NCBI GenBank assembly: GCA_024256285.1 | Contig: JACGUG010000004.1 | Location: 2,359-66,358 of the forward strand | From: an archaeon | GTDB lineage: Archaea; Thermoproteota; Nitrososphaeria; Nitrososphaerales; JACAEJ01 | DNA length: 64,000 nucleotides | Direction of reading: 5' to 3' | Shown here: positions 1 through 64,000 of the stretch, piece by piece | Position numbering within the stretch: the first letter of the stretch is position 1 | How the letters are laid out: the number at the start of each line of letters is the position of its first letter | Notes under the pieces: generated by a model | Told to the model about the DNA's origin: nothing | What the model saw: only the letters and a program-made list of their open reading frames with translations | Database searches by the model: none | Translations under genes and position numbers: made by a program

Positions 1-1113
1 TAAACCACATATCATCTCTTGAACGAACCATCACTCACCCGCATCATAAAGAGATAAGTATTCATATAACCGTATCCGAATCAAGCCGCTCAGTCGACTG
101 GTTTAGAAGAAGGATGTCAAAGATAATTATCAGAGAAGGCATCCGCTAGTAAAGAGTAATAAGCTACAGTCAATCAACAAATAGCGTGAAAGAAGAATAT
201 CCGATATGCCCAAAACACAAAGTGCGCATGAAGGCCGTTGGAGATGGTTTCGAATGCCCTGTATGCGCTCAAATAGCCAGCCAGCAGAGAGGGCGAAGAA
301 GACGCTAGTAGCCTAACGATTCGGCCTCTAATCTGCAATTAAGAAGCGTTGTCTGCCAAAGAAAACCGAAATTTGATTTTGCTGTCTTCAAAGACCGAGA
401 GGGAGGCTGACGATCAGAAACGCACGGAGGAGACAGCACATTGCCACACGTATCATATCACGAAGGGTCTAAAGAGCATGATCGTAAGCAAGATAAGGTA
501 GTTTGAAAAGTCCACGTTCACTCTTCTGTGTGACTGTTTAGGATTGGAGGCACTGTCTTTGAAGAATGTTTGTAGGAACCATCGCTGTGTAAGTTGCTGC
601 TGAATGCTACAGAGCGCTTAAATATGATGGTAAGATCGTTATTCTGGCCCAATCACATGAACAGTTGAGGCGTAAACCTCTGTTCGAGTTCTTCCCCGAA
701 GCAGTCGACAGGCAAATCAGCCTCTACACCAGCATTCCCGACCTGACCGCAATTTCTCGGAAAGGTAGGCTTCAAGTTGATCGAAACCTCTAGCTACTAC
801 TGGGCAGGTAGTGTCAAGCCAAGCGACTATATCGATGCCGCTGGAAGAAACCTTTGCTCAGAGCTTCTAGTCCTTCCAGACGAAGTGAGGTAACGGTGCA
901 TCAAGAGACTTGGTCACATCGCAAGGCGTGGCGACGAGCCTTTTAGAGATGATGATGCCAGCACTTTAGTTGTGGGCAAGAAAGAATACCTAGCGACTCG
1001 TCAGAAAACGTTTTCATTAATCCCTATGCTGGCCATGTAGAAGGTAGATTCCAATCATCTTGGAGCTAGAAGCCCTGAGCAAAGAGTTAAAGGGCGGTCG
1101 AGTCGGTGGTTAG

Positions 1114-1758
1114 ATGAGAGAATGTTTTGGCGCAAGCATGGTTCATAAGTCATCAGATAGAAACCTCAGCATAGCGTTGAGCGAGCTGTCTAGGCTTGCA
1201 GACAAGCTATACGTGAGTGACTTTGTGGTCGAACATGCAGCGTACACCTACCACAAGGCTCTTGGGAGAGGTTTGGTACGAGGAAGATCAATTTCAGGCA
1301 TGATCTCTGCTTCGTTGTATGAGGCATGCCAAAACACTAACACTCCTAGGACTCTCAAGGATGTTGCCAAGATAGTTAACATGAAGAAGAAGGATTTGGC
1401 AAAGTATTACTGCCTTCTAGTCAGAGAGTTGGGCCTAGCGATCCCCGTAGTGGATCCAGTCAAATGGGTATCGCGCATAGCAAGCAGGGCTAAACTATCT
1501 GAGAGGACCCAGAGGAGGGCATTCGAAATCTTGAATGTGGTAAAGGAGTCCAAGACTTCTGCTGGCAAGGATCCTATGGGTCTCGCAGCATCAGCACTCT
1601 ACCTTGCTAGCACAATGGCCCGTGAAGATGACCACACAGTCACACAGAAGGATATTGCGGAGGCAGCAGGAGTCACAGAGGTCACGATAAGGAACAGAAT
1701 CAAGGGGCTCAAACACCTATGGATCTTGAAGGAAGGTGAGAGGCATTACTCAATTTGA
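1114..1758 (+). CDS. tfb: Transcription factor B (TFIIB-type) core domain only; the N-terminal Zn-ribbon and B-reader are missing
   Basis: Two cyclin-fold repeats with TFB-like strings (DRNLSIALSEL..., RGRSISGMISASLYEAC, PRTLKDVA, GLAASALYLAS, TQKDIAEAAGVTEVTIRNR). An in-frame TAG lies immediately upstream of the ATG, and no Zn-ribbon is in frame. Confidence 0.7.
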   Translation: MRECFGASMVHKSSDRNLSIALSELSRLADKLYVSDFVVEHAAYTYHKALGRGLVRGRSISGMISASLYEACQNTNTPRTLKDVAKIVNMKKKDLAKYYCLLVRELGLAIPVVDPVKWVSRIASRAKLSERTQRRAFEILNVVKESKTSAGKDPMGLAASALYLASTMAREDDHTVTQKDIAEAAGVTEVTIRNRIKGLKHLWILKEGERHYSI

Positions 1759-1867
1759 ACAGCCTCTGTCCAAAGTGTTGTAAAAAGCTCCGCAGTGCTA
1801 AGGTTTTGAGGACTTATCTACACGATTCGGAATGTGGTGGGCAGAATGATGATGTAATGGTGGAAGC

Positions 1868-2273
1868 GTGTCCCTTGGCCTCTTAGGCGATGACAGCCTA
1901 CCTCAAAGAGACTATCGTTGCAAGGCGGTCGAAATGTTCTGGGCGTCATCATCGTTCGTAGAGAGGTTCAGATACTCTACTGGAAGAAACCGCTACACGG
2001 TGATCCTCAGCCCAAGGTACGGGTTACTTCTTCCCAACGACTTCATCAACCCAAACGCCGGCACACTCGAAGCAAAGACTCTGAAGCAGCGGTCAGATTG
2101 GGCGTCAAAAGTAATCAGCCAGATGAAGGATAGGCTGAATATGAAGTTAGATTGAAATCGCATTCTTCCACACCGATTACCTGCACTTCGAGCTCCTCGC
2201 CCCTCTTATCGAAGTATTGGGAATAAAAGTTGTCTTCGTGGATGAACAACCATCCACAAGTATAGAGCGGTAA
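1868..2273 (+). pseudogene. Possible frameshifted gene; by eye it resembles the DUF6884-type small-protein family
   Basis: The 95-aa ORF (…YTVILSPRYGLLLPNDFINPNAGTLE…) stops at 2155. A protein-like continuation (IEIAFFHTDYLHFELLAPLIEVLGIKVVFVDEQ…) runs in another frame to the TAA at 2271-2273. The family call is from memory only. Confidence 0.3.
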
Positions 2274-2508
2274 ACAGAAGGTTTGAACCTTCCCTTGATA
2301 ATAGACAGGTTAAGACGATGCATCTTCTACCTCCTATTTCGTCCCAAAATCACCATTAACCTATTTCGCCATGCTGCAAAGTTGACAGAACTTGGTTTGG
2401 GTAAAACAAATCGCGCTATAAATGCAGATAGAGAACATGGACTGTGCGCTGGCGTGTTGTGGTTGTATTGCTTGTTCGTTAAATAGGCGCACCATCCTCT
2501 ATAGATTC

Positions 2509-2895
2509 ATGAGCAGTCGGCCGAAGGTGCTAGTAGTCACTTATCCAGACGAGTTCGCCAAGCAGGAGGCAGTTGGTCTAGCTGAGGCAGCAGGATACCT
2601 AGTTGCCCATAAAGTCACCCAGAAGTATTTGAATCACGCTGAATATGGTGTCGGCTCTGGTAAGGCTGAGGAGCTCAAGGAGATAGCAAATCAAGTTGGG
2701 TCTGAAGCGATCATAGTTGATGAACGGCTGACATCATCCCAGATGAACAACCTTTCAAAGCTTACAGGACAGCAAGTCATAGATAGGGAGAAACTGATTC
2801 TCAACATCTTCTCAAAAAGAACACAGACCACTGAAGCAAAACCCGGCATGGTTAAAAGTCAGTCTTGCGGTTTGTTTGGTGGTACTTATGTCTGA
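2509..2895 (+). pseudogene. hflX: HflX GTPase N-terminal domain fragment; the G-domain is absent
   Basis: The stretch …GKAEELKEIANQVGSEAIIVDERLTSSQMNNLSKLTGQQVIDREKLILNIFSKRTQTTEAK matches the HflX N-terminal domain pattern. The expected LQVELAQL… and GTPase motifs do not follow, and the ORF ends after a few unrelated residues. Confidence 0.55.
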
Positions 2896-3184
2896 TTGGA
2901 TCCAAGCAAGAAATGAGGCGAGGGTGAGGATCAGCAAATTATCTCCCAAGGATCGATTGGAGTATGTCGACGCTTGCATTCAATGCGTAAATGCGGTTGG
3001 GCATAGCAGCTGGGGTTGGCTACAGTGGTTATCAAACCCCTCTCTAATGTCTGGGTTTGACGAGCCTACATTGAAGGATTTCTTTGAGAAGCTAAAAGAG
3101 TTCGCCCTCGCATTTATAGAGTTTGACGTAGAGGCAACTAGAAAAGGGATGAAACCTGAGTTACAGGAGAAGCCCTACCGCTAG
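2876..3184 (+). CDS. Hypothetical small protein (102 aa)
   Basis: The ORF has protein-like composition (…WGWLQWLSNPSLMSGFDEPTLKDFFEKLKEFALAFIEFD…). I did not recognise a family. The start could be the ATG at 2888. Confidence 0.35.
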   Translation: MVVLMSDWIQARNEARVRISKLSPKDRLEYVDACIQCVNAVGHSSWGWLQWLSNPSLMSGFDEPTLKDFFEKLKEFALAFIEFDVEATRKGMKPELQEKPYR

Positions 3185-3276
3185 AAAGCCAATGTCATAA
3201 TCTTCTGCATTTACGACTCCGACAATGTTTGCAAAAGATTGATATATGCGATTGACGCAATCATGTTGAGAGATTT

Positions 3277-3516
3277 TTGAGCTACGAACGGAGAGGAGGT
3301 TATCGGCCGGGGGGCTTCAGACCCAAGCCTGTAGAGGTAGGTAAGGAATATGAGGTTGACGTCTCTGAGGTGAGTAGGAGGGGTGAAGGTATAGCGAGAA
3401 TTCAGGGATTCGTCATCTTCGTCTCTGGGGCGAGGGCTGGACAGCGTGTTAAGATCAGAGTCACACGAGTCGGGGAAAGGTTTGCCAATGCAGAAATAGT
3501 TCGTCCAGCAACCTAG
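3277..3516 (+). CDS. TRAM domain protein (small archaeal OB-fold RNA-binding protein)
   Basis: There is an RGG-rich N-terminus followed by EYEVDVSEVSRRGEGIARIQGFVIFVSGARAGQRVKIRVTRVGERFANAEIV, the typical TRAM pattern. The start codon is TTG. Confidence 0.8.
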   Translation: MSYERRGGYRPGGFRPKPVEVGKEYEVDVSEVSRRGEGIARIQGFVIFVSGARAGQRVKIRVTRVGERFANAEIVRPAT

Positions 3517-4607
3517 CTAAATCATTATACACGGCGTGAAGACATTGTCAGAAAAGGTTTCGAAAGCTCCGCCCCCGTCGAATCTTCCATGCAGAAGATA
3601 TTGGACGAGTATTCGCCCTGAATGCAAGAAATGTGGAGATAAGATGAAGTGTCCAATGTATCTAACTAACTGGAAGAAACATCGAAAGCTCATGAGGAGA
3701 TAAATATGACCGTCGAGAAGGTATGTAAGAATTGCATCTGCTTTGAAGGCCGAAGGGGCAATCCCTACTGTTGCTCCCTCATTGAACAGAAGGCTATACG
3801 GCGATGCCACATACACTTTTCCTATAGATACCGGGGTATTTGAGGAGTGATGCCCAGATGTGTCTGTGAAGACAAGCCTTGAAGACTACTAGAACACCGC
3901 CATACTCCTAATTCATGACCTGAGCTAAGGTGAGGTGGCGGAGGAGTAAATGTGCCCTCAAGTTGACTACGTTTTAGGACAAACCCTCAGCAGGTTGTGA
4001 ATCATCACACGCTGACATACGGGCTAATTTGCATGTATGAGCTGGCGAAACGTATGTGGGACTATGGGCATAATGCCTTGAAGACAGAAGGCTCAGATGA
4101 AAAGCTGCTTGCAAACGAACTGGTTGAAGCCAGCTTTGCCTACCTCAAAAGGCTACGTCAGTGAACTCTGGCAATCTCCAGTATAGTCAAGGCTCCCGCC
4201 TCGATGAAGACGGAACGCCTAGATACCCAAGTGAACGCGCATCGTTCGGGATGAAGTGAACACCGCTCCAGGCTGAGTCCCACATAGCTCCTGTGGACTG
4301 ATGACCTCGCGACGAAACTGACCACAAACACCTCCCAAGGCTTCATCTCCCTCCTGCTGTACCAATCGGATGCCACCGACTCTGCCGGCTTCTAGCCCAG
4401 TTCCTGCAGATTCTCTACCCAGCACTTCATAGCAGTCTTAATATGTTCTGTCTCTCCCATTCCAGGTGACCTCGAAGGGCAATAATCCGGATTGGCATTC
4501 GAGTACCGCGCCGGCTAATATGGATCATTGCCTTCTCTAGGAAACCTTAAACAAGACATTTCCGCAAGACTAGCAGGAGAATCCGCAGAGGAATTGGTGA
4601 TATTCTA

Positions 4608-5873
4608 ATGAACCAGTTTGATGAACTACATCTTAGTCCAGAGATTCTTAGAGCCGTGGATGAAATAGGGTTCAGGGAACTTTTCCCCATACAGGCTCGA
4701 GCCATACAGCCTCTCTTAGAGGGAAGGGATGTAATAGGGCAGGCTCATAGCGGCACTGGAAAGACTGCTGCGTACTCTCTGCCTATGCTCAAGAAGATTG
4801 ACACCAGCATAGCAGAGGTGCAAGGATTGGTGCTTACGCCGACCCGAGAACTGGCGGTCCAGGTGGCTGGAGAGATAAAGAGGTTTGGTAAGTATTCGGG
4901 GGCCAGGGTGGCGGCGATCTACGGTGGTCAGGGCATAACTTTGCAGATTAACATCTTCAAGAGGCTGGTTCACATAGTGGTTGGGACACCGGGCAGGCTG
5001 ATAGATCACCTTATAAGAAAGACCTTCAGCCTCGACTCTGCTAGAATCGTAGTGCTCGATGAAGCCGACACGATGCTCGACATGGGCTTCCTGGATGATG
5101 TGAAGTTCATACTTGCCCAAACGCCTGGGGACAGGCAGACCAGCCTCTTCTCAGCCACGATGCCCCCTGAAATCATTGAGCTAGCCCAAAGACATCTGAA
5201 GAACCCTGTCAAAATCCTCCTCAGCGAAGAGGAGCTCGGACTAGAAGGGATAGACCAGTTCTACATCAACGTGCAGAGGAAGGAGAAGATCGAAACCTTA
5301 CGCTGGCTCCTAGACCATTTTAAGGTAAAGCAGTCAATCATCTTCTGCAACACCAAAGTGATGGTGAGTAAACTGGGTGAAAGGCTGAAGCGAGACGGAT
5401 ACCCTGCGCTGTCCTTACATGGAGACTTGAGGCAGTCGCAGAGAGACCTAGCCATGAGACGTTTCAGGGAAGGAGGAAGAATTCTGCTGGTGGCAACGGA
5501 CGTAGCGGCAAGAGGGATAGACGTACCTCAAGTAACTCACGTAATCAACTACGACGTACCCCGATACTCGCTACTCTACTTTCACAGGATAGGAAGGACA
5601 GCGAGGGCCGGCGGAACGGGGACAGCCATAACCCTAGTGACAGGGCAAGAACAGCAAGACCTACAACGAATAAGGTCAAGAACGAACATATCCATCAGGG
5701 AAATAACCCACTCGTTCGGGCCCAGACCATCCAAACCTTTGCCGGCGAGAAAGAAGTCAAGCAGGATGCGAACGCCAAGAGAAGAAGATTGGAAGAAACG
5801 GTTAAGAAGAAGCCGCAGGCAGCGCAGAGGACAGCCCGGAGCCAGGGGCAGAAGATTCTCGCGAACTTCTTGA
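4608..5873 (+). CDS. DEAD-box ATP-dependent RNA helicase with an Arg/Lys-rich C-terminal tail
   Basis: Motifs are present in the canonical order: AHSGTGKT, PTRELA, DEAD (VLDEADTMLDMGF), SAT, ARGID, HRIGRTARAG. Confidence 0.9.
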   Translation: MNQFDELHLSPEILRAVDEIGFRELFPIQARAIQPLLEGRDVIGQAHSGTGKTAAYSLPMLKKIDTSIAEVQGLVLTPTRELAVQVAGEIKRFGKYSGARVAAIYGGQGITLQINIFKRLVHIVVGTPGRLIDHLIRKTFSLDSARIVVLDEADTMLDMGFLDDVKFILAQTPGDRQTSLFSATMPPEIIELAQRHLKNPVKILLSEEELGLEGIDQFYINVQRKEKIETLRWLLDHFKVKQSIIFCNTKVMVSKLGERLKRDGYPALSLHGDLRQSQRDLAMRRFREGGRILLVATDVAARGIDVPQVTHVINYDVPRYSLLYFHRIGRTARAGGTGTAITLVTGQEQQDLQRIRSRTNISIREITHSFGPRPSKPLPARKKSSRMRTPREEDWKKRLRRSRRQRRGQPGARGRRFSRTS

Positions 5874-6005
5874 CGCTAGAGGCCGGAACATTTCGATTCA
5901 AATCGCACCAGACCCTAACCCTCGATCTCCTTTGAATCTACCGGTAAATTAGTGTTGAAATCCCACCCCCCGCACCAATTGCTGTAAAGGTCAAGGAAAG
6001 GTAAA

Positions 6006-6413
6006 CTAACGATGCTCATCCAGCCTTCTCCTCTCAACCATTATACAAAGCCCGCTAATGCAGTCCATGGCGTTCTCTTTGCAGAAGTTGATGGTTCCCT
6101 TGGATTCGGAGCCGGGTTGCATCCAGACCTTCGTTATACCTAACTCCTTGCAGGTCTTGACGATCTCCTCAGTGACCTTCGGGGGAACCACGATGTCGAC
6201 GACATCGGGCTTCACAGGCAAGAATCCAAGATCAGGATAGCATCTCTCCCCCAGAATCTCCTCGGCGTTCGGGTTGACCGGGTAGACCTTGTATCCTGCC
6301 TCCTTCAAGTCCCTATAGACTCGGTGGCCGTACTTGTTGGGGTCTCTGCTGACTCCTACAACTGCGATTACATTCCTCTCGTCAAGGAACTCCCTTATCA
6401 GCCCAGGTTTCAT
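6006..6413 (-). CDS. CoA-binding domain protein (YccU-like)
   Basis: IAVVGVSRDPNKYGHRVYRDLKEAGYKVYPVNPN… is the typical CoA_binding_2 N-terminus. Length is 135 aa. Confidence 0.75.
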   Translation of the reverse strand: MKPGLIREFLDERNVIAVVGVSRDPNKYGHRVYRDLKEAGYKVYPVNPNAEEILGERCYPDLGFLPVKPDVVDIVVPPKVTEEIVKTCKELGITKVWMQPGSESKGTINFCKENAMDCISGLCIMVERRRLDEHR

Positions 6414-6842
6414 CCCTGCTTCCCTATCATTAGGCTTATTCGTCAGATAAATCTTTAAACTTTAGATGAGTTTTAACTCCTCCTAAAAGCTCCAAGAAGG
6501 TCTTAACTTTCTCAAGCTGGAAATAAAGCATCTGAGCTTAAGACGAGGAATCAGAGACTTACTTCTTTTCCATGAGAACTAAGTAGAAGCATCTCGTTAT
6601 ACCATCTTGGAAGCACCATTAATCGGCTTTCTTACATTAATTATCACCATTTAGAAGGATTGAAAGTCCGCTCGATTTTGATGCTTGGGTGGTAAGAAGA
6701 ATGAGTGGGAAGTTCGTATATACAGCAAGAGATTAGATTAGATAACCCGTTTCTTATATGAAATGGTTGACTACAGACGCCTAAATGATAAAACTTAAAA
6801 AAAGAAGATGAGCTAACAGAACAAAAGAGGTGATAAATAAAA

Positions 6843-7454
6843 TTGGAAACGACCAATTACGTTCTACCAAAACTGCCTTACGGATACAAGGAGTTGGAGC
6901 CACATATGTCCGAAGAACAGTTAAAGATACACCACCAAAAGCATCACCAATCATATGTCAATGGTGCAAATGCGATATTTGAGAATCTCAAAAAAGCACG
7001 AAGAGACGGCATCGATCTGGATGTTAAATCTACTTTAAAGGCGCTATCTTTCAACATAGGGGGCCATATCCTACACTCGTTATTCTGGGACAATTTGGCA
7101 CCGACCGGCAAAGGCGGTGGAAAGCCAGGCGGGGTTTTGGGCGATACCATCGAGAAGGAGTTTGGGAGTCTTGAAAGGTTCAAAAAGGAGTTCACACAAG
7201 CTGCTAGTAGCGTAGAAGGATCTGGATGGGCAGCACTAACTTTCCAAAAGCAGATTAATAGACCGATAATAATGCAGATAGAGAAGCACAACACCAACAT
7301 CTACCCCACGTTCGGAATTTTGATGGTTCTAGATGTCTTTGAGCATGCATACTACATCGATTACAAGAACGAAAGAGGCAAATTCACCGAAGCCTTCTGG
7401 AATATCGTTAACTGGGATGAAGTAAACAAAAGGCTTGAAAGATTGTCTAAGTGA
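6843..7454 (+). CDS. sod: Fe/Mn superoxide dismutase
   Basis: [30 protein letters not shown] and [13 protein letters not shown] are hallmark SOD motifs. The start codon is TTG. Confidence 0.9.
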
Positions 7455-7639
7455 TCATCGCAACGCCCGTGGTCTGTAGAATCTGAGAAATTCAAGGGCG
7501 GCCTTCACACGATCCTACAGACTGCTACGTACGTTAATCTTCACTCTCGCCTTCACATCATAAAAACTTGGATCGATGCTAGAAAGGAGAGAAGAAGTTC
7601 TAGCAGGTGAAGAGGTAGGATAACTGAGCCTTTCTAGAT

Positions 7640-8638
7640 CTACTGTCGCCAAACTCCATATATCTTTTCACCACAGTAGGGGCATCTTGAATCTTTAATG
7701 TCATACCGATTAACTCGGTAGCCATACCGTTCGATCAGTAATCTTCTACAGTTAGGGCAGTATGTGTTTTCTCCTTCTCCAGGAATGTTCCCTTGATAGA
7801 TATGCTTCAAGCCGATCTCTAGCCCTATCTTCTTGGCTCTATCGAGGGTTTCTACAGGCGTTGGCGCCAGATCTAAGAGCCTATAAGCCGGATAGAACTG
7901 CGTTACATGCCAAGGGATACTTTCATCGAGGCCTTTTATGAATTCGGCAATCTTCTTGAAGTTTTCTTCAGAGTCGTTAAGAGACGGGATAACCAAGGTT
8001 GTGATCTCGATCCATATCCCCATCTCCTTGTGTAGCCTTATCGAATCCAAGACAGGTTTTAAGCGGGCTCCACATATCTTCCTATAGAATTCATCGCTGA
8101 AGCTTTTTAGGTCGATATTGGCCGCGTCTAGGTAGGGAGCCATAACCCTTAGAGCTTCCTCAGTTATATATCCGTTGGTGACGAAGATGTTTCTGATGCC
8201 TTCTTTGCTGGCCAATTTAGCCGTCTCATAAGCATATTCGAAGAAGATGGTAGGTTCCGTATAGGTGTAAGCTATACTCTCACAATTGTAATGTTTTGCA
8301 GTATCGACAATTTCATTGGGAGTTACATCATCGCCGATAACAGGTTTTTGAGGCTTAGGCATCTGCGAGATGTCAAAGTTCTGGCAGTTTAAACAACGAA
8401 AATTGCAGCCAACCGTGGCTATGGAATAAGCTCGCGATCCTGGAAGGAAATGAAATAAAGGCTTCTTTTCGATGGGGTCAACGGAGCTTGCTATAAGTTT
8501 GCCGTAAACCAGTGAGTACAGAGTTCCGTCGATGTTCTCGCGTACGCCGCAGATACCTCTTTTGCCCTTATTGATTCTACAGTGGTGGCTACATAGATGA
8601 CATTGGACAAGGTCTCCTCCGAGTTTCTCGTAGAACAT
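7640..8638 (-). CDS. amrS: AmmeMemoRadiSam-system radical SAM enzyme
   Basis: The N-terminus has CHLCSHHCRI…GICGVR. A CNFRCLNCQN radical SAM triad follows, with overall PflA-like architecture. Confidence 0.8.
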   Translation of the reverse strand: MFYEKLGGDLVQCHLCSHHCRINKGKRGICGVRENIDGTLYSLVYGKLIASSVDPIEKKPLFHFLPGSRAYSIATVGCNFRCLNCQNFDISQMPKPQKPVIGDDVTPNEIVDTAKHYNCESIAYTYTEPTIFFEYAYETAKLASKEGIRNIFVTNGYITEEALRVMAPYLDAANIDLKSFSDEFYRKICGARLKPVLDSIRLHKEMGIWIEITTLVIPSLNDSEENFKKIAEFIKGLDESIPWHVTQFYPAYRLLDLAPTPVETLDRAKKIGLEIGLKHIYQGNIPGEGENTYCPNCRRLLIERYGYRVNRYDIKDSRCPYCGEKIYGVWRQ

Positions 8639-8886
8639 GGCTTCTTTAATTACAATCTCCCCAACTTAGATTTTGTATACTTCAAAAATTTAAACCTTGG
8701 TAGATCGAACGACCCTTCACATAAACTAACGTAAAGAGGTAGAACCTTCTAGAAGAAGGCATTGAAAGAGAAGAAAAGTTACTGAATCGAAGAGATGCCT
8801 TATGAAGTAGCGCATCAACTACTCTGTTCGAAAAGTTAATGAAAGAATTTATTAGAGATGCTTTTATCATCTAAACTTGATGTCTG

Positions 8887-9024
8887 ATGAGCAACCTAAG
8901 GCTCCTGTGCCAAAAGTACGGTAGCAGAGAGTGCCCGCTTCGAGGGACCGACGGCACCATATATGACATGTGCCCCTTATGTGAACCGGAGTTCTATCTG
9001 CAGAAGCCAGCTTCAGAAAAATAA
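8887..9024 (+). CDS. Candidate 45-aa four-Cys (zinc-ribbon-like) protein, below the ORF-track cutoff
   Basis: ATG…TAA encodes MSNLRLLCQKYGSRECPLRGTDGTIYDMCPLCEPEFYLQKPASEK. It lies in a 590-bp gap where the tracked minus-strand ORFs look spurious. There is no homology evidence. Confidence 0.3.
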   Translation: MSNLRLLCQKYGSRECPLRGTDGTIYDMCPLCEPEFYLQKPASEK

Positions 9025-9229
9025 GATAGAAGCCATGCTGTAGGATGTAAAGGTCTTTACAAGGGCCTAGGCCACACCCAGCCAAAGACCGGCCGATTTA
9101 ACTTTTATTCGTGATACTCTCATATAGTTAGGATGCTTTTCGCCAGACATTCTTTGTGACATTCTAAAACTTCAAAAGTCTACTTTAACTCATTATTACT
9201 TATATACCCCAAAGAAACACTTCGAAAAC

Positions 9230-10951
9230 ATGGTTGAATTTAACTTTCGAGTGGGTGGTGAAGCGGGGCAAGGCATTCAAACCATCGGATACATCTTGGC
9301 CAAGACCTTGGCAAGAGGGAACATGCATGTGCATGCTTCACAGGACTACGAGTCGAGGATAAGGGGAGGCCACAACTTCTTCCACATAAGGGTTTCCGAG
9401 AATCCTGTCTACGGAACTTCAGAGAAGGTAGATCTGCTGATCGCCCTTAACAGAGAAACGGTCGACCTACACACGAAAGCTCTGACTGAGAAAGGGGTAG
9501 CAGTATTTGACGGAGAGAAGACCAAGATCGAAAAGAGAGACCCTTCTCAATTCGATGTGCCCTTTGAACGCTTGGCTGTGGAAACCTCTGGGAACAAGAT
9601 ATTTGCCAACACTGTGGCGACTGGAGCAGCCCTCAGCCTCGTCAAATACGACTTCGACATATTAAGTGAAGTGCTGACAGAAATCTTTAGGGCAAAGAGT
9701 AAACAGGTGGCAGAGGATAACGTCAAAGCAGCCGAGGCAGGATACAGATACACCGAGGAGAATTTCAAAGGAGAGGTGGCATGTGAACTAAAACCTGTTG
9801 AAGGCCCTAGAAGGATTCTGATCAATGGAAACGAAGCTGTTGCCCTAGGTGCCATGGCAGCAGGGTGCAAATTCATGAGCGGCTATCCCATGACACCCTC
9901 AACCGGAATACTACAGTACATGATGAACAAGTCAAGTGACTTCAACCTCGTAGTGGAGCAGGCGGAAGATGAAATCGCGGCCCTGAACATGGCTATAGGC
10001 GCTTCCTTCACAGGTGTAAGAGCCATGACTGCCACATCAGGAGGGGGCTTCTCGCTTATGGTTGAAGCATTCAGCCTTGCAGGCATGACAGAAACCCCTG
10101 TTGTAGTTGTTTTAGGTCAGAGACCAGGTCCAAGTACAGGCTTCCCGACTAGAACTGAACAAGGTGAGCTAGAGTTTGTCATTCATACCTCTCATGGAGA
10201 GTTCGCTAGAGCCATACTGGCACCAAGAGATGCGGAAGACGCCTTCTACTTGATGAATAAAGCCTTCAACATAGCTGAAAGGTATCAGATCCCTGTCGTA
10301 GTGTTGACAGACGAATATCTGGCAGACTCTTATTGGACCGTGGATCGGTTCGACTTCTCCAAGATAGTTATCGATAGGGGAGAGCTGCTCTCCGAAGAGG
10401 AGGCTTCAAAGATCAAAGACTATGTCAGACACAAATTCACCGAGTCCGGAGTCTCCCCTCGGGCACTTCCAGGGTATCCAGGAGTGCTGGTAGTCACGGA
10501 TAGCGATGAACATACGGAAGACGGCCATATCACAGAGTCCGCTGAAATCCGTGTCAAGATGGTTCAGAAAAGGGTTTGGAAGACCAAGGGATTGGAGAAG
10601 GAGATGGTTCCTCTATCCTATGGCCCTGAAAAGGCAGGAACGGTTTTTCTAGGCTGGGGCTCCACCTACGGCGCCATTAGAGAAGCTGTCGATCTCCTAA
10701 ATGAAGAAGGGTTCGAGGTAAGGATGCTTCATTTCAACGCCCTCTGGCCCTTCCCTACAGATGCAGTCATAGATGCTTTGAAGGGCTCAGAAAAGAGGGT
10801 CATGATCGAAAGTAACGCTACAAGTCAGCTGGCTAGGGTCCTTCGAGCCGAAACAGGTATACAGATGACGAACAAGATCCTCAGATACGATGGGAGGCCA
10901 ATCACAAGCAACTACATAATTCAGGCCTTCAAGATGGAGGTGAGAGCCTAA
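9230..10951 (+). CDS. 2-oxoacid:ferredoxin oxidoreductase alpha subunit with a fused gamma-like N-terminal domain
   Basis: The gamma-like start GGEAGQGIQT is followed by an alpha domain with GYPMTPST. Length is 573 aa, and the beta subunit follows 1 nt later. Confidence 0.85.
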   Translation: MVEFNFRVGGEAGQGIQTIGYILAKTLARGNMHVHASQDYESRIRGGHNFFHIRVSENPVYGTSEKVDLLIALNRETVDLHTKALTEKGVAVFDGEKTKIEKRDPSQFDVPFERLAVETSGNKIFANTVATGAALSLVKYDFDILSEVLTEIFRAKSKQVAEDNVKAAEAGYRYTEENFKGEVACELKPVEGPRRILINGNEAVALGAMAAGCKFMSGYPMTPSTGILQYMMNKSSDFNLVVEQAEDEIAALNMAIGASFTGVRAMTATSGGGFSLMVEAFSLAGMTETPVVVVLGQRPGPSTGFPTRTEQGELEFVIHTSHGEFARAILAPRDAEDAFYLMNKAFNIAERYQIPVVVLTDEYLADSYWTVDRFDFSKIVIDRGELLSEEEASKIKDYVRHKFTESGVSPRALPGYPGVLVVTDSDEHTEDGHITESAEIRVKMVQKRVWKTKGLEKEMVPLSYGPEKAGTVFLGWGSTYGAIREAVDLLNEEGFEVRMLHFNALWPFPTDAVIDALKGSEKRVMIESNATSQLARVLRAETGIQMTNKILRYDGRPITSNYIIQAFKMEVRA

Positions 10952-10952
10952 G

Positions 10953-11807
10953 ATGGTTACACTCAAGGATTATCAGGGTGGAGAGACTGCTTGGTGTCCT
11001 GGATGCGGCAACTTTGGCATACTCACTGCAGTGAAGAAAGCTCTAGTTGAACTCGAAATCTCCCCTCATGAAGTCCTGATGGTTTCAGGTATAGGACAGG
11101 CCGGCAAACTACCACACTACATGAAGTGTAACCTATTTAACGGTCTCCACGGCAGAACCCTGCCAGTAGCTACTGCAGCGAAGCTGGCGAATCATAGGCT
11201 GCATGTCTTTGCAGTAGGGGGAGACGGTGACGGATACGGGGAAGGTGGGAATCATCTCATTCATACAATAAGAAGAAATATAGGTGTGAAATATCTTGTG
11301 CACAACAACCAGATCTACGGGTTGACCAAAGGTCAGGCATCACCTACGAGTGACCTGGGTTTTGTGACAAAGAGTACGCCCAGAGGAGTGGTTTCAACCC
11401 CTCTAAACCCCATCGCCTTAGCCTTGGCATTGGGGGCGAGCTTTGTTGCCCGAAGTTTCTCAGGGGATGTTCCCCATCTGGTTCAGATGATCAAAGAGGC
11501 GGTGAATCACAGAGGGTTTGCATTGATCGACATTCTCCAGCCGTGTGTTATCTTCAACCATCTGAATACCTTCTCATGGTATAGGGAGAGAGTCTACAAG
11601 CTCGGTGAGGGAGATTACGATGCCACGGATGGGCTTGCCGCCTTTAAGAAGGCGCAAGAATGGGGAGAGAGGATCCCTATAGGCGTGTTCTACAAGGAGG
11701 AGAGGCCTGCCCTTGAAGAGCTATTCCCAGCCATCGAGGATGTGCCACTTGTCAAGCAGAAGATCGAGTCAAGGCAGTTTGAAAAATTGATCGAAGAATT
11801 CATGTAA
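10953..11807 (+). CDS. 2-oxoacid:ferredoxin oxidoreductase beta subunit (TPP-binding)
   Basis: WCPGCGNFGIL and GGDGDGYGEGGNH are TPP/Fe-S motifs typical of OFOR beta subunits. Confidence 0.85.
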   Translation: MVTLKDYQGGETAWCPGCGNFGILTAVKKALVELEISPHEVLMVSGIGQAGKLPHYMKCNLFNGLHGRTLPVATAAKLANHRLHVFAVGGDGDGYGEGGNHLIHTIRRNIGVKYLVHNNQIYGLTKGQASPTSDLGFVTKSTPRGVVSTPLNPIALALALGASFVARSFSGDVPHLVQMIKEAVNHRGFALIDILQPCVIFNHLNTFSWYRERVYKLGEGDYDATDGLAAFKKAQEWGERIPIGVFYKEERPALEELFPAIEDVPLVKQKIESRQFEKLIEEFM

Positions 11808-12091
11808 AAACATTATACCATCTACGCTCTGATTCGACGTTTACTCATTCGCCTTTACCATACTGTCTGCCAAGAACTGTCCGATCGTCTCAAAATTACC
11901 GTTTGGGAGACTAGTTCGTCGATCGAAGTCAACAACGGTGGACGAAGCAAAAGAGCAGTTACCAAAAATCGGTTCGAGTATATGTAAGATAGATCATAAG
12001 GTTTAGATTTCCTTCTCGTTCCTTTTTTCTTTAGAAGTTAAGTTGACAAAAGATTTTATTAAATGCCTTTAGACAAAATTCAACAGAAAAA

Positions 12092-12790
12092 ATGAATATT
12101 GACACCCTATGCCAAGCACTTAAATTGGAAGAGCCTGTAATATCTCTTTACGAATCTTCCACCTATGAAGAATTTGAGCCAGTCGTCAAACCTGAGCCAA
12201 ATCAGTGCATATGGGCAAGCTACAAGGCTTGGAAAGAAGGAAAGACCCTTGTTCTATCTAAGAAAAGGTACGGCTGCAGAGGAGGAGCAAGATTCTTGCT
12301 TGGAATCGAGATCGAAGATTCCGACCTTAAAAACTTTCTATACGAGGAAGAAGGGTTGAAGGCATCCTTAGAAACAACAGAAGAATGGATAAAGAACATG
12401 GTAAGGTACTGCCCAAAGAAAGAATACGTTCTGATAGGACCTTTTAAAGAGGAGCATTTAGAAAGAGCAATTTCATTTACCTTCTTGGTGAATCCAGACC
12501 AATTATCTGCGCTTATTCATGGAGCTTTGTATTATTCTCCAGAGATGATTCCAGACCTGATTAGAACTACGGTAAGTGCTGGCTGTGGTTTGCTGGTTTC
12601 CTTCACAACCTACGATAAGCCACAAGCCTTTATAGGCGCAGTAGATATGGCGATGCGTCACCATATTCCTCTCTGCTTGCTTGCCTTTACTGTAAACAAA
12701 CCGATGTTGGAAAGACTTCTGAGCCTAGACGAGAAAAGCTTTCTTTACAAATCCTTTTGGAAAAGATTGGTCAAAGCAAGAGAAAGATGA
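12092..12790 (+). CDS. Hypothetical protein, possibly DUF169/COG2043-like
   Basis: This is a clean 232-aa ORF. The family call is a weak recollection only. Confidence 0.4.
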   Translation: MNIDTLCQALKLEEPVISLYESSTYEEFEPVVKPEPNQCIWASYKAWKEGKTLVLSKKRYGCRGGARFLLGIEIEDSDLKNFLYEEEGLKASLETTEEWIKNMVRYCPKKEYVLIGPFKEEHLERAISFTFLVNPDQLSALIHGALYYSPEMIPDLIRTTVSAGCGLLVSFTTYDKPQAFIGAVDMAMRHHIPLCLLAFTVNKPMLERLLSLDEKSFLYKSFWKRLVKARER

Positions 12791-12883
12791 GTAAAATGCT
12801 GTCTTCAGCACGTTAAACTTGACCTAAAATTATACAGCAACTGATTCCAAGCTTTATACAGTAAATATATATTTGAATTCGTT

Positions 12884-14107
12884 CTAGAGCGCTCCTTTTA
12901 CAGCTTCATCCACGATTCTTTTGATCCCATCTTTCAATTCATCTGGAAGTCCGAAGATGGTGACATCCATAAAACCTCTTACTATCAACGATCTGGCATC
13001 GGCTTCTGAAAATCCTCTGGCCATCAAATATTGGACCTGATCTTCGCCTATCTTGCCAACAGCAGCCTCATGAGAAAGCTCAGTCCCGCCAACCTTTGCA
13101 GTAAGCTCCGGTACTGCATGAATGAGGGCTTTATCAGAGAGGAGAAGACCTCTACACTCAAGGTGTGCCTTGCTCTCACTGTGCTCTCCTACTAAAAGTC
13201 CCCTCGCATATATCTGAGCTCTATCAGAGGCTATAGCGTTGGAGATGACCTCGCCTCTGCTTCCAGCTCCTTGAAGAACTATCTTTGCGCCAAAATCGAT
13301 GTAAGAGTTACCCCCTCCATATAAGATCGAGTTGAACCTGACTTTAGAGTCGACTCCTTTACAGTACGCAACTGGGTACATCTGAAGACTCTTCACGGGT
13401 TTTAAGCAGATATAATTGTTTACGAATTTAGCTTCATCCTCTATAAGGACCGCCGTTCTCGGACGGACATGAAAGTTCTGAGACCAATTATGGATCATTG
13501 TAAATGTAAGTTTTGCCCCTTTTTTCAAGTAGAACTCTGAAACTCCGACGTGAAGCCCTTTCTGAACGTTAGGATGAACCACACAACCGGTTATTACTTG
13601 AGCCTCCGCCTCTGGTTCCAATATGATGATATTGTGAACGTTCTGATTCAGTCCATCTTTTGAGACGAAAAGGCATGATTGAAGGGGGAGTGTAACTTTC
13701 TGACCCTCTAAAACTCTGATGAAGTAACCATGATCCCAATTTCTCTCTGCTAAAGCTGTGTATTTGTCTGTGTCTGGTTGCACTAGCCTCCACCAGTAAT
13801 CCTTGAACCAATCATATTTGTTGAAAGCGTCTTTGGTGCTCATCAGATCGATCTTCCCTTCGAAGACTTTTTGGATGCCTTGAAAAACTACTGAGTGGTC
13901 GATTTGAAAGTAGGTTCCGACTCTGTCCTTCTCATCAGCCCTGATCCCTGCACTCAAAGACTGGAGCACTATATCCTTTGGGAGAAGTGGTACTGGACAA
14001 GCGGACCAGGCTTTGGCTTCTCTTGTAAACTCTCTGATGTCTAAATCTGGACCAAGGGTGGCTGGTTTATCTTCAACCTTTAATACTCTTTCTCTATCTG
14101 TTGACAT
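12884..14107 (-). CDS. sufB: Fe-S cluster assembly protein SufB/SufD family
   Basis: The C-terminal region (…ELSHEAAVGKIGEDQVQYLMARGFSEADARSLIVRGF) is typical of SufB/D. The preferred start is the ATG at 14107, which overlaps the sufC stop by 14 nt. Confidence 0.85.
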   Translation of the reverse strand: MSTDRERVLKVEDKPATLGPDLDIREFTREAKAWSACPVPLLPKDIVLQSLSAGIRADEKDRVGTYFQIDHSVVFQGIQKVFEGKIDLMSTKDAFNKYDWFKDYWWRLVQPDTDKYTALAERNWDHGYFIRVLEGQKVTLPLQSCLFVSKDGLNQNVHNIIILEPEAEAQVITGCVVHPNVQKGLHVGVSEFYLKKGAKLTFTMIHNWSQNFHVRPRTAVLIEDEAKFVNNYICLKPVKSLQMYPVAYCKGVDSKVRFNSILYGGGNSYIDFGAKIVLQGAGSRGEVISNAIASDRAQIYARGLLVGEHSESKAHLECRGLLLSDKALIHAVPELTAKVGGTELSHEAAVGKIGEDQVQYLMARGFSEADARSLIVRGFMDVTIFGLPDELKDGIKRIVDEAVKGAL

Positions 14108-14858
14108 TCTTACACCACCCTTTAATTTGTAGACATTTTTCACACCATCCATATCCTTCCTTCAATATCTGGTCAAGAATTTTTATGGGCTCTCCTGAAC
14201 AAGCGATCTCCCCCTTGATTAAGACATGGCCTTTATCGACTTCTACATAACGTAAGATGTAGCCTACGTGGGTTATCAAAAGACCCGAACTTTCCTTAAG
14301 AAAGTTATTTATCACTTTGCCTATGATCGCAAGGTTTTCGATATCTACTCCCGAATCTGGCTCATCCAACATAGCAAATTTGGGTTTTTGGGCAAGAACC
14401 TGTAAAATTTCAGACTTTTTCATCTCCCCACCTGAGAAGCCACGATTCAGATCTCTGGAAAGGAACTCCTTTTCGAATTTCAAGGCATCACACAACTCTG
14501 CCTCTTTTTTCATTGCTTCAGCATCAGATTTGAGGAAGTTATGGACGATGTCTCCAAGCTTGACACCTCTTATAGCCGGCGGTCTTTGAAAGGCTATGCC
14601 CATCCCACGTTTCACACGCTCATCTATAGACATATTCGTTATATCTACACCATCGAACCTTATCCTGCCCGAAACTACTTTATAATCTGGGAAGCCCAAT
14701 ATAGTCATCAATATCGAAGTTTTTCCAGACCCGTTGGGTCCGAATAAGACATGACTCTCTCCCTCAGGTATCTCCAAGTCAACTCCGTCTAAGATTCTCT
14801 TCCCATCCACTTCGACGCTTAGATCTTCTATCTCAAGTAGGTTCAAAGAAGCCACCAT
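14094..14858 (-). CDS. sufC: Fe-S cluster assembly ATPase SufC
   Basis: Walker A is GPNGSGKTS, the ABC signature is FSGGEMKK, and Walker B is AMLDEPDSGVD. The gene sits directly upstream of sufB. Confidence 0.9.
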   Translation of the reverse strand: MVASLNLLEIEDLSVEVDGKRILDGVDLEIPEGESHVLFGPNGSGKTSILMTILGFPDYKVVSGRIRFDGVDITNMSIDERVKRGMGIAFQRPPAIRGVKLGDIVHNFLKSDAEAMKKEAELCDALKFEKEFLSRDLNRGFSGGEMKKSEILQVLAQKPKFAMLDEPDSGVDIENLAIIGKVINNFLKESSGLLITHVGYILRYVEVDKGHVLIKGEIACSGEPIKILDQILKEGYGWCEKCLQIKGWCKNVNR

Positions 14859-14925
14859 TTTATCTATCTCTAACTTCGCTTATAATCATTTTTAAAGTAT
14901 CCATATGATGAGAGTATAAGATGGA

Positions 14926-16278
14926 TTAAAATATGGCGAAGACCCTCAGATCGTTTACGTTGGTTCCTGTCTGATCTGTAATTATCAGATCGTTCATCAT
15001 CTTGAAAAAGTGATAAGAATCGTTGTCATCTAGGAATCTCTGAAGGTCTACCTTTTCCTTCTTCGATCTTTCCATAGTATCTCTGTCTGCTAAGGCACCT
15101 GCTGCATCTGTGCTACCATCTATTCCATCTGTATCTACAGCGGCGACTATGAAATTATGGTTGCCCATCTCTTTGAGAAAGGATAGGACGAATTCTTGGC
15201 TTCTCCCCCCTCTCCCATTGCCTTTTACCGTCACTACCGTCTCCCCACCCGAAATGATACATGCAGGCTTCTTTATGGGGTTGCCAGTAGCCTCGACTTC
15301 TTCTGCTATTTCAGCCATGACCCTTGCAACCTCTCTTGACTCGCCAGTTATCATAGAAGAAAGTATCATGGTGTTGAAACCAAGAGACATGGCCTTTCTC
15401 TCAGCCCCTTTCAATGCAACCATGTTATCAAGGATTATGAAGTTCCAAACATCATCGAAAATCTCCTTGTCTATCCTCTCTTCTTTCTGTATTACATCTT
15501 TTACATGTAATGGCAGTTCTTCCCATAGATCGTATCTCTCCAGAATCTCCCTAGGATTCATCAAAGTTTCAGAGTAGAATAAAGGACCCGATGCTATGGA
15601 TTCTAGACGGTTGCCAACAACATCGGATGAGACAAGATTGATCACTGTAGAGGGATAGGTGTACCTTGCCAACTTGCCACCTTTGACCTTTGAAAGCCGC
15701 TTTCTTACTGCATTGATCTCGTTTATGTTCGCCCCTGATCTCAAAAGCGACTCGGTTATCTTCTTCAACTCTTCTAAAGATACTCCTTCCCTTGGATGCT
15801 CGAACAGGGCTGAACCGCCTCCAGATGTCAGGCAGATGATGAGGTCTCTCTTCGATGCCTTTTCGGCCATTTCAAGTATCTTCTTGGCAGCCTCTAAACT
15901 AGCTATGCTTGGTATGGGATGGGTTGCGTACAGAATTTTGATCTTACCAGTTTCGGCTTTAAACCCTTCTTTGACAACGACTACGCCTTCTGTGATCTTG
16001 TCTCCCAAGATCTTCTCTAGAGCTGATGCCATAACCCCTGAGGCTTTGCCGAACCCTATGACATAGATATGCTGAAACCTGTTTAGATCGAAAGATCTGT
16101 TGCAGACCGATAGTTCGTTCTTGATGACTTTTACCTTCTCTCTCATCGCCCTTTCAGGCAGTGCTGCTTCTATACCCGACTCCACTATGTCTAGAATCTT
16201 TTTTCTAGCTTCCTTTACTTCTTCTGTCTTAGAATCTGCTATCAATTCTTGTCTGTTCTTTATTATTTCTGGGGGCAT
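14926..16278 (-). CDS. Glycerate 2-kinase / hydroxypyruvate reductase family (DUF4147 + MOFRL)
   Basis: IGFGKASGVMA is present, and the C-terminus has ISGGETVVTVKGNGRGGRSQEFVL…DTDGIDG. The preferred start is the ATG at 16278. Confidence 0.75.
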   Translation of the reverse strand: MPPEIIKNRQELIADSKTEEVKEARKKILDIVESGIEAALPERAMREKVKVIKNELSVCNRSFDLNRFQHIYVIGFGKASGVMASALEKILGDKITEGVVVVKEGFKAETGKIKILYATHPIPSIASLEAAKKILEMAEKASKRDLIICLTSGGGSALFEHPREGVSLEELKKITESLLRSGANINEINAVRKRLSKVKGGKLARYTYPSTVINLVSSDVVGNRLESIASGPLFYSETLMNPREILERYDLWEELPLHVKDVIQKEERIDKEIFDDVWNFIILDNMVALKGAERKAMSLGFNTMILSSMITGESREVARVMAEIAEEVEATGNPIKKPACIISGGETVVTVKGNGRGGRSQEFVLSFLKEMGNHNFIVAAVDTDGIDGSTDAAGALADRDTMERSKKEKVDLQRFLDDNDSYHFFKMMNDLIITDQTGTNVNDLRVFAIF

Positions 16279-16375
16279 TTCCACACCGACTATGAAGATA
16301 TACACGGATTAAAAGGTATAAAAAAGGTTCATACAGGGCATTTTGCCATAAATATCTTATCTCGCGAAATGTTTT

Positions 16376-17296
16376 CTATCCTTGGCTCTTGAGGACACTA
16401 TTTATCTTGTCTGCAGTCTCACGGCTCTTATCGTTTAAGGGAATCAGCTTTATGTCCGAGGCCGACTTCACACCTACACCAAGCTCGGCTGCCCTCTTGA
16501 TCTGTTCGAGTTCAAAGATCCTTCCCTTTATAATATCCTTCGTCGACCCATAACTCCTAAGAATGGCTACTCCAACCGCGTCTATGGCTACCCTATCTCT
16601 ACTTGCCAGTAGAAGATTGGGCTCGACAACATCGCCACTTTCAGGACCTTTATTCACAAAGGCCTTTATGGCATCCATGACCACCAAGTCGACATCGTAG
16701 AACTTGTTGATCTCGGCTATCATGAGCCTTTGATAAGGAGACCCATGCAGCTCCCACATATAATTGTATAATCCTCCGGGAACTTTCTTCGCCACCAAGC
16801 CTACGGAGTTCTTCAGGGACAGGGTGAAGTGGCCCCCGAATCTGTGGGCTTTAAGGCAGCAGGTCTGGACAACCTTGTCAGCTTCAAGGAAGACCTTGGA
16901 GATGTAGAAACCCCTAAGCCAATGAGTTCCATCTCTATCGATCTTCACCCATCCCTCTTTATCCACTTCGTCTAAGACTTCAACCTTAAAGGTCAGCTTC
17001 TCAGATAGGTCAAAGACGCCCATCTGCTCCAAGACTTTCCTAGTAACGCCCATACCGCTCCTCTCAGCCAAGGTCAGATCCCTTGTCCTAGCTTCCTTCA
17101 ACCCCCTCACGAGGGCCTCGAGAGTATCAAGATGAGTGGAGGCGGGAAAAGGGTCGGCGCTATTAAAATTCGCCTTCAAAGCCACCCTCTTTTCAGAATA
17201 ATCCTTCAGGTCGAATTGGTTGAGAAGACTTCTGATCCCAAAGTGCCTGTCCGACGTCTTGATCAAGAAGACCTCCCCAACTACATTCTGAATCAC
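16376..17296 (-). CDS. DUF362 domain protein
   Basis: The pattern …KRVALKANFNSADPFPASTHLDTLEALVRGLKEA… and the length (306 aa) fit DUF362. The call is by eye. Confidence 0.5.
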   Translation of the reverse strand: MIQNVVGEVFLIKTSDRHFGIRSLLNQFDLKDYSEKRVALKANFNSADPFPASTHLDTLEALVRGLKEARTRDLTLAERSGMGVTRKVLEQMGVFDLSEKLTFKVEVLDEVDKEGWVKIDRDGTHWLRGFYISKVFLEADKVVQTCCLKAHRFGGHFTLSLKNSVGLVAKKVPGGLYNYMWELHGSPYQRLMIAEINKFYDVDLVVMDAIKAFVNKGPESGDVVEPNLLLASRDRVAIDAVGVAILRSYGSTKDIIKGRIFELEQIKRAAELGVGVKSASDIKLIPLNDKSRETADKINSVLKSQG

Positions 17297-17385
17297 GATA
17301 AGTCGATCCTCCCAGATAGTCGAGATACAAGTGATTTAAATACAGTCATATTCGGTCTAATAAAAGCAGACGATTAACTTCTTTC

Positions 17386-18111
17386 TCATCGATTTAAGAT
17401 CCATCCTAAAACATGGGTCAAGTCCTTTTCCTTTACAACTGCATCAGCGTACTTAGCCAGATCTTGATCCTTAGGATCAAAAGCTATGCCTATGCCTGCT
17501 TCCTCTAGCATACACCAGTCAGCCAAAGAGTCTCCTATGGCGATACAATTGGATATGGAGACTCTCATCGAATTGGCGAACTTCCTTAGAAAGAACCTTT
17601 TACAGATCGAGCGTCTGCAACTGCAATTCGCTTGTTCCCAGCCCAAAGGCGTGAAGATCCTTCCAGTTACTATTCCTTGCTGGACTTCGAGTTCGTTGGC
17701 CATATGAAAGTCCATATCGAGCCTCTCAGTCAGATAACTAGTGGCAATAGTATAACTATCACTTATGACTCCCATTCGATAACCTTTCTCTTTGATCCTA
17801 TCGATGGTTTCGAGGGCCCCAGTCATTAGAGGAATCTTCTTGATAGTGTCAAGGATTTCTTTAGCTTCCAATCCAGCCAGATGCTTGGCGATGATCTTAG
17901 ATTTCTCTAGGGGAGGGATTCTTCCTCTCATTATGCTTTTTATTTCCTCTAGAAATCCAAACCTTTCTCCGATGAAGTAGATGACCCTGCCATTAAGTAA
18001 AGTTCCATCCATGTCGAATGCGACTAGTTTAGATCTTCTCCCCAGATCGAATCCCCTTTTCTTTTCGTGATTTTTTTTAAAAATCCAACTTAAGATGTTA
18101 ATTCTTGACAT
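17386..18111 (-). CDS. HAD-IB hydrolase (phosphoserine phosphatase-like)
   Basis: Motif I is FDMDGTLL, and the C-terminus has IAIGDSLADWCMLEEAGIGIAF. Confidence 0.65.
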   Translation of the reverse strand: MSRINILSWIFKKNHEKKRGFDLGRRSKLVAFDMDGTLLNGRVIYFIGERFGFLEEIKSIMRGRIPPLEKSKIIAKHLAGLEAKEILDTIKKIPLMTGALETIDRIKEKGYRMGVISDSYTIATSYLTERLDMDFHMANELEVQQGIVTGRIFTPLGWEQANCSCRRSICKRFFLRKFANSMRVSISNCIAIGDSLADWCMLEEAGIGIAFDPKDQDLAKYADAVVKEKDLTHVLGWILNR

Positions 18112-18168
18112 TTAAATAACTATTGATATGGAGAAATTATTTAGATTAAAGATCGATCTATAAGATAG

Positions 18169-18525
18169 TCAAACTCCCTCTTTAGAGCTCTTCAAAGAGA
18201 TCACCCCATCCTTCAATATAAGTTCATAAGTATCATTGACCTCGAACCTTATTCCCAATCTATCATATTCGTCTTCTGTAAGGAATATAGTGAGCTTAGG
18301 TGAGACTATCTCTTTTACATGGGGAAGCACTCCGAGGCTTTGAAACTGTGAAAGTATCCCCTGCACCCGCCTAGCCTCTTCTCCAGACTCAGGAAAGACG
18401 TTACTTTTTCTAGGTCTAACCTCCACTAACTCTATCCGCTTGCCAGGCAGACCCGTTCCAGGATCGTTTATGCTCGTTATCCTATACACTCTGACATACT
18501 TTCTGGGGTAACTTTCCTTAATCAT
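18169..18525 (-). CDS. Hypothetical protein (118 aa)
   Basis: The ORF is clean with normal composition. I did not recognise a family. Confidence 0.4.
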   Translation of the reverse strand: MIKESYPRKYVRVYRITSINDPGTGLPGKRIELVEVRPRKSNVFPESGEEARRVQGILSQFQSLGVLPHVKEIVSPKLTIFLTEDEYDRLGIRFEVNDTYELILKDGVISLKSSKEGV

Positions 18526-18599
18526 AATCCATTAACATCTGCCAAGACTTACTATTAAATTGTTGTTCTATTAAGCCCATAATCAAAGACCAACCGTAA

Positions 18600-18614
18600 T
18601 TAAAACTTATTAAT
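18600..18614 (+). repeat. 15-nt direct repeat TTAAAACTTATTAAT (copy 1 of 2)
   Basis: The identical 15-mer recurs at 20102-20116. The two copies bracket the radical SAM locus. Confidence 0.5.
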
Positions 18615-18685
18615 GTATTGAAATCCATGCGTTAAAATAAGTCTCCCAACCTAGGGGTGGGTTAAAGTAATGTGAAGGTAAGCCC

Positions 18686-18695
18686 CTACACCTTA
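18686..18695 (+). repeat. CTACACCTTA motif, copy 1 (+)
   Basis: The exact 10-mer is shared with 19778-19787 (+) and 20151-20160 (reverse complement). A 9/10 match lies at 18837-18846 (reverse complement). Confidence 0.5.
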
Positions 18696-18787
18696 TTTTT
18701 GAGAACTATGGGATAGTTTAGTAATGTTTTTGAATATGTTTTAGAGCTTTATACTAAAAATAATAAATGTTAAAGTCTAAAGACAAG

Positions 18788-18853
18788 GTGGATGAATTGG
18801 CTGAGGCAGTCCAACGACAATTAGATGGAACGCTTGAAAGGTGTAGAGTTTGA
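18788..18853 (+). other. 21-codon upstream ORF whose TGA overlaps the TTG start of the radical SAM gene
   Basis: GTG…TGA encodes (M)DELAEAVQRQLDGTLERCRV. The stop at 18851-18853 overlaps the start at 18850-18852 (TTTGA). This is purely a sequence observation. Confidence 0.25.
18837..18846 (-). repeat. CTACACCTTt motif, copy 2 (reverse orientation, 9/10)
   Basis: The plus strand reads AAAGGTGTAG, immediately before the radical SAM start codon. Confidence 0.45.
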
Positions 18854-19662
18854 AGAAGGTGACCCCCAATATTTTAAAGATAGAGGTCACCACTCGTTGC
18901 AATGCAAATTGTATCTTCTGTAGTCATCGTTTTCTCAACAAAAAACATTTGAAAGATATGCCGTTTGATACAGTAAAAATGTTGATAGATCAAACAAATT
19001 GGAGATGGAAACCAGAAATTCAACTTAGTGGGTTTGGCGAACCCACTCTCTACCCCGATCTTGTAAAAGCGGTGAGATATTGTCATAAAAAGGGATTAAA
19101 ATCTTCTTTTAACACCAACGGATTCCTCTTAACTCGTGACCTAATGGATCAACTTATAAAAGCTGGATTGAGCCAATTCCGTTTTGCGATAGATGGATAC
19201 AGCAAAAAGACTTATGAAAGTTTGAGAAGGGGTCTGAATTTCGAGACAGTTTTGTATAATGCCCTTGATGCTTGGGGGTTATGTCGAAAAAGTAAAACAA
19301 GGATGATAATTTTAAATGTGATCTGTAAGGAGAACGAAAATGAATTTATACTTCTAAAGGACTTTTGGAGCAGGCACTCTCATAAATTCGAAGTAAATCA
19401 AGAAATGCCATTTGTTCAAGGTCGGGTTGAACAATTTTATTCTGATATATGTGACCATTTTTGGACTCAGATGCAGGTAAGAGTGAACGGAGATGTTGTG
19501 ATATGTTGTCTTGACTTTCCACCGAATTATACAAAACTCGGAAATGTTTACGAGACACCTTTACTCGAAATCTACAATTCTCCTTCCTTCAACAAATTGA
19601 GACTGAACTTCAAAAAATCCATTTATCCTGATGTTTGTTACCGTTATTGTGTGAGGAAGTAA
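18850..19662 (+). CDS. Radical SAM enzyme with a Cys-rich SPASM/twitch-like C-terminal domain
   Basis: The triad is CNANCIFC, with GFGEPTLYPD nearby. The C-terminus has …VNGDVVICCLDFPPNYTKLGNVYETPLLEIYNS…CYRYC. The start codon is TTG. Confidence 0.75.
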   Translation: MKKVTPNILKIEVTTRCNANCIFCSHRFLNKKHLKDMPFDTVKMLIDQTNWRWKPEIQLSGFGEPTLYPDLVKAVRYCHKKGLKSSFNTNGFLLTRDLMDQLIKAGLSQFRFAIDGYSKKTYESLRRGLNFETVLYNALDAWGLCRKSKTRMIILNVICKENENEFILLKDFWSRHSHKFEVNQEMPFVQGRVEQFYSDICDHFWTQMQVRVNGDVVICCLDFPPNYTKLGNVYETPLLEIYNSPSFNKLRLNFKKSIYPDVCYRYCVRK

Positions 19663-19777
19663 ATTTCTTAGATATAAAACATTACAGTAATCGGTTCTAT
19701 AAAATCTTCGATTCGTATAGTAATCTGAACGTCTAGTTTCCCAGACCTATTGAGGCCAGGTCTAAGTTAGAAGGCCT

Positions 19778-19787
19778 CTACACCTTA
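19778..19787 (+). repeat. CTACACCTTA motif, copy 3 (+), followed by T5
   Basis: Copy 1 has the same extended context (…CTACACCTTATTTTT, a 15-nt identity). A 6-bp hairpin AGACCT/AGGTCT lies just upstream. Confidence 0.5.
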
Positions 19788-20101
19788 TTTTTCGGTTAAC
19801 AGAAAAAAAGAAAAAGGAAGGTTTATTTCGCTGTTCCCTTTGCGAAGTTATCGTTCGATATTTCTTTCTGTAAACCTGGTGCGTTGGCTATTCCTCAAGA
19901 CAGCGGTATTAGCAGGCTGGTTCAAGGACGAGGAGTTAGAGCTAATCCGCCAGATAATAAAGGTAAAGGCGTAAGATTGGCCCTTATTCCAAGCTTAGAT
20001 GATCTCGATGCTCAAGAGCTTAGACAGGAGATAATCCAGGAAAGGAGTAAGCGAACAAGACCAGTTGGAATCTTCTAATTTAACGCATTGTTTTTGGTGC
20101 G

Positions 20102-20116
20102 TTAAAACTTATTAAT
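20102..20116 (+). repeat. 15-nt direct repeat TTAAAACTTATTAAT (copy 2 of 2)
   Basis: It is identical to 18600-18614. A perfect 7-bp hairpin TAACGCA/TGCGTTA at 20081-20104 precedes and partly overlaps it. Confidence 0.5.
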
Positions 20117-20150
20117 AAAAAACTTTATTAGTCAACATTCTTTGCTTTCT

Positions 20151-20160
20151 TAAGGTGTAG
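20151..20160 (-). repeat. CTACACCTTA motif, copy 4 (reverse orientation)
   Basis: The plus strand reads TAAGGTGTAG, about 135 nt upstream of the likely carA start. Confidence 0.5.
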
Positions 20161-20293
20161 CAATAAATATTGTGTGAGCACGGGATAGGTGGCAAAACTC
20201 CTATTAGAAGGGGCGGTGTGTTCACTTTCTTCTGCCATAGATGGATTCTTCCAAGCGGCCCCTTTAACGTCTTTCATAAGAATTTCCCAGCAG

Positions 20294-21427
20294 GTGTCGA
20301 TCTTGATTAAAGCCATTTTGGCTTTAGAAGATGGGACAATTTTAAAGGGTTTTGGTTTTGGTTATCCTTGTGAAGTTTCTGGGGAGGTCGTCTTTAACAC
20401 AGGAATGGTCGGCTACACCGAGTCTTTGACCGATCCTTCTTATTTCGGACAGATATTGATTCAAACTTATCCTTTGGTTGGAAATTATGGTGTGCCATCT
20501 TACTCAATCACCGATGAATTTGGAATCCCCTTGCACTTTGAATCGGATAAAATTCAAGTAAAAGGCTATGTAGTATCTTCCCTCGCCCAAAATCCAAGCC
20601 ATTGGTCTTACAAGAAGACATTAAATGAGTGGTTGTACGAACAAAAGATTTCTGGCATAGAAGGCATAGATACGAGAGAGCTCACAAAGAAGATAAGAGT
20701 CAAGGGTACAATGCTAGGGATTCTTAAAGTAGCAGAGGAGATCGATCTCGAGAAAATTAGAACAGAATTAGGAGAGATAGAAGACCCCAATAAGCGAGAT
20801 CTGGTAAAAGAAGTGACTATAAAAAAGCCGATCGAATATAATTTAGGAAGATCGCCAAAGATCGTTCTGATAGACTGTGGCACTAAATTTGGGATATTAA
20901 GAAATCTTCTACAGAGAAAGGTAGATGTAGTAAGAGTTCCTTACGATTATTCTGTTGAAAGGGTTCTAAAATCAAGCCCGTCTGGAATTGTGATCTCCAA
21001 TGGTCCTGGAGACCCGAAGAAATGTGAGAAGACTGTACAAACTGTTAGAGAGATTCTGGAGACCGATCTGCCTATGATGGGTGTTTGTTTGGGCAATCAG
21101 ATTCTTGCCCTTGCAGCAGGCGCAGATACCTATAAAATGAAGTTTGGACATAGAGGTCAGAACCATCCTTGCATAGATCTATTTACCAAAAGATGCTACA
21201 TAACCAGCCAGAATCACGGATATGTTGTCGATGATGAAAGTTTAAAAGAAACTGGATTCGATGTATGGTTCAAGAATGTGAACGATAAGACCGTAGAGGG
21301 CATAAAGCACAAAAAGAAACCTGTGTTTGGGATTCAATTCCATCCAGAAGCATCCCCTGGTCCCTATGAAACTGGATCTTTATTCGATTACTTCATCGAA
21401 GAGGTGAAAAGATTTGGCAAAGTTTGA
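20294..21427 (+). CDS. carA: Carbamoyl-phosphate synthase small (glutaminase) subunit
   Basis: LALEDGTILKGFGFG is CarA-like. The GATase motifs GVCLGNQ and IQFHPEASPGP are present. The tracked start at 20189 adds about 35 non-CarA residues, so I prefer the GTG at 20294 (the TTG at 20318 is also possible). Confidence 0.85.
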   Translation: MSILIKAILALEDGTILKGFGFGYPCEVSGEVVFNTGMVGYTESLTDPSYFGQILIQTYPLVGNYGVPSYSITDEFGIPLHFESDKIQVKGYVVSSLAQNPSHWSYKKTLNEWLYEQKISGIEGIDTRELTKKIRVKGTMLGILKVAEEIDLEKIRTELGEIEDPNKRDLVKEVTIKKPIEYNLGRSPKIVLIDCGTKFGILRNLLQRKVDVVRVPYDYSVERVLKSSPSGIVISNGPGDPKKCEKTVQTVREILETDLPMMGVCLGNQILALAAGADTYKMKFGHRGQNHPCIDLFTKRCYITSQNHGYVVDDESLKETGFDVWFKNVNDKTVEGIKHKKKPVFGIQFHPEASPGPYETGSLFDYFIEEVKRFGKV

Positions 21428-24400
21428 ATGGATAAAAAAGGTTCTGATTTTAGGGAGTGGAGCAATAAAGATAGGAGAAGCAGGGGAATTCGACTATTCG
21501 GGTGCACAAGCCATAAAGGCTCTGAAGGAAGAGGGGATAAAAGTCGTACTTGTCAATCCCAACATAGCAACGATTCAAACTGATAAAAAATTTGTTGATA
21601 AAGTTTATTTTCTTCCAATAAATTCAGAGTTCGTTGAAAAAATTATAGAAAAAGAAAGACCTGATGGGATACTTTTAGGGTTCGGAGGTCAGACTGCACT
21701 GAATTGTGGTGTAGATTTGGCTGAAAGAGGAATTTTAGAGGAATGGAATGTAAAAGTCATAGGGACTGGGATAAGAGCGATAAAGATCGCAGACGATAGA
21801 GACCTATTTAGGAAGACAATGATCGAGAATGGCATACCTATACCTAGAAGCAAGAAGGCAAACTCTATCTCTGAAGCAGTGCAAGCTGCCGATGAGATAA
21901 GCTATCCAGTTATGGTAAGAGTTGCTTACACGCTGGGTGGGCAAGGGTCTGGAGCAGCACGTGATAAAGAAGAACTGATAGAAATCGCGATGAGAGGGCT
22001 GGCTCATAGTAGAATCAAGCAAGTTTTGATTGAAGAATACATTGGAAAATGGAAAGAAGTGGAATATGAAGTGATGAGAGACTGTGAAGATAACTGTGTA
22101 ATAGTCTGTAATATGGAAAACTTCGATCCTATGGGAGTCCATACAGGCGACAGCATCGTCATAGCACCTTCTCAGACCTTAACTAACCGAGAATACCATC
22201 TTTTGAGGATGGCTGCCTTCAAAGTCATAAGGGCTTTAGGGATAATCGGCGAATGTAATATACAATTTGCGATAGACCCTAACTCTGAGCGATTCAAAGT
22301 GATAGAAGTAAATTCTCGATTATCAAGAAGCTCAGCCCTTGCATCAAAAGCTACTGGCTATCCCATAGCATATATAGCTGCAAAGCTTGCGGTCGGCTAC
22401 ACTTTACCTGAATTGATGAATAAAGTTACAGGGGTGACTACTGCTTGCTTCGAACCTGCATTGGATTACGTGGTCGTCAAAATACCTAGATGGGATTTCC
22501 AAAAATTCAAGGATGTCAGTAGAAAAATCGGGACACAGATGAAATCTGTAGGAGAAGTGATGGCTATTGGTAGAACCTTTGAGGAAGCTTTGCAAAAGGC
22601 AATCAGGATGCTCGACATAGATAATGAATTGACGGATGTCGATGATATAGAAGTTGGCAAGGACGATCTCTTTGCTTTAGAGGTGATAGAACATGGATTG
22701 GAAAACCCGACAGATGAGAGAATATTTTACATCGTTAAGGCTTTACAATCTGGCATAGATGTAGAAAGAATCCACATGTTGACCGGCATCGATCCTTGGT
22801 TCTTGAATAAAATCAAAGGAATCATAGATTTCCAAGAACCATTGAAGAAGAATTTAACCCCTGAAACCATAAGAAGAGCAAAACAACTTGGTTTTTCTGA
22901 TAAAAAGATTGGTGATATGATCAAGAAGAGCGAAGCAGAGATCAGAAGAATAAGAAAATCGTTAGGCATAGTCCCTGTTATAAAGCAGATCGATACACTT
23001 GCGGCTGAATGGCCTGCTGTTACCAACTATCTATATCTAACTTATAACGGGGATAAAGATGATATAGAAATTTCAAGAAAGAGCAAGGTTGTTGTCCTTG
23101 GTTCTGGCTGTTATAGAATAGGTTCTAGCGTCGAGTTTGATTGGTGTTGTGTGAATATGGCTTGGGCTTTAAAGAGAAAGGGTATAGAAGAAGTTATCAT
23201 GATAAATTATAACCCAGAAACTGTATCAACAGATTATGATATTTTAGACAAGTTGTATTTTGAAGAGTTGACTCTTGAGAGAGTTCTGGATATAGTTGAA
23301 AGAGAGTTTCCAGACGGAGTAGTTGTAAGTGTAGGTGGGCAGATACCCAACAACTTGGCCATGAAACTGGCTGGTAATGACGTTAAAATCTTGGGGACAT
23401 CTGCTGAAGATATAGATAGAGCGGAGGATAGGTCTAAGTTCAGCACGATTCTTGACGAATTGGGGATAGCGCAACCTAGATGGAGCAAATTAGAAACCAT
23501 CGAAAAGGCAAAGGAATTTGCAAAGAAGATAGGGTACCCCGTGTTAATAAGACCGTCGTACGTTCTCTCTGGATCCGCGATGAATGTTGCCTTTGACAAA
23601 AAACAGTTGGAGGATTACTTAAAAAGAGCAACCAAAGTATCAAAAGAATATCCAGTAGTCATTACAAAGTTCATTACTAATGCTAAAGAAGTGGAAGTCG
23701 ATGGAGTCTGTGATGGAGAGAATGTCTTCATTGGAGCCATAATAGAGCATGTGGAGAATGCAGGTATCCATTCAGGGGATGCTACCATGTCGATCCCTTC
23801 AATCGATATTTCAGAGTCTATCAAAGACACTATAAGGGACTACACAAGAAGAATCGCTAGAAGATTGAACATTCGAGGGCCATTTAACATCCAGTATATA
23901 ATGAAAGATGGAGATGTATATGTTATAGAATGTAACTTAAGGGCATCAAGAAGTATGCCTTTCGTCTCAAAGACGGTTGGTATAAATCTGATGGATGTTG
24001 CTGCAGATGCCATACTAGGGAAGAGAATCAAGGATGGTGAAGCTTCGGCGAATAAGTTTGGCGTAAAAGTTCCTCAGTTCTCCTTTATGAGGTTAGAAGG
24101 CGCGGATCCAATAACTGGGGTTGAGATGGTCTCAACGGGAGAGGTGGCTTGTTTTGGAGAGACCTTTGAGGAAGCCTTTCTAAAGGCTTTGATAGCTGGA
24201 GGTCTGAACATTCCCCAAAAAGGCGACCCGATCCTCATAACGGTCGGTGGAGATAAAGAAAGTTTGATATCCATAGCAAAGAAATTCTTTAAAAAAGAAT
24301 TTCAGATATATGCCACTGAGCACACAGCAGAAGCTTTGATCAAAAACGATATAAAATGTGAAATCTTGCACAAGGTAAGTGAAGAGAAACAACCGAATAT

Positions 24401-24581
24401 ACTTGACTATCTGATAAGTCGGAAGATAAAGCTAGTGATCAACGTTCTGAAGTTGAAGGGAGTAAAATCCAAAAAGGTACTGGATGACGACTATCTGATA
24501 AGGAGGAAAGCTGTAGAGTTTGGGGTTCCTGTCATAACAAATCTTGAGCTTACAAACGCTTTGATAAATGCTATAAGATAA
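21414..24581 (+). CDS. carB: Carbamoyl-phosphate synthase large subunit
   Basis: The 1055-aa protein has duplicated ATP-grasp halves (GSGAIKIGEAGEFDYSG and GSGCYRIGSSVEFDW). It overlaps carA by 14 nt and starts with TTG. Confidence 0.95.
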   Translation: MAKFEWIKKVLILGSGAIKIGEAGEFDYSGAQAIKALKEEGIKVVLVNPNIATIQTDKKFVDKVYFLPINSEFVEKIIEKERPDGILLGFGGQTALNCGVDLAERGILEEWNVKVIGTGIRAIKIADDRDLFRKTMIENGIPIPRSKKANSISEAVQAADEISYPVMVRVAYTLGGQGSGAARDKEELIEIAMRGLAHSRIKQVLIEEYIGKWKEVEYEVMRDCEDNCVIVCNMENFDPMGVHTGDSIVIAPSQTLTNREYHLLRMAAFKVIRALGIIGECNIQFAIDPNSERFKVIEVNSRLSRSSALASKATGYPIAYIAAKLAVGYTLPELMNKVTGVTTACFEPALDYVVVKIPRWDFQKFKDVSRKIGTQMKSVGEVMAIGRTFEEALQKAIRMLDIDNELTDVDDIEVGKDDLFALEVIEHGLENPTDERIFYIVKALQSGIDVERIHMLTGIDPWFLNKIKGIIDFQEPLKKNLTPETIRRAKQLGFSDKKIGDMIKKSEAEIRRIRKSLGIVPVIKQIDTLAAEWPAVTNYLYLTYNGDKDDIEISRKSKVVVLGSGCYRIGSSVEFDWCCVNMAWALKRKGIEEVIMINYNPETVSTDYDILDKLYFEELTLERVLDIVEREFPDGVVVSVGGQIPNNLAMKLAGNDVKILGTSAEDIDRAEDRSKFSTILDELGIAQPRWSKLETIEKAKEFAKKIGYPVLIRPSYVLSGSAMNVAFDKKQLEDYLKRATKVSKEYPVVITKFITNAKEVEVDGVCDGENVFIGAIIEHVENAGIHSGDATMSIPSIDISESIKDTIRDYTRRIARRLNIRGPFNIQYIMKDGDVYVIECNLRASRSMPFVSKTVGINLMDVAADAILGKRIKDGEASANKFGVKVPQFSFMRLEGADPITGVEMVSTGEVACFGETFEEAFLKALIAGGLNIPQKGDPILITVGGDKESLISIAKKFFKKEFQIYATEHTAEALIKNDIKCEILHKVSEEKQPNILDYLISRKIKLVINVLKLKGVKSKKVLDDDYLIRRKAVEFGVPVITNLELTNALINAIR

Positions 24582-24713
24582 CCGATATCCGCCAAAGATC
24601 ATTAACATGGATCGGCTCAAGTTGATTTGTACCATATACATACCTTCAGATATTCCAAAGGGGCCCATCTGAACATAAAAACCTGCAACTTATCTAATTT
24701 TACTGGCCGATGA

Positions 24714-25036
24714 ATCCATAACATAGGAGGTTTGGCAATAGCAGATCTTTTTTTAGTTTCCATACAGACAGGCATGATTACTTGGTTCTAGTGCTTCACA
24801 TGAGGTCCCTCAAGAGTTGAGTGATTTTGAATTCTAATTCATGGAGAATGGAAAAAGTACAAGGCATTGTTTTCAACCTTTTTTCAGCCCTCACCATAAT
24901 TCCAAGCAGTCTCTTAGTTTACTTTGCCGCTACAATCATAGATCGATACTACCTTCTGCTACTTTTCGCTACAGGTAACTTCATTTATATCGCTGCTTCA
25001 GATCTAATTCCTGAAATTAAGTCTGGAGAAAATTGA
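24714..25036 (+). pseudogene. ZIP-family metal transporter remnant (C-terminal part, with a stop and a frameshift)
   Basis: IHNIGGLAIADLFLVSIQTGMITWF is followed by a stop. HEVPQELSDF is followed by a frame change. Then comes ILNS…VFNLFSALT…ATGNFIYIAASDLIPE. HE.PQE.GDF is the ZIP signature, and the N-terminal half of the gene is missing. Confidence 0.6.
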
Positions 25037-25196
25037 AAGAGGGTTTAGCACACTTTTGCCTTCATAATAGGTATTCCGTTTATTGTCTGTAAGAGTAGTT
25101 TGGGGGCTTAAAGGGAAAGATTAGTCCAAGATTGTATAGGTGTATATACATCATGGCTATCTGACTTATTTATAGAGATAAGTTAAACTTAAGCAG

Positions 25197-25484
25197 TTAT
25201 TTTTTAAGAGCATCGATCAAGTCGTCGATAGTGATCGCTACCATCGTTAAAGTTTGGAGTGTTCCTCTTGAACCAAGTTCTACGGCTACTCTAGTTACTG
25301 TTTTATCGTCTGGGGCTTCAAGAATATTTATAAAATCATAAGGACCTAAAACTGCATATTGAACCAAAATTTTTGCGCCCATGGCTTCAACTTCCTTGTT
25401 GACTTCCTTGATTCTTTCAGGCTTAACTTTGATCGTCTTTCTTCCTTCATCAGTAAGGGTTGTCAACATTACGTAGATGGGCAT
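25197..25484 (-). CDS. GYD domain protein
   Basis: MPIYVMLTTLTDEGRKTI…ILVQYAVLGPYDFINILEAPDD…TLTMVAI is the typical GYD pattern. The preferred start is the ATG at 25484. Confidence 0.7.
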   Translation of the reverse strand: MPIYVMLTTLTDEGRKTIKVKPERIKEVNKEVEAMGAKILVQYAVLGPYDFINILEAPDDKTVTRVAVELGSRGTLQTLTMVAITIDDLIDALKK

Positions 25485-25736
25485 AGCTTCGGATATTTTG
25501 TAGGCACTTATTAATCTTTCCGAGCATCCTTCTCTTAAGAAGATCTGGACCATGAGAATACTACTATTGATTGCTGTTTTGTTCGACTTAGGACGAATTC
25601 TCCTTCTTTGATACGAGGTTCAAAGGCAAGAATTATTTATCAGAATGATCATACCTATCACAAACTACCTCAAAGCCTAGCTTCTGAACATGGTTTAAGT
25701 CGTCATCTTCCCCTTTCCAATGACTTTACTTTCAAC

Positions 25737-25886
25737 TTATCTCTTCATAACGTACTTGGCAGGCTCTTTATCGAATGTTTGTTTGCATAAGGAGGAGCAG
25801 AAGTAGTATGTCTGCCCTTTATATTCAGACTTGTGCTCTGCAGTCTTTTCGTTAACATCCATTCCACAGATTGGATCCTTAGCCAT
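25737..25886 (-). CDS. 49-aa YHS/TRASH-domain metal-binding protein (putative copper chaperone), not in the ORF track
   Basis: It encodes MAKDPICGMDVNEKTAEHKSEYKGQTYYFCSSLCKQTFDKEPAKYVMKR. GGAGGTGAG lies 5 nt upstream of the ATG, and the start is 7 nt after the copA stop. Confidence 0.7.
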   Translation of the reverse strand: MAKDPICGMDVNEKTAEHKSEYKGQTYYFCSSLCKQTFDKEPAKYVMKR

Positions 25887-25893
25887 ATAACTC

Positions 25894-27984
25894 TCACCTC
25901 CTTTTTATCTGGAACTTCTTAAGTGTAAGGGAGTTGGTAATGACGCTTACTGAGCTCATCGCCATAGCGATGGCTGCGAATACGGGACTTAACAGCCCGG
26001 AGGCGGCTACCGGTATGAAGCCTGTGTTATACGCAAAGGCCCAGAACAGGTTCTGCTTGATCTTGCTCATCGTCTTCTTGCTGAGCTTTATCGAAGCAAC
26101 TACGTCACGTAGATCATCCTTGATAAGCACTATTCCTCCGGTCTCAACGGCTACGTCTGTTCCGCTTCCAAGGGCGATCCCTATATCTGCTTGTGCGAGG
26201 GCTGGAGCATCGTTTATTCCATCCCCAACCATGGCCACAACCTTACCTTCTTTTTGGAGACCCTTGATTACCAAAGCTTTCTGGCCAGGGAGCACTTCGG
26301 AGATGACTTTGTCGATGCCCAGTTGTTGGGCGATTGCCTTGGCGGTTCTCCGGTTGTCACCGGTAAGCATAACCACCTCCAACCCCATTCCTTTCAGATC
26401 GTCTACGGCCTCTTTCGCGCTCTCCTTGATCGTATCGGCTACAGCGATCACACCAGCAAGGCTTCCGTTAAGGGCGAGGAGCGTTGCGGTCTTTCCTTCA
26501 TCCTCCAGTTTCTGAATCTTATCTTCTTGGGCTTCTATAGAGATGTTGTTGTCACGCATCAACTTCCTATTTCCAAGTAGAATCTCTGTATCGGAGTGAC
26601 TTGCCTTTACACCGTGACCTGGGACTGCTTCAAAGTAAGTTGGGTCAGGGACCTCAAGCCCCATTTCTTCTACTCTTCTAATTATGGCTTCTCCGAGGGG
26701 ATGCTCTGAACCCTTTTCTGAGATGGCTGCGAATCTTAGAACGTCTCTTTCAGTTGTGTTTGAAAGCGGCACTACATCTGTTACCGATGGTATGCCTTTT
26801 GTTAGGGTGCCAGTCTTGTCGAATACTATGGTCTGTACTTTGTAGGCTTTCTCCAGATACTCCCCCCCCTTTATCAGGATTCCACTCTCCGCACCCTTCC
26901 CCACTCCCACGATTATGGCTGCTGGTGTGGCAAGTCCCAATGCACATGGACACGCGATTATCAGGACCGCTACCAGAGCGGTGAAGCCTTGGATGAAGCT
27001 CCCAGCTAGAAAGAGCCATGTTGCAAAGGCCCCCAGAGCTATCAGGACTACTAAAGGCACGAAGTAGCCGGATACTCTGTCCGCCAAACGTTCTATCGGA
27101 GCTCGAGCTACAGACGCCTCCTCGACCAGCTTCACTATCTGTGCGAGTGTCGTGTCAGATCCAACCTTGGTGGCTCTTATCCTCAACATGCCGCTCTTGT
27201 TTATCGTCGCGCCTATCGCCTCATCGCCGACTTTCTTCTCAACTGGGATGCTTTCACCAGTGATCATCTTCTCATCCACACTCGAGTACCCATCTGTTAC
27301 AATACCGTCGACAGGGATCTTCTCGCCGGGTCTGACTACAACGATGTCTCCTACGCTCACCTCCTCGACAGGGACTTCGATCTCCTTTCCTTCTCGTATC
27401 ACTCTAGCCATCTTGGGCTGGAGACCGAGTAGCTTTCTTACCGCATCTGTCGCCCTTCTTTGCATTGCATGTTCAAGTAGCTTTCCTAGGAGTATGAAGC
27501 CTATGATTAGGGCAGCAGTTTCAAAGTATACAACTCTGGCATTGGGAGGTACCAAAGCTGGGAAGAAGGTAACGACAGTACTGTATCCCCATGCAGCGGA
27601 TGTTCCAATGGCTATCAGTGTATCCATATTGGCTGAACGAGATTTGATAGCGTGCAGAAAGCCCCTGTAGAACCTTTTTCCAGCGATGAATTGCACTGGA
27701 GTTGCAAGGAGAAAGAGCCAGAACTCTATCTTTACAAAGCTCGGAAGAAGATTAACGATGGCTTCTAGACCTATAAGGTCCGCCATGCTGAAGAGTAGCA
27801 GAGGGATCCCAAGGATGAAGCTCAGAGCAGTCATGCGCTTCAGATTTCTAACTTCGATCTCAGGTCTGAGGAAGGTCTGTAGGCAAGCATTGCTGCAGAA
27901 ATAGTATTCAGTTCCACGCACAGTGGCCCGTAGTGCATCGGGGCTTTCACGAACGAACATTCCGCAGATAGGGTCCTTGGGCAT
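25894..27984 (-). CDS. copA: Cu(I)-translocating P1B-type ATPase (CPC type) with an N-terminal TRASH/YHS metal-binding domain
   Basis: The N-terminus has DPICGMFV…[12 protein letters not shown]. Other motifs are TGES, the transmembrane CPC ([13 protein letters not shown]), DKTGTLT and GDGINDAP. Confidence 0.92.
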
Positions 27985-28000
27985 CTGATTCCCTCCTCGA

Positions 28001-28411
28001 TCAGTCAGGTCTCGGTCTCCAGCCCAGAGCTAGGGCTCCTCCAACGATACCAAGGACAGCTCCTATATAGAAGCCTCCCATACCTAGGAAGCTGATTATC
28101 GAGAAGAGCAGAATTATAGTGCCCCAAGCTTTATGCTCTTCTGGACGTGTATTAAGCATCACTGCACCTATGATCACGATTATCCCAGACACCAAGCCTA
28201 TGAATGAAAGGCCGCCCATGAAACCGAAGGGGACTCCAAAGCTCCCCATCATCCAGTGGTAGCCTCCCATCATACCTCCGAATCCACCCATCATTCCACC
28301 AAAGCCTCCATACATGAACCACATGAATGCCATGCCTCCGCCTACAAGCATCAGTACCCCACCTATCAGGGATAAGATGAATGCAGCTTCAGGCTTCTCT
28401 TGGGAACTCAT
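28001..28411 (-). CDS. Met/Gly-rich integral membrane protein of unknown family
   Basis: About 4 predicted transmembrane segments. One loop reads [43 protein letters not shown]. It lies 16 nt upstream of copA and 19 nt downstream of the PepSY-like gene. Confidence 0.6.
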
Positions 28412-28430
28412 CTTTCTATCTCACCTCCTA

Positions 28431-29039
28431 TCAATTATGCTCCTCCATTCCTATAAATTCACCATGCCAGCTGTGATACCACACATCGCCGGTATAGCCG
28501 TTCACACTCAACATCCCAGACATCCTTCCGTCTATTGAAACATCCATGGTGTAGTAGCCATAGAACATCTTGGGCTCCTCTACACTTGCACCTGGAATGT
28601 TCGTGTCCAACCATCTTTGGCCGTATCCTGAAGCTTCCTTAGCGTCTATAGGCATAGAAGCCGTGGGGTTGATGACCCTTCCCATATGTCCATACTTCTG
28701 GTTCCACATCATATTCGGCCCTGGCTCAAAAACTATCCTTCCAGTATACCTGTCTACTAAGAGCTCGAAGGCGTTTATCCCTATGCTCTTCTCCTGAACT
28801 ATGATATAGAAGTGGTTGGAGAACTCCATGATCTCTTCGATTCTATAGCCCCCACCTAAACTAGATAGATACCGCTCGACTAGCTCTTCGGCTTGCTCTA
28901 TGCTATCCACAGCCTCGGCCGAATACAGAGCAGGTGAAAATGAGATAGAAATGACAAGTGCAACAGCTACCAACCCTAGGACAAGGACTAGCAACGCTAC
29001 GATCGGAAACCGACGTTGCTCATCTTGTTTTACTTTCAT
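28431..29039 (-). CDS. Membrane-anchored extracytoplasmic protein with PepSY-like repeats
   Basis: An N-terminal transmembrane anchor is followed by two modules ending …LLVDRYTGRIVFEP and …LSVNGYTGDVWYHSWHG, which resemble PepSY folds. The call is by eye. Confidence 0.5.
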   Translation of the reverse strand: MKVKQDEQRRFPIVALLVLVLGLVAVALVISISFSPALYSAEAVDSIEQAEELVERYLSSLGGGYRIEEIMEFSNHFYIIVQEKSIGINAFELLVDRYTGRIVFEPGPNMMWNQKYGHMGRVINPTASMPIDAKEASGYGQRWLDTNIPGASVEEPKMFYGYYTMDVSIDGRMSGMLSVNGYTGDVWYHSWHGEFIGMEEHN

Positions 29040-29090
29040 ATCAATACCTCCACCTTATTATATGTTAATGGAGGAAGAAGTACTTGCCCC

Positions 29091-29108
29091 TTAACATCTG
29101 TAAAGTTT
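29091..29108 (+). promoter_or_regulatory. Candidate operator (site B) upstream of the PepSY-like/copA operon
   Basis: TTAACATCTGTAAAGTTT matches 15/18 with the reverse complement of 29782-29800. It lies in the 83-nt gap between the copR-like stop and the operon start. Confidence 0.35.
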
Positions 29109-29122
29109 TGGACGAGTAGACT

Positions 29123-29749
29123 TTACGACTCTTCAGGAAACCTCTTCAGCCTCGCTGCATACCTCTCCTTGTAGGCTTCAAGGCAGGTATTACAGCAGAA
29201 GAACCGGGTCCCCTCCCCCACCCTAAGGGTATGTGGCCTCCCTGCGATCTCACCTCCACAGTAGTCGCAGGCCATCCTGATCTTCAGCTCAGGCTTCAAG
29301 AGGAGAGAAGGCCCTTCCTTCACCACCTTCGTAACTATCTGGGTTGTAGTCAGGGAGACTCCTGGCAGGGTGGTAACTTCCTCCTCGATGAAGCGCTGAA
29401 GATCCTCCAACCCTTCCACCATCAACTTCGCCACCAAGTTGCTCTCCCCCGCTGTAGTGAAGACATCGATCACCTCTTCCTTCAAGGCGAGAGACTCCTG
29501 CACTTCGCTTAGATCTTTGGCTTCAACTCGGAGATGCAGAATTGCCATGACTCCCTGTTCCACCTTGGTAAGGTCGAAGATCGGGGCGAAACCTTTGATG
29601 AAGCCCGCATCCTTCATCCGCCTGATCCTGGCCTCCACTGTAGGGGTCGATACTCCAACACGTTTAGCTACCTGCCTGTAGGAGAGCCTTCCATCCTCCA
29701 TCAGGGCCCTTAAGATGGCTATATCCAGACTGTCGAGGATTAGGGGCAT
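29123..29749 (-). CDS. Lrp/AsnC-family regulator with a C-terminal TRASH domain (CopR/CopT-like copper-responsive regulator)
   Basis: The N-terminal HTH reads LDSLDIAILRALMEDGRLSYRQVAKRVGVSTPTVEARIRRM. The C-terminus reads CDYCGGEI…FFCCNTCLEAYKERY. Confidence 0.8.
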   Translation of the reverse strand: MPLILDSLDIAILRALMEDGRLSYRQVAKRVGVSTPTVEARIRRMKDAGFIKGFAPIFDLTKVEQGVMAILHLRVEAKDLSEVQESLALKEEVIDVFTTAGESNLVAKLMVEGLEDLQRFIEEEVTTLPGVSLTTTQIVTKVVKEGPSLLLKPELKIRMACDYCGGEIAGRPHTLRVGEGTRFFCCNTCLEAYKERYAARLKRFPEES

Positions 29750-29781
29750 CTTACGGGAGTTAGATGGTTATCACTCAAGAT

Positions 29782-29800
29782 AAACTTTACGTATGTGAAA
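29782..29800 (+). promoter_or_regulatory. Candidate operator (site A) upstream of the copR-like gene
   Basis: AAACTTTACGTATGTGAAA is internally pseudo-palindromic (TTTAC…GTGAA). It lies 33-51 nt upstream of the copR-like ATG and is similar to site B. Confidence 0.35.
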
Positions 29801-30161
29801 CGTTAGCCACAGGAACTTGACATTCGTTAAGGTTTGCTTTGTTGCAGGCGGCATCCCCCACTTAAAACTTTGGTTCCACTAGCAACGGATTGGCTTTGAG
29901 AACATGGTGGACAAAGAGGTATGTAACGTTCAAACTATCAGCTACAGAATTGGTATTATACTCTGCCCCTCTTTGAACGAATTAAAAGATAGTCCCCTTA
30001 TGAGACTTTGCTAGCTCATGATACATCAAAGCATGTTTCTTTATAGATTCTTATGTCTCTGATGTTAAAAAGAATGTTTTATGTTCTTCCTTTAAAAATT
30101 TCAGTTGACAATTCACATCTGAATGCATATCATCTCACCAATAAATAAAAAAACAGATAAA

Positions 30162-30176
30162 TATAACGCTGTTATA
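30162..30176. promoter_or_regulatory. TATAAC-GCT-GTTATA palindrome (perfect), orphan copy in a 700-bp non-coding gap
   Basis: It is an exact 6+3+6 inverted repeat, and no ORF of 60 aa or more lies nearby. Confidence 0.5.
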
Positions 30177-30446
30177 GTAATGGGCTAGGGTGATAGTTCA
30201 CCTTGCATATTTGGCGATAGCACTACCACTATTTTAGTTTTGGTTTACAGAAAAGAGGTCTAGAGGACCATAACTTGCTATGTGGTCCATGAAAAATAAT
30301 CACGTCTCAGCGAGGATTTCTTGGCTGTTGAGCGAAGAATTCCTTGGATATCTATACAGCTAACAAATGGGGCTCATAATGTTACACCCGTACTCTTCGT
30401 CTACGATGGTCTGAGTATTTTTTCATGACCTACATTCAGCAAACTC

Positions 30447-31334
30447 TCACATTCGCCCTATTTCTAGTATGCGTTCTTGATGTGTCAACACGTTCATTCT
30501 TCTTCCTCTAACAAAGCTGATTATAGTTGTTCCAGTCAGTCGGGCAACTTCGATACCAGAGTAGATGGCCGCAGAGATGGAGGCGACTATCGGGATCTTC
30601 ATACGTGCTGCTTTTAAGACTATGTCTCCTGTGAGTCGTCCGCTTGAAGCCAGAAAACATTCATCGAAGCCAATCTTTTTAAGGGCTACTGCACCTATTA
30701 CTTTGTCTACCGCGTTATGGCGCCCCACATCCTCTGCCCAGACCAAAAGATCGCCTCTATGGGAGTAGATGGCTGCTATGTGGACTCCTCCTGTTTTACG
30801 GTATACTCCATCGAGGGTATTGAGGCGTTTGACCGACTCCGCTATGATTTTTGCTTCGACCTTAGATCTGGATGCAGATCGGGGGAGGCTTAGTCTATCC
30901 ATAAGTTTAGAGAGAGGCCAGTAGTCGGCGGAGCCACATGCAGACACGATCAATCGGGCGAAGGGTTGTGAGACAGCAATCCGTTTTTCGGCATCGACAC
31001 TCGGTGTTAGCCTGACTTGACAATTTCCATCTTTATCTATTTGTATTCTTCGAATCTCCTCTAAAGATTTCAGTACCCCTTCTGAGAGGAGGTGGCCGAC
31101 AGCCAACTCTTTTAACTGGCCTGGAGAGCAAAGAATCGAGACATAGCGGGTTTTGTTCAGAAATATGTGTAGGGGCGTCTCCTCTGCCACAAAATCAATT
31201 TTTGTCTCTATTTTTTTAGACGAAAGATTTATCTGTGTAACTTGAACCTTCTTCAAATCGATCCTCCTCAGTTGGAGATAAGTTAAGAGTTCTCCCTCGG
31301 AAAGGTCTCCTATATCTGCTTGTGAACATGTCAA
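30447..31334 (-). CDS. fdhD: FdhD-family sulfurtransferase (formate dehydrogenase / Mo-bisPGD sulfuration accessory protein)
   Basis: GGVHIAAIY…EDVGRHNAVDKVIGA…SGRLTGDIVLKAARMKIPIVASISA is typical of FdhD. The start codon is TTG. Confidence 0.8.
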   Translation of the reverse strand: MTCSQADIGDLSEGELLTYLQLRRIDLKKVQVTQINLSSKKIETKIDFVAEETPLHIFLNKTRYVSILCSPGQLKELAVGHLLSEGVLKSLEEIRRIQIDKDGNCQVRLTPSVDAEKRIAVSQPFARLIVSACGSADYWPLSKLMDRLSLPRSASRSKVEAKIIAESVKRLNTLDGVYRKTGGVHIAAIYSHRGDLLVWAEDVGRHNAVDKVIGAVALKKIGFDECFLASSGRLTGDIVLKAARMKIPIVASISAAIYSGIEVARLTGTTIISFVRGRRMNVLTHQERILEIGRM

Positions 31335-31347
31335 CCTATCACAGTTT

Positions 31348-31362
31348 CATAACATTATTATA
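31348..31362. promoter_or_regulatory. Degenerate palindrome cATAAC-ATT-aTTATA (10/12), 14 nt upstream of the fdhD start
   Basis: It has the same 6+3+6 geometry as the perfect copies, with one mismatch per half-site. Confidence 0.3.
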
Positions 31363-31465
31363 GTTTAATCCCATTGTGTGATTAGTCTTCTAAGATTTCT
31401 TTCGCTTTCTTTCATATATAATCATGATACATTCTATCTTTCCCTCCCATTTATCTACACTTTTC

Positions 31466-32674
31466 TCATTTAATCGACCTTGAAATCTCCTCAACCGAAG
31501 AAACCAGCTTCTCGATCTCCTCTTGGGTGTTATAGAGATATGTGGAGGCTCGGACGGATCCCCTATGTCGCTTTAGCAAGATTTTCATCAAGGGAAGAGC
31601 GCAATGGGCCCCTGATCTGACCATGATGTTGGCAGAGATATCCAAAGCTAAGGCCACGTTGTGAGGGTTCAGGTCTTTGATGTTGAAGGAAACTATGCTG
31701 ATTCTTTTTTCCAAGTTTTCAGGACCGTAAACTTCGACTTGGGGGATATCTTTTAATCTATAGTGCATCTCCTTAGTTAGTTCCCTTTCATGTGTTTCTA
31801 TGTTCTTCATCCCGATCTTCCTCAGATAATCAGTTGCTGCACCTAATCCGATGACTTCAGCAATCGCAGGAGTTCCAGCTTCAAACCTTTTAGGAATTTC
31901 ATTCATTTTGTAGTAGTCTAAGCCGACATCCTCGATCGTTCCTCCACCGATAGCCATGGGTTCGATCTTTTCCAGCAGATCTTCATGGGAGTAAAGTATG
32001 CCGACTCCAGTTGGACCGAGCATCTTGTGACCTGAAAAGGCCAGGTAGTCACATCCGATTTTTTGAACATCTACTTTCAAATGGGGAACTGATTGGGCTG
32101 CGTCGATAAGCAACTGAGCGCCATGTTCATGGGCAATCTGGGCAACTTCTCTAACTGGCGTTATCACGCCTAAAACGTTTGAAACATGGGTCATTGCCAC
32201 CAAATCTGTTTTATCATCTATCGCTTTTTTGAAATCAGAAATATCGAAAAGCCCCTCCTTGTTCGGTCTAACGATCTCCACATCTACCCCATATCTTCGC
32301 TTCAGACGTAACCAGACTATGAAGTTAGAGTGGTGCTCGATAAGTGTAGTGACTATTTTTCGTCCCTTCTTCCAGTTTAGCCCGTTTGCGACAAGATTTA
32401 TGCCTTCGGTGGTGTTCTTGGTCGTTATTATTTCGGATTCAGACCTAGCATTAATAAATTCAGCAACCTTAGAGCGAGCCTCTTCGTACTCCTCGCTAGC
32501 TCTCTGAGAGAGTCTGTGGATGCCACGTTCAACATTAGCACGGTACTCATGGTAAAACTCCAACATCTTTTGGAGAACAGGCTCTGGGGTTAGGCTGGTT
32601 GCGGCATTGTCTAAGTAAATGATCCCAGAATTTAGCAAAGGGAAATCTTGCCTAATCCTCTGCACATCTAGCAA
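31466..32674 (-). CDS. Class II (SufS/CsdA-type) cysteine desulfurase
   Basis: The PLP lysine context is SGHKMLGPTGVGILY, and the catalytic Cys loop is RSGAHCA. Length is 402 aa, with a TTG start. Confidence 0.88.
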   Translation of the reverse strand: MLDVQRIRQDFPLLNSGIIYLDNAATSLTPEPVLQKMLEFYHEYRANVERGIHRLSQRASEEYEEARSKVAEFINARSESEIITTKNTTEGINLVANGLNWKKGRKIVTTLIEHHSNFIVWLRLKRRYGVDVEIVRPNKEGLFDISDFKKAIDDKTDLVAMTHVSNVLGVITPVREVAQIAHEHGAQLLIDAAQSVPHLKVDVQKIGCDYLAFSGHKMLGPTGVGILYSHEDLLEKIEPMAIGGGTIEDVGLDYYKMNEIPKRFEAGTPAIAEVIGLGAATDYLRKIGMKNIETHERELTKEMHYRLKDIPQVEVYGPENLEKRISIVSFNIKDLNPHNVALALDISANIMVRSGAHCALPLMKILLKRHRGSVRASTYLYNTQEEIEKLVSSVEEISRSIK

Positions 32675-32699
32675 TTTGTATGCCTCCGTTGTATTCTTT

Positions 32700-32714
32700 T
32701 ATAACGCTGTTATT
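32700..32714. promoter_or_regulatory. TATAAC-GCT-GTTATt palindrome (11/12) between a TATA-like box and the cysteine desulfurase start
   Basis: The minus strand reads TTTATATAATAACAGCGTTATA, followed about 25 nt later by the TTG start with GGAGG in between. Confidence 0.5.
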
Positions 32715-32724
32715 ATATAAATAT

Positions 32725-33195
32725 CTACCAACACAATAACTCACTTCCTTTTGAATGAATCGCCCATATCAGGAGAAACGATACGATTCTTGCGACACTT
32801 GCTAATGGATGACCCTTAGCCTTGAGTTCAAGTGTGCAGAACCAACCGAAGGGAGTTCTGACAACCTTAAAGCCTTTTTCAATCAATCCTTTTTTCGTTA
32901 GCTCTAGTATCTCTACTGCGACCTCCGGTTTGCTCAGTTCTCCAAATAGATGAGTGAAGGGATGAAGAACCATAGTGCCTATCTTTAGTTGTTTGGCCAG
33001 CTTGGATATCTGTTCGGTGGCTTTCCTTGAGACCGATTCAGGATCGCGTTCATCTTGTTTCTCAACACTTGATAAAATGATCAATGCTTCCTTTACTTCC
33101 ATGGTCTTGGATTCGGGCTCTTCAACAATCCTAGACCTGCCCTTCTTGCTGATTGTAGAACGGAAATAGTCCACGTGAAGCATAAGCATCCTCAT
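32725..33195 (-). CDS. Free-standing archaeal ThrRS-editing-domain-like protein (tRNA-Thr_ED / DTD-like fold), paralog 1
   Basis: MRMLMLHVDYF…EALIILSSVEKQDERDPE…VLHPFTHLFGELSKPEVAVEIL…PFGWFCTLELKAKGHPLASVARIV resembles the N-terminal editing domain of archaeal ThrRS, as I recall it from Pyrococcus. No synthetase or anticodon-binding domain is attached. Confidence 0.7.
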   Translation of the reverse strand: MRMLMLHVDYFRSTISKKGRSRIVEEPESKTMEVKEALIILSSVEKQDERDPESVSRKATEQISKLAKQLKIGTMVLHPFTHLFGELSKPEVAVEILELTKKGLIEKGFKVVRTPFGWFCTLELKAKGHPLASVARIVSFLLIWAIHSKGSELLCW

Positions 33196-33234
33196 CTTCG
33201 CCCAACCCCATGTCTCCTCAAGGATAGGACTAGA

Positions 33235-33699
33235 TCAATGTTTCAAGTATTCTGCTCTGACTTTTCTCTGACTCCTCCTTAGAATTTCTAACAGCGTTGA
33301 TGAAGATATATTCAGGCTTTTGGCTAGTTCTGCAAGAGTTTTCCTCTTTGGGTAGTCGAAATAGCCTGCTTCAAAAGCCGCCTGAATTATCTGCTCCTGT
33401 CTATGTGTCAATACTTCTTTGACCTTCGCTCTAGTGACCTTGTTTATTTCAACCTCCAATCCCCTGTCAGCAAACTTTTTCAATAGACGCTTGAACTGAT
33501 CGAGCCCTCCCAGGGTGAGAGTATATTCTACATAACCGTTCTTCTTGGTTCTAGCAGAGGCGAGAAAGCATTTTGACTCTGTGAATATTCTACAAGCGAG
33601 ACACTTTGAAGTCTTTATCCAGCCAAAAGCCCTGTCTCTTCCAACTCTGATGATATCGAATTCACAGATAAGCTTGTTTTGATTCATACTTTCTATCAC
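33235..33699 (-). CDS. HTH_10 (Bat/COG3413-like) DNA-binding protein
   Basis: The C-terminus reads LTHRQEQIIQAAFEAGYFDYPKRKTLAELAKSLNISSSTLLEILRRSQRKV. The N-terminal domain may be shortened, because the upstream 200 bp has only broken frames. Confidence 0.65.
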   Translation of the reverse strand: MIESMNQNKLICEFDIIRVGRDRAFGWIKTSKCLACRIFTESKCFLASARTKKNGYVEYTLTLGGLDQFKRLLKKFADRGLEVEINKVTRAKVKEVLTHRQEQIIQAAFEAGYFDYPKRKTLAELAKSLNISSSTLLEILRRSQRKVRAEYLKH

Positions 33700-33902
33700 G
33701 TCATCAAGGATTTCATCTGACCCAGATATCTCTACAATTCTTCTGTATCACATTCGCCATCTCCCGGTTTGCAACTCTTAATCTTGACAATCACGATACT
33801 TTTTAGTGATCTCTTCTATCCACGTATGAACAGTCTTAAGAGACAGGACAACCTCGATCAAGGCTTACACCAAAGATGCTTTCCATTTCAGCCTGACTAG
33901 TG

Positions 33903-34982
33903 TTAGACCATGGGAAGACCTAACCTTTCAGCGATTTTCCTGTATGTCTTCAATGCAGACTCTTCATCGTAAATCCCTGAACCAGGGGCTACCTGTAATA
34001 TAGATACTCCTCCCTTCAGCACGCTCACCCCCACTTCTTTACTATAATCAAAGGTCAGACCCATTGTGCCCTCTGCCTTTAAGGGGATTCCTTCAGCCCA
34101 AAGCTTGTTTCTTATACCTTCTATATCAAGGGCTTTTACTCTCGTGTCAACGATGAAGACGCCCCTTCCATCCCTCCCGCAGACCCCACTCACAGCCTTT
34201 TCGAGCACTTGAGAAGTCTCGATTCTAGCTTCCCCACATGTAGGGCAATTGACATTCCTTGATAACTCTACCACATCGAAGCAGAAGTTCTCAAGGTCCA
34301 CGAACATGAGGCGGTTTTTGAGGTAGGGTTCTCTGTTCAGCAGGATTCTAACTGCCTCGGAGACTTCGATGCTGGAAACTACATCGAGAAGAGGTGTAAA
34401 GACTCCCACGATTGCGCATCTTTCCATATCTTCATCTTTTAGACCTGAGTAAAAGCACTCAAGGCAAGCAGTTTCCCCTGGGATGAAGGTTGATACGTTT
34501 CCAAAGGTCTGGATAGCAGCCCCAAAGATGTAAGGTATCTTCAGCTTTACGGCTGCCCTATTCAAGATGTACCTGGCTCCTATAGTATCCAATCCATCGA
34601 TAACCAGATCTACTCCCTCTATCAGCTCTTCAACGTTGTGAGAGGTGATGGATGTTGCTATGGGGTCTACCTCTACACTGGAATTCAATATACTCAGCCT
34701 CTTTACAGCAGCTTCAACTTTTGGCATACCTATACAGGATTCGTCATAGAGATACTGCCTGTGGAGGTCTGACTTCGATACAACGTCTCTATCGATAACA
34801 CGAAGGTAACCTATGCCCATGGCTACCATCTTCAAGGCTATGGGAGAGCCAAGCCCCCCCGCTCCCACGAGGCATACCCTCCCTGCTCTGAGAAGTGACT
34901 GCCCTTCATACCCTATGTAATTCAGAGCGATCTGCCTTGAATACCTCTCCAACTCTTCATCTGTAAGCTCAGTTCTTCCCAT
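33903..34982 (-). CDS. ThiF/MoeB/UbaA-type E1-like adenylyltransferase with a C-terminal extension of about 100 aa
   Basis: RYSRQI and GAGGLGS form the nucleotide-binding motif. There are two CxxC pairs (CLEC, CPTC). The C-terminal extension has no rhodanese signature that I can see. Confidence 0.85.
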   Translation of the reverse strand: MGRTELTDEELERYSRQIALNYIGYEGQSLLRAGRVCLVGAGGLGSPIALKMVAMGIGYLRVIDRDVVSKSDLHRQYLYDESCIGMPKVEAAVKRLSILNSSVEVDPIATSITSHNVEELIEGVDLVIDGLDTIGARYILNRAAVKLKIPYIFGAAIQTFGNVSTFIPGETACLECFYSGLKDEDMERCAIVGVFTPLLDVVSSIEVSEAVRILLNREPYLKNRLMFVDLENFCFDVVELSRNVNCPTCGEARIETSQVLEKAVSGVCGRDGRGVFIVDTRVKALDIEGIRNKLWAEGIPLKAEGTMGLTFDYSKEVGVSVLKGGVSILQVAPGSGIYDEESALKTYRKIAERLGLPMV

Positions 34983-35141
34983 TCAACTCACCCCAAGAGA
35001 ATATCAGATTGTCAAAACTCCTTTTATAAATGGATGAAACCTTAACCCATATCTACAGGTTAAAATTTTCACTAATGCTTCACATCCTTACATATATCTC
35101 ACCTAGTTAATATATTAATTTATTTTTGACAAAAAATTCCT

Positions 35142-35474
35142 TTATGAATAATCTACTTCCAGTATTCTTTGAGCCTCTACATCATCTTCAAATAAGTATC
35201 TTGAGGGCATTACATCGACCCTTATGCCAAGATTTTCTAAGGTATCTCTTGTTGGTTGTCCGGTGGCGACTATTATCGCACTTTCTTTGAAAAGTTTTGC
35301 TACTTTATTTTTCTTTATACATCTTTGCAATAATCTGAACATGTTCAGATGATTGCGGCAGTAGAACTGGTGAATATCATGGCATCTACCTATAGTTCGA
35401 CAAATCATCGACGAATTCTTCGATAGGAACTTCGAAGGGGTTATGGGCTCATACATTAGAATACATGTCTCCAT
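35142..35474 (-). CDS. Hypothetical protein (111 aa from the ATG at 35474); the C-terminus is faintly HemD-like
   Basis: The tracked 181-aa ORF overlaps the better-supported plus-strand gene at 35529, so I prefer the internal ATG. …IVATGQPTRDTLENLGIRVDVMPSRY resembles a uroporphyrinogen-III synthase half-domain. The region is AT-rich. Confidence 0.3.
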   Translation of the reverse strand: METCILMYEPITPSKFLSKNSSMICRTIGRCHDIHQFYCRNHLNMFRLLQRCIKKNKVAKLFKESAIIVATGQPTRDTLENLGIRVDVMPSRYLFEDDVEAQRILEVDYS

Positions 35475-35492
35475 ATCCTTACATAAAACATA

Positions 35493-35507
35493 TATAACAA
35501 TGTTATA
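35493..35507. promoter_or_regulatory. TATAAC-AAT-GTTATA palindrome (perfect) centred in a 54-nt divergent intergenic region
   Basis: It lies 18 nt from the ATG at 35474 (minus strand) and 21 nt from the ATG at 35529 (plus strand). Confidence 0.5.
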
Positions 35508-35528
35508 ATTAAAATCTGGGGGATTACT

Positions 35529-35951
35529 ATGAAGATGTTGTTCATCCATTGTAATTACTTCTCCTACCTTACAACCCAAAAAACGAAAGTGGCTGAGGAC
35601 CTCCCAAATGGATGTAAAAGTTGCGCTTTTAAGGACGCATTGGTCGTTTTCGTAACCGCAGAGAAAGTCGACGAGAAAAATCCGCAAAAAGTAGTGGGTA
35701 TGGGGATTAAGGCGATCGTAGACGTTTCAAACAAGGTGGGCGCAAAGAACATCGTCCTCTTCCCCTTTGTGCACCTTTCAGACGAAATCAGTAGTGCAGA
35801 GACGGGGTCAGAAATCATTAGAAACATCTATGAAAACCTCAGTTCTCTTAACTATACAGTTGACAAAGCCCCCTTTGGATGGGAGAAGGTGTTCTCCATG
35901 ACCTCAAAGGGCCATCCGTTGGCAGAGCTTTCTAGGACGATTCGGCCATAG
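35529..35951 (+). CDS. Free-standing archaeal ThrRS-editing-domain-like protein, paralog 2
   Basis: MKMLFIHCNYF…ALVVFVTAEKVDEKNPQKV…VLFPFVHLSDEISSAETGSEII…APFGWEKVFSMTSKGHPLAELSRTIRP is closer to the canonical editing domain than paralog 1. Length is 140 aa, single domain. Confidence 0.75.
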   Translation: MKMLFIHCNYFSYLTTQKTKVAEDLPNGCKSCAFKDALVVFVTAEKVDEKNPQKVVGMGIKAIVDVSNKVGAKNIVLFPFVHLSDEISSAETGSEIIRNIYENLSSLNYTVDKAPFGWEKVFSMTSKGHPLAELSRTIRP

Positions 35952-36001
35952 TCCTAAATCCTTAATTTTGAAAATTCATTGAAAGATAAGCTTATAGGAG
36001 T

Positions 36002-36280
36002 TCATCCTCCGCTAACAGCTGGAATGATCGAAACCTCATCTTCATCTTTTAATACTGTATCAAAATAGTTGAGGAAGCGTACATCTTTACCATCTACGTA
36101 GATGTTGATGAACCTTCTTATATTTCCCGTTGCGTCTAAGAGTTTCGCCTTAAACCTGTCTCCCCATCTTGCAGTCAGCCCATCGATTACCTCCCTTAGC
36201 GTCGACGCCTCCACTTCCACCTCTTTTTCTCCAGTCAAGTTCACTAAAGCTCCATAAAGAACGGTTTTTACTTTGCTCAT
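36002..36280 (-). CDS. MoaD/ThiS-family ubiquitin-like sulfur carrier ending in Gly-Gly
   Basis: …INIYVDGKDVRFL…LKDEDEVSIIPAVSGG is followed directly by the stop. GAGGTG lies upstream of the ATG at 36280. An alternative GTG at 36295 would overlap the ThrC-like stop (GTGA). Confidence 0.75.
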   Translation of the reverse strand: MSKVKTVLYGALVNLTGEKEVEVEASTLREVIDGLTARWGDRFKAKLLDATGNIRRFINIYVDGKDVRFLNYFDTVLKDEDEVSIIPAVSGG

Positions 36281-36291
36281 TTTCACACCTC

Positions 36292-37536
36292 TCACTTTAC
36301 GATCTCTGCAAGTGACTCTAAAGTAGGCTCGATCTCAAAGGGTTTAGCTATACTGTTTAAAAGAGTCTCGGCTGCCTTGAACCCGTTACCAGTGACACAA
36401 CAGACAATCTCCTCATCTGGCGATATCTCTCCAAGCTTGACAAGTTTCTTTAAGACCGCTACTGTCACACCACCGGCAGGCTCGGCGAAGATCCCCTCTG
36501 TTTTCGCTAAAAGTTGGATTGCATCTAATATCTCAAAGTCCGTAACTGATTCGGCCACGCCGCCAGATTCACGTATAGCCTTTATGGCATAAAAACCGTC
36601 TCCCGGGTCTCCTATGGCCAAGCTCTTTGCTACAGTAGAGGGATGCTCGATGGGCTTCACGTCAAGGGCGTTGGCTTTAAAGGCCTTTACTATCGGAGCA
36701 CAACCGGAAGGCTGGGCACCCGTGATTCTAGTCTTTAAATCATCGACTAAATCGAGTCTTTGGAACTCTTTGAGGCCCCTCCAAATGGCACAGAGCAAGG
36801 CTCCACTGGCCATCGGCACTATCACACGGTCTGGAGCTTTCCATCCAAGTTGCTCACATATCTCAAAGGCCAAAGTTTTTGAACCCTCCACATAGTACGG
36901 CCGAATGTTTATGTTCGCAAAGGCCCAGTCGTATACCTCTGAAGCCTGAGCTGCGAGCCGGTTGGCATCATCGTAGGTTCCTTTAACGGCCACTATTCTA
37001 GCTCCATAGATCGTTGCCTGTAGGATTTTGTTGAGTTCGATGTCTGATGGAATGAAAACGTAGCAAGGCAATCCGGCTTTGGCTGCATGAGCCGCTGTAG
37101 CGGCAGCTAGATTGCCTGTTGAAGCACACCCGACAGCCTTGGCGCCAAATTCTAGAGCCTTAGATACGGCAACAGTAGCCGGTCTGTCTTTAAATGAGTA
37201 GGTTGGATTGACCGTATCGTCCTTGATATACAGTTTTCTTAATCCAAATATCTCCGCTAGCCTGTCACATCTGTGTAAAATTGTGTAGCCAGCACCTAGA
37301 TCCACGATTTTTGTTCTATTATTGACGGGTAGGAGTTCGAAGTATCGCCAGACCGTTTTAGGTCTATCTTGAAACGATTTCCTGTCAAGCTCTATGAGGT
37401 CATAGTTGTAGGTTACCTCAAGAGGCCCAAAACAGTCCTCACAAGTGTAAATCTTGGTTGGGAGGTGCTCTCTTCCACACTCTCTACACTTGAGCGATCT
37501 GATATATTCCAGTCTCTCGATACTTTCTATAACCAT
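36292..37536 (-). CDS. Threonine synthase-like PLP enzyme with an N-terminal Zn-ribbon
   Basis: CRECG…CEDCFGPLEVTY is followed by the PLP-lysine region PTYSFKDRPA and a TrpB-like fold II pattern. I prefer the ATG at 37536 over 37554. Confidence 0.8.
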   Translation of the reverse strand: MVIESIERLEYIRSLKCRECGREHLPTKIYTCEDCFGPLEVTYNYDLIELDRKSFQDRPKTVWRYFELLPVNNRTKIVDLGAGYTILHRCDRLAEIFGLRKLYIKDDTVNPTYSFKDRPATVAVSKALEFGAKAVGCASTGNLAAATAAHAAKAGLPCYVFIPSDIELNKILQATIYGARIVAVKGTYDDANRLAAQASEVYDWAFANINIRPYYVEGSKTLAFEICEQLGWKAPDRVIVPMASGALLCAIWRGLKEFQRLDLVDDLKTRITGAQPSGCAPIVKAFKANALDVKPIEHPSTVAKSLAIGDPGDGFYAIKAIRESGGVAESVTDFEILDAIQLLAKTEGIFAEPAGGVTVAVLKKLVKLGEISPDEEIVCCVTGNGFKAAETLLNSIAKPFEIEPTLESLAEIVK

Positions 37537-37542
37537 GTTATA
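37528..37542. promoter_or_regulatory. TATAAC-CAT-GTTATA palindrome (perfect) centred on the likely ThrC-like start codon
   Basis: The CAT spacer is the reverse complement of the ATG at 37534-37536. Confidence 0.45.
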
Positions 37543-37636
37543 ACTGATAATCACCTAATACATTAATATTTTTTTGATAATTCTATTCCAATTAGAATAA
37601 AATTGGGGGGACCCTTGCATCGTTAAATATATAAAC

Positions 37637-37651
37637 TATAACGGTGTTATA
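37637..37651. promoter_or_regulatory. TATAAC-GGT-GTTATA palindrome (perfect) just downstream of a TATA-like box and 39 nt upstream of tRNA-Cys
   Basis: AAATATATAAAC is followed by the palindrome, and the tRNA 5' end is at 37690. Confidence 0.5.
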
Positions 37652-37689
37652 GAATGGAGTGGAGACATTGAAGAGGCTTAACCAAACTT

Positions 37690-37782
37690 GCCGGGGTGGC
37701 CGAGCGGTTAGGCGGCAGGCTGCAGACGGTTCTATGTGTAGAGACCTGCTCTACGCAGGTTCGAATCCTGCCCCCGGCTCCA
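37690..37782 (+). tRNA. tRNA-Cys (GCA) with an 18-nt intron at the canonical 37/38 position and an encoded CCA
   Basis: Manual fold gives: acceptor GCCGGGG/CCCCGGC; D arm GCC…GGC; anticodon stem GCAGG/CCTGC enclosing CTGCAG + 18-nt intron + A; 5-nt variable loop; T arm GCAGG-TTCGAAT-CCTGC; discriminator U followed by CCA. Confidence 0.85.
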
Positions 37783-37848
37783 AGATATTAAAAGACACTC
37801 GAATTGAGGCATCGAAAGTATAAAAAGTTCTATTAAATTGGTGATTTT

Positions 37849-38031
37849 ATGGCTGAAAAGGCTGTAGAGGAAACCTTTGCGGTGTTGTTTGCCCTGATCG
37901 ACTTAAGACAGATTTTTAGAGAGACCAAGCCCACTTATCGGCTTAGCACTGAACAGAAGGAGAAGATCAAGGAGATTCTTGGAGAAGTAAGACAGAGTTT
38001 GGATATTATTGAAAAGGAGCTGGTAACATGA
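37849..38031 (+). CDS. 60-aa predicted helical protein translationally coupled to SepCysS (ATGA overlap)
   Basis: MAEKAVEETFAVLFALIDLRQIFRETKPTYRLSTEQKEKIKEILGEVRQSLDIIEKELVT has amphipathic, heptad-like character. Its stop overlaps the SepCysS ATG. Confidence 0.45.
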   Translation: MAEKAVEETFAVLFALIDLRQIFRETKPTYRLSTEQKEKIKEILGEVRQSLDIIEKELVT

Positions 38032-39209
38032 GGGATATCGTTGGTAACATCGAGATCAGGGCAAGAGAGGAACTCTTCATAAACATTCATCCGATTCAAC
38101 CTGGGGGTAGGCTCACCCCAGAAGCCATGAAGGCTCTCATCGCTTACGGAGACGGCTATTCAACTTGTGATTGGTGCAGGAAGCCCTTCAGGCTCGACAA
38201 GATCCAAAGACCTCCGATAGACGAGTTCCATATTGAACTAGCAAAATTCTTGGGAATGGATCAGGCGAGGGTCGTCCCTGGTGCAAGGAGGGGCTTCCAA
38301 GCCGTCGTCTCTTCGATGATCGAAAAGGGAGACTCTGTGATCGTTTCCTCATTAGCACATTACACAGAATTCTTGGCTGTAGAAGCAGCTAGAGGTGTGG
38401 TTAAGGAAGTCCCCCTAAACGAGAATAAAGTAATCACTGGAGAAAACACAGCCAAAAAGATAGAGGAAGTGAAGAAAGAGACGGGAGCCCTCCCAAAACT
38501 GATCATGATGGACCATTTCGATTACATGCTGGGGAATGAGCATGACGTTCGTGGGGTTGCGCGAGTTGCGAAAGATTACGGTATCCCCTTTCTGTATAAC
38601 GGCGCCTACACAATAGGGGTGATGCCTGTAAATGGGAAAGAGATAGGGGCAGACTTTTTGGTGGGCTCAGGACACAAAAGTTTCGCCTCCCCCGCACCTT
38701 CTGGGATCTTGGCAACTACTGAAGAGTGGTCAGACAGAGTGTTTAGAACGACTCAGATGGTCGGCGATGTGACAAAAAGGAAATTTGGGATTAAAGAAGT
38801 CGAGATGATGGGTTGCACTTTGATGGGCGCCAATCTAATTGCAATGATGGCAAGTTTTCCTACTATAAAAGAGCGGGTTAAACATTGGGACGAAGAAGTC
38901 GAGAAGATCAACTATTTCGTCAAGGAATTTTTAAAGATCCAAGGAAATAGGGTTCTGAGTGAGGTGCCGAGGAAACACACTCTAACGAAGGTAGATACGA
39001 CAGGAAGCTTCGATAAGATTGCGCAAACCCACAAAAGGAGGGGTTTTTTCTTCAGTGATGAGTTAAAAAAGAGGAAGATCGTCGGCGAATTCGCAGGAGC
39101 CACAAAGGCTTGGAAGATGAACACTTATGGACTAACGTGGGATCAGATAAGATACTTGGCCCAAGCATTTCAAGACATTGCAAGAAGATATAACATAGAT
39201 GTAACATAA
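38028..39209 (+). CDS. pscS: O-phosphoseryl-tRNA(Cys):Cys-tRNA synthase (SepCysS)
   Basis: HPIQPGGRLTPEA…GDGYSTCDWC…RLDKIQRPPIDEFH…LAKFLGMD, the PLP site GSGHKSFASPAPSGIL, and GCTLMGANLIAMMASFP match my recollection of archaeal SepCysS sequences. Confidence 0.85.
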   Translation: MRDIVGNIEIRAREELFINIHPIQPGGRLTPEAMKALIAYGDGYSTCDWCRKPFRLDKIQRPPIDEFHIELAKFLGMDQARVVPGARRGFQAVVSSMIEKGDSVIVSSLAHYTEFLAVEAARGVVKEVPLNENKVITGENTAKKIEEVKKETGALPKLIMMDHFDYMLGNEHDVRGVARVAKDYGIPFLYNGAYTIGVMPVNGKEIGADFLVGSGHKSFASPAPSGILATTEEWSDRVFRTTQMVGDVTKRKFGIKEVEMMGCTLMGANLIAMMASFPTIKERVKHWDEEVEKINYFVKEFLKIQGNRVLSEVPRKHTLTKVDTTGSFDKIAQTHKRRGFFFSDELKKRKIVGEFAGATKAWKMNTYGLTWDQIRYLAQAFQDIARRYNIDVT

Positions 39210-39343
39210 AATCGATCGATTTCTAGGCACAATTTTGGATTGGTTTATAGCTATATCCCGAGTTTGCTCAGATGTAACTGTTTATTTTTAGAAGAATTTA
39301 AGAATCGGTATCAGACTAAAATCTGAGTTGGATAGCGATAAAA

Positions 39344-41533
39344 ATGAACCATCGAAACCATAATAAACATAGTCACCAAGACCATGCTCACCACATAGAA
39401 GAGTTCAAAAGAAGGCTTTGGCTATCCCTTATACTTACAATCCCCATTCTACTTCTTTCCGAAATGATCCAGATATGGTTTGGTTTTAGTCTAAAAATAC
39501 CATTTCAGAAAGAGGTTTTATTCCTTCTATCTCTAATTGTTTACCTTTACGGTGGGTGGCCCTTCTTAAAGGGAATAGTCCAAGAAGTAAAGACCCACCA
39601 GCCAGGGATGATGACCCTTATAGGCACAGCCATATCCGTGGCCTTCTTCTATTCTGCAGGAACAGTCTTCCTCATAGTTGGGAAGGATTTCTTCTGGGAA
39701 CTTGTAACTCTTATCGATGTAATGCTTCTTGGGCACTGGATAGAGGCTAAAAGTGTTCTTGGGGCTTCGAGGGCATTGGAAGAGCTCGTCAAGATAATGC
39801 CTACGACAGCCCACCTTGTCAAAAACGGTGAAATTGCAGATGTCCCAGTTTCACAGTTAAAGACTGACCAAGTTGTTCTTGTTCGTCCAGGAGAGAAGAT
39901 ACCTTCCGATGGCCTTGTAATAGAGGGGAAATCCTTCGTCAATGAAGCCCTTTTGACAGGAGAATCGAAACCCGTTCATAAAGAGACAGAAGATAAAGTG
40001 ATAGGTGGTGCAATAAACGGAGAAGGCGTTTTGAAGGTAAGAATAGAAAGGACAGGTGAAGAAACTTATCTGGCACAGGTAATAAAACTAGTAAGACAAG
40101 CTCAAGAAAGTAGGTCTAGAACTCAAGATCTGGCAAACAGAGCATCGGCCCTTCTTTTTTATGTTGCCCTTGGAGTGGGAATAGTAACCTACATAACATG
40201 GTTTCTTCTTTCTACACCCTTTTTTGCCCTTGAAAGATCCGTTACGGTTCTCGTTATAGCCTGCCCCCATGCCCTCGGTCTGGCAATACCTCTTGTTGTC
40301 GCCCTCTCCACTTCTATAACTGCAAAAAGTGGAATCCTCATCAGGGATAGAAGAGCCTTTGAGATGGTCAAGGATGTAAACGCTGTTGTCTTTGACAAGA
40401 CTGGGACGTTGACAGAAGGCAAGTTCGGGGTTAGTGATGTGGTATCCTTGACGCCTGAAGATGAACTTTTAAAACTCACTTCAAGTGTAGAACTGAACTC
40501 TGAGCATATAATAGCAAAGGCTATTGTGGAATATACAAAGGAAAGAAGTATAGCGATTCCTCAGGTGCAGGAATTCAAGGCGATACCCGGTAAGGGTGCC
40601 TATGGAAAAGTTGAAGACAAAGAAGTCTATGTAGGAAGTCCGAACCTTCTGAAAGAAATGAAGATAGAGATAGAAGATCAGAGGATAAAGGAACTTCAGG
40701 AACAGGGCAAAACGGTCGTTTTTACCATAGTTGATGGAAAACTTGTTGGTGCCTTCGCTCTTTCTGATAAGATAAGAAAGGAATCCTACGAAGCGGTCAG
40801 GAAATTAAAGGAGATAGGGTTAAAGGTCTACATGCTCACAGGGGATGCTGAGGAAGTCGCCCGATGGGTTGCGAAAGAACTCGGTATAGACGAATACTTT
40901 GCCCAAGTCTTGCCCGACGAGAAAGCAGAAAAAGTCAAGCTCTTGAAGGAAAAAGGCTATAAAGTTGCTATGGTCGGCGATGGCGTGAACGATGCTCCCG
41001 CCCTTGTTACGGCAGATGTTGGTATCGCCATAGGTGCTGGAACCGATGTAGCCATAGAAAGTGCAGATATAATCCTCGTGAAAAATGACCCTACGGACGT
41101 TTCAAAGGTTACTGACCTTTCACAGAAAACGTACTCGAAGATGGTTCAGAATCTGTGGTGGGCATCGGGTTATAATATCTTCGCTATACCCCTAGCAGCT
41201 GGTGTTTTGTATAATTTCGGAATAGTCGTAAGTCCTGCGGTGGGGGCCTTGTTTATGTCCTTGAGCACCGCTATAGTTGCCTTTAATAGCCAGACCTTGA
41301 GAAAGTACGAACCAAAGGTTGCAGAGTTTGTAGAGAAGAAGCATATGACCACAGACCCGGTTTGTGGGATGAAGGTAGAACCCGAAAAGGCTTACAGCAA
41401 GATGGAGTATGAGGGATATGTTATCTACTTCTGTTCAGAAGACTGTGAAGAGGAATTTAAGAAGAATCCTGAAAGATACCTATCAAAGATGAAAAAAGAA
41501 GAACCTAAAAAACATGAACATCGCCATCACTAA
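39344..41533 (+). CDS. copB: P1B-type copper ATPase of the CPH (CopB-like) type, with a His-rich N-terminus and a C-terminal TRASH/YHS domain plus His-rich tail
   Basis: The N-terminus reads MNHRNHNKHSHQDHAHH. Core motifs are the transmembrane ACPHALGLAIP, DKTGTLT and GDGVNDAP. The C-terminus has DPVCGMKV…YVIYFCSEDCEEEFKKNPERY…KHEHRHH. Confidence 0.9.
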   Translation: MNHRNHNKHSHQDHAHHIEEFKRRLWLSLILTIPILLLSEMIQIWFGFSLKIPFQKEVLFLLSLIVYLYGGWPFLKGIVQEVKTHQPGMMTLIGTAISVAFFYSAGTVFLIVGKDFFWELVTLIDVMLLGHWIEAKSVLGASRALEELVKIMPTTAHLVKNGEIADVPVSQLKTDQVVLVRPGEKIPSDGLVIEGKSFVNEALLTGESKPVHKETEDKVIGGAINGEGVLKVRIERTGEETYLAQVIKLVRQAQESRSRTQDLANRASALLFYVALGVGIVTYITWFLLSTPFFALERSVTVLVIACPHALGLAIPLVVALSTSITAKSGILIRDRRAFEMVKDVNAVVFDKTGTLTEGKFGVSDVVSLTPEDELLKLTSSVELNSEHIIAKAIVEYTKERSIAIPQVQEFKAIPGKGAYGKVEDKEVYVGSPNLLKEMKIEIEDQRIKELQEQGKTVVFTIVDGKLVGAFALSDKIRKESYEAVRKLKEIGLKVYMLTGDAEEVARWVAKELGIDEYFAQVLPDEKAEKVKLLKEKGYKVAMVGDGVNDAPALVTADVGIAIGAGTDVAIESADIILVKNDPTDVSKVTDLSQKTYSKMVQNLWWASGYNIFAIPLAAGVLYNFGIVVSPAVGALFMSLSTAIVAFNSQTLRKYEPKVAEFVEKKHMTTDPVCGMKVEPEKAYSKMEYEGYVIYFCSEDCEEEFKKNPERYLSKMKKEEPKKHEHRHH

Positions 41534-41613
41534 GAAGGAGAGCGGCGTTCATATCCTTCATTTGATATTTTCTTTTCCATAGTTCGCCTATATCGTACTA
41601 TAACATTCAAAAT

Positions 41614-42111
41614 TTAGGAGGTAGTCCCCGTTGCTTTCCTTGCTATGGTCAGGTATAGATTGATTATGGCTATCAAGACTCCAAGTAAAACTATCATTAT
41701 GGAAATTTCAATCGGTATGGCATACCCTATTATGCTCTCATGAATTTCAGCGAGTGGCTTTCCTTCCAATAGAAGACTACCTCCGATGTACCCTGATAAG
41801 CCTAGAAGCCAAGTCGAGCCGATCAGCCCTATTTCTGTCAAGATCAAATGTAACCATGTTAGCGTATTGATGGGGGTTTTGCCCTTGATCTTTGGAATTA
41901 GGTAGTGCAACACTCCGCACCCTAATATTCCTGGGCATCCTACCAAAACGAACATGACATAGCCGATGAAGAGCCACGTGCCTACCGACCCTCCAGCTAC
42001 GATCCTTGGCATATTTAATTCAGGGATTAAAATGAGAGCTGTCCATGTAATTGCGCATAGCCCGTTAAATGAACAAAAGTAGAAGAATCTCATAAACTGG
42101 TTTTCTGGCAT
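41614..42111 (-). CDS. Integral membrane protein of unknown function (about 4-5 transmembrane segments)
   Basis: Hydrophobic segments run throughout. I did not recognise a family. Confidence 0.5.
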   Translation of the reverse strand: MPENQFMRFFYFCSFNGLCAITWTALILIPELNMPRIVAGGSVGTWLFIGYVMFVLVGCPGILGCGVLHYLIPKIKGKTPINTLTWLHLILTEIGLIGSTWLLGLSGYIGGSLLLEGKPLAEIHESIIGYAIPIEISIMIVLLGVLIAIINLYLTIARKATGTTS

Positions 42112-42429
42112 AGTCCAGATATCACAATATCCTTATTTTATAAATATATTTTCAGCAACTTCTCAAAAATATAAAGTCGATCTTTGGAGGTAAGATTCAA
42201 CTCGGATCGTCCAAAGAGTCTTTTCAATAGAGAAAGATCCTCAGTTGTTGCTTGTAAAAGTTTACAATCTCTTTACTAGCTAACTGTAAGGAAGATTCAA
42301 ATTGGAGACTGGATTGTAAGGAAAAGGAGAAAGAGTAATGAAGATTCAAAAACACTCTGTGAACTATACCTTGAATCGAGCGTATTATACATAAAGGTGG
42401 GAAGATCATAAAAGCATCAAGTGATGTAG

Positions 42430-42621
42430 ATGTATCTGGTAGTAGGATGCCCAGACTGTAGACAACTTCAACTCACCACAGCGCGCAAAAGATTCACATG
42501 CAAGTACTGCAGGAAGAATATACAGGTATCAAAGCTGAACGTACACTACTCCTCAGACAGGCATGATGAAGCCTTAAATGCATTATATCGATTGAAGAAG
42601 GAGGAATCGTCTAAACTATAA
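42430..42621 (+). CDS. Small zinc-ribbon protein (DUF1922-like)
   Basis: MYLVVGCPDCRQ…FTCKYCRKNIQV has a CxxC…CxxC pattern typical of DUF1922. The call is by eye. Confidence 0.5.
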   Translation: MYLVVGCPDCRQLQLTTARKRFTCKYCRKNIQVSKLNVHYSSDRHDEALNALYRLKKEESSKL

Positions 42622-42820
42622 TCGGATGAAGAGATTACATCACAAAGGAATGATTGGGTTGGGATTTAACATTTCGGTTGCACACCTCATAACTATCCTC
42701 CACCAATTCAGCAAGGTGACGGTTCCATGAATAATCTTTTACGCGTAAGTATGAGAAATTAGATACGTATCTTTTTATGTGTGAGTAGTTGAGTCGTGAG
42801 TGTTCGATGAGTGGATGAAG

Positions 42821-43018
42821 ATGGTTCAGGCATTTTGTGTAAAGTGTAGGACGAAAAGGGAAATGAAGAATCCTAAACAAGTGGTGTTAAAGAACAATAG
42901 GCCAGCTGTCAAGGGTACATGCTCTGTATGTGAGAGTACAGTCTACAGAATGGGTAGATATAGCAAAAAGAAGAAAACCCTAAAAGGAAAATTAGGATCG
43001 CTAAAGTTGTTCTTTTAA
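42821..43018 (+). CDS. Small zinc-ribbon protein (DUF5679-like) with a Lys-rich tail
   Basis: FCVKCRTKREMKNPKQVVLKNNRPAVKGTCSVCESTVYRMG has CxxC…CxxC. The start could be 42800, 42815 or 42821. Confidence 0.45.
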   Translation: MVQAFCVKCRTKREMKNPKQVVLKNNRPAVKGTCSVCESTVYRMGRYSKKKKTLKGKLGSLKLFF

Positions 43019-43264
43019 TCTCATGCTCTGATTTTATATTTCGCCCAGATCTGCCCTTTGTACAGCTGTATTACTGTAGTGTAGCGTTGACCCCAGATAA
43101 ACATAAATTCGTACAGGGAATTTCGAAGGGTGGTCAGATATCACTCCTTCGATAGGTTCGATCCCCCATGCAAGTCAAATGGGGTCGGTCAAGGTGTAAC
43201 TGGCGGTTCGTCAAGTCATGCTCGAAGGCAACGATCTTAAACCGTGCCCCTTGTAACGTAAAGG

Positions 43265-43272
43265 TTTAAATA
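43265..43272 (+). promoter_or_regulatory. TATA-like box (TTTAAATA) upstream of rpoH
   Basis: It matches the archaeal TATA consensus, about 80 nt upstream of the rpoH ATG. Position is the only evidence. Confidence 0.3.
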
Positions 43273-43350
43273 TAACAAGGCAATCCTATTTTAGTGTTCC
43301 TGTCTATCTTATGTTACAAGTAGTATACGTACTCTAATTGGGTGATTATA

Positions 43351-43611
43351 ATGAAGAAGAATTCTGAAGGAGAAATACATGTAAAAGTTACTGAGCATAT
43401 CCTTGTACCCAAGCATGAAGTGTTGGCACCTGAAGAAGTAGAAGAAGTCCTTAAAAGATATAATGCTAAGCTAGACCAGTTCCCCTATATCTTGAGCACC
43501 GACCCAGTCGTCAAGGAGATAGGAGCAAAGCCTGGGGATCTGATAAAGATTATAAGGAAGAGTGAAACGGCAGGAGAAACCATCTATTTCCGTTACGTGG
43601 TGGAGGGGTAA
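43351..43611 (+). CDS. rpoH: RNA polymerase subunit H (Rpb5-like)
   Basis: HILVPKHEVLAPEEVEEVLKRYN…QFPYILSTDPVVKEIGAKPGDLIKIIRKSETAG is typical. A GTG at 43342 is an alternative start. Confidence 0.9.
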   Translation: MKKNSEGEIHVKVTEHILVPKHEVLAPEEVEEVLKRYNAKLDQFPYILSTDPVVKEIGAKPGDLIKIIRKSETAGETIYFRYVVEG

Positions 43612-43613
43612 CT

Positions 43614-46600
43614 GTGGGAATGTCTAAAGAATACGATCCTTGGGTTGTGCTACAAGATATAGTTGAGAGAGAGGGGGTTGCTCGTCAGCACCTGAACTCG
43701 TACAATGAATTTGTCCAGAAAGACATCCATAACATAATCGATGATGTTGGAGAAGTGGAGATCGAAGCAACAGGAAGTCCTTATAAGGTAAAGTTTGGTG
43801 GAGTTTCCATCGGACCGCCTAGGGTTGTGGAGATCGACGGCTCCGTTAGTAACATTCTACCGATGGAGGCTAGATTGCGTGACCTTACTTACACTTCGCC
43901 GGTACACTTAGAGATGAGCATAGTAGAGGATGGTTCCATTCGAGAGTTTCAAAGCCATTATATCGGAGACCTGCCGATTATGGTGAAGTCTTCTTTATGC
44001 CCCCTTCACAGAATGAGTAGAGCGGATTTAATCCGAGTCGGTGAAGATCCAGATGACCCTGGAGGTTACTTCATTATCAATGGTTCTGAGAGAGTTATAG
44101 TTGGGCTTGAGGACCTTATCCCCAATAAGATCTTAGTAGATTATGAGACGAGTGGAAGCGCCTCCTTATACAAGGCTAAGGTCTACTCATCGATAGTCGG
44201 TTATCGAGCGAAGCTTGAATTAACACTAAAGCGAGATGGCGCTCTTTACATCAAGGTTCCAACATCTCCTGTCGAACTCCCCTTCGTAATAATAATGAGG
44301 GCTCTAGGACTTCAATCTGATAAAGAGATAGCTGAGATAGTCTCACTTAAACCGGAGGTTCAGAATTTCCTAGATGTATCTTTTGACAAGGCAAGTAATG
44401 TAATGACGCCAGAGGCAGCCTTGACGTACATAGGCAATAGAATCGCATATGGGATGCTCGATGAATTTAGGATAAGGAGGGCACAGTCATTACTTGATTG
44501 GGGGCTTCTGCCACATTTAGGCAGATCGCCAGAAGATCGTATAAGTAAAGCCATATTTCTGGGCGAAGCTGTATCTAAGCTTTTTGAACTGAAGCTTGGG
44601 TGGATAGAAATAGACGATAGAGACCATTATGGCAACAAAGTCATCAAATTCGCTGGGGAGATGATAGCGGATCTATTCAGAACTGCATTTCGTAATATGG
44701 TAAGGGATATGAAGTATCAGCTTGAGAAGATGGGTCAGAGGCGTGGCATCAACGCGGTTGGGGCTGCGATAAGACCTGGTATAATCACAGACAAATTACG
44801 TAACTCCATAGCAACGGGCAATTGGGGCAGGGGTAAAGTTGGGGTTACACAACTTCTTGATAGGACGAACTACCTCTCTACTATAAGTCATCTAAGGCGC
44901 ATCCAGTCCCCCTTGAGCAGAAGTCAGCCCAATTATGAGGCTAGGGACCTTCATGGAACGCACTTTGGCAGAATCTGCCCCAACGAAACTCCAGAGGGGT
45001 CTAACTGTGGCCTTGTCAAAAATCTTGCTCTCTCAACCATAATTTCTGTCAGCGCCCCAGAGTCTGATATTTTAGATAAATTATCGGAGCTAGGGGTTAA
45101 GCCTGTTCCAGAAAGTAGTGAAGACCTAAGAAGGGATGGTTGCAAAGCCTTCTTAGAAGGTCGTTTAATAGGTTACGTAGAGGATGGTGAATCTTTTGCA
45201 ACAGATTTCAGGAAGCTACGTAGGCAGGGGTTGATAAATCCAGACGTTAGTGTCTATCTTTACGTACCGAAGGACCAGAGAGGAACTAGAAGAGTTTACA
45301 TATCTATGCGCTCTGGGCGGGTTATGAGACCCCTCATTGTAGTGGAAGATGGGCAGCCGCTTTTGAACAATGAGCTGATAGAACGTGTATCAAAAGGTGA
45401 ACTCACCTGGCGTGATCCACTAGAGCATGGTGTGATAGAGCTGATCGATGCGAACGAAGAAGAGAACTGTCTCGTGGCTATCGATGTAAACTCTCTGACC
45501 GAGAAGCACACTCACCTTGAGTTGATACCGTCTGCCATATTTGGAGTTGCAGCCTCCATAATACCGTATCCTGAGCATAACCAATCACCACGTAATACGT
45601 ACGAATCCGCCATGGCTAAACAATCGTTAGGTTTCTCATTACCCACCTTTCCCTTCTCTACTTATGTGAGGAGCCATCTGCTAGCATATCCTCAAAAACC
45701 TCTAGTTGCGACGCGTTCATCGTCTTTAATAAAATTGGACGAGAGACCTATAGGACAGAACTGTATAGTCGCTGTACTATCTTATGAAGGATACAACATA
45801 GAGGACGCCATAGTCATGAATAAGTCTTCTGTGGATAGAGGGCTTGCACGCACATTCTTCTATAGACTTTACGAGGCTGAAGCCAAGCAATATTTAGGTG
45901 GCATGAAAGATGAATTCACGATACCCTCGCCAGATACCAATGTAAGAGGATATCGTGGTGAGAAGTACTACCGTCTTTTAGAATCTGATGGCGTGGTTAT
46001 GCATGAAGCCAATGTATATGGTGGGGATGTAGTCATAGGGAGGACCAGCCCACCTAGGTTTATGGAAGAATATAGGGAGTTCGAGATAAAGGGCCCGTAT
46101 AGGCGAGATACTTCTGTAGCGATAAGACCCTCGGAGTCGGGGGTCGTAGATAGTGTATTCCTTACCGAGAGCGTGGATGGTGGAAAGACGTTCAAAATAA
46201 GGGTTAGGGATATGAGAGTCCCTGAGATAGGAGATAAATTCGCCTCTAGGCACGGACAGAAGGGCGTGATAGGTCTCTTAGTGAATCAAGAAGATATGCC
46301 CTATACCAAAGATGGGATCGTTCCCGATATTATCATAAATCCACATGCCTTCCCATCAAGAATGACCGTCGGTCAGTTCATAGAATCTATCACGGGAAAA
46401 GTAGCTGCAATAAAGGGTGTTTCTGTTGATGGTACCGCATTTATTGGAGAAAAGACTGAGAAAGTAGGGAAGATATTGACTGAAGCAGGTTTTCAACCAT
46501 TAGGGATGGAGGTAATGTATGATGGAAAGACTGGTAAGCAGTATAAAACGAATATCTTTATCGGTGTAGTATACTATCAAAAACTTCATCATATGGTTGC

Positions 46601-46967
46601 AGATAAGATTCATGCCAGGGCAAGAGGTCAAGTGCAGATGCTTACAAAGCAACCTACTGAGGGCAGGGCAAGAGGTGGTGGGTTAAGGTTCGGGGAGATG
46701 GAAAGGGACTGCTTGATAGCCTATGGCGCATCGATGGTTCTTAAGGATAGGCTACTCGATGAATCTGACAGAACCGAGCTTCATGTCTGTGAGAGATGTG
46801 GTCTGATAGCATATTATGATACAAGGCAGAGGAAATATGTATGCAGGGTCTGTGGCGAATCGGCAGAGATATCGACGGTTGTAGTCGCATACGCATTTAA
46901 GCTTCTATTGCAAGAAATGATAAGTCTAAACATAGTGCCCAAGCTGATCTTAAAAGGTAAAGTTTGA
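43614..46967 (+). CDS. rpoB: RNA polymerase subunit B (unsplit)
   Basis: The 1117-aa protein has FASRHGQKGV, GEMERDCLIAYGA and a C-terminal Zn motif CERCG…CRVCG. The start is the GTG at 43614 or the ATG at 43620. Confidence 0.97.
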   Translation: MGMSKEYDPWVVLQDIVEREGVARQHLNSYNEFVQKDIHNIIDDVGEVEIEATGSPYKVKFGGVSIGPPRVVEIDGSVSNILPMEARLRDLTYTSPVHLEMSIVEDGSIREFQSHYIGDLPIMVKSSLCPLHRMSRADLIRVGEDPDDPGGYFIINGSERVIVGLEDLIPNKILVDYETSGSASLYKAKVYSSIVGYRAKLELTLKRDGALYIKVPTSPVELPFVIIMRALGLQSDKEIAEIVSLKPEVQNFLDVSFDKASNVMTPEAALTYIGNRIAYGMLDEFRIRRAQSLLDWGLLPHLGRSPEDRISKAIFLGEAVSKLFELKLGWIEIDDRDHYGNKVIKFAGEMIADLFRTAFRNMVRDMKYQLEKMGQRRGINAVGAAIRPGIITDKLRNSIATGNWGRGKVGVTQLLDRTNYLSTISHLRRIQSPLSRSQPNYEARDLHGTHFGRICPNETPEGSNCGLVKNLALSTIISVSAPESDILDKLSELGVKPVPESSEDLRRDGCKAFLEGRLIGYVEDGESFATDFRKLRRQGLINPDVSVYLYVPKDQRGTRRVYISMRSGRVMRPLIVVEDGQPLLNNELIERVSKGELTWRDPLEHGVIELIDANEEENCLVAIDVNSLTEKHTHLELIPSAIFGVAASIIPYPEHNQSPRNTYESAMAKQSLGFSLPTFPFSTYVRSHLLAYPQKPLVATRSSSLIKLDERPIGQNCIVAVLSYEGYNIEDAIVMNKSSVDRGLARTFFYRLYEAEAKQYLGGMKDEFTIPSPDTNVRGYRGEKYYRLLESDGVVMHEANVYGGDVVIGRTSPPRFMEEYREFEIKGPYRRDTSVAIRPSESGVVDSVFLTESVDGGKTFKIRVRDMRVPEIGDKFASRHGQKGVIGLLVNQEDMPYTKDGIVPDIIINPHAFPSRMTVGQFIESITGKVAAIKGVSVDGTAFIGEKTEKVGKILTEAGFQPLGMEVMYDGKTGKQYKTNIFIGVVYYQKLHHMVADKIHARARGQVQMLTKQPTEGRARGGGLRFGEMERDCLIAYGASMVLKDRLLDESDRTELHVCERCGLIAYYDTRQRKYVCRVCGESAEISTVVVAYAFKLLLQEMISLNIVPKLILKGKV

Positions 46968-46977
46968 GGGAGTAGAT

Positions 46978-49900
46978 ATGTATCTCGAAGAATCCGTTAA
47001 AACTATAGATTCCATCAAATTTACAGTCTTCTCCCCAAATCAGATCAGAAAATACTCTGTTGCTGAGATAACTACTCCTGAAACTTACGATGAAGATGGA
47101 ATACCAGTTCAAGGCGGGCTCATGGATAACAGACTTGGAACATTAGAACCCGGCCAAAAATGCGCTACATGTGGAAATACCACTGCAAGGTGTCCAGGCC
47201 ATTATGGTCATATCGAATTGGCAGAGCCCGTGTTGCATATAGCCTTTGTCAAAGTCATTTATAAACTACTTCTTTCGATCTGCCGAGCTTGTGGCAGACT
47301 CCTAATCCCTGAGGCTGAACTAGAGAGCTATAGGAAAAGATTCGCCAATGAATGCACTTTTACACCAAAATGTAAGGAAGCGATCTCAAAGGAGATAATG
47401 GCTAAGGCGAAGAAGATCAAAATCTGTCCCCACTGCGGTAAACAGCAATATGAGATAGAGTTCACAAAGCCTACCATCTTCCATGAAATAACAGAAGAAG
47501 GTGGGGCGATAAGGTTGTTACCTATAGCTATAAGAGAGAGGTTTGAGAGGATTCCTGATAACGATCTTGAGCTTTTAGGTTACGATCCAAGATCAGCAAG
47601 GCCAGAATGGTTCATATTACAGGTCTTACCTGTTCCCCCACTTTCTGTTAGGCCATCTATCACTCTTGAATCTGGGATAAGGTCTGAGGACGATCTGACA
47701 CATAAACTCGTCGATATATTAAGGGTAAACCAGAGAGTCAGAGAGAGTAAGGCATCGGGTACTCCTCCTTTGATCGTTCAAGATTTGGTGGACCTACTAC
47801 AGTACCATGTGACTACTTACTTCGACAACGAGGTCTCTGGAATACCACAAGCCCACCATAGATCAGGCCGTCCTTTGAAGACTATCAGCCAACGTCTTAA
47901 GGGAAAGGAAGGTCGTTTCAGGGGTAGCCTATCGGGCAAGCGTGTCGACTTCTCCAGCAGGACCGTCATCTCACCAGACCCAAGCCTAGACATCTCTGAA
48001 GTTGGAGTACCTCTTGAAGTAGCCAAAAAGGTGACTGTTGCAGAAAAAGTCTCCTCTTGGAACCTAGGGTTCTTGAAGAACTTGGTCATCAATGGGCCCT
48101 CTAAGTATCCAGGGGCAAATTATATAATCCGTCCTGATGAGGTGAAGATAAGGCTCGATTACGTTAGCGATAGGGAGACTTTGGCCAATACACTCGTCCC
48201 AGGCTTTGTAGTTGAGAGGCATTTGATGGATGGGGATATAGTGATCTTCAATAGACAACCTTCATTGCACAGGATGTCTATCATGGCTCATTACGTTAAA
48301 GTGTTGCCTTTTAGGACTTTTAGACTACATCCAGCTGTCTGCCCACCTTATAACGCAGACTTTGATGGAGATGAGATGAACCTACATGTACCCCAAAGTG
48401 AAGAAGCAAGATCAGAGGCCTTAACTTTGATGAGAGTTCAGCAACAGATACTATCTCCAAGGTATGGTGGGCCTATAATAGGTGCTATAAGGGATTTCAT
48501 CACTGCTGCCTACCTATTAACCAAGCCAGAGACACTCCTAACAAAAGAAGAGTTCTCCAATTTGGCTCTTGCAGGCGGATATGATGGCCCCCTCCCTAAA
48601 CCAGAGATCAGTGAGCCGATAGAGCTTTACACTGGTATGCAACTGTTCTCCTTGTTTTTGCCAAAAGATTTCAACTATACCATGACCTCCAAATGGGCTA
48701 AAAGCTCGGGAAAAGGTGGAGCTGTTAGAGATATAATGATCAAGGACGGTAAATTGCTCAGTGGGGTAATAGATAGGGCTGCCATTGGAGCCGAAGAACC
48801 TGATAGCGTTCTTCATAGGATAGCTAAGGATTATGGTATCGATGTAGCTCGTAATTTCTTGAACTCTATACTTTCTATCTTAAAGTCTCTCATCACAAGG
48901 TATGGCTTCTCCTATGGTTACGATGGATTGATACTTGATGAAGAAGCCAAGAAGAAGATATATAATGAAATTAAGAACTCTTATAGAAAAATTAAAGAAT
49001 TCATCGATCAATTTAACCAAGGAACGCTCACAACAGTTCGTGGGCTCTCTCCAGAAGAGGCTCTTGAATATTATATCGTAAATGAATTGGCAAGGGCCAG
49101 AGATCGTGTGGGACGAACCGCTGACAAGGCCTTTCCTCTAGATAATAGTGGTGTGGTAATGGCTAGAACTGGTGCTAGAGGCTCGAGCTTGAACATCGGA
49201 CAGATGACCGCTGCCTTAGGACAGCAATCAGTGAGGGGAAAGCGTATCGAAAAGGGCTACCATGGCCGAGCTCTATCTCACTTTCCACTTTGGGATCGAA
49301 CACCAGATGCAAAGGGCTTCATTCAATCCAATTATAGGGATGGGTTGAATCCAACCGAATTTTTCTTCCATGCTATAGGAGGGCGTGAAGGGTTGGTGGA
49401 TACAGCTGTAAGAACTCAACAAAGTGGCTACATGCAGAGGCGTCTTATAAATGCTCTCGAACATTTAAAGGTAGAATACGACTTGACTGTGCGGGACCCC
49501 TTTGGTAATATCGTTGAGTTCTTGTATGGTGAAGACGGTGTCGATCCAGCCAATAGTGACCATGGAAAAGCTGTGAATGTGGAACACTTAGTCGAAATTG
49601 AGGCATTGACCAATAAGAGCGAAAAACCAGTAGAAGAAGAACGATTGAAAAAGATTTTGAACAAATACGAAGGGCAACTTAACATCAAACTAATCCAAGA
49701 CCTAAATGCTTCTTTACTTAATATTCCTTTAAACATTTCAGGAATCAAGAACGTCTGCAGAAAAGTTGTAGAGCAACTAGATAAGGCAACCGTTGAACCA
49801 GGAGAGGCTTGTGGGGTAGTCGCTGCGCAATCTATCGGCGAGCCAGGTACACAGATGACTTTGAGGACGTTCCATTTTGCAGGTGTAAAGGAGAGGGACG

Positions 49901-50793
49901 TCACGTTGGGCTTACCTAGGCTTATCGAGCTTGTAGATGCAAGAAAGCAACCTTCAACACCATCTATGGATATCTATCTCGATGATGAGCATAGGTCTAG
50001 CGAGGAGAGTGCCCTTAAAGTAGCAAAGGCAATTCTATTAACTAAAGTCTCCGATCTGGTTGGCTATAGTAAGATAAGCTATGGTGAGAGGGGCTACGAG
50101 ATCAAGCTATTTTTAGACGAAGAAGCACTTCAAGAAAGAGATTGTAGTCCTGGACTTATCGTTAAAGCTATATCCCTAAAGAGTGGAAAACGTAAAGTGG
50201 AAGTAGATGAAGAAGGGGCTATCTCCGTTACGATGGAAGGCGCCGATTTCTCAACATTATCTGTCTTGAAAGACAAGATAATGAGTATGCGTGTAAAAGG
50301 AGTCCCTGGAATCGATCATATTACTATCATAAAGAAGGGTGATGAGTGGATGATGCAAACTACAGGCTCCAACTTAGCCAGAGTCCTAAAGATCCCAGGG
50401 GTAGATCGTTCACGTACAACTACCAACAACATTTACGAGATAGAGACAGCGCTAGGTATAGAGGCAGCTAGGGCAGCGCATATAAAAGAGATCATGAACA
50501 CCTTGGACGAACAGGGTCTTGAAGTGGATATAAGGCATGTGTTGCTCGTAGCAGACCTTATGGCTTCTAAAGGTTTCTTCCAGTCGATAGGGAGACACGG
50601 AATTGCTGGACAAAAGCCCAGTGTACTTGCTAGAGCTGCTTTCGAGATAACAGTCCCTACTCTAGTCGAAGCGTCTGTGAAGGGCGAGGTAGAAGGGTTA
50701 AAAGGCGTGACCGAGAATGTGATCGTCGGTCTTCCTATACCTGTAGGCACAGGTATGATTGACCTCTTTATGAAAAGTGATGAGAGTGATTAG
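46978..50793 (+). CDS. rpoA: RNA polymerase largest subunit, with A' and A'' portions in a single ORF
   Basis: The 1271-aa protein has the A' hallmarks (Zn sites CATCGN…CPGHYGH and NADFDGDEMN). It continues without a stop into the A'' trigger-loop region SIGEPGTQMTLRTFHFAGV. Confidence 0.95.
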   Translation: MYLEESVKTIDSIKFTVFSPNQIRKYSVAEITTPETYDEDGIPVQGGLMDNRLGTLEPGQKCATCGNTTARCPGHYGHIELAEPVLHIAFVKVIYKLLLSICRACGRLLIPEAELESYRKRFANECTFTPKCKEAISKEIMAKAKKIKICPHCGKQQYEIEFTKPTIFHEITEEGGAIRLLPIAIRERFERIPDNDLELLGYDPRSARPEWFILQVLPVPPLSVRPSITLESGIRSEDDLTHKLVDILRVNQRVRESKASGTPPLIVQDLVDLLQYHVTTYFDNEVSGIPQAHHRSGRPLKTISQRLKGKEGRFRGSLSGKRVDFSSRTVISPDPSLDISEVGVPLEVAKKVTVAEKVSSWNLGFLKNLVINGPSKYPGANYIIRPDEVKIRLDYVSDRETLANTLVPGFVVERHLMDGDIVIFNRQPSLHRMSIMAHYVKVLPFRTFRLHPAVCPPYNADFDGDEMNLHVPQSEEARSEALTLMRVQQQILSPRYGGPIIGAIRDFITAAYLLTKPETLLTKEEFSNLALAGGYDGPLPKPEISEPIELYTGMQLFSLFLPKDFNYTMTSKWAKSSGKGGAVRDIMIKDGKLLSGVIDRAAIGAEEPDSVLHRIAKDYGIDVARNFLNSILSILKSLITRYGFSYGYDGLILDEEAKKKIYNEIKNSYRKIKEFIDQFNQGTLTTVRGLSPEEALEYYIVNELARARDRVGRTADKAFPLDNSGVVMARTGARGSSLNIGQMTAALGQQSVRGKRIEKGYHGRALSHFPLWDRTPDAKGFIQSNYRDGLNPTEFFFHAIGGREGLVDTAVRTQQSGYMQRRLINALEHLKVEYDLTVRDPFGNIVEFLYGEDGVDPANSDHGKAVNVEHLVEIEALTNKSEKPVEEERLKKILNKYEGQLNIKLIQDLNASLLNIPLNISGIKNVCRKVVEQLDKATVEPGEACGVVAAQSIGEPGTQMTLRTFHFAGVKERDVTLGLPRLIELVDARKQPSTPSMDIYLDDEHRSSEESALKVAKAILLTKVSDLVGYSKISYGERGYEIKLFLDEEALQERDCSPGLIVKAISLKSGKRKVEVDEEGAISVTMEGADFSTLSVLKDKIMSMRVKGVPGIDHITIIKKGDEWMMQTTGSNLARVLKIPGVDRSRTTTNNIYEIETALGIEAARAAHIKEIMNTLDEQGLEVDIRHVLLVADLMASKGFFQSIGRHGIAGQKPSVLARAAFEITVPTLVEASVKGEVEGLKGVTENVIVGLPIPVGTGMIDLFMKSDESD

Positions 50794-51094
50794 CGAAAAA
50801 AACCTTGAAAAAATTTTGAGGGCAGTTATAAAGACTGGGAAGGTCGTTATTGGTACAAAGGAAGCATCCAGATCCATAAAAGGATCGAAGCTCGTGATCT
50901 ATTCATCGTCTTTATCCAAAGAGCGAATCTCGGAGGTCGTTGATACATGTAGATCCTTATCAGTACCATTTACAGAGTTTAAAGGGACCTCCATAGACCT
51001 TGGCAGGATCTGTGGCAAACCTTTCCTTATATCTGCGATATCGGTAAAGTCATCTGGAGAAGTCGATCTCTCCCCCCTTATCGAGCAAGCATAA
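50777..51094 (+). CDS. rpl30e: Ribosomal protein L30e
   Basis: …KTGKVVIGTKEASRSIKGSKLVIYSSSL…GTSIDLGRICGKPFLISAISV is the typical L30e/L7Ae-fold pattern. The gene overlaps the rpoA end. Confidence 0.85.
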   Translation: MMRVISEKNLEKILRAVIKTGKVVIGTKEASRSIKGSKLVIYSSSLSKERISEVVDTCRSLSVPFTEFKGTSIDLGRICGKPFLISAISVKSSGEVDLSPLIEQA

Positions 51095-51248
51095 ATGATT
51101 ATGGGCTTCATTTTTCTCTCTTGACTTCATCCTTTTACCGTTAGGTCTTATCTTGTTTTTCACCCCTTACTTGCATCCCTTTTAAAAAGCTTAAATTCAA
51201 CCTTTAATACATGTGTGGTGCCGACCTTAGTTACGTAGCGTGTCTAGC

Positions 51249-51692
51249 ATGACGGAAAAAATCAAATTGACTTCTGATGAGTTAAGATTGATCTCCCTAT
51301 TTCAGAGTGTTAGTGGTGCCACAGTCAAAGATTGTATCATAGACAATAAGGTGAACCGAGTAATATTCATCGTGAATAGTGGAGAAATGGGCTTGGCCAT
51401 AGGTAAGAACGGTCACTCTATAAAGACATTGGAAAAGCTGATAGGGAAGCCAGTTGAGCTTGTAGAGTACTCTAGTGATCCAAAGGAGTTTATAGGGAAC
51501 GCCCTCAACCGCAGATACATCTACGATATAAGACTTACAGAGAAGTTAGACGGTAGTAAGATTGGTGTAATAGTTGTGAACCGAAGGCATAAAGGCGCTG
51601 CAGTTGGAAAAGGTGGAAAGAACGCGGAGAAAGTAAGACTTCTCGCAAAGCGATATTTCCAGATAGACACGATCCGTATAGTTGCACATTGA
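51249..51692 (+). CDS. nusA: Archaeal NusA-like protein (two KH domains)
   Basis: LTSDELRLISLFQSVSGA…GLAIGKNGHSIKTLEKLIGKPVELVEYS…GAAVGKGGKNAEKVRLLAKRYF. A GTG at 51240 is an alternative start. Confidence 0.85.
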   Translation: MTEKIKLTSDELRLISLFQSVSGATVKDCIIDNKVNRVIFIVNSGEMGLAIGKNGHSIKTLEKLIGKPVELVEYSSDPKEFIGNALNRRYIYDIRLTEKLDGSKIGVIVVNRRHKGAAVGKGGKNAEKVRLLAKRYFQIDTIRIVAH

Positions 51693-51963
51693 AATAGTTA
51701 TATAAATTGGACATCAATTTTTAGTTCATGTATGGGAGGGTTCTGCAGTTTCATTAAGATACCTTCTTTAAAAAATGATATTCTTAAATGAGCTCCAGTA
51801 GATTCATAGCATCGTGATAGGCTTTAGAATCAATGTTCATCTAAATGATCCTTAAAGGAAGCCTAGACTCATTTCATATGCCATTTTACTATTTGGTTTA
51901 ATTTTCTATACTCTCTTTCTTATCATCACCGACTTCTAACCTCTGCTAGGTGTTGAAGAAAAG

Positions 51964-52605
51964 ATGCCACAATTTGCCGATAAATGGACAAAATCCTCGT
52001 CTCCAACCATCGGTGAGAGAATCAAGGATACCATAAGACCGGCAGGTCCCCTGAAACCAAGGCTAGACGCAGCGGTAAGGCGGATTCAGACCCAGATCTC
52101 AAAGCTCGATTCTACCACTACCAGATTGAAGGATAGAGACGGCGCCATATTTAACAAGGTAGTTCTGGCGATTCAAAAACACGATATGTCACATGCATCG
52201 GTCTTCGCAAATGAGCTCGCTGAAATAAGAAAGATGAACAAGATGGTCACACAGGCCAAGATCGCCCTTGAACAGATAGTTCTGCGTTTGAACACTGTCC
52301 AGGAGCTCGGTGATGTAGTCATCACACTTACTCCTGCTATGGCTGTTATAAGAAACGTGAAGTCGGGCCTAGGCAGCGTACTGCCAGAGGCGGATCGAGA
52401 GATAGGAGAGATCAGCGGTCTGCTCAGCAGTATCCTCGTAGATGCAGGGCAGCTGGGCGGTTACACCCTGAACTTCGAAGCAGCCAACGAAGATGCTGAG
52501 AGGATAATATCGGAGGCCTCCATCGTAGCAGAGGAGAGGATGAAGGAGAAGTTCCCAGAGTTACCCATGGGAGACAAGCTCCCCTCTACCGAAGGTCTGG
52601 AATAG
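51964..52605 (+). CDS. ESCRT-III / Snf7-family protein (CdvB-like)
   Basis: The helical-hairpin pattern …RRIQTQISKLDSTTTRLKDRDGAIFNKVVLAIQKHDMSHASVFANELAEIRKMNKMV… is followed by an acidic C-terminus. The call is by eye. Confidence 0.55.
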   Translation: MPQFADKWTKSSSPTIGERIKDTIRPAGPLKPRLDAAVRRIQTQISKLDSTTTRLKDRDGAIFNKVVLAIQKHDMSHASVFANELAEIRKMNKMVTQAKIALEQIVLRLNTVQELGDVVITLTPAMAVIRNVKSGLGSVLPEADREIGEISGLLSSILVDAGQLGGYTLNFEAANEDAERIISEASIVAEERMKEKFPELPMGDKLPSTEGLE

Positions 52606-53122
52606 AATGAATACGAAGATGGGCATGACAGCCATAATCCCTACAGGTTTCAGAAAGCTTGGCCCTTCTAGAGACGACATCAATTTTCCAATAATCGTCC
52701 TTGAAGCCCCAGATGTTGTAGAAGGTTCCATGATGTGGTTTTGTAAATCCGACGACGTGGGATTTTTCGTCCATATAGATATTTCACTAGTCCCATTTCT
52801 GTACTACCCTTCTATCATCTCCAATTGGAGAGTTAGAAAACCATTCTCAAACCGTTTATAAAGTCCTTGGGAAATCGTTCTTCATTATTAAAAACTTGGA
52901 CTATAAACTGTCCATACATAGCTCTTCAATCTTCATTACGAATTTCTGAATCTTCAGCATTATTCTGATCGCGGCATGCATAAACAGCATAAGGATATCT
53001 GATGAACTAAATGGAGGGTTCCTCAATCTAGCAAGTTGTCAGAATATTAAAAACATGCAGAAAGAGTTAATACCTAGTTTTACCATATCATTAACGATGC
53101 ATATAAAATATCCACATATTAA

Positions 53123-53546
53123 ATGAAGATGCAAGCTTTGCGGAAACTGTTGTAGAGACAAACCAGGCAGGAAGAGGAGGATACTCTTGACGGAAAGTGA
53201 TGTGAGGCGGATTCAGGATCTAGGAGTCGAAACCAAGTTCTATCGGAAGAGTGAGATGAACATTGAGCCATACGGTTATGAGATGTTGAAGAAGGATGGT
53301 CGCTGTATCTTCCTCTCAGGCAAAAGATGCACTATATATGAAAACAGGCCTCTAATCTGCAGATTCTACCCCTTCACCATGTTCGAGGCTGATGGCTACA
53401 TGTTTGATGTGGATCGGTCCTGTGAAGGCGTCGGTGAAGGTAAAGTTGTTGATGAGAGGTACTTAAGTGACCTCATTCAGGAAGCGAAAAAGACCATAAG
53501 GAAAGCCCGACATGCTTGCCTCCAATCTGCTGTAACAAATGGATGA
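53123..53546 (+). CDS. YkgJ/UPF0153-type CxxCxxCC cysteine-cluster protein with an apparent +1 frame problem at the start
   Basis: The body frame reads RCKLCGNCCRDKPG…RCIFLSGKRCTIYENRPLICRFYPF. The CKLCGNCC cluster lies upstream of the tracked TTG (53187) and directly after an in-frame TGA. The only nearby ATG (53123) is one frame off. Confidence 0.6.
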
Positions 53547-54025
53547 TTGGAAGATAAGATGGTGATATCAAACCCTACACAAGCTACTTCCAAAATACGA
53601 TGGCCTTTGCTAGATCTGACCTTTCTATCTTTAAGAATTCACTCTTCAATAATGAAGAATATAGGTTGTATCTCCGGAGTTTTCGGTTTCTAAAGCATGC
53701 ATGTAAGGCTCATCCGAAGGCTTAAACAGTTGTCCATTCCTAATCAATGGTTAAGAGGAATCAAAAAATTTGAAAAATTGTAGTAAAAGTAAAAAGTTTG
53801 TATCTGCTCACTACACTGGGAGAATCCCATCGGCCCGCCTACTACAGAGATGCTAGGATGTAAAAGAGGTAGGGGATCAAAAGATAGGTGTTTCTCCATC
53901 TCTAGGTTATCTGAAATTGAGGAGAGGATGAGGAGCACTATCTTCAAAATCTAAAATAGTCAGAAGAAGCCGTCTACCAAGGAAAGATGGAGCATGAGAT
54001 ATATTGCAGTTCTTCGATGGAGATT

Positions 54026-55270
54026 CTAAACCTTTCCAGGTCCTATGAGACCCTTCACAGTCTGGCAGACGACACATCTAAGTCCAGCCTCCTCGAGAGT
54101 GTCCTTAACTTGAACCATTTCAGAATAACTCGGTCTTCTTATATCCTTCCTTCGAAACTCAGGTCGGTAATCGAGAGCACAAACTTGGATATATGGCTCC
54201 CAAGAAGATATCTTCTCACCTATGAGATAAATTTCATCAAGAGATATGAGTTTAGGATTGTAGGGAATACCTATGCCTATGAAGACCTTCCCATAACACT
54301 CGTCTATTAAATACTTTACAGCTCTCCATCCTGTTTCCAGAAGCCTCACAGAAAGTTCCCTATCCTTCAATCCTGAGATCCTCATGAAGGTCTCCAATTT
54401 TAAGCCCTTTACATCAGGACCTATGTCTGTCGTCCCTACCTCGATCAACTCATCTATGTAATCAGGAGCCATTACAACAGCATTCGTGTCCACATGGAAT
54501 CGGGCATGCTCATCCCGATTCAATCCTCTTAACTTCTTGATATACTCCACAAGCCATCTTCTATTCAAAGTGCACTCTCCACCGCTTATAGCCATCCTAT
54601 GTACACCCCATCTCAGTCTCTCAAGGGTCATGATTTCTGCTGCTCGATCTGGAGTTAAAGGCTCTCCTCGGGACGAGTACGTAACATTCCAATTCTGGCA
54701 TGTAGGACAACGAAGAATACAACCGTGGGCGAAACATGCAACTTCTATGTATCTACTAAACAATCCCTTAGGCTTTATCCAATAAGGCGTACCAACACCG
54801 CCCACAGAATGACCTTGAAAACTTGAGACGATTCTTAAAGGCTCAAGCCGCTCGACTTCAGCCCTTCTAGTCTCGATGCTCATTCCATTACGAACAGGGG
54901 TTATACAACTTCTTTTCAACTTACCATCTACGATGATAGCACAAGCCCAGCAACCCCCTGTTCTGCAAGGAGCGGATAGATCTCCTTCTCCTGGAAAACG
55001 AGAGACCTTATAGCCTAAAAGCTCCAAAGCTCTAAGAACTGTTATCCTTTCAGGGACTTCGAAGCTCTCTCCATCAACTTTGATCTTAACGAGCCTTCTC
55101 TCGACCAAAATTTCATCAAGGACTCTAGCCTCATTTGGACAAGCATCAACACATGCACCACAGCCGATACATCTCTCAATCCCTGGGCAAGAGAGATGAT
55201 CTTCGCAGAAGCCACAATCTAAGCAACTTTTCTCGATCTTCCTTGATAGGTAGAAGGGAATGGAGACCAA
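54026..55270 (-). CDS. Radical SAM enzyme (PflA-like core) with N-terminal 4Fe-4S ferredoxin and 2Fe-2S-like modules
   Basis: The N-terminus has CLDCGFC…CPGIERCIGCGACVDACP, then …CRTGGCWACAIIVDG. The radical SAM triad is CILRCPTCQNW, and the SAM-binding-like motif ISGGECTL is present. Confidence 0.7.
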   Translation of the reverse strand: MVSIPFYLSRKIEKSCLDCGFCEDHLSCPGIERCIGCGACVDACPNEARVLDEILVERRLVKIKVDGESFEVPERITVLRALELLGYKVSRFPGEGDLSAPCRTGGCWACAIIVDGKLKRSCITPVRNGMSIETRRAEVERLEPLRIVSSFQGHSVGGVGTPYWIKPKGLFSRYIEVACFAHGCILRCPTCQNWNVTYSSRGEPLTPDRAAEIMTLERLRWGVHRMAISGGECTLNRRWLVEYIKKLRGLNRDEHARFHVDTNAVVMAPDYIDELIEVGTTDIGPDVKGLKLETFMRISGLKDRELSVRLLETGWRAVKYLIDECYGKVFIGIGIPYNPKLISLDEIYLIGEKISSWEPYIQVCALDYRPEFRRKDIRRPSYSEMVQVKDTLEEAGLRCVVCQTVKGLIGPGKV

Positions 55271-55429
55271 CTTCTATAATAGAGTTACGAGTGCATAAGA
55301 TAAGTTTTTCAGAGCTTTGGTAGAGAGAATGAGCCGATTCCCCAGCCTCCATATGAACCTACCTTATACTGGAATTATCTTGATGAATTATCAAGAGAAT
55401 AGGTTAAATCCCTGAACGATTCCTATACC

Positions 55430-56323
55430 GTGAGAGCTAGGTTGAAGTTAGTCCATTATAGGGAAGGTAGAGAAAGAAAATACGGATTCCTTGTTGGTAA
55501 GAGGATCATGGGCAGTGAGCTTGCATCTAAAATTTTTGGTATCGATCTGCCTAAAGATATCTCAGATTTTATCCTAAGCTGGTCTAGGCTCAATAATGAT
55601 CTAGCTCTTGTTAAGGGCCTTGAGGACCATCTCCAAGAGGGCATTCCCTTGGAAAGAGTGAAAAAGATTCTAGCTCCCATCACCCATCCCCCAAAGATCA
55701 TCTGCCTTGGATTGAATTATAAGACTCACGCCATGGAGTGGAAGGTACCCCCGCCTTCTGAGCCCATCGTGTTTATGAAGCCTAGGACGGCGATCATCGG
55801 TCCTTATGACGATATCGTTTCGCCTTCTATAACCAAAAAACTTGACTATGAGGTTGAACTTGCTGTTGTCATTGGAAAGGAATGTAAGAGGATCAGTGAA
55901 GATAAGGCTTCAGACTACATCTTAGGCTACATGGTCCTTAACGATATTACGGCCAGGGATCTTCAGCGTAGGGAGAAGCAATGGTTCATGGGGAAAGGGC
56001 TGGACACTTTTGCACCAATAGGACCTTGGATCGTAACCAAAGATGAATTAAACGTAGATAACCTCAGGCTTACTACTAGGGTGAACGGAGAGCGAAGGCA
56101 AGACGGTTCTACTAGAGACATGATCTTTAAGGTCGACTATCTGATATCCTGGTTGAGCAAAGGTATAACCTTAGAACCAGGAGACGTAATTTCAACAGGA
56201 ACTCCTTCAGGAGTTGGAGTGTACATGAATCCTCCCTCTTTCCTTAAGGAAGGAGATATAGTAGAAGTAAGCATCGAGGGAATAGGGAGTTTAAGGAACA
56301 GGGTAAGGTTTGAAAAGATATGA
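55430..56323 (+). CDS. Fumarylacetoacetate hydrolase (FAH) family protein
   Basis: KIICLGLNYKTHA…EPIVFMKP…LDYEVELAVVIGK…GYMVLNDITARD…GKGLDTFAPIGPW…GDVISTGTPSGVG. The start codon is GTG. Confidence 0.85.
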   Translation: MRARLKLVHYREGRERKYGFLVGKRIMGSELASKIFGIDLPKDISDFILSWSRLNNDLALVKGLEDHLQEGIPLERVKKILAPITHPPKIICLGLNYKTHAMEWKVPPPSEPIVFMKPRTAIIGPYDDIVSPSITKKLDYEVELAVVIGKECKRISEDKASDYILGYMVLNDITARDLQRREKQWFMGKGLDTFAPIGPWIVTKDELNVDNLRLTTRVNGERRQDGSTRDMIFKVDYLISWLSKGITLEPGDVISTGTPSGVGVYMNPPSFLKEGDIVEVSIEGIGSLRNRVRFEKI

Positions 56324-56405
56324 AGGCAATTTTTACCTCGCCTATAAGTACAAGCGTGATGAGTCGACATTTCTTCTTTCCTATAACCATCGAATTAGGT
56401 AAGAA

Positions 56406-56705
56406 ATGACCATCACACACTATCTGTTATGGAGGCCGGAAGATAGAGTCCTTCACAGATCTGCTAAAGGAATATCACATAAATCTTTTAGTGGATGTAA
56501 GACGATTTCCAAAGAGCAAGAACCAAGGGTTCGACAGAGAAGGTTTGAAAGAAGAACTATCGAAGTATGGGATAACTTGCTTCATGGGTGAGGAGTTGGG
56601 GGTTTTAGGAAGCTAACCACAAGGACTTTTCAGAAATGGTCTGTCCAAATGATCTTTAGAGAAGATTTGATAAGGTGGGAGACGATTAAAAGATGGGAAT
56701 GCTGA
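56406..56705 (+). pseudogene. DUF488-family gene remnant with a start-frame problem, a homopolymer frameshift and a 3' truncation
   Basis: The body frame reads HTICYGGRKIESFTDLLKEYHINLLVDVRRFPKSKNQGFDREGLKEELSKYGITCFMGEELG. At a G5 run (56598-56602) the frame shifts to GFRKLTTRTFQKW…. The ATG at 56406 is one frame off the body. The conserved C-terminal CHR region is missing, and the end overlaps the rtcA start. Confidence 0.55.
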
Positions 56706-57733
56706 GAATCGATGGTGGTGAAAAGAGTGGCAGTGGCACTATCTTGCGCTTGTCTGTAGCTTTGGCTGCGATTCTTAATGAAGAGTTACACATATACAAT
56801 ATTCGGAAGAGGCGCAGTCCGTCTGGCCTGAGACCTCAGCACTTAGAAGCTGTGCTCACTGCTGCCAAGCTCTGTAATGCAGAAGTCAAGGGTGCTGAGC
56901 TGGGTGCAGAAGAACTTTGGTTCAAGCCCAATGAGATCACTGGTGGTGAGTTGGAGGCTGAGATCGGTACAGCTGGAAGCATTCCTATGCTACTTCTAAC
57001 TATACTGCCCCTATGCGCCTATGCCAAAAGAGATGTTTACCTTAACGTAAGCAAGGGAGGCACAGATGTCCGGAACGCGCCGACGATAAACTATCTACAA
57101 TATGTGCTTTTGCCAACCCTTGGGAAGATGGGGCTTGAGGCTTCCCTAAAGGTCCATGCCTTTGGTTACTACCCCATCGGGATGGGAGACATTTCCCTTA
57201 GTGTTCAACCATGCCGTAGATTAAAGCCATTAAAGGCTAAGGAATTCGGGAAGTTGCAGGAGGTCCGTGGCTTATCCGTCTGCACATTCCTAAAGGAGAA
57301 GAAGGTCGCAGAGAGACAGGCAAGGGCTACAAAGGAACACCTTGAAGTTCATGGTTATAGGGCAGAGGTCGATGTTCTTTATGATACATCTAACCCACTT
57401 CAGAAGGGGAGTTCACTAATATTATGGGCGAAAACCGATAGGGACGTCATTCTAGGTGGGGATGCTATAGGAGAGCTACGTAAAACGAGCGAAGTTGTAG
57501 GTCACGAGGCTGCGGAGAATCTCCTTAAGGAGCTCAGAGCAAAGAGTACAGTAGATGTCCATCTTGCTGACATGCTCATACCGTATCTCGGTTTGGCTGA
57601 AGGCGAGTCCATCTATCTAACTCGGTCGATGACAGAGCACCTAGACACAAACATCTGGCTTACAGAAAAGATCTTGGGCGTGAAGTTCGGCATTGAGAGG
57701 GTAGGCAACCTCTACCGCATAAGAAGAGGATGA
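56693..57733 (+). CDS. rtcA: RNA 3'-terminal phosphate cyclase
   Basis: LRIDGGEKSGSGTILRLSVALAAI…RRSPSGLRPQHL…GTAGSIPMLLLTILP…DVHLADMLIPY is the typical RtcA pattern. Confidence 0.9.
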   Translation: MGMLRIDGGEKSGSGTILRLSVALAAILNEELHIYNIRKRRSPSGLRPQHLEAVLTAAKLCNAEVKGAELGAEELWFKPNEITGGELEAEIGTAGSIPMLLLTILPLCAYAKRDVYLNVSKGGTDVRNAPTINYLQYVLLPTLGKMGLEASLKVHAFGYYPIGMGDISLSVQPCRRLKPLKAKEFGKLQEVRGLSVCTFLKEKKVAERQARATKEHLEVHGYRAEVDVLYDTSNPLQKGSSLILWAKTDRDVILGGDAIGELRKTSEVVGHEAAENLLKELRAKSTVDVHLADMLIPYLGLAEGESIYLTRSMTEHLDTNIWLTEKILGVKFGIERVGNLYRIRRG

Positions 57734-57755
57734 GCCATACAATGGAGGATGCTAA

Positions 57756-58733
57756 ATGGTCAAAGTTAAGGTTCGCGGGGTATACACGACCGCTTTGACT
57801 AAGCTCCTTCTTGGCCGTGGCTTCGAGATAGTTCAACCTTCTATCTACACTCAGAAAAGATTCGACTTAAAAAAAGATGATAGTCCTAGTGAACTAAATG
57901 TATACGATAGATTAGACAGACAGGGAGTTCAAGCCCTAGGAGAAGTTGAGGCCATAGACGCTCTCTACACAGTCTTGAGGGAAAGCCTCTTTGACGCAGT
58001 CATAAGAAGGTCTGGTGCCAGGCAACTGAGTATAACTATTATGGGAAGAGATGTTCAGCTTTTAGATGCAGAGTTTCCATGGTTATCTAAGATAAAGCTC
58101 GATATTATACGAGGATCGATTACTCCAACAGTTAAAGGTCATCACTACTACAAGGCTTGTGGAGCTAGCATTTCATCGGTTGTAGATATGGCAGAGAGAC
58201 TCATCGATAGGGGGCGCCCTATCGATGAAGTGGAAGAGTTATTGAAGCTAACCATTAGAGCTCATTATCCAGTCGATGGGTGTGAGATAAATATGAAGCA
58301 TGTTAAACTCGATGGGGGTGTCTTCCACCTGGGTAGGGCCTTGGTCGAGGTGTATGATGAAAAGAAAGGCTTGATCAAGCTCTGCCGAATTATAAAGGGA
58401 AGAGGCATGTATGATGGACTTGAGATACCCAAAGAGCCAGGCGACTATGCTATCACCGAAGCTAAGCTAGGGGAATGGTATCTGAGAACTCGATACTTCT
58501 CATACGATGGTCGGTATAAGGGGATGTACATCAACGTAAATACGCCGATTGAACTGTATCCACGCTGGATCCGATACGTTGACTTGGAAGTGGATGTATG
58601 CATAGAACCAGAAGGTAAAGCACGTGTAGTAGATGAAGAGAGGCTTGAAGAAGCAGCCAAAAAGGGTGTAATATCCAAGAACCTATTATGTATCGTTAGG
58701 AGGAAGATCGAGGAGTTCTTGCCCGCTGAGTAG
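57756..58733 (+). CDS. FAU-1-like RNA-binding protein / probable ribonuclease with a DUF402 C-terminal domain
   Basis: The N-terminus reads VKVRGVYTTALTKLLLGRGFEIVQPS. The C-terminus reads YINVNTPIE…IRYVDLEVDVCIEPEGKARVVDEERLEEAAKKGVIS. Confidence 0.75.
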   Translation: MVKVKVRGVYTTALTKLLLGRGFEIVQPSIYTQKRFDLKKDDSPSELNVYDRLDRQGVQALGEVEAIDALYTVLRESLFDAVIRRSGARQLSITIMGRDVQLLDAEFPWLSKIKLDIIRGSITPTVKGHHYYKACGASISSVVDMAERLIDRGRPIDEVEELLKLTIRAHYPVDGCEINMKHVKLDGGVFHLGRALVEVYDEKKGLIKLCRIIKGRGMYDGLEIPKEPGDYAITEAKLGEWYLRTRYFSYDGRYKGMYINVNTPIELYPRWIRYVDLEVDVCIEPEGKARVVDEERLEEAAKKGVISKNLLCIVRRKIEEFLPAE

Positions 58734-58888
58734 CTCCCGATATACCAACTTGACATCGATCCTACTGTCGGCAGTTCTTTCTTCTAGATTATGGTTGTTG
58801 GTTAAAGGCGTATTTATTTAAATTAAATGAAGTAATAACTAACTACTTCTAAAGAACACTACGAGAACTTCAATCTTTCTATATATAA

Positions 58889-60004
58889 TCATGATATTAC
58901 AACATTGTACCTCAACCAGTCGATGGTCTTCTTTAAACCCTCTTTAAACTCGATCTTTGGCTCCCATTCGAGAATCTTCTTGGCTTTCGTGATGTCTGGA
59001 CATCTTCTCCTTGGGTCATCTTCTGGTAGATCTTGAAAAACGATTCGTGAACTACTTCTGATCATCCCCTTGATCTTTTCAGCCAACTCTAGAATCGATC
59101 TCTCTTGAGGGTCTCCAATATTGATGACTTCGCCTCTTGCCCCTTCTTTCATGAGCGCCGAAAGGATTCCTTGAACCGTATCCGATATGTAGCAGAAGGA
59201 TCTTGTCTGGGAGCCATCTCCATAGACTGTGATATCTTTACCGCTCAAAGCTTGTAAGATAAAACGAGATACTACACGTGAATATCGTCCATCCACCCTT
59301 AGGCGAGGACCGTATGTATCAAATATCCTGGCGATCCTAGTATCCAAGCCGTATTCCTTATTGTATGCCATTACCAAAGCTTCGCTGAACCTCTTTCCTT
59401 CATCGTAACAAGACCTTACACCTATAGGATTGACATTCCCCCAGTAAGTTTCAGGTGTTGGGACAACTTTGGCATCTCCATACACCTCGCTAGTAGAAGT
59501 GTAGAGAATTCTTGAGTCCATCTTTCTTGCCATTTCCAACATACGACGGGTTCCAAGGGAATTCACGAGCAGGATCTCTATCGGGTACTTTTGGTATTCT
59601 TCAGGCGTTTCCCTGCTGGCTGAGTGTAAGATAAAGTCATACTTCTCTTTGCTCTTGAAATTTCTGACATCTTCCTGAATAAATTTGAACCCTTTTTTCC
59701 CTAAAAGATCTTCTATGTTCCCCTGCTTACCTGTAGTTAGATCGTCTACACAACTGATATTTGCCCCAAGCTGAAAGAGAACATCACATAACCAGCTCCC
59801 TATGAAACCTGCGCCTCCTGTGACCAATATATTTTTGTTTCTAAAACCTTCTTCATCGATCTCCACACATATTCTTTTTACATTCTCTTCGATTATTCTG
59901 TCCAATCCAAATAATCTTATCAACATAAAGGGTTTAAAAGTTCCCCTTGGGAGATAGAAGATTACTATAAATGTTACTGTAAAAGTAAGTGCAAGATAGA
60001 ACAA
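58889..60004 (-). CDS. UDP-glucuronate decarboxylase-like extended SDR (NAD-dependent epimerase/dehydratase)
   Basis: VTGGAGFIGS and STSEVYGD…YWGNVNPIGVRSCYDEGKRFSEAL…RIFDTYGPR are present. The first 45 or so residues are hydrophobic and may be an anchor or an over-extension. Confidence 0.8.
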   Translation of the reverse strand: MFYLALTFTVTFIVIFYLPRGTFKPFMLIRLFGLDRIIEENVKRICVEIDEEGFRNKNILVTGGAGFIGSWLCDVLFQLGANISCVDDLTTGKQGNIEDLLGKKGFKFIQEDVRNFKSKEKYDFILHSASRETPEEYQKYPIEILLVNSLGTRRMLEMARKMDSRILYTSTSEVYGDAKVVPTPETYWGNVNPIGVRSCYDEGKRFSEALVMAYNKEYGLDTRIARIFDTYGPRLRVDGRYSRVVSRFILQALSGKDITVYGDGSQTRSFCYISDTVQGILSALMKEGARGEVINIGDPQERSILELAEKIKGMIRSSSRIVFQDLPEDDPRRRCPDITKAKKILEWEPKIEFKEGLKKTIDWLRYNVVIS

Positions 60005-60031
60005 ATCGAAAGAATAGGAAGATCAATAAAC

Positions 60032-61795
60032 TCAACCACCTTCTAACAGCAAACGCACTTCCATCTCATGCTTTCTCACAAGATCTATTCTTGCGATTAT
60101 GCCCAAAAGCCTTTCAGGATGGGCTCTATCTACAACTGGTAAGCGCCCTATCTGGTACCCTAGAATCTTTCCATAGGCGTGGTAGAGGGACTCGTCTGGA
60201 TAAGTAACGACCAACTTTTTACTCATAATCTCATCGATCATAGTCTTCTCACGTGCTTCTTCAGGAACTTGTAGTACATCGCTTAAAGTTACAATACCAA
60301 TTAACTTGTCGTCCTTGACCACTGGGAGACCTCCTATTCTTCTATACATCATCATTTTAGCTACATCGCCGACTTTATCTTCTGGCTTTACTGTTAAGAC
60401 ATCTTCCTTCATGGCATCCTTTACTTTCAACTTCTGCAACAGAGATACTGAAAACCCTGCCCTGTGCACCGGCGAATCTGCTCTGGTAGATACCTGATTT
60501 TCGTAAATCGACAAATCTCCAGTTATTACATAAGCCAAAATCGTTGCTGTTATCGATGGCACCAACAAAGTGTACGTGCCCGTCATCTCACCGACCATCA
60601 AAATGACAGCTATAGGTATCTTACCTACTCCACCTAAGAAGGCCATCATGCCTACAATAACGAAAGGCGCAGGGCTTAGCGTCGGCAATAAGAACAAATT
60701 ATGACAGATATACCAAGTCACTCCACCTATCATGCCGCCAATCACCAAGCTTGGGGCGAACACTCCTCCACTACCTCCTGAGCCTATAGTCAGTGCTGTA
60801 GCCATTATCTTGGCAAAGATCAACAAAAACATAATCTCTATAGGGAGAAGGGCAAAATCCCCATTTATAACCAATTGAAGCCAGCCATAACTCGTGCCTA
60901 AGACTTGAGGCAGAGATATAGCGATCAAACCAACTAACAGCCCACCCAAAGTTGGCTTCAAGATTTTCCAAATCTTAGATTCTTTAAAAATCTTCTTCGA
61001 TTTATGAAATGCCTTTACATACAATATTCCTATCAAACCACAAATTATGCCCAAAATCGCATAAAAGATGAGCTCCCATGGATGGGTGAAGGGGTATATC
61101 GTTGCATGTACAAAGATTGGAGACCATCCTTTAACTGAAGCAAATATGCTGTACCCAGTTATCGATGCGATAAAGGAGGGTATGAGTACTTCGACTTCAA
61201 AGTCTCTTTTATATAGAATCTCGCTACTTAAGAGGGCGCCCCCAAAAGGGGCTTTGAATATGGTGCCTATGCCCGCCCCTATACCTGTCGCCATCATTAT
61301 CCTTCTGTCATGTACATTGAGACGTAACAATCTGCTTATTATGGATCCAAAACCTGCAGATATCTGGGCAGCAGGGCCTTCCTTACCCACACTGCCACCC
61401 GATCCTATGGTTATTGCAGATGCTATTGACTTAATTAATGGAATCCTACTTCTGATCTCACCTTTTTTATGATGGAAGGCATCTATGGCTACATCTGTAC
61501 CATCGCCTTCTGCTTCAGGGGCAAGCTTATAGACGATTATTCCACTTAGCAGTCCACCTAATGTGGTTATCAATGGTACCATATAAGGCCGTTCCATAAG
61601 CATGACTATAGGTGAGGGAGGCGAAGGTGGTATGTAACCTGCTCCAAACCCTAAGAAAAAATCGGTGGCATACGTTACTGCTTCGTCAAAGATTATCGCA
61701 CCTAACCCAGCCACAATACCTACTAGAACACTTAGGGGAACCCATCTTCTAAGGTAACTCGCTTTTAACTTATCTAAAGGTCTAAAAGACTTCAT
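60032..61795 (-). CDS. ClC-family chloride channel/antiporter with a C-terminal CBS pair
   Basis: GSGGSVGKEGP and GGVFAPSL are selectivity-filter motifs. Two CBS repeats sit at the C-terminus. Confidence 0.9.
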   Translation of the reverse strand: MKSFRPLDKLKASYLRRWVPLSVLVGIVAGLGAIIFDEAVTYATDFFLGFGAGYIPPSPPSPIVMLMERPYMVPLITTLGGLLSGIIVYKLAPEAEGDGTDVAIDAFHHKKGEIRSRIPLIKSIASAITIGSGGSVGKEGPAAQISAGFGSIISRLLRLNVHDRRIMMATGIGAGIGTIFKAPFGGALLSSEILYKRDFEVEVLIPSFIASITGYSIFASVKGWSPIFVHATIYPFTHPWELIFYAILGIICGLIGILYVKAFHKSKKIFKESKIWKILKPTLGGLLVGLIAISLPQVLGTSYGWLQLVINGDFALLPIEIMFLLIFAKIMATALTIGSGGSGGVFAPSLVIGGMIGGVTWYICHNLFLLPTLSPAPFVIVGMMAFLGGVGKIPIAVILMVGEMTGTYTLLVPSITATILAYVITGDLSIYENQVSTRADSPVHRAGFSVSLLQKLKVKDAMKEDVLTVKPEDKVGDVAKMMMYRRIGGLPVVKDDKLIGIVTLSDVLQVPEEAREKTMIDEIMSKKLVVTYPDESLYHAYGKILGYQIGRLPVVDRAHPERLLGIIARIDLVRKHEMEVRLLLEGG

Positions 61796-61997
61796 CGTAA
61801 CAGATTTTTAAGATGTAAAGATATATTTATGAGGTTATGTCGTATGACAAATAAATATAATTAATTATAGTTTACTCACCTTTGGACCTTTTATGTCTCT
61901 CAAGAAATTTTTATCCCATTTAAACTCTTCACGAAGCAAACAATTTATCTCAGAGATAGCCTCATCCCCAAGATTTCTCTATAGTCGTCAAGATGCC

Positions 61998-64000
61998 TCA
62001 TAATTTCTCCCTCCGAGTTTGGATCAACTCTTTTAATAACGATCTCACTTCAGTTACAGAATCTAAATTAAATCTAGCCTTTGAAGGGCCAAAACCAACT
62101 TTAATGGAGTATGCCGATTCAGGAAGTGCCTCGAAAACATCTTCATCTGTGCAATCGTCACCTATAGCCAAGACGAAGTCCCATTTCCTCTTTGAAATCG
62201 ATCGTAGTGCAGCTCGGCCCTTATTTATCCCAATATTCTTGACTTCAATCACTTTACTCCCTTCTAAAACCCCAAGATCAAGATTTTCTGTAAGGTGTAA
62301 AAGATCATCTGTTAGCTCCCTTGCCCTTACTACACCTAACTCCACATTAGACTTTCGGTAGTGCCAGACAAGGGAGAAATCTTTTTCTTCAATGAAAGAA
62401 CCAGGAGTTCTATCCACATACATTTCAAGGATTGGTCGTATCTCGTCTTTCCAATCACTTTCTAGAGGCTCTATCATCTCCCACATCTTTTCTTTCTCTT
62501 TAATCCATACGCCATGTTCAGCAATCAACCCCAAGTCCAGTTCACCAAACCACCTCTTTAAGGTGTCTTTGTCCCGTCCGCTTATGATCACTACATCATT
62601 TTCGGGTTCCCGAGCAAGTTCTTCAAGCAATCTTAAGAGTTCGTCATCTGGTTTTACTTTTTCAGGCTTTACTCCAAAAGTAACGAGAGTTCCGTCATAA
62701 TCCAATAAGATTAGCCGCTTGTTGCTTTTAGAATATTCGCTAATCAACTTCCTTCTTATTTCATATGTAAGTCTCTTTGCATGGAATTTCTGTTGTAGCT
62801 TTTTAGTATGAGACAATCGATCCATAAAATCACTCGCCCATCGCATTACGTTGTAACGCTGTAGCCTCATTTGCATTATCCTATTACGCTCTATCTGTTC
62901 TTCGTCTGACATCGATAGGGCTTCTTTCAACGCTTCTGCGACCTCTTCCTTGTTATTTGGATTTACTACAATCACTTCTCCTAACTCATGTGCGGCCCCA
63001 GCCATCTCGCTGAGGATTAAGACACCCTTACCATCGGTTTTGGTTGCAATAAATTCTTTGGCTATCAGATTCATGCCATCCCTTAGAGGAGTAAGAAGAG
63101 CAACATCGGCGATGTTATACAAAGCGACGAGGGCATGAAAAGGCAAGAAGCGGTATAAGTACCAAATAGGCATCCACCCAATAGTACCGTACTTTCCATT
63201 AACTCCCCCTACAAGTTCATCTAGCTGCTTTTTCAGTTGCTTATATTGTTCTACCTTTATACGTGAAGGGGATGCCACCAGAATAAGAGTTACTTTTTCC
63301 TTATATTTTGGATTCTTTTCCAAAAAGGCATCAAAGGCTTCTAGTCTCAGGAGTATACCTTTAGTATAGTCTAAACGATCGATTGATAGAATTATTTTAC
63401 GCTCTCCTATTTCTTTACGAACTCTGTTAATTTCTCTCTGCACTTCTGGTTCGTGTACGACATTGACAAATCGTTTGTAATCGATCCCCATTGGAAATGC
63501 ATCTGCTTTCACTATGCGGTTACCAGCAGTGATCTGACTAAGAGTATGCTCGTAACCTAACAGACGACGAACACTATCAAGAAAATGCCAAACATAGTCG
63601 TATGTGTGAAACCCTATGAGATCTGATCCCAAAAGTCCTTCTATAATCTCTCTGCGCCATGGAAGCAAGCGAAATATCTCAAAAGATGGAAAAGGTATGT
63701 GAAGGAAAAATCCTATTGTGGCCTCCGGTAATTTCTCTCTTATAAGTTTTGGAAGTAACATTAAATGATAATCGTTAACCCAAATAATATCGTCTGGCTC
63801 CGCTACTTTAACGATAGCGTTATAAAATGCCTTGTTCACCTTTTTATAAGCATCCCACAAACTTTCGCTATATATTGTGTACTGAGGGAAATAGTGAAAA
63901 AGGGGCCAGATGGTTTTATTACAAAAGCCATGATAGTAATTTTCAATATCGCGTCGAGAGAGAAAGACGGGATAACAGCTTTCGGATAACAACCTTTCTT
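61998..64000 (-). CDS. Bifunctional trehalose-6-phosphate synthase/phosphatase (GT20 + HAD TPP), 5'-partial at the window edge
   Basis: YYHGFCNKTIWPLFHY is a GT20 motif. Later LILLDYDGTLV and IGDDCTDEDVF are TPP HAD motifs. The open frame continues to position 64000. Confidence 0.85.
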   Translation of the reverse strand, partial: ERLLSESCYPVFLSRRDIENYYHGFCNKTIWPLFHYFPQYTIYSESLWDAYKKVNKAFYNAIVKVAEPDDIIWVNDYHLMLLPKLIREKLPEATIGFFLHIPFPSFEIFRLLPWRREIIEGLLGSDLIGFHTYDYVWHFLDSVRRLLGYEHTLSQITAGNRIVKADAFPMGIDYKRFVNVVHEPEVQREINRVRKEIGERKIILSIDRLDYTKGILLRLEAFDAFLEKNPKYKEKVTLILVASPSRIKVEQYKQLKKQLDELVGGVNGKYGTIGWMPIWYLYRFLPFHALVALYNIADVALLTPLRDGMNLIAKEFIATKTDGKGVLILSEMAGAAHELGEVIVVNPNNKEEVAEALKEALSMSDEEQIERNRIMQMRLQRYNVMRWASDFMDRLSHTKKLQQKFHAKRLTYEIRRKLISEYSKSNKRLILLDYDGTLVTFGVKPEKVKPDDELLRLLEELAREPENDVVIISGRDKDTLKRWFGELDLGLIAEHGVWIKEKEKMWEMIEPLESDWKDEIRPILEMYVDRTPGSFIEEKDFSLVWHYRKSNVELGVVRARELTDDLLHLTENLDLGVLEGSKVIEVKNIGINKGRAALRSISKRKWDFVLAIGDDCTDEDVFEALPESAYSIKVGFGPSKARFNLDSVTEVRSLLKELIQTRREKL

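Follow-up and report, generated by a model that had tools for sequence, protein, structure and literature searches.

Two uncharacterised genes, ORF-A and ORF-B, lie inside an archaeal copper-resistance operon, and across many unrelated microbes the pair recurs beside pumps and sensors for copper. We analysed them in a stretch of 64,000 nucleotides from an uncultured MAG (hereafter the window). The pair probably handles copper outside the cell membrane, as its gene context and predicted topology suggest, and we give about even chances to the fuller reading that it is an accessory to copper efflux in an archaeal cop operon, a module that faces outward and handles Cu(I). Beyond the known cop triad, the operon carries a conserved Met-rich pair, predicted to lie at the cell surface. 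A sequence-only reading of this DNA had picked out the two genes as copper-linked extras; our results support it, with copper binding kept as a proposal.

The five genes occupy the minus strand (Table 1), with intergenic gaps of 83, 19, 16 and 7 nt from the regulator to the YHS gene, and the tight operon described earlier was present as reported. A GGAGG-type ribosome-binding site precedes each of the four operon genes (ORF-A, ORF-B, CopA and YHS) by 5-10 nt; that of the YHS gene, which begins 7 nt past copA, reads GAGGTGA and lies 7 nt upstream.

Table 1 Features of the copper operon, numbered along the window
Feature	Positions	Strand	Basis
CopR/CopT-type regulator, 208 aa	29123-29749	minus	AsnC-type HTH + Lrp/AsnC ligand domain + C-terminal TRASH
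Regulator/ORF-A spacer, 83 nt	29040-29122	minus	sequence read
ORF-A, 202 aa, N-terminally anchored ectoprotein (predicted)	28431-29039	minus	AF2 + homologue alignment
ORF-B, 136 aa, four-helix membrane protein (predicted)	28001-28411	minus	Pfam DUF6114 + AF2
Met/Gly/aromatic loop 1 of ORF-B, residues 35-56	28244-28309	minus	conservation + low pLDDT
CopA, 696 aa, P1B-1 Cu(I)/Ag(I)-exporting ATPase	25894-27984	minus	TIGR01511, TIGR01525, motifs
YHS/TRASH protein, 49 aa, CopM-type chaperone counterpart	25737-25886	minus	YHS match

Judged by domain content, the regulator, CopA and the YHS protein are the known archaeal cop triad of the Sulfolobus/Pyrococcus type, as the earlier reading had it. The regulator matched HTH_AsnC (E 3.2e-17), AsnC_trans_reg (E 4.3e-13) and Arc_trans_TRASH (E 1.5e-13), with scores above the cut-offs (62.5 bits for the HTH_AsnC-type domain, 49.4 and 51 bits for the other two), and its C-terminal TRASH pattern is CDYC...CCNTC; P. 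furiosus CopR shares this architecture (PMC7830388). CopA scored 604 bits against TIGR01511 (cut-off 397) and 669 bits against TIGR01525, and its translation contains CPC, DKTGT, N-x6-YN-x4-P and M-x2-SS-x5-N, so that the P1B-1 signature is present. Its Pfam matches were E1-E2_ATPase, Hydrolase and, at residues 3-43, YHS (30.1 bits vs a cut-off of 30.3), where the pattern C7...C30-x3-C34 is the same as in the 49-aa protein (YHS E 2.8e-19, 69.3 bits, cut-off 30.3). In the passages of PMC7830388 that draw on Ettema 2006, the archaeal cop cluster comprises CopR/CopT, CopA and CopM/CopZ in Sulfolobus/Saccharolobus, Pyrococcus and Thermococcus. The window likewise clusters a P1B-1 CopA with an Lrp-type TRASH regulator and with a small chaperone of TRASH/YHS type, but it differs in that the N-terminal metal-binding domain of its CopA is TRASH/YHS rather than HMA and in that ORF-A and ORF-B stand between regulator and pump. 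Because the cluster as published there has only regulator, pump and chaperone (PMC7830388), the two ORFs are additional genes.

ORF-B matched DUF6114 (PF19609) at 29.0 bits, a borderline score (cut-off 27.9) over residues 65-132 only, and DUF4064 (PF13273) below threshold (E 0.0034, 18 bits vs 32.1). Among 774 homologues found, most carried precomputed PF19609 and many both PF19609 and PF13273. Going by these profiles, the scaffold is of DUF6114/DUF4064 type, in a tetraspanin-like clan, and already catalogued, which shifts the emphasis of the earlier suggestion that ORF-B could be undescribed; one DUF4064 protein has been characterised. This protein, AuxB of Staphylococcus aureus, is the only one of its family so far, and its C-terminus is intracellular by experiment (PMC12505970). 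AlphaFold2 (AF2) placed ORF-B helices at 5-37, 62-88, 90-109 and 115-130, and four TM helices with an N-in/C-in topology are predicted; C-terminal zinc ribbons on distant ORF-B paralogues and the intracellular AuxB C-terminus are consistent with this. ORF-B and AuxB are alike in small size, four helices, Pfam clan, a conserved Trp and a C-terminus predicted to be intracellular. The long cytoplasmic tail of AuxB binds GpsB, and AuxB lacks a Met-rich loop, whereas ORF-B ends in a tail of 6 residues and carries a Met/Gly loop of 22-30 residues. AuxB serves to coordinate the cell envelope and has no role in metals.

This loop was found within the segment (about 28231-28333) to which the earlier reading had assigned it. 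Each of its three MM pairs shows conservation of at least 90% among 26 homologues of 64-76% identity, which far exceeds chance. Repeat number differs among homologues. TRF detected no tandem repeat in the loop at the DNA level; therefore the repeat is maintained at the protein level. AF2 gave low confidence (pLDDT <50) to residues 37-59, between TM1 and TM2, and loop 1 has a mean K+R of 0.27 over 30 residues, compared with 1.1-1.6 for loop 2 and the two termini. Loop 1 is predicted to be disordered and, by this positive-inside count, outward-facing, and the Met segment is not buried in a TM helix, in line with the earlier reading. From one MM pair to the next the spacing is seven residues, with Gly and aromatics in between and no Cys. 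Canonical MxM/MxxM spacing is absent from the loop, the sole MxxM-like element being the MWFM that ends TM1.

ORF-A matched no Pfam or NCBIfam family, and neither it nor ORF-B had a significant match in structure searches. The AF2 model of ORF-A (mean pLDDT 81) has a TM segment at 13-33, modules at 47-104 and 133-200, and a linker at 108-123 with pLDDT <50. The two modules are homologous to each other (hhalign, E 6.5e-6), and between them runs a Met/His linker, EPGPNMMWNQKYGHMG, that is conserved and disordered. ORF-A has an invariant GPNMMWN..KYG linker and a WYHxWHG motif, the latter terminating the window protein as WYHSWHG; invariant residues include M111, W112, N113, K115, Y116, H189 and H192.

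The earlier description of ORF-A as PepSY-like found weak support. The PepSY HMM (PF03413) did not match window ORF-A even at E 10, while 7 of 32 homologues gave sub-threshold matches (best E 0.0015), among them P0213, which reached 17.8 bits over residues 39-93 where the cut-off is 24. Like PepSY, the module is predicted to be extracytoplasmic and membrane-anchored and ends with a '(D/N)xxTGxV' strand, and it may share the PepSY fold of one helix on a four-stranded sheet; the Met/Trp/His motifs that are invariant in ORF-A do not belong to PepSY. ORF-A is a duplicated alpha+beta module with this putative likeness to PepSY. FoxB was its top Foldseek match, a weak one. In the passages of PMC13038864 that treat them, FoxB and CrpH are PepSY_TM reductases, and CrpH connects PepSY_TM proteins with copper supply. 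ORF-A differs from both in having a single anchor helix and in lacking the haem-binding four-helix membrane domain.

The ORF-A family is large (at least 1,445 clusters at 50% identity). A long N-terminal linker was present in 101 of 120 representatives having the GPNMMWN motif, and 64 of these 101 linkers contained at least two MM pairs, with five GGMMGG repeats in P0243. Most relatives bear long MMGG-rich linkers; therefore the Met segment comes in cis elsewhere and from ORF-B here, a fusion ('Rosetta stone') argument for the copper-handling module proposed below. In bacterial loci the gene past ORF-A often encodes a different membrane protein, also small, in which this MMGG loop recurs. A cupredoxin whose gene stands just upstream of an ORF-B homologue (L068) likewise bears an MMGG linker, which also favours the module. 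Against it, 39 of 64 ORF-A loci had no Met-rich partner gene downstream. ORF-B directly followed ORF-A in all 10 of the closest homologues. What is conserved as a unit is ORF-A together with ORF-B, and the larger story lies in the ORF-A family.

We surveyed 10 kb around ORF-B relatives in 79 GTDB species loci, 35 with the Met loop and 44 without. A copper P1B ATPase was found in 16 of 35 Met-loop loci vs 1 of 44 loop-less loci (p = 2.3e-6, Fisher), an adjoining free YHS/TRASH gene in 13 of 35 vs 0 of 44 (p = 5.6e-6), an adjoining ORF-A in 12 of 35 vs 1 of 44, and any cop gene in 18 of 35 vs 1 of 44 (p = 2.3e-7); the species are related and the loci all come from MAGs, and therefore these p-values overstate independence. 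These results bear out the linkage to cop genes in other genomes. Gene order varies among lineages, a sign that the genes are linked by function and not by inheritance: REG-CopA-YHS-ORFB (L032), YHS-ORFB (L023, L025, L036, L052 and L062), CopA-ORFA-ORFB-YHS (L166), PadR-ORFA-ORFB divergent from an HMA-type CopA (L167), and ORFB divergent from REG-ORFA (L148). Regulators flanking the pair belong to four families, Lrp-TRASH, PadR(-TRASH), ArsR and CsoR. Neighbouring pumps are copper-type, 13 being CPC/TRASH P1B-1 and 3 CPC with HMA or other N-termini, and there are 7-8 CopB-type pumps (CPH with His-rich N-termini). The four regulator families and copper-type pumps support a role as copper accessory, as do the close spacing of the window genes in one direction and their ribosome-binding sites.

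In the mechanism that we propose, an archaeal cop operon would have acquired ORF-A and ORF-B as a two-gene accessory module. CopR would detect cytoplasmic Cu(I) and switch the operon on, the YHS protein would hand Cu(I) to CopA, and CopA would expel it; the ORF-A/ORF-B pair in the same membrane would then capture the expelled Cu(I)/Ag(I) via Met thioether ligands and buffer the metal or pass it onward, away from the membrane. ORF-B would act as a tetraspanin-like scaffold whose first external loop displays about six Met as three MM pairs, and ORF-A would contribute a single-pass, duplicated PepSY-like ectodomain with its Met/Trp/His linker and C-terminal HxxH motif. That the pair binds metal, that A and B associate physically and which way copper flows are inferences. 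If true, the task of the pair would be that of CusF, CopC and PcoE-type proteins in the periplasm of double-membraned bacteria.

Met-rich Cu(I) sites of extracytoplasmic copper proteins are known from the Mets motifs of Ctr1, from CusF/CusB and PcoE/SilE, and from inserts in the CueO, PcoA and CopA oxidases; in CusF a Trp forms a cation-pi site beside Met. The ORF-B loop resembles these in its flexible, Cys-free Met clusters, predicted to face outward, with aromatics adjoining Met, and the genes of the pair are likewise linked to copper export systems. The earlier comparison with Cu(I) clusters stands for a predicted exposed Met cluster and fails for the spacing, as MM pairs every seven residues in a Gly matrix differ from the MxM/MxxM of Ctr1/CusF/PcoE-type sites, and this counts against a copper role. 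The carrier, a four-helix protein or PepSY-like ectoprotein, also has no kinship in sequence or fold with those families. Gly/Met-rich tails occur in proteins unrelated to copper as well, such as the GroEL C-terminus. Further points against a copper role are that AuxB, the sole characterised relative of ORF-B, is a protein-interaction scaffold and not a metal binder, that structure searches matched neither protein significantly, and that about half of the Met-loop ORF-B genes stand apart from cop genes.

A rather unlikely alternative is that the pair supplies copper, delivering Cu(I) exported by CopA/CopB to extracytoplasmic cuproproteins (cupredoxins, oxidases) as bacterial periplasmic chaperones do in cbb3/aa3 oxidase assembly. 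At L068 an ORF-B homologue directly follows a gene for a cupredoxin with an MMGG linker, at L023 a cupredoxin-like ORF adjoins YHS-ORFB, and at L046 a cytochrome b-like gene adjoins ORF-B. ORF-A, in which putative Met ligands occur together with His/Glu/Asp ones as in two-site copper carriers such as CopC, also fits, and many ORF-B genes lie away from resistance genes. Yet cupredoxin neighbours occur in just 1-2 of 35 loci, no cuproprotein gene is close by in the window, and its genes are flanked by a regulator that senses copper and by an exporter plus chaperone, the layout of an inducible resistance operon. That the two ORFs are general envelope proteins inside the operon by chance is very improbable: 17 of the 35 Met-loop ORF-B genes, about half, had no cop gene within 10 kb, some lying amid housekeeping genes, but the copper ATPase enrichment, the recurrence of linkage in shuffled orders alongside regulators of four families and pumps of three subtypes, and window gaps of only 7-19 nt all argue otherwise.

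The AuxB likeness raises another reading, which we consider improbable, that ORF-B pairs with single-pass ORF-A as a regulatory scaffold tuning signalling or pump activity, with the Met loop sensing copper or redox state on the outside instead of serving as a sink. AuxB forms a homodimer via a conserved Trp (Trp86) in equilibrium with a heterodimer with PknB, a single-pass kinase (PMC12505970); this partner has extracellular domains, and ORF-A too is single-pass with an ectodomain. Trp96 of ORF-B, a putative counterpart of AuxB Trp86, is invariant in 26 of 26 sequences. OmpR-type response regulators follow bacterial ORF-A homologues (L098, L102, L134 and L165), and partner proteins bear cytoplasmic zinc ribbons or SHOCT domains. 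Against this, window ORF-B has no cytoplasmic output domain, no kinase is close by, the TRASH regulator is already the operon's cytoplasmic sensor, and the amount of Met, about six in each loop and as many as tens in the fused linkers of ORF-A, suggests a stoichiometric and not a sensory use. Less probable again is an antioxidant shield, in which exposed Met would scavenge copper-generated oxidants at the membrane surface with no specific copper binding. Copper stress is associated with oxidative damage, the flexible exposed segments have extreme Met density and no Cys, and Met/Gln-rich variants such as P0263 and P0329 resemble bulk Met reservoirs more than defined sites. However, defined sites are suggested by the regular MM-x5 spacing with aromatics and by the motifs invariant in ORF-A. 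In no annotated context did a methionine sulfoxide reductase gene adjoin the pair, and the genes linked to it are those of pumps, chaperones and copper sensors, not oxidative-stress genes.

The spacer between regulator and ORF-A contains the ORF-A ribosome-binding site. A perfect 7-bp inverted repeat, GTAAAGT-N13-ACTTTAC, lies at 29100-29126 and occurs once within the window; it was not conserved among 174 fetched loci. As a lead, the spacer with this repeat may be a promoter or operator region.

Five minus-strand ORFs occupy positions 25737-29749 of the window, as the sequence-only reading had described, and gaps of 83, 19, 16 and 7 nt separate them in the order regulator, ORF-A, ORF-B, CopA and YHS gene. 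A GGAGG-type ribosome-binding site was found ahead of each of the last four genes. Since the gaps of 7-19 nt from ORF-A to YHS leave no space for internal promoters, these four genes are, judging from their layout, almost certainly read as a single transcript; the regulator may be on it or on a separate one. Pfam and NCBIfam searches showed that the regulator combines an AsnC-type HTH, an Lrp/AsnC ligand domain and an archaeal TRASH domain. CopA scored 604 bits against the copper-translocating subfamily TIGR01511, and its translation held CPC, DKTGT, N-x6-YN-x4-P and M-x2-SS-x5-N, motifs that mark a P1B-1 Cu(I)/Ag(I) pump; its N-terminus was TRASH/YHS and an HMA domain was absent. The 49-aa ORF was a YHS domain (E 2.8e-19). 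At the sequence level all three thus belong to the known archaeal triad of regulator, TRASH chaperone and CopA, as had been claimed. ORF-A, an anchored ectoprotein, and ORF-B, a four-helix membrane protein, fall outside it, because the archaeal cop cluster described in the literature is made up of regulator, pump and chaperone alone (PMC7830388).

Features of the cop region and of selected relative loci (L numbers, fetched contig regions)
Feature	Sequence	Position	Strand	Remark
Regulator, 208 aa	window	29123-29749	-	ORF
ORF-A, 202 aa	window	28431-29039	-	ORF
ORF-B, 136 aa	window	28001-28411	-	ORF
ATPase (CopA), 696 aa	window	25894-27984	-	ORF
YHS protein, 49 aa	window	25737-25886	-	ORF
GYD-domain protein	window	25197-25553	-	downstream of cop block, E 1.5e-29
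FdhD, formate dehydrogenase accessory sulfurtransferase	window	30447-31334	-	upstream of cop block, E 1.1e-66
71-aa ORF	window	24821-25036	+	ZIP-like C-terminal end
Inverted repeat GTAAAGT-N13-ACTTTAC	window	29100-29126		spacer before ORF-A
GTAAAGTTTA copy	window	29781-29790		upstream of regulator
~120-aa MMGG/zinc-ribbon partner	L109	1023-1397		
~120-aa MMGG/zinc-ribbon partner	L124	691-1062		
~120-aa MMGG/zinc-ribbon partner	L125	1680-2048		
~120-aa MMGG/zinc-ribbon partner	L128	6961-7329		
~120-aa MMGG/zinc-ribbon partner	L141	1379-1726		
~120-aa MMGG/zinc-ribbon partner	L162	10471-10842		
Cupredoxin	L068	8995-9729		directly upstream of ORF-B homologue
SAM-dependent methyltransferase	L166	7243-8691		
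SAM-dependent methyltransferase	L169	7076-7750		
SAM-dependent methyltransferase	L173	7338-7775		

The window comes from the MAG of an uncultured archaeon. ORF-B was 100% identical to MCP8306943, and its nearest relative (78% identity) came from a Nitrososphaerales MAG. It scored narrowly over threshold against DUF6114 and under threshold against DUF4064, and on this profile evidence it is a borderline DUF6114 member and DUF4064/AuxB relative, set apart by its Met loop. Archaeal MAGs, among them those of Bathyarchaeia and Nitrososphaeria, supplied almost all of the 774 homologues, and a homology search with a Nitrososphaerota-type ORF-B returned MAG proteins only. In 26 aligned homologues, which share 64-76% identity with the window protein, the MM pairs M40/41, M47/48 and M54/55 of loop 1, the Met/Gly-rich loop between TM1 and TM2, were at least 90% conserved, and the count of GMMGG[FY]x units differed among homologues. 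DNA slippage as the origin of this repeat was rejected, as TRF detected no tandem repeat; it is thus at the protein level that selection maintains the loop periodicity. AlphaFold2 (pLDDT 71) placed helices at residues 5-37, 62-88, 90-109 and 115-130 and the Met-rich segment in a low-confidence loop at residues 37-59, not buried in a transmembrane helix.

Lys+Arg per sequence came to 1.1 at the N-terminus and 1.6 at the C-terminus; among the loops, the 30-residue loop 1 had 0.27, loop 2 had 1.1 and loop 3 had 0. These counts point to an N-in/C-in topology, and the zinc ribbons carried at the C-termini of distant ORF-B paralogues fit with a cytoplasmic C-terminus. For AuxB of S. aureus, the sole characterised DUF4064 protein, experiments established four helices and a C-terminus inside the cell (PMC12505970). 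On these three grounds loop 1 is predicted to lie outside the cell. Its mean composition over 29.7 positions is 6.2 Met, 11.8 Gly and 3.8 aromatic residues, with Cys absent and charge nearly nil. The earlier comparison of the motif with known Cu(I) clusters stood in part: its composition and location are similar to those of the Ctr1, CusF and PcoE sites, its spacing and fold are not. A Ctr1-like channel is unlikely, because the helices are Gly-rich and offer no polar or Met/His/Cys ligands in the membrane core.

No match to ORF-A was found in Pfam or NCBIfam, and by these comparisons it lies outside every described family and has no Pfam model. Its profile, searched against 1.84 billion representative proteins, retrieved 1,445 clusters at E <= 1e-3 (a lower bound, with clusters defined at 50% identity) and 496 at E <= 1e-30. 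AlphaFold2 (pLDDT 81) gave an N-terminal helix (13-33) and two modules (47-104 and 133-200), each of a helix plus four strands, joined by a linker (108-123) predicted to be disordered; hhalign showed the two modules to be homologues of one another (probability 85%, E 6.5e-6). "PepSY-like" is a reasonable name for the fold, rather than a statement of family membership, and rests on three weak points, namely sub-threshold PepSY HMM matches in 7/32 homologues, the (D/N)xxTGxV strand characteristic of PepSY, and FoxB, a PepSY_TM protein, as best but non-significant Foldseek match; ORF-A itself did not match the PepSY HMM. Comparison of the ORF-A profile with the sequences of solved structures yielded noise only. 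Conservation along ORF-A was highest in the predicted-disordered linker, EPGPNMMWNxKYG(H/M)MG, with M111, W112, N113, K115 and Y116 invariant. The C-terminus carried an invariant W-Y-H-x-W-H-G, and several Glu and Asp were invariant as well, a set of residues as expected of a putative metal site. In the 377-aa family representative P0328, a C-terminal extension looked rhodanese-like by eye.

Most ORF-A family representatives were longer than the window protein, and the extra part, between anchor helix and ectodomain, was a low-complexity linker rich in Met and Gly (at times Met and Gln), as in P0243 with five successive GGMMGG[RW]SG units. Among 120 representatives with the GP[NST]MMWN motif, 101 had at least 60 residues ahead of the ectodomain; 64 of these 101 carried at least two MM pairs and 45 at least three. 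In 78/120, the linker between the two modules held further MM pairs. These linkers argue that the Met/Gly segment and the ORF-A ectodomain belong together: read from the protein sequences, the two are fused in most lineages and split between the ORF-B loop and ORF-A in the window lineage. On high-GC, probably bacterial contigs, the ORF-A homologue was followed directly by a ~120-aa protein in which an MMGG-type loop (e.g. GWGMMGGYRSGMMRPGMMGSWG) connects two membrane helices and a zinc ribbon (Pfam Zn_ribbon_3) lies at the C-terminus; it shares the loop type of ORF-B on a different scaffold. In a Bathyarchaeota MAG (L068), the gene directly upstream of an ORF-B homologue encoded a protein with an N-terminal PPGMMGGYGGGYSGMMGQG linker that Pfam identifies as a cupredoxin (Copper-bind, 28.2 bits, cut-off 21.2); this ties the MMGG motif to a family of confirmed copper proteins.

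The proposed partnership with copper genes held in other genomes. ORF-B relatives were surveyed in 79 loci, one per GTDB species, with flanks up to 10 kb; 35 had at least two MM pairs, and 44 relatives with the same scaffold but no Met loop served to control for lineage and genome type within the survey. Any cop gene was found at 18/35 Met-loop loci versus 1/44 loop-less loci (Fisher p = 2.3e-7), a P1B ATPase related to the window CopA within 10 kb at 16/35 versus 1/44 (p = 2.3e-6), a free-standing YHS/TRASH gene at 13/35 versus 0/44 (p = 5.6e-6) and an adjacent ORF-A at 12/35 versus 1/44 (p = 1.4e-4), these p-values being optimistic because the surveyed species are interrelated. The free-standing YHS/TRASH gene was often directly upstream of the Met-loop ORF-B on the same strand. 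In the ORF-A survey (80 metagenomic loci, 64 with sufficient downstream sequence; all surveyed loci were metagenome-derived), ORF-B lay 17-37 nt downstream in each of the ten closest homologues. A DUF6114-type ORF-B followed ORF-A at 17/64 loci, and another small MMGG-loop membrane protein, with two helices and a cytoplasmic zinc ribbon, at 8/64.

Gene orders included REG-CopA-YHS-ORFB (L032; REG, the Lrp/AsnC-TRASH regulator), CopA-ORFA-ORFB-YHS with a PadR-TRASH regulator alongside (L166), PadR-ORFA-ORFB divergent from an HMA-type CopA (L167), ArsR-DsrE-ORFA-ORFB (L168), ArsR-ATPase-ORFB (L001), ORFB divergent from REG-ORFA (L148), and the bacterial SHOCT-ORFA-CsoR divergent from a cupredoxin-HMA-YHS CopA (L173). 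Four unrelated metal-regulator families stood beside ORF-A/ORF-B relatives. Thirteen neighbouring pumps were CPC/TRASH P1B-1 as in the window, three combined CPC with an HMA or another N-terminus, and seven or eight, of the CopB type, had CPH and His-rich N-termini; from these motifs the pumps are classed as copper types. The variety of regulator families, pump subtypes and gene orders argues for shared function rather than shared ancestry of the locus. OmpR-type response regulators were directly downstream of ORF-A homologues on high-GC contigs (L098, L102, L134 and L165), which suggests that the bacterial ORF-A family is sometimes wired to two-component systems. SAM-dependent methyltransferase genes directly followed the ORF-A/ORF-B or ORF-A/CsoR unit on three unrelated contigs.

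These results establish that ORF-A and ORF-B form a conserved module, that the Met-rich elements of both are predicted to face outward, that the genes of the module are linked to those for copper export, copper chaperones and copper-sensing regulators, and that the feature tracking with copper linkage is the Met-rich motif. From this combination we infer outward-facing Cu(I)/Ag(I) binding. ORF-B would be a membrane scaffold that puts a thioether-rich loop on display, and ORF-A its single-pass partner, by analogy with the heterodimer of AuxB and its single-pass kinase partner PknB. Together they would capture Cu(I) as CopA releases it, and would buffer it or hand it on. Chance adjacency to the cop genes is effectively excluded, and we hold with high confidence that the pair takes part in copper homeostasis. 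Cu(I) binding by the Met segments is somewhat favoured, and the chances that the pair acts as Cu(I) acceptor or buffer in efflux are about evenly balanced. Alternatively, the pair could deliver copper to extracellular cuproproteins or have an AuxB-like sensing or scaffolding role, or its outward-predicted Met residues could form a sacrificial antioxidant layer. A wider reading of the acceptor role is tentative and on present evidence rather unlikely: ORF-A family proteins with MMGG segments, in cis or borne by a partner such as ORF-B, would be widespread, unrecognised outward-facing Cu(I) acceptors for CopA/CopB. If true, this class would be the counterpart of CusF, CopC and PcoE in archaea and single-membrane bacteria, and would answer what receives pump copper at the outer face of cells without a true periplasm.

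Release of Cu(I) from P1B pumps and protection from its re-entry or from membrane damage are well described only in double-membraned bacteria, which handle the released ion via CusF/CusCBA, CueO, CopC and PcoE. To our knowledge, archaea and single-membrane bacteria have no established outer-face Cu(I) acceptor, and this locus offers a concrete, expressible candidate in a two-protein Met-rich surface module. Confirmation would add a component to the textbook archaeal cop cluster, assign a function to the large unannotated ORF-A family and to a DUF6114 subgroup, and make MMGG repeats plus GPNMMWN..KYG a simple signature for annotating metagenome copper systems; should binding fail, the module would still be a conserved part of the copper regulon. 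In incompletely covered literature, no publication was found on DUF6114, on the ORF-A family, on PepSY together with copper and methionine-rich sequences, or on additional genes accompanying archaeal cop operons. In copper-limitation data for N. viennensis, copA2/YHS has unknown genes on its flanks (PMC7785015), at most putative ORF-B homologues. The locus is thus a known copper-efflux operon joined by a previously undescribed, widely conserved accessory module.

G+C was 0.47-0.53 over the regulator-to-CopA block (26000-30000) and 0.37-0.42 in the direct flanks (24500-26000 and 30000-30500), the low part including the YHS gene and, downstream of it, the GYD gene; the higher value could reflect horizontal acquisition or the Gly/Ala-rich composition of membrane proteins. 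The flanking GYD and FdhD genes had no obvious copper link. A perfect inverted repeat, occurring once in the window, lies in the 83-nt spacer and overlaps the regulator stop codon; its GTAAAGTTTA recurs 32-41 nt upstream of the regulator start codon. Both are candidate BRE/TATA or CopR operator sites; as a conserved operator the repeat was set aside, being absent from the 174 fetched loci, and it remains a lead. Just past the cop block, a 71-aa ORF showed a resemblance to ZIP metal transporters that was confined to their C-terminal end (Pfam Zip, E 0.0022, below threshold, profile positions 229-297 of 323) and may be the remnant of a metal importer gene.

Follow-up and report, generated by a model that had tools for sequence, protein, structure and literature searches.

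A palindrome at tRNA-Cys and sulfur-gene promoters as the probable operator of an archaeal cysteine regulon

Results

A repeated palindrome marks one sulfur and cysteine gene island

Promoters of a sulfur and cysteine gene island in an archaeal stretch of 64 kb (the window) share the palindrome T-ATAAC-RNY-GTTAT-A, which is most likely a regulator binding site, judging from the sequence comparisons described below. Our preferred reading, to which we assign a probability of roughly two in three, is that the palindrome serves as the operator of a dimeric factor, that it defines a cysteine and sulfur regulon held under repression, and that the factor is a small cysteine-rich helix-turn-helix protein.

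An exact search of the window found four perfect copies of TATAACNNNGTTATA (30162, 35493, 37528 and 37637; Table 1), whereas 100 dinucleotide-preserving shuffles of the same DNA contained no perfect TATAAC-N3-GTTATA; the repeat noticed in a first-pass annotation is thus borne out. Five sites match the 13-base core, ATAACNNNGTTAT, perfectly, and every one of them is inside 30162-37651, in agreement with the clustering described earlier. The fifth of these, at 32700, departs from the full palindrome by one mismatch at its outermost base. The hexamers TATAAC and GTTATA occur 22 and 23 times in the window, and away from the palindrome they are, as had been observed, unpaired half-sites, the one exception being a second, overlapping pairing at 37528. 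When up to two mismatches were allowed, 11 sites were returned against 2.5 expected, the remaining matches lying outside the 30162-37651 region. Against this background the weak copy at 31348, correctly described as a 10/12 match (two mismatches), is not significant by itself, and it could be either the remains of a former site or a coincidental match. The motif is confined to one functional gene set, and the other promoters of the window lack it.

Table 1. Palindrome copies (predicted operators) and neighboring genes in the window
Feature	Position	Strand	Basis and remarks
Palindrome copy, perfect; target not identified	30162..30176	+	Exact search; in a 697-nt gene-free gap
FdhD-type sulfurtransferase	30447..31334	-	Pfam FdhD-NarQ 1.1e-66
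Weak palindrome copy, 10/12, before fdhD	31348..31362	-	Not significant by itself
Cysteine desulfurase, class V aminotransferase	31466..32674	-	Pfam Aminotran_5 6.7e-143
Palindrome copy, perfect 13-base core, one outer mismatch	32700..32714	-	Pattern search
ED paralog 1, stand-alone tRNA-Thr_ED-like; no operator of its own	32725..33195	-	Pfam PF08915 3.4e-37
HTH_10 gene, two frameshifts	33235..33861	-	Pfam HTH_10 5.9e-21; only ORF 33235-33699 intact
ThiF/MoeB-type E1 adenylyltransferase; no operator in the window	33903..34982	-	Pfam ThiF 1.9e-67
Palindrome copy, perfect	35493..35507	+	22 nt before ED paralog 2 ATG; overlaps TATA-like stretch 35483-35494
ED paralog 2, stand-alone tRNA-Thr_ED-like	35529..35951	+	Pfam PF08915 4.7e-42
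ThiS/MoaD-type sulfur carrier, Gly-Gly end	36002..36295	-	Pfam ThiS 1.3e-14; sequence
ThrC-like PLP enzyme, first of ThrC-like/ThiS pair	36292..37536	-	Pfam PALP 9e-78; NCBIfam threonine-synthase-like
Palindrome copy, perfect, centred on ThrC-like ATG	37528..37542	-	TATA-like box ~37563-37576
Palindrome copy, perfect	37637..37651	+	Right after TATA-like box 37625-36; 39 nt before tRNA-Cys
tRNA-Cys(GCA), 18-nt intron	37690..37782	+	ARAGORN with intron option; Rfam tRNA 51 bits
60-aa ORF at SepCysSn position	37849..38031	+	Overlaps SepCysS start by 4 nt
SepCysS (Sep-tRNA:Cys-tRNA synthase)	38028..39209	+	NCBIfam TIGR02539 420 bits (cut-off 365); NF006810 626 bits

The copy at 37637 precedes a tRNA gene that ARAGORN called as Ser in a default run; the intron-aware run restored its earlier identification as tRNA-Cys. 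The 60-aa ORF that follows has no Pfam match, and tblastn finds it ahead of SepCysS, at 61-78% identity, in the related loci listed. SepCysS itself is probably co-transcribed with tRNA-Cys, or else is expressed from its own promoter at ~37816-37827. Together with PF08915, present in two genes, the tRNA, the SepCysSn-position ORF and SepCysS form a co-occurring set for tRNA-dependent cysteine synthesis.

Elsewhere in the island, the site at 37528 is indeed centred on the ThrC-like ATG (37536-37534), a start that public gene calls share (414 aa), and it lies downstream of the predicted transcription start (all transcription starts in this report are predicted ones). In the ThrC-like orthologs of related loci L001, L002 and L005, the core lies just ahead of the start. 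The 35493 site is 22 nt away from the ATG of ED paralog 2, but the 54-nt divergent gap reported around that site is doubtful: gene calling gives a minus-strand gene of just 62 aa that ends at ~35330, so the gap measures ~198 nt. ThiF paralogs carry the operator sequence in L001 and in metagenome loci. The site at 32700 occupies the position assigned to it, between a TATA-like box (32715-32724) and the desulfurase TTG at 32674 with its GGAGG Shine-Dalgarno sequence, and close orthologs of the desulfurase (70-76% identity; L110, L112, L127 and L131) have the core ~40-70 nt before the tblastn match. The weak copy lies 14 nt before fdhD only if the TTG at 31334 is the start, the public call beginning at ~31256; fdhD could be expressed by read-through from the cysteine desulfurase promoter. 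Upstream of the 30162 site is an A/T-rich, TATA-like stretch on the plus strand; searches of the surrounding gap for Rfam families and protein remnants found neither, and its fold z-score is -1.6.

The core is conserved at functionally linked promoters

A motif search across related loci, as the first-pass annotation had suggested, shows the core to be conserved at functionally linked genes. Related archaeal genome loci totalling 139 kb contain 15 copies of ATAAC-N3-GTTAT (0.30 expected), and metagenome loci encoding close SepCysS relatives, 837 kb in all, contain 148 (1.22 expected); 1.3 Mb of bacterial loci contain none. Within the metagenome set, the core is present in 55 of 80 loci and stands upstream of 43 of 75 tRNA-Cys genes. 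The features downstream of these sites are tRNA-Cys (53), ED-like genes (33), a small helix-turn-helix family discussed below (26), Aminotran_5 (13), ThiF-like (8) and ThrC-like genes (4). In genome loci of Bathyarchaeia and Caldarchaeales, the core marks the promoters of orthologs and of genes related in function, among them those for sulfite reductase-TusA, DsrE2, NifU, a SerA-like protein and other PALP proteins. The site is also found at P-type ATPase and FTR1 iron permease genes. On a 950-kb contig of 54% GC (L172), the only three cores in 20 kb belong to the ED gene, the gene of the helix-turn-helix family and tRNA-Cys. This distribution suggests a regulon present in a large clade of Bathyarchaeia and partly in Caldarchaeales.

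Among 144 distinct sites, the ATAAC-N3-GTTAT core and its 3-nt spacer are fixed, a flanking T occurs in 117 and a flanking A in 124, and the center reads R-N-Y, extending the dyad symmetry. Alignments of the sites, each oriented to its downstream gene, place a TATA box 0-20 nt upstream; at tRNA-Cys and in the candidate factor's own promoter, this box touches or overlaps the site. At tRNA-Cys promoters, the left half-site falls inside cTTTATAAC, and the commonest distance between the site and the mature 5' end is 16 nt (21 cases), which puts the site upstream of the transcript. The orientation of the site relative to the gene makes no difference. Lying on or just after the TATA box, the sites hold a position typical of repressor sites.

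A small cysteine-rich protein family is linked to the site

The earlier proposal that one dimeric regulator joins sulfur mobilisation, a thiocarboxylate branch and a tRNA gene finds strong support in this conservation; the HTH_10 protein named as that regulator does not. The binder is most likely, on the comparative evidence, a family of small cysteine-rich proteins, which we regard as a better candidate than the local HTH_10 gene. Its members are 104-136 aa long, with an N-terminal helix-turn-helix and invariant Cys5 and Cys94-x2-Cys97; a long form has three further cysteines and one histidine. More than 2,600 homologs exist, mostly from uncultured Bathyarchaeia, and none is characterized. 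The family is encoded in 28 of the 80 metagenome loci, often beside tRNA-Cys (one member lies at L094 9116-9502), and in 23 of these 28 members the core lies between a GTTTATAAGG-type TATA box and the member's own ATG, within 100 nt of the start. In L005, the family member closes a PALP-JAB operon that has the site at its head.

In one diverged lineage, factor and site may have changed together. The homolog of L168/L169 is diverged, and its own promoter has ATTCACAATTGTGAAT plus a near-copy; the palindrome core TCACRATYGTGA lies ~20-25 nt upstream of tRNA-Cys in L162, L167, L168, L169 and L170 and further upstream in others. Palindromes of the TCACAATTGTGA type at both the diverged homolog's promoter and tRNA-Cys are seen in this one lineage (L168/L169) only, and L161 does not fit the pattern, since its factor gene showed no matching palindrome.

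The 64-kb window contains no homolog of the family, and the factor is presumably encoded elsewhere in the genome of this organism. Its presence is also assumed for the genomes of L001, L002, L007, L009 and L083, which bear the motif, since the DNA covered for them contains no homolog. Pfam HTH_3 (cut-off 23) matches the short form at 27.5 bits and the L005 member at 24.4 bits; the long form has no Pfam or NCBIfam match. A structure model shows a generic helix-turn-helix at residues 32-51, and comparison with solved structures returned no significant relative (best match E = 0.5). Any cofactor is a guess, as the model shows only this generic fold.

Other explanations for the palindrome

That the binder is instead the HTH_10 protein encoded at 33235-33699 seems improbable. 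Its gene does lie inside the island, directly 3' of thiF, and its subfamily has a conserved CxxC-x7-C and an N-terminal ferredoxin-like, ACT/NIL-like module. Moreover, L083 encodes an intact ortholog of 209 aa (79% identical) after thiF, as the closing gene of a sulfate-assimilation/thiocarboxylate cluster whose first gene has one perfect site upstream. This linkage is seen in L083 only, however, and there the ThrC-like, ThiS, ThiF and HTH_10 genes are preceded by a promoter that lacks the operator. DNA alignment with the intact ortholog shows that the window copy has suffered a 2-nt and a 1-nt deletion, so that two frameshifts and in-frame stops interrupt its N-terminal part; four operators are nevertheless still perfect. 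No relative turned up by tblastn in 80 motif-rich metagenome loci or by phmmer in L001-L009, and only three close relatives were found among 5.8 billion proteins although the motif is widespread; more distant homologs have genes for hemerythrin, copper oxidase, COX1 or an aminotransferase as neighbors, and the motif is missing from their surroundings. The local Lrp-type protein looks like a copper regulator, since it has a TRASH domain and is encoded beside YHS-domain P-type ATPases. Another factor, either a DtxR/MntR-like protein or a regulator encoded away from the sampled loci, is an unlikely binder but one we take seriously: several motif-bearing loci have no candidate factor at all, the core lies 40-50 nt upstream of a DtxR/MntR-like gene (NCBIfam MntR-like 4.8e-44) in seven of nine loci, and P-type ATPase and FTR1 genes are among those bearing the site. 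But the DtxR-like gene is found in only 9 of the 80 loci and never adjacent to tRNA-Cys, and the known DtxR-family boxes are longer, with their half-sites arranged the other way round. The small cysteine-rich family is linked to the site more often, and its link is paralleled by the apparent operator change in the diverged lineage.

Two further readings were considered. The TATAAC half-site resembles part of an archaeal TATA box, and at many tRNA-Cys promoters it overlaps one, so that the half-sites could be back-to-back TATA boxes of divergent promoters bound by TBP only, the scenario that the first-pass annotation had set against its own proposal. We consider this very improbable: most sites have a separate upstream TATA box and a single downstream gene, the invariant C and G bases and the fixed 3-nt spacing are foreign to TATA boxes, the ends of the spacer keep the R-N-Y symmetry across the 144 distinct sites, the motif is restricted to one gene set, and the palindrome that replaces the site in the diverged lineage contains G/C and has no TATA character. 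A palindrome able to form a 6-bp stem with a 3-nt loop, recurring within a few kb, could also be an RNA hairpin in 5' leaders or the remnant of a mobile repeat. We give almost no credence to either form of this idea, because at tRNA-Cys the palindrome stops 16 nt short of the mature 5' end and overlaps the TATA box, which places it ahead of the predicted start, the stem would be weak and A/U-rich, the flanks of the copies share only their A/T richness, and orientation relative to the gene is irrelevant.

Discussion

We infer that a dimeric factor of the small cysteine-rich family binds the palindrome and co-regulates tRNA-Cys, SepCysSn, SepCysS and the stand-alone ThrRS-editing-domain-like proteins, with cysteine desulfurase, ThrC-like/ThiS/ThiF, sulfite reductase and IscSU-like genes as a variable part of the regulon. 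Because the palindrome lies over the TATA box or immediately behind it, and ahead of the transcription start or across it, the direction of regulation would be repression, the bound factor competing with TBP/TFB or blocking recruitment of RNA polymerase. The invariant cysteines, together with the additional cysteines and the histidine of the long form, would probably hold a metal or iron-sulfur center, the signal being sulfur, cysteine or Fe-S status, and the family appears to regulate its own gene via the same site.

Such an arrangement has partial counterparts. SurR of Thermococcales is a sulfur-responsive factor with a CxxC redox switch and the operator GTT-N3-AAC; there, too, a short dyad with a 3-nt spacer occurs at sulfur-gene promoters, sites at or after the TATA box repress, and a cysteine-based sensor is plausible here too. 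However, ATAAC-N3-GTTAT is longer and its half-site order is inverted relative to GTTn3AAC, the candidate factor does not belong to the ArsR-type winged helices and its long form matches no curated family, and the regulon comprises cysteine synthesis and a tRNA gene rather than hydrogenase and sulfur respiration. TrmB/TrmBL1 acts on the Thermococcales glycolytic motif TATCAC-N5-GTGATA, likewise a palindromic operator that overlaps promoter elements and defines a metabolic regulon, but with a spacer of 5 nt instead of 3 and different half-sites; the candidate factor has no TrmB match above threshold. The resemblance to SurR and TrmB drawn earlier is confined to geometry. MDR1, LrpA, Phr and NrpR, classical archaeal repressors with binding sites on or behind the TATA box, offer a similar placement, with a dyad operator over the TATA box or between it and the start, also at the regulator's own promoter; what differs here is a new factor family and a tRNA gene among the members of the regulon. 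The bacterial Rrf2 proteins IscR and CymR are small, autoregulated helix-turn-helix proteins in which three cysteines hold the sensing center, and between them they cover cysteine desulfurase/IscU and cysteine synthesis genes. This likeness is one of function, without relationship in sequence or fold, and the promoter context here is archaeal and the cofactor putative.

The gene content of the island is familiar from passages of Mukai et al. (2017, PMC5424206), which describe an operon arrangement of tRNA-Cys, SepCysSn and SepCysS, in some cases with SepRS, in Bathyarchaeota, and neighborhoods of clade VII SepCysS with the same content: tRNA-Cys, SepCysSn, SepCysS, tRNA-Thr-ED and sulfur metabolism genes. 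The main text of that paper does not use the word "promoter", and the passages concerned mention no operator or regulator. To what they describe, we add the shared palindrome and the linked factor family.

More tentatively, and at somewhat under even odds, the small cysteine-rich family may be a metal- or Fe-S-based sensor of sulfur status repressing a regulon that has a tRNA gene as its conserved core. If so, cysteine biosynthesis would include the expression of its scaffold, tRNA-Cys, as a regulated step, and induction of this tRNA would go together with that of SepCysS and of a ThrRS-editing-domain-like protein serving as quality control for mischarged tRNA-Cys.

Some genomes keep two copies of tRNA-Cys, one operator-free and one operator-controlled.

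Copies of the palindrome in the window

An exact search of the window recovers four copies of TATAACNNNGTTATA, at 30162, 35493, 37528 and 37637, and none in 100 dinucleotide-preserving shuffles of the same DNA, bearing out the four perfect copies listed in the first-pass annotation. The 11/12 copy it placed at 32700 also holds, its sole mismatch falling in the last base. The 13-base core ATAACNNNGTTAT is intact at five places in the window, all within 30162-37651, consistent with the claim that the copies are confined to a sulfur/cysteine island. A further copy reported at 31348 does carry two mismatches as described; with 2.5 sites of this kind expected, it does not stand out from chance. The window contains 45 TATAAC or GTTATA hexamers, and these form no pairs away from the operator sites, as the reading of them as isolated half-sites had proposed.

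Genes in this part of the window were identified with Pfam and NCBIfam (see table). The arrangement of tRNA-Cys, SepCysSn, SepCysS, tRNA-Thr-ED and sulfur genes has already been described (PMC5424206); the word "promoter" is absent from the main text of that paper. A 60-aa ORF precedes SepCysS in the window, and the ThrC-like protein finds its best relatives in Bathyarchaeia metagenome-assembled genomes.

Features in and beside the sulfur/cysteine island, in window coordinates
Feature	Coordinates	Basis
Lrp/AsnC+TRASH protein	29123-29749	Pfam/NCBIfam
FdhD	30447-31334	Pfam/NCBIfam
Class V cysteine desulfurase	31466-32674	Pfam/NCBIfam
Stand-alone tRNA-Thr_ED protein	32725-33195	Pfam/NCBIfam
HTH_10 protein	33235-33699	Pfam/NCBIfam
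ThiF	33903-34982	Pfam/NCBIfam
Stand-alone tRNA-Thr_ED protein (ED paralog 2)	35529-35951	Pfam/NCBIfam
ThiS-type carrier, C-terminus Gly-Gly	36002-36295	Pfam/NCBIfam
ThrC-like PLP enzyme	36292-37536	Pfam/NCBIfam
tRNA-Cys(GCA), 18-nt intron	37690-37782	ARAGORN, introns allowed
SepCysS	38028-39209	TIGR02539, 420 bits (cut-off 365)

Run with default settings, ARAGORN reports Ser(AGA) and a long variable arm for this tRNA; intron-blind scans can give archaeal tRNAs the wrong name. The 54-nt divergent gap previously drawn in front of ED paralog 2 is doubtful, as it needs minus-strand readings of 111-181 aa that public gene calls do not support. At 35142-35330 the minus strand holds a 62-aa ORF, probably a gene remnant, that weakly resembles the C-terminus of uroporphyrinogen-III synthase (HEM4, E = 0.005). 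A protein identical to ED paralog 2 is encoded in assembly GCA_024256295.1 (contig JACGUF010000077.1).

The perfect operator at 30162 lies in a 697-nt interval (29750-30446) containing no ORF of at least 50 aa. We considered a hidden gene or RNA after this site and rejected it: Rfam has no family downstream, the fold z-score of -1.6 indicates no strong fold, and the gap shows neither similarity to related loci nor a remnant of the factor gene introduced below. On the plus strand the site is preceded by an A/T-rich, TATA-like stretch, and a T-run occurs near 30420. No target of this site could be recognised.

Conservation of the site in related loci

Loci around ThrC-like orthologs were sampled across the species representatives of GTDB. 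Among them, the archaeal loci contain 15 cores in 139 kb, against 0.30 expected, whereas 1.3 Mb of bacterial loci contain none. Cores precede ThrC-like genes (L001, L002, L005), ThiF (L001), cysteine desulfurase (L005), sulfite reductase-TusA (L002, L009), DsrE2, another PALP enzyme and FTR1 (L002), a SerA-like dehydrogenase and a PALP-JAB operon (L005), and an Aminotran_5-NifU pair in Caldarchaeales (L007, L009). With the sites oriented to the downstream gene, nearly all are preceded by a TATA box at a distance of 0-20 nt and stand before or at the start codon. No core was found before the ThrC-like gene of L003, L004 or L006, which represent two higher-GC Bathyarchaeota and one Hadarchaeota relative; at L003 ~1160-1175 and L004 ~955-970 a different small palindrome, GAATAATTATTC, takes the operator's place. 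In L005, a 173-aa protein (5420-5941) with a weak ParB_N match is divergent from cysteine desulfurase, with one operator common to both. Archaeal serine kinase (SerK) has this fold, and if the protein is a SerK it would be a phosphoserine source.

Querying metagenomes with SepCysS from the window yielded 80 loci (837 kb, 71-86% identity) containing 148 cores against 1.22 expected, with at least one core in 55 of the 80. The feature following the site is most often tRNA-Cys(GCA) (53 cases), then ED-like genes, encoding stand-alone relatives of the ThrRS editing domain (33), and a helix-turn-helix family of about 104-136 aa (26). Aminotran_5 genes (13), ThiF-like genes (8), a DtxR/MntR-like gene (7), P-type ATPases (6), Thi4 (5), ThrC-like genes (4) and a methyltransferase (4) make up the remainder of the list. 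Genes for HMA-type P-type ATPases are among those carrying the operator in these loci. Across these loci, 43 of 75 tRNA-Cys genes have a core no more than 110 nt upstream, with a modal gap of 16 nt between site and mature 5' end, and in their promoters the left half-site lies inside a cTTTATAAC TATA box. Among 144 distinct sites, a flanking T is present in 117 and a flanking A in 124; together with an R-N-Y centre these bases extend the dyad to T-ATAAC-RNY-GTTAT-A.

In several loci (L098, L105, L115, L126, L129, L167-L170) tRNA-Cys(GCA) is present in two or three copies. In L098, L105, L115 and L126, the tRNA-Cys before SepCysSn/SepCysS has no operator nearby and a second copy has one within ~110 nt; in L098 and L115 this second copy is followed by an ED-like gene.

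A cysteine-rich helix-turn-helix family as candidate binder

The helix-turn-helix family recovered behind the site is encoded in 28 of the 80 metagenome loci, one member lying at L094 9116-9502. Its members begin with MRPPCELVVK.VLPAFRSLVAK.LIEKY.FSQVAAAEKLGTTQAAISHYLYSKRG and share invariant Cys5 and Cys94-x2-Cys97; a long form adds Cys107, His110 and Cys120-x2-Cys123 and matched no Pfam or NCBIfam model. In 23 of the 28 members a core follows a GTTTATAAGG-type TATA box within a few bases and precedes the ATG by ~5-20 nt, the arrangement to be expected if the factor were autoregulated. On a 950-kb contig of 54% GC (L172), 20 kb of sequence contain just three cores, one each at the ED gene, the factor gene and tRNA-Cys. 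Clustering of the L001-L009 neighbourhoods had found no common regulator, and only once the metagenome loci were analysed was the small HTH_3 gene ending the site-headed PALP-JAB operon of L005 recognised as a family member (E = 1e-35). We found no factor homolog in the available DNA of the window, L001, L002, L007, L009 or L083. At E < 1e-10 there are 2,643 homologs of the family, none with an annotation more specific than "transcriptional regulator". Its structure model is all-helical, with the helix-turn-helix at residues 32-51, and a search of solved structures returned no significant match beyond the generic helix-turn-helix.

L168 and L169 have no ATAAC site, and the promoter of their diverged factor homolog instead carries ATTCACAATTGTGAAT and a near-copy. 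The core of this palindrome, TCACRATYGTGA, recurs ~20-25 nt upstream of tRNA-Cys in L162, L167, L168, L169 and L170, and farther away in others. Factor and operator may thus have changed together: the L168/L169 data agree with this for a single lineage, and L161 differs in not showing the pattern. The palindrome before tRNA-Cys in L161 is TTAACAATTGTTAA. Among the more distant SepCysS loci, TCACRATYGTGA palindromes replace ATAAC-N3-GTTAT before tRNA-Cys in L162, L165 and L167-L170, and in L168 they occur at 1406 and 1434 before the diverged factor homolog.

Proposed mechanism and alternatives

We propose that this cysteine-rich factor binds the site, and put the probability of this reading at about 0.68. 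The dyad symmetry and a half-site spacing of about one helical turn would suit a dimer on adjacent major grooves. Archaeal repressors positioned at or after the TATA box block TBP/TFB binding or polymerase recruitment; because the site covers or closely follows the TATA box and falls ahead of the start or on it, we read it as a putative repressor site. The conserved cysteines may hold a metal or Fe-S centre reporting sulfur, cysteine or Fe-S status, for which bacterial IscR offers a functional analogy, with no homology to the factor found. The conserved regulon core would comprise tRNA-Cys, the SepCysSn and SepCysS genes behind it, the ED protein and the factor's own gene; in certain lineages cysteine desulfurase, thiocarboxylate genes, sulfite reductase, IscSU-like genes and some metal genes join it. 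In the window, the predicted units are tRNA-Cys, probably with SepCysSn and SepCysS (no T-run separates them, and a second TATA-like box lies at ~37816-37827); ED paralog 2; ThrC-like with ThiS; and cysteine desulfurase, perhaps with FdhD.

The first-pass annotation suggested one regulator, with the local HTH_10 protein as candidate, controlling a sulfur/cysteine regulon. The regulon is supported by the conserved cores in related loci, but the choice of regulator is not. DNA alignment to an intact 209-aa ortholog (P0003, 79% identical) reveals deletions of 2 nt and 1 nt in the window gene (frameshift region 33700-33861), placing stops in the N-terminal part and leaving a C-terminal ORF of 150-154 aa; the gene call in the public assembly agrees, at 150 aa. 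The HTH_10 structure model has ferredoxin-like, ACT/NIL-like modules with the helix-turn-helix behind them. Tblastn found no HTH_10 match in the 80 metagenome loci, phmmer none in L001-L009, and a metagenome scan with P0003 no relatives. A homology search of the protein collection returned only three close relatives, and the neighbours of more distant homologs are aminotransferase, hemerythrin, copper oxidase or COX1 genes, without a site in the vicinity. Linkage to the site is confined to L083, the locus of P0003, where a cluster of sulfate-assimilation and thiocarboxylate genes ends with thiF and then the intact HTH_10 gene, and has one perfect site upstream of its first gene. Even there an operator-free promoter, resembling that of the window's ThrC-like gene, precedes the ThrC-like-ThiS-ThiF-HTH_10 part. 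We therefore reject HTH_10 as the main regulator and regard it as a possible but quite unlikely binder. There is a small but real chance that the binder is instead a DtxR/MntR-like protein, whose gene itself carries the operator in related metagenome loci, or an unsampled regulator.

That the half-sites are simply back-to-back TATA boxes, the scenario the earlier annotation set against its own proposal, appears very improbable: separate TATA boxes exist, the first and last spacer bases are symmetric, the site is limited to one functional gene set, and a diverged lineage swaps in a palindrome without TATA character. At the usual TATA-to-start distance, the tRNA-Cys site falls upstream of the predicted transcript, which makes an RNA hairpin very improbable.

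Operators that overlap promoters are a well-known kind of element, and this gene neighbourhood is already on record. Judged by the literature searched, the novelty lies in the operator and its regulon, in a tRNA gene being that regulon's most conserved member, and in the association with an uncharacterised family of cysteine-rich factors. The same literature describes no transcription factor governing cysteine or sulfur assimilation in Bathyarchaeia or related Thermoproteota, and contains no precedent for the motif, an archaeal cysteine regulator or COG2522. A tRNA gene under a metabolite-type operator would be unusual. The site joins tRNA-dependent cysteine synthesis, the unexplained ED proteins, thiocarboxylate sulfur transfer and cysteine desulfurase in one control unit, lending independent support to the earlier idea that ED proteins act with the SepRS/SepCysS system. 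Because these organisms are uncultured, reading regulons from sequence is one of few available ways to see their physiology, and this regulon provides a concrete protein and DNA pair testable in vitro without cultivation.

Additional observations

Between L083 and the window, ThiF and HTH_10 are ~80% identical, ThrC-like 59% and ThiS 48%. The ThrC-like promoter is conserved between L083 7250-7322 and window 37537-37590 (TTATCAAAAA.ATAT.TTAAT), with the operator over the ThrC-like ATG in the window version only. Tandem overlapping cores 13 nt apart (ATAACACTGTTATATAACACCGTTAT) precede tRNA-Cys in L121 (240-265) and L122 (4465-4490), suggesting that two dimers may bind cooperatively.

Two further candidate regulators were set aside. 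A 202-aa protein (28431-29039), common to the window and to Caldarchaeales loci near sites, shows by eye in alignment an apparent N-terminal membrane helix, a conserved repeated domain and no DNA-binding features. The other loci contain no relative of the Lrp/AsnC+TRASH protein, which adjoins YHS-domain P-type ATPases and was read as a copper regulator. Two such ATPases flank the island (25894-29749 and 39344-41533), one clustering with DUF6114, the 202-aa protein, which matches no family, and the Lrp+TRASH regulator in what looks like a copper homeostasis cluster.

Follow-up and report, generated by a model that had tools for sequence, protein, structure and literature searches.

A Co-regulated Sulfur Amino-acid Gene Island in a Nitrososphaerales Archaeon, Probably Built from Separable and Already Described Modules

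An island of eleven genes in the genome of an uncultured archaeon (GTDB Thermoproteota; Nitrososphaeria; Nitrososphaerales; JACAEJ01) comprises three modules, one for cysteine formation on tRNA, one for homocysteine formation from a protein thiocarboxylate, and one made of a cysteine desulfurase with FdhD, and as a whole it is probably a co-regulated sulfur amino-acid island whose separable modules have each been described already. The island spans positions 30447-39209 of the window, i.e. the whole 64,000-nt stretch that was analyzed (GCA_024256285.1, contig JACGUG010000004.1, positions 2,359 to 66,358, forward strand). ORF, Pfam, and NCBIfam profile searches found each gene where the sequence-only reading of this DNA had located it (Table 1), and the searches run on each ORF bore out the identities that it had named. 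That reading had also considered the combination undescribed, which is true only in part, because the tRNA-Cys/SepCysSn/SepCysS/tRNA-Thr-ED layout and its association with sulfur genes (Mukai et al. 2017, PMC5424206) as well as MetM/MetO are published. The island is a useful sulfur amino-acid gene cluster and not a fundamentally new one.

Table 1. Genes and operator copies of the island (positions are those of the window)
Feature	Position	Strand	Evidence or location
FdhD-family sulfurtransferase, 295 aa	30447-31334	-	PF02634 225 bits; TIGR00129 191 bits vs 141
SufS-family (class II) cysteine desulfurase, 402 aa	31466-32674	-	Aminotran_5 477 bits; TIGR01979 496.5 vs 475.1
ED1, divergent ThrRS-editing-domain-like, 156 aa	32725-33195	-	PF08915 (tRNA-Thr_ED) 128 bits
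HTH_10 DNA-binding protein, 154 aa	33235-33699	-	Pfam HTH_10
ThiF/MoeB-family E1, 359 aa	33903-34982	-	ThiF 227 bits, residues 14-247
ED2, free-standing ThrRS-editing-domain protein, 140 aa	35529-35951	+	PF08915 144 bits
MoaD/ThiS-like sulfur carrier, 97 aa	36002-36295	-	ThiS 55 bits; moaD_arch 52.9 bits vs 49.5
ThrC-like PLP enzyme, 420 aa (414 aa as deposited)	36292-37554	-	PALP 262 bits
tRNA-Cys(GCA)	37690-37782	+	Rfam tRNA model 51 bits, anticodon-loop insertion
SepCysSn, 60-aa helical adaptor peptide	37849-38031	+	homologous peptides in related loci
SepCysS (O-phosphoseryl-tRNA:Cys-tRNA synthase), 393 aa	38028-39209	+	PRK09331 626 bits; TIGR02539 420 bits
Orphan operator copy	30162..30176	.	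in 700-nt gap
Operator copy, 1 mismatch	31349..31362	.	15 nt upstream of FdhD start
Operator copy	32700..32713	.	centre 33 nt upstream of desulfurase start
Perfect operator copy, TATAACA-A-TGTTATA	35493..35507	.	centre 29 nt upstream of ED2
Operator copy	37528..37542	.	overlaps ThrC-like start region
Operator copy	37637..37651	.	~46 nt upstream of tRNA-Cys

The grouping of these genes exceeds chance, as a palindromic operator is confined to the island and subsets of its genes recur near SepCysS elsewhere. The palindrome TATAAC-NN-TGTTAT(A), with a 14-nt core, was present at six sites in the 64-kb window, all of them within the island (0.36 expected), and co-regulation through a shared DNA motif, as initially proposed, is real. 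The palindrome also occurs in 16 of 19 related SepCysS loci (36 sites) and in 19 of 39 archaeal ThrC-like loci (38 sites; about 0 expected). These sites lie mostly 26-38 nt ahead of start codons, and the position upstream of tRNA-Cys is likewise filled in BA2 and other Bathyarchaeia loci. No site was found in 61 methanogen or other loci or in 41 bacterial-like loci. Located ahead of FdhD, the desulfurase, ED2, the ThrC-like/MoaD pair, and the tRNA-Cys operon, the operator would bring these genes under one sulfur-responsive regulator. In other genomes it stands ahead of sulfite reductase, DsrE, ThiI, cysteine synthase-like, and SerA-like genes as well, and in related archaea it marks a wider sulfur regulon rather than a connection exclusive to the relay and SepCysS. 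The 700-nt gap around the orphan copy has no ORF reaching 50 aa, and its six-frame translation gave no relative among the fetched loci.

ThrC-like, MoaD, and E1 form a module that is conserved on its own. The carrier terminates in ...AVSGG, a free C-terminal Gly-Gly, and its ORF shares 4 nt with that of ThrC-like. Among 80 ThrC-like loci, a MoaD homologue lies directly downstream of ThrC-like in 67, and E1 is nearby in 51, down to 49% identity. The E1 protein extends about 110 aa beyond its ThiF domain, an extension kept only in the E1s of ThrC-like/MoaD loci (13 loci), and it scored below the cutoffs of all MoeB, ThiF, and UbaA equivalog models (for MoeB, 221 bits vs 449 and 169 vs 377). ThrC-like begins with a four-Cys Zn-ribbon (Cys23, 26, 38, and 41 kept in 81, 81, 81, and 72 of 81 homologues, respectively) that archaeal as well as bacterial homologues share and solved threonine synthases lack; the threonine synthases in PDB align with it only from residue 62-69 onward. 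At all nine bacterial loci tested, the E1/ThrC-like/MoaD operon is preceded on its own strand by a SAM riboswitch (60-90 bits), which fits a MetM/MetO homocysteine synthase and not a threonine synthase. ThrC-like is thus a probable MetM-type homocysteine synthase, a likeness based on the thiocarboxylate-dependent MetM/MetO enzyme of Hasebe 2024 as described in two citing papers (PMC12172450, bioRxiv 10.1101/2024.10.14.618325) rather than on alignment to the characterized Streptomyces MetM. In this module E1 would adenylate the Gly-Gly end of the carrier, which would then be converted to a thiocarboxylate, and ThrC-like would use this thiocarboxylate and O-phosphohomoserine to form homocysteine, as is reported for MetM/MetO. 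ThrC-like, MoaD, E1, and a cysteine desulfurase make operons in three loci (L091, L093, and L095), with the desulfurase after E1. Taken together, the conserved trio, the riboswitches, and this position of the desulfurase make the suggested relay from persulfide to thiocarboxylate to ThrC-like homocysteine synthesis the best reading. A JAMM/Mec enzyme for freeing homocysteine from the carrier adduct was not found within the window. Two observations concerning E1 count against the reading of the island as a whole: the motif scan of the window gave no operator copy for E1 itself, and the nearest relative has no E1 at the same position, where the 2.7-kb E1–HTH_10–ED1 segment is missing.

The second module would convert phosphoserine to cysteine on tRNA-Cys. 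The tRNA gene was identified by comparison with eight tRNA-Cys(GCA) genes that lack an intron and occupy the equivalent place in related loci, an alignment that also led to rejection of the ARAGORN call Ser(aga). It carries U73, encodes its CCA end, and is interrupted at the canonical 37/38 site by an 18-nt intron (37726-37743). The stop codon of SepCysSn overlaps the SepCysS start (ATGA). This peptide, which had no match in a Pfam search, was described previously (PMC5424206); its homologues are separate peptides in Bathyarchaeia and Hadarchaeota, whereas in methanogens they form part of SepCysS at its N terminus. SepCysS matches PDB 3WKR (2e-97) and holds Cys47, Cys50, Lys217, and Cys263. 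Because SepRS was not found within the 64-kb window, activity of the SepCysS route in the host genome is assumed.

Subsets of the island genes recur beside SepCysS in other genomes of several phyla. A homocysteine module adjoins SepCysS in 56 of 80 SepCysS loci, a count that, like the other co-localization counts, is drawn from related genomes in which the events are not independent. In methanogens this module is MetY/MetX (51 of 58 loci), which is unrelated to the ThrC-like/MoaD pair of the island, so that two enzyme sets occupy the same neighborhood; ThrC-like/MoaD is near SepCysS in Methylarchaceae, Bathyarchaeia, and Hadarchaeota. SepCysS, ED2, and ThrC-like/MoaD stay near each other in L001, L003, and L006, although in shuffled order.

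It is very improbable that ThrC-like is a normal threonine synthase and that the genes of the island came together by chance in a compact genome, even though the protein scores above the cutoffs of curated threonine synthase models (TIGR00260 307 bits vs 167; PRK08197 318 vs 303), threonine synthases are its nearest relatives of solved structure (262 bits), and public records give all of its homologues that name. MetM is frequently misannotated as threonine synthase (GapMind 2026), and the conserved Zn-ribbon extension, the carrier gene downstream, the SAM rather than threonine-type control of the bacterial homologues, the restriction of the operator to the island, and the recurrence of gene subsets in several phyla all argue against this explanation. 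It had further been proposed that desulfurase, E1, and carrier yield a thiocarboxylate that is the physiological sulfur donor for SepCysS as well as for ThrC-like, with the ED proteins acting on an intermediate. CysM/CysO is a thiocarboxylate-dependent cysteine synthase acting on O-phosphoserine, and the chemistry at SepCysS would parallel it. L091 and L095 encode, beside ThrC-like, E1, and desulfurase, an in-frame fusion of a GG-ending MoaD domain with a CysK/CysM-like PALP enzyme, a gene structure suggesting that carriers may serve cysteine formation in this lineage. The donor of SepCysS in vivo is unsettled (PMC2330236), and the two modules share the operator and lie close together in the three shuffled loci. 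Nevertheless, such a donor role appears quite unlikely. It is left unsupported by the rare co-occurrence of the genes (ThrC-like in 4 and MoaD in 9 of 80 SepCysS loci; SepCysS in only 5 of 80 ThrC-like loci); methanogen SepCysS (~70% identity) has MetY/MetX for a neighbor together with an E1 whose next gene is MoaE, and the E1 of the window belongs to the ThrC-like-associated subfamily with the C-terminal extension. A desulfurase as ultimate donor would also be circular, cysteine being spent to make cysteine with no net synthesis, and if a thiocarboxylate adduct formed on Cys-tRNA, it would presumably rearrange into an N-acylated aminoacyl-tRNA that would have to be cleared by a protease; no JAMM protease for release of a carrier-cysteine adduct was found in the window. 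Co-regulation through the shared operator is generic, as it precedes other sulfur genes elsewhere.

The FdhD protein contains Cys133 within 'SACGS', and its gene is near SepCysS in 13 of 58 methanogen loci and adjoins a cysteine desulfurase in several; in 26 of 80 loci a desulfurase homologue with 40% identity or more is found no farther than 10 kb from SepCysS. The SufS-type desulfurase would draw sulfur from free cysteine in persulfide form, probably passing it to FdhD. The known job of FdhD is molybdenum cofactor sulfuration and not carrier loading, which counts against its role in the proposed relay. It is unlikely, however, that FdhD, desulfurase, E1, and carrier are all molybdenum/tungsten cofactor genes, for MoeB/MoaD activation and FdhD sulfuration, that merely neighbor the cysteine genes. 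In its favor, FdhD and the carrier score above the cutoffs of, respectively, the FdhD equivalog (TIGR00129) and archaeal MoaD subfamily models, 9 of 80 SepCysS loci include a nearby MoaE, and in Methanolobus SepCysS, a ThiF-only E1, and MoaE share a strand while FdhD and desulfurase lie on the opposite one. On the other hand, neither MoaE nor other Moco biosynthesis genes were found among the scanned window ORFs, the carrier gene overlaps and generally follows ThrC-like, and the E1 falls under all MoeB equivalog cutoffs with an extension that tracks ThrC-like loci. The cofactor explanation may hold for the FdhD/desulfurase pair alone.

The Cys-containing N-terminal half of the HTH_10 protein had no Pfam family match; a homologue was found in none of 80 SepCysS loci, and the ThrC-like loci gave a single weak match (L097, 31% identity). 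By residue mapping, ED1 has Cys and Ser where Pyrococcus abyssi ThrRS has Lys121 and Glu134. ED2 retains P. abyssi His83, Lys121, and Glu134, has Glu in place of Tyr120, and matches PDB 1Y2Q end-to-end (1e-31). An ED2-type protein adjoins SepCysS in L001, L003, L004, L006, L007, L018, and L019, and ED2, accompanying the SepCysS module, would most likely deacylate wrongly or prematurely acylated tRNA-Cys, for which Ser-tRNA-Cys is the published candidate substrate.

The genes that the sequence-only reading had assigned to the sulfur and cysteine island are all present in the window, as judged by the ORF table, Pfam and NCBIfam. The GC content is 38-48% within the island versus 48-51% just upstream, and the base composition gives no clear sign of a foreign origin.

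Positions of the island genes and operator sites in the window, and of gene pairs and a recurring protein in related loci (L-numbers)
Feature	Position	Strand	Description	Basis
FdhD	30447-31334	(-)		ORF table, Pfam, NCBIfam
SufS-family cysteine desulfurase	31466-32674	(-)		ORF table, Pfam, NCBIfam
ED1	32725-33195	(-)	156 aa; single-domain ThrRS-editing-like	
HTH_10 protein	33235-33699	(-)		ORF table, Pfam
ThiF-family E1	33903-34982	(-)	359 aa; ThiF domain up to residue 247	
ED2	35529-35951	(+)	140 aa; single-domain ThrRS-editing-like	
ThiS/MoaD-like carrier	36002-36295	(-)	97 aa; C-terminal Gly-Gly	
ThrC-like PLP enzyme	36292-37554	(-)	420 aa; 4-nt overlap with carrier ORF	
tRNA-Cys(GCA)	37690-37782	(+)	intron	Rfam and alignment
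SepCysSn, 60-aa ORF	37849-38031	(+)	stop overlaps SepCysS start	
SepCysS	38028-39209	(+)		ORF table, Pfam, NCBIfam
Operator sites, window	30162, 31349, 32700, 35493, 37528, 37637			
ED1-type pairs	L161:7001-8199, L162:7001-7815, L164:6001-6781		ED then DsrE	
ED1-type pairs, continued	L165:6001-6719, L166:846-2106, L167:5631-6791		ED then DsrE	
Cys-rich protein	L083:8736-9134(-), L081, L084, L087, L033:9133-9543, L036:2971-3291(-) and 27 further loci			

The ThrC-like enzyme scored above the cutoffs of TIGR00260 (306.7 bits versus 167.1) and PRK08197 (317.7 versus 303); curated threonine synthase models do not tell ThrC from MetM-like proteins. The context of its gene, a sulfur carrier and an E1, is unlike that of characterised threonine synthases. 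Among 80 loci fetched around ThrC-like homologues of 49-79% identity, a MoaD-like gene lies directly downstream of the ThrC-like gene in 67 and an E1 gene nearby in 51, and SepCysS was found in only 5; these and the other neighbourhood counts are drawn from related genomes and are not independent. In each of the nine bacterial loci tested, the E1/ThrC-like/MoaD operon is closely preceded by a same-strand SAM riboswitch (60-90 bits), which places the ThrC-like family in methionine biosynthesis. The bacterial homologues share 49-52% and 38-48% identity with the window proteins, and the archaeal ThrC-like gene has the palindromic operator TATAAC-NN-TGTTAT(A) in place of the riboswitch. The protein has an N-terminal Zn-ribbon whose four Cys are conserved in 81, 81, 81 and 72 of 81 homologues, bacterial ones included; solved threonine synthases are without this 60-aa ribbon, and their alignment with the ThrC-like enzyme begins only at residue 62-69.

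According to the published descriptions in PMC12172450 and bioRxiv 10.1101/2024.10.14.618325, MetM of Streptomyces albulus is a threonine-synthase-like enzyme that forms homocysteine from O-phosphohomoserine and the thiocarboxylate of MetO, its gene in Streptomyces lies behind a SAM riboswitch, and the enzyme is "often misannotated" as threonine synthase. The ThrC-like/carrier pair of the island matches the pattern of this homocysteine synthase (Hasebe et al. 2024) as the citing papers describe it, in that a threonine-synthase-like PLP enzyme adjoins a small carrier gene, with an E1 to activate the predicted carrier, and in that the bacterial homologues are preceded by a SAM riboswitch. Compared with that description, the archaeal carrier ends directly in Gly-Gly, so no Mec-type trimming should be needed, where MoeZ has a rhodanese domain the island E1 has an uncharacterised C-terminal domain, a SufS-type desulfurase and FdhD lie alongside, and control would be exerted by a palindromic operator, not a riboswitch.

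The C-terminal extension of the E1 was detectable (28-38% identity) only in the E1s of 13 ThrC-like/MoaD loci and was absent from every E1 adjoining methanogen SepCysS, which indicates that the window E1 belongs to the ThrC-like/carrier module. The extension matched no Pfam family even at E = 1, and single-sequence AlphaFold2 (mean pLDDT of 32 for the E1) gave no usable model of it. Two other assignments fell short of their cutoffs. As a MoeB, the E1 reached 221.3 bits versus a cutoff of 449 and 168.6 versus 376.55, with no MoaE among the window ORFs scanned; as an archaeal SAMP/UbaA pair, the carrier and E1 reached 56.8 bits versus 60 (SAMP1) and 189.6 versus 450 (UbaA). Rhodanese, TusA and DsrE were likewise not found among these ORFs. 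The gene order in three loci (L091, L093 and L095) is ThrC-like, carrier, E1 and cysteine desulfurase, supporting the desulfurase as the source of the carrier's sulfur.

Sulfur transfer from an E1-made thiocarboxylate of a ubiquitin-like carrier to a PLP enzyme underlies both cysteine formation by CysO/CysM/MoeZ/Mec in Mycobacterium tuberculosis and homocysteine formation by HcyS/HcyF/HcyD/MetY in Wolinella succinogenes. The island has the same three kinds of component, but its PLP partner has the threonine synthase fold instead of being a CysM or a MetY, and no JAMM protease was found among the window ORFs scanned. A closer analogue of CysO/CysM, absent from the window, is an in-frame fusion of a MoaD-like domain (...AVSGG), a ParB/Srx-like segment and a cysteine-synthase-like PALP, encoded at L095:3259-5007(+) and L091:11326-12885(+) between the ThrC-like gene and the E1 and cysteine desulfurase genes. 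It may be an analogue of CysO and CysM in fused form, in which case it would have to be cleaved after Gly-Gly, and its presence suggests that carrier-dependent cysteine synthesis probably exists in the lineage.

The desulfurase passed the cutoff of TIGR01979 (496.5 bits versus 475.1) and FdhD that of TIGR00129 (191.3 versus 140.9); FdhD has a single cysteine, Cys133 in SACGS, matched by eye to the loop cysteines of the E. coli protein. In E. coli, IscS-FdhD transfers sulfur to the molybdenum cofactor of formate dehydrogenase. As in that system, a cysteine desulfurase gene lies beside fdhD in the island, but the desulfurase is of the SufS and not the IscS type, the window contains neither a formate dehydrogenase nor a Moco gene, and the pair shares the operator with cysteine and homocysteine genes. 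In the 80 loci fetched around SepCysS homologues, desulfurase homologues (at least 40% identity) occur within 10 kb of SepCysS in 26 and FdhD in 13, all of the latter methanogens; in several of these 13, fdhD directly adjoins a desulfurase gene. FdhD and desulfurase genes lie together, divergent from SepCysS, in L036 and L060; in Methanolobus they occupy one strand, with SepCysS, a 245-248-aa E1 and MoaE on the other, and MoaE follows the E1 in L060. The Methanolobus E1 beside SepCysS is a predicted molybdopterin synthase activator, and this layout suggests that the FdhD/desulfurase pair may serve cofactor sulfuration besides, or instead of, carrier loading.

SepCysS was recognised by PRK09331 (625.8 bits versus a cutoff of 301) and TIGR02539 (420.5 versus 365.25) and matched M. 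jannaschii SepCysS in the PDB (2e-97), with whose residues its Cys47 and Cys50 (the CxxC pair in CDWC), the PLP lysine Lys217 (SGHKS) and Cys263 (MMGCT) align. It is 93% identical to the proteins of Candidatus Methylarchaceae HK01B and HK01M, a group assigned to Nitrososphaerota by NCBI, and 80% identical to that of Bathyarchaeota BA2. A tblastn search with BA2 SepRS did not find SepRS in the 64-kb window, and SepRS comes after SepCysS in only 5 of the 80 related loci. The preceding 60-aa ORF, which the sequence-only reading had described as coupled to SepCysS, does overlap it and has homologues: split 60-aa SepCysSn genes occur in about 20 loci, Bathyarchaeia and Hadarchaeota among them, and methanogen SepCysS proteins (451-462 aa) carry the segment fused at the N-terminus. 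Judged by these relatives, the ORF is SepCysSn; the same split and fused forms were described by Mukai et al. 2017 (PMC5424206). A profile of 15 SepCysSn sequences matched, among solved structures, SepCysE MJ1481 (PDB 3WKS chain C) at a non-significant E = 1.2.

Most of the related loci examined have a tRNA-Cys gene near SepCysS, usually immediately before SepCysSn/SepCysS. The window copy has U73, an encoded CCA and an 18-nt intron at the 37/38 site; it scores 51 bits with the Rfam tRNA model, with an insertion in the anticodon loop, and apart from the 18-nt insertion it aligns with eight tRNA-Cys(GCA) genes that lack an intron and occupy the same position in related loci. This alignment identifies it as tRNA-Cys(GCA), overrules the Ser(aga) call of ARAGORN and, together with Rfam, bears out the intron-containing tRNA-Cys proposed earlier. 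ARAGORN calls the HK01M counterpart (L001:3513-3605) tRNA-Leu(cag); the exons of the two genes are identical and the introns differ at several positions. In Methanoculleus-type loci (L045:6702-9799, L051:6739-9799) the 3 kb upstream of SepCysS contain three or four copies of tRNA-Cys(GCA).

Much of this arrangement resembles the loci reported, in the text available to us, by Mukai et al. (mBio 2017, PMC5424206; update PMC8762117): tRNA-Cys directly upstream, a split 60-aa SepCysSn overlapping SepCysS, an adjoining free-standing ThrRS-editing-domain gene, and a cysteine desulfurase and other sulfur genes close by. The island differs from these loci in that SepCysS is followed by a copper-type P-ATPase and not by SepRS, and in that tRNA-Cys carries an intron. 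The same text associates "a few sulfur metabolism genes" with SepCysS without naming them, and contains no mention of a ThrC-like/MoaD pair, a shared operator or a second ED paralogue. The claim that the combination was undescribed therefore stands only in part. The association of SepCysS with tRNA-Cys, SepCysSn, an ED gene and sulfur genes is published (PMC5424206), and each module is of a known kind; the conserved operator with its regulon, the systematic pairing of SepCysS with one or other of two homocysteine routes, the ED1-type/DsrE/ArsR operon and an archaeal MetM/MetO with an extended E1 were not found in the literature searched.

A homocysteine module adjoins SepCysS in 56 of the 80 loci. 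In methanogens a MetY-like O-acetylhomoserine sulfhydrylase gene directly follows SepCysS (51/58 loci), usually with a MetX-like acetyltransferase next (36/58) and often then an ED gene, whose product has a Cys-rich tail, and a DUF1890 gene. In Methanomicrobiales and Methanosarcinales (L021-L079, e.g. L076:9683-15090) the MetX-like protein has CBS domains and the ED protein a C-terminal CDFxCPxC tail. Methylarchaceae, Bathyarchaeia and Hadarchaeota instead have the unrelated ThrC-like/MoaD pair near SepCysS, directly adjoining it in the window, L001 (the HK01M locus) and L006, and at a distance of 1-4 kb in L003 and L014. That two non-homologous homocysteine routes occur beside SepCysS is an argument for seeing joint cysteine and homocysteine synthesis as the island's theme, and independently supports the assignment of the ThrC-like enzyme to homocysteine formation. 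No publication pairing SepCysS with O-acetylhomoserine was found in the literature searched.

In line with the shared DNA motif of the sequence-only reading, the palindromic operator has six distinct sites in the 64-kb window, all of them in the island, against 0.36 expected by chance on both strands. Five lie upstream of FdhD (one mismatch), the desulfurase, ED2, the ThrC-like gene and tRNA-Cys, and the site at 30162 is an orphan. Outside the window (sites falling within L001-L016, L018, L033 and L081-L126) we counted 36 sites in 16 of 19 SepCysS loci from Thermoproteota, Bathyarchaeia and Hadarchaeota and 38 in 19 of 39 archaeal ThrC-like loci, compared with none in 61 methanogen and other SepCysS loci (882 kb) or in 41 bacterial-like ThrC loci, the Markov expectation being about 0 in every set. 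The operator usually lies 26-38 nt upstream of start codons, and the genes after it comprise desulfurase, ED2-type, tRNA-Cys/SepCysSn, ThrC-like and E1 genes as well as ThiI, a cysteine-synthase-like PALP, sulfite reductase, a DsrE-like protein, a SerA-like dehydrogenase and FTR1. This spread points to a broad sulfur regulon and not to a private link between the relay and SepCysS. Across Bathyarchaeia, Hadarchaeota and Methylarchaceae the palindrome appears to be the operator of a sulfur regulon that spans the lineage.

The palindrome also precedes a recurring Cys-rich protein (129 aa, MRPPCELVVR...), a candidate sulfur-responsive regulator. Its members have about 106-136 aa, start with M(R/K)xPCE..V..VLPA.R, have a Cys-rich C-terminus and occur in 21 of the 80 SepCysS loci and, with ThrC-like loci added, in 33 of 160 loci in all, methanogens included. 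The L083 member matched no Pfam family, the 106-aa Methanolobus relative in L036 gave weak HTH matches, and the protein was not found in the window.

ED1, HTH_10 and E1 are the only island genes without an operator. They form a 2.7-kb segment (32714-35492) between two operator copies that in HK01M are present within the gap of about 200 nt separating desulfurase and ED2 (L001:1130-1338), and the segment is thus an insertion or deletion relative to HK01M. The N-terminal half of the HTH_10 protein matched no Pfam family even at E = 1.

The two single-domain ThrRS-editing-like (tRNA-Thr_ED, PF08915) proteins, ED1 and ED2, scored 128 and 143.8 bits with PF08915 (cutoff 30.2) and differ in kind. 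ED2 matches the Pyrococcus abyssi ThrRS editing domain end to end and keeps His83, Lys121 and Glu134 (P. abyssi numbering), with Glu in place of Tyr120. ED2-type proteins (57-87% identity) lie beside SepCysS in L001, L003, L004, L006, L007, L018 and L019, and 31 of 80 SepCysS loci, from several phyla, have an ED gene within 10 kb of SepCysS, far more than have the carrier. Of the 80 ThrC-like loci, 3 have an ED gene. ED1 has Cys at the Lys121 position and Ser at the Glu134 position, where the consensus of its separate family (more than 120 clusters at 56-81% identity) is Asn and Arg. In seven neighbourhoods of ED1-type genes, a DsrE-family gene follows in six, once via a CGGC-domain gene, and an ArsR-type HTH gene precedes in five; several of the seven lie near TusA, ThiF, PALP, cysteine desulfurase or sulfite reductase genes. 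With such neighbours ED1 looks like a member of a sulfur-trafficking operon and need not be a tRNA editor. We found no publication joining tRNA-Thr-ED and DsrE in the searchable literature. Profile-profile comparison of DUF1890, which follows the methanogen ED genes, with the DsrE that follows ED1-type genes gave a probability of 1.7%, which establishes no link between the two.

Both proteins share the editing-domain fold family of the trans-editing ThrRS-ed of Crenarchaeota (Korencic et al. 2004, as cited in Text S1 of PMC5424206), and ED2 keeps His83, Lys121 and Glu134. Unlike ThrRS-ed, ED1 and ED2 are single-domain proteins without an anticodon-binding domain, their match to the 387-aa Ser-tRNA(Thr) hydrolase model being confined to its positions 1-138, and ED1 replaces Lys121 and Glu134 and belongs to a family usually paired with DsrE and an ArsR-type regulator. 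For the SepCysS-associated ED, editing of Ser-tRNA-Cys was proposed by Mukai et al. in the available text of PMC5424206.

The sulfur flow that we consider most likely would begin with free cysteine, from which the SufS-type enzyme would form a persulfide to be relayed by FdhD or by the E1 extension; the E1 would adenylate the carrier and so lead to its thiocarboxylate, and the ThrC-like enzyme would combine this with O-phosphohomoserine to give homocysteine. SepCysS would make Cys-tRNA-Cys by its own cysteine-based chemistry, and ED2 would police or deacylate tRNA-Cys. Delivery of thiocarboxylate sulfur to the ThrC-like enzyme, one half of the sequence-only reading, is well supported by the conserved module, the riboswitch link and the gene order of L091, L093 and L095. 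The other half, in which the same thiocarboxylate would be the sulfur donor of SepCysS, is not supported and appears unlikely to us. Its chemistry would parallel CysO/CysM, the fusion of MoaD to a cysteine-synthase-like enzyme beside ThrC-like, E1 and desulfurase genes in L091 and L095 speaks for it, and L001, L003 and L006 keep SepCysS, ED2 and ThrC-like/MoaD together even though the order is shuffled. Nevertheless, the ThrC-like and SepCysS modules co-occur in only 4 of 80 and 5 of 80 loci, each being widespread alone, methanogens have close SepCysS relatives with no such carrier system nearby, and the window E1 is of the ThrC-associated kind. Moreover, a cysteine desulfurase cannot yield net cysteine synthesis, and any adduct of the thiocarboxylate on Cys-tRNA would probably have to be resolved by a protease, which is not encoded here.

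Sulfur might even flow in the direction opposite to that of the sequence-only reading. A 2008 review (PMC2330236) gives the in vivo sulfur donor of tRNA-dependent cysteine synthesis as unknown and presents deacylation of Cys-tRNA-Cys as the presumed means by which organisms using the SepCysS route regulate their free cysteine, with no enzyme named. If ED2 were the missing enzyme that frees cysteine from Cys-tRNA-Cys, SepCysS would supply the relay and not the reverse, with cysteine passing from SepCysS through ED2 to the SufS-type desulfurase, then to FdhD, E1 and carrier, and on to homocysteine and cofactors, all under one operator; ED2 might otherwise clear Ser-tRNA-Cys. We regard this reversed scheme as unlikely.

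The island and its relatives bear on two questions of the SepCysS route, its in vivo sulfur donor and the way in which free cysteine leaves tRNA, for which ED2, the SufS-type desulfurase, FdhD and the E1/carrier pair are candidates, and the conserved operator should be a readout of cellular sulfur status. The island also suggests that the bacterial thiocarboxylate-dependent homocysteine route occurs in uncultured archaea, and it shows that SepCysS is habitually encoded beside the homocysteine pathway of its lineage, whichever that is. Metabolic reconstructions of Bathyarchaeia, Hadarchaeota and Methylarchaceae, in which the ThrC-like gene is now labelled threonine synthase, would gain from this.

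Six-frame translation of the gaps 29750-30446 and 34983-35528 gave no protein relatives. The former, 700 nt long and containing the orphan operator, has no ORF of 50 aa or more; a small RNA, a decayed gene or a very short one could lie in it. Upstream of the E1, a stretch of 88 nt (window 35103-35187) is 77% identical to L110:156-243, which lies just upstream of a ThrC-like gene and, by eye, downstream of the end of an apparent TusA-like ORF. This stretch contains a second palindrome, TTTTTGnCAAAAA, and a related TTGTCAAAA is found at window 35009-35017; the region may be a second control element. A 181-aa ORF on the strand opposite ED2 (35142-35687(-)), overlapping that gene and without a family match, was set aside as probably spurious; its last 50 or so residues fall in the E1-ED2 spacer.

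Copper-type P-type ATPases with YHS domains flank the island (window 25894-27984(-) and 39344-41533(+)), which is also bordered by an AsnC-type regulator with a TRASH metal-binding domain (29123-29749(-)); SufBC lies about 16 kb away. The P-ATPase downstream of SepCysS is also found in HK01M (94% identity), and in L003 a P-ATPase is preceded by the sulfur operator. The window also contains a DUF169 gene at 12092-12790(+); DUF169 is among the genes that occasionally flank SepRS (PMC8762117), and in L162 a DUF169 gene adjoins a SepSecS-family gene.
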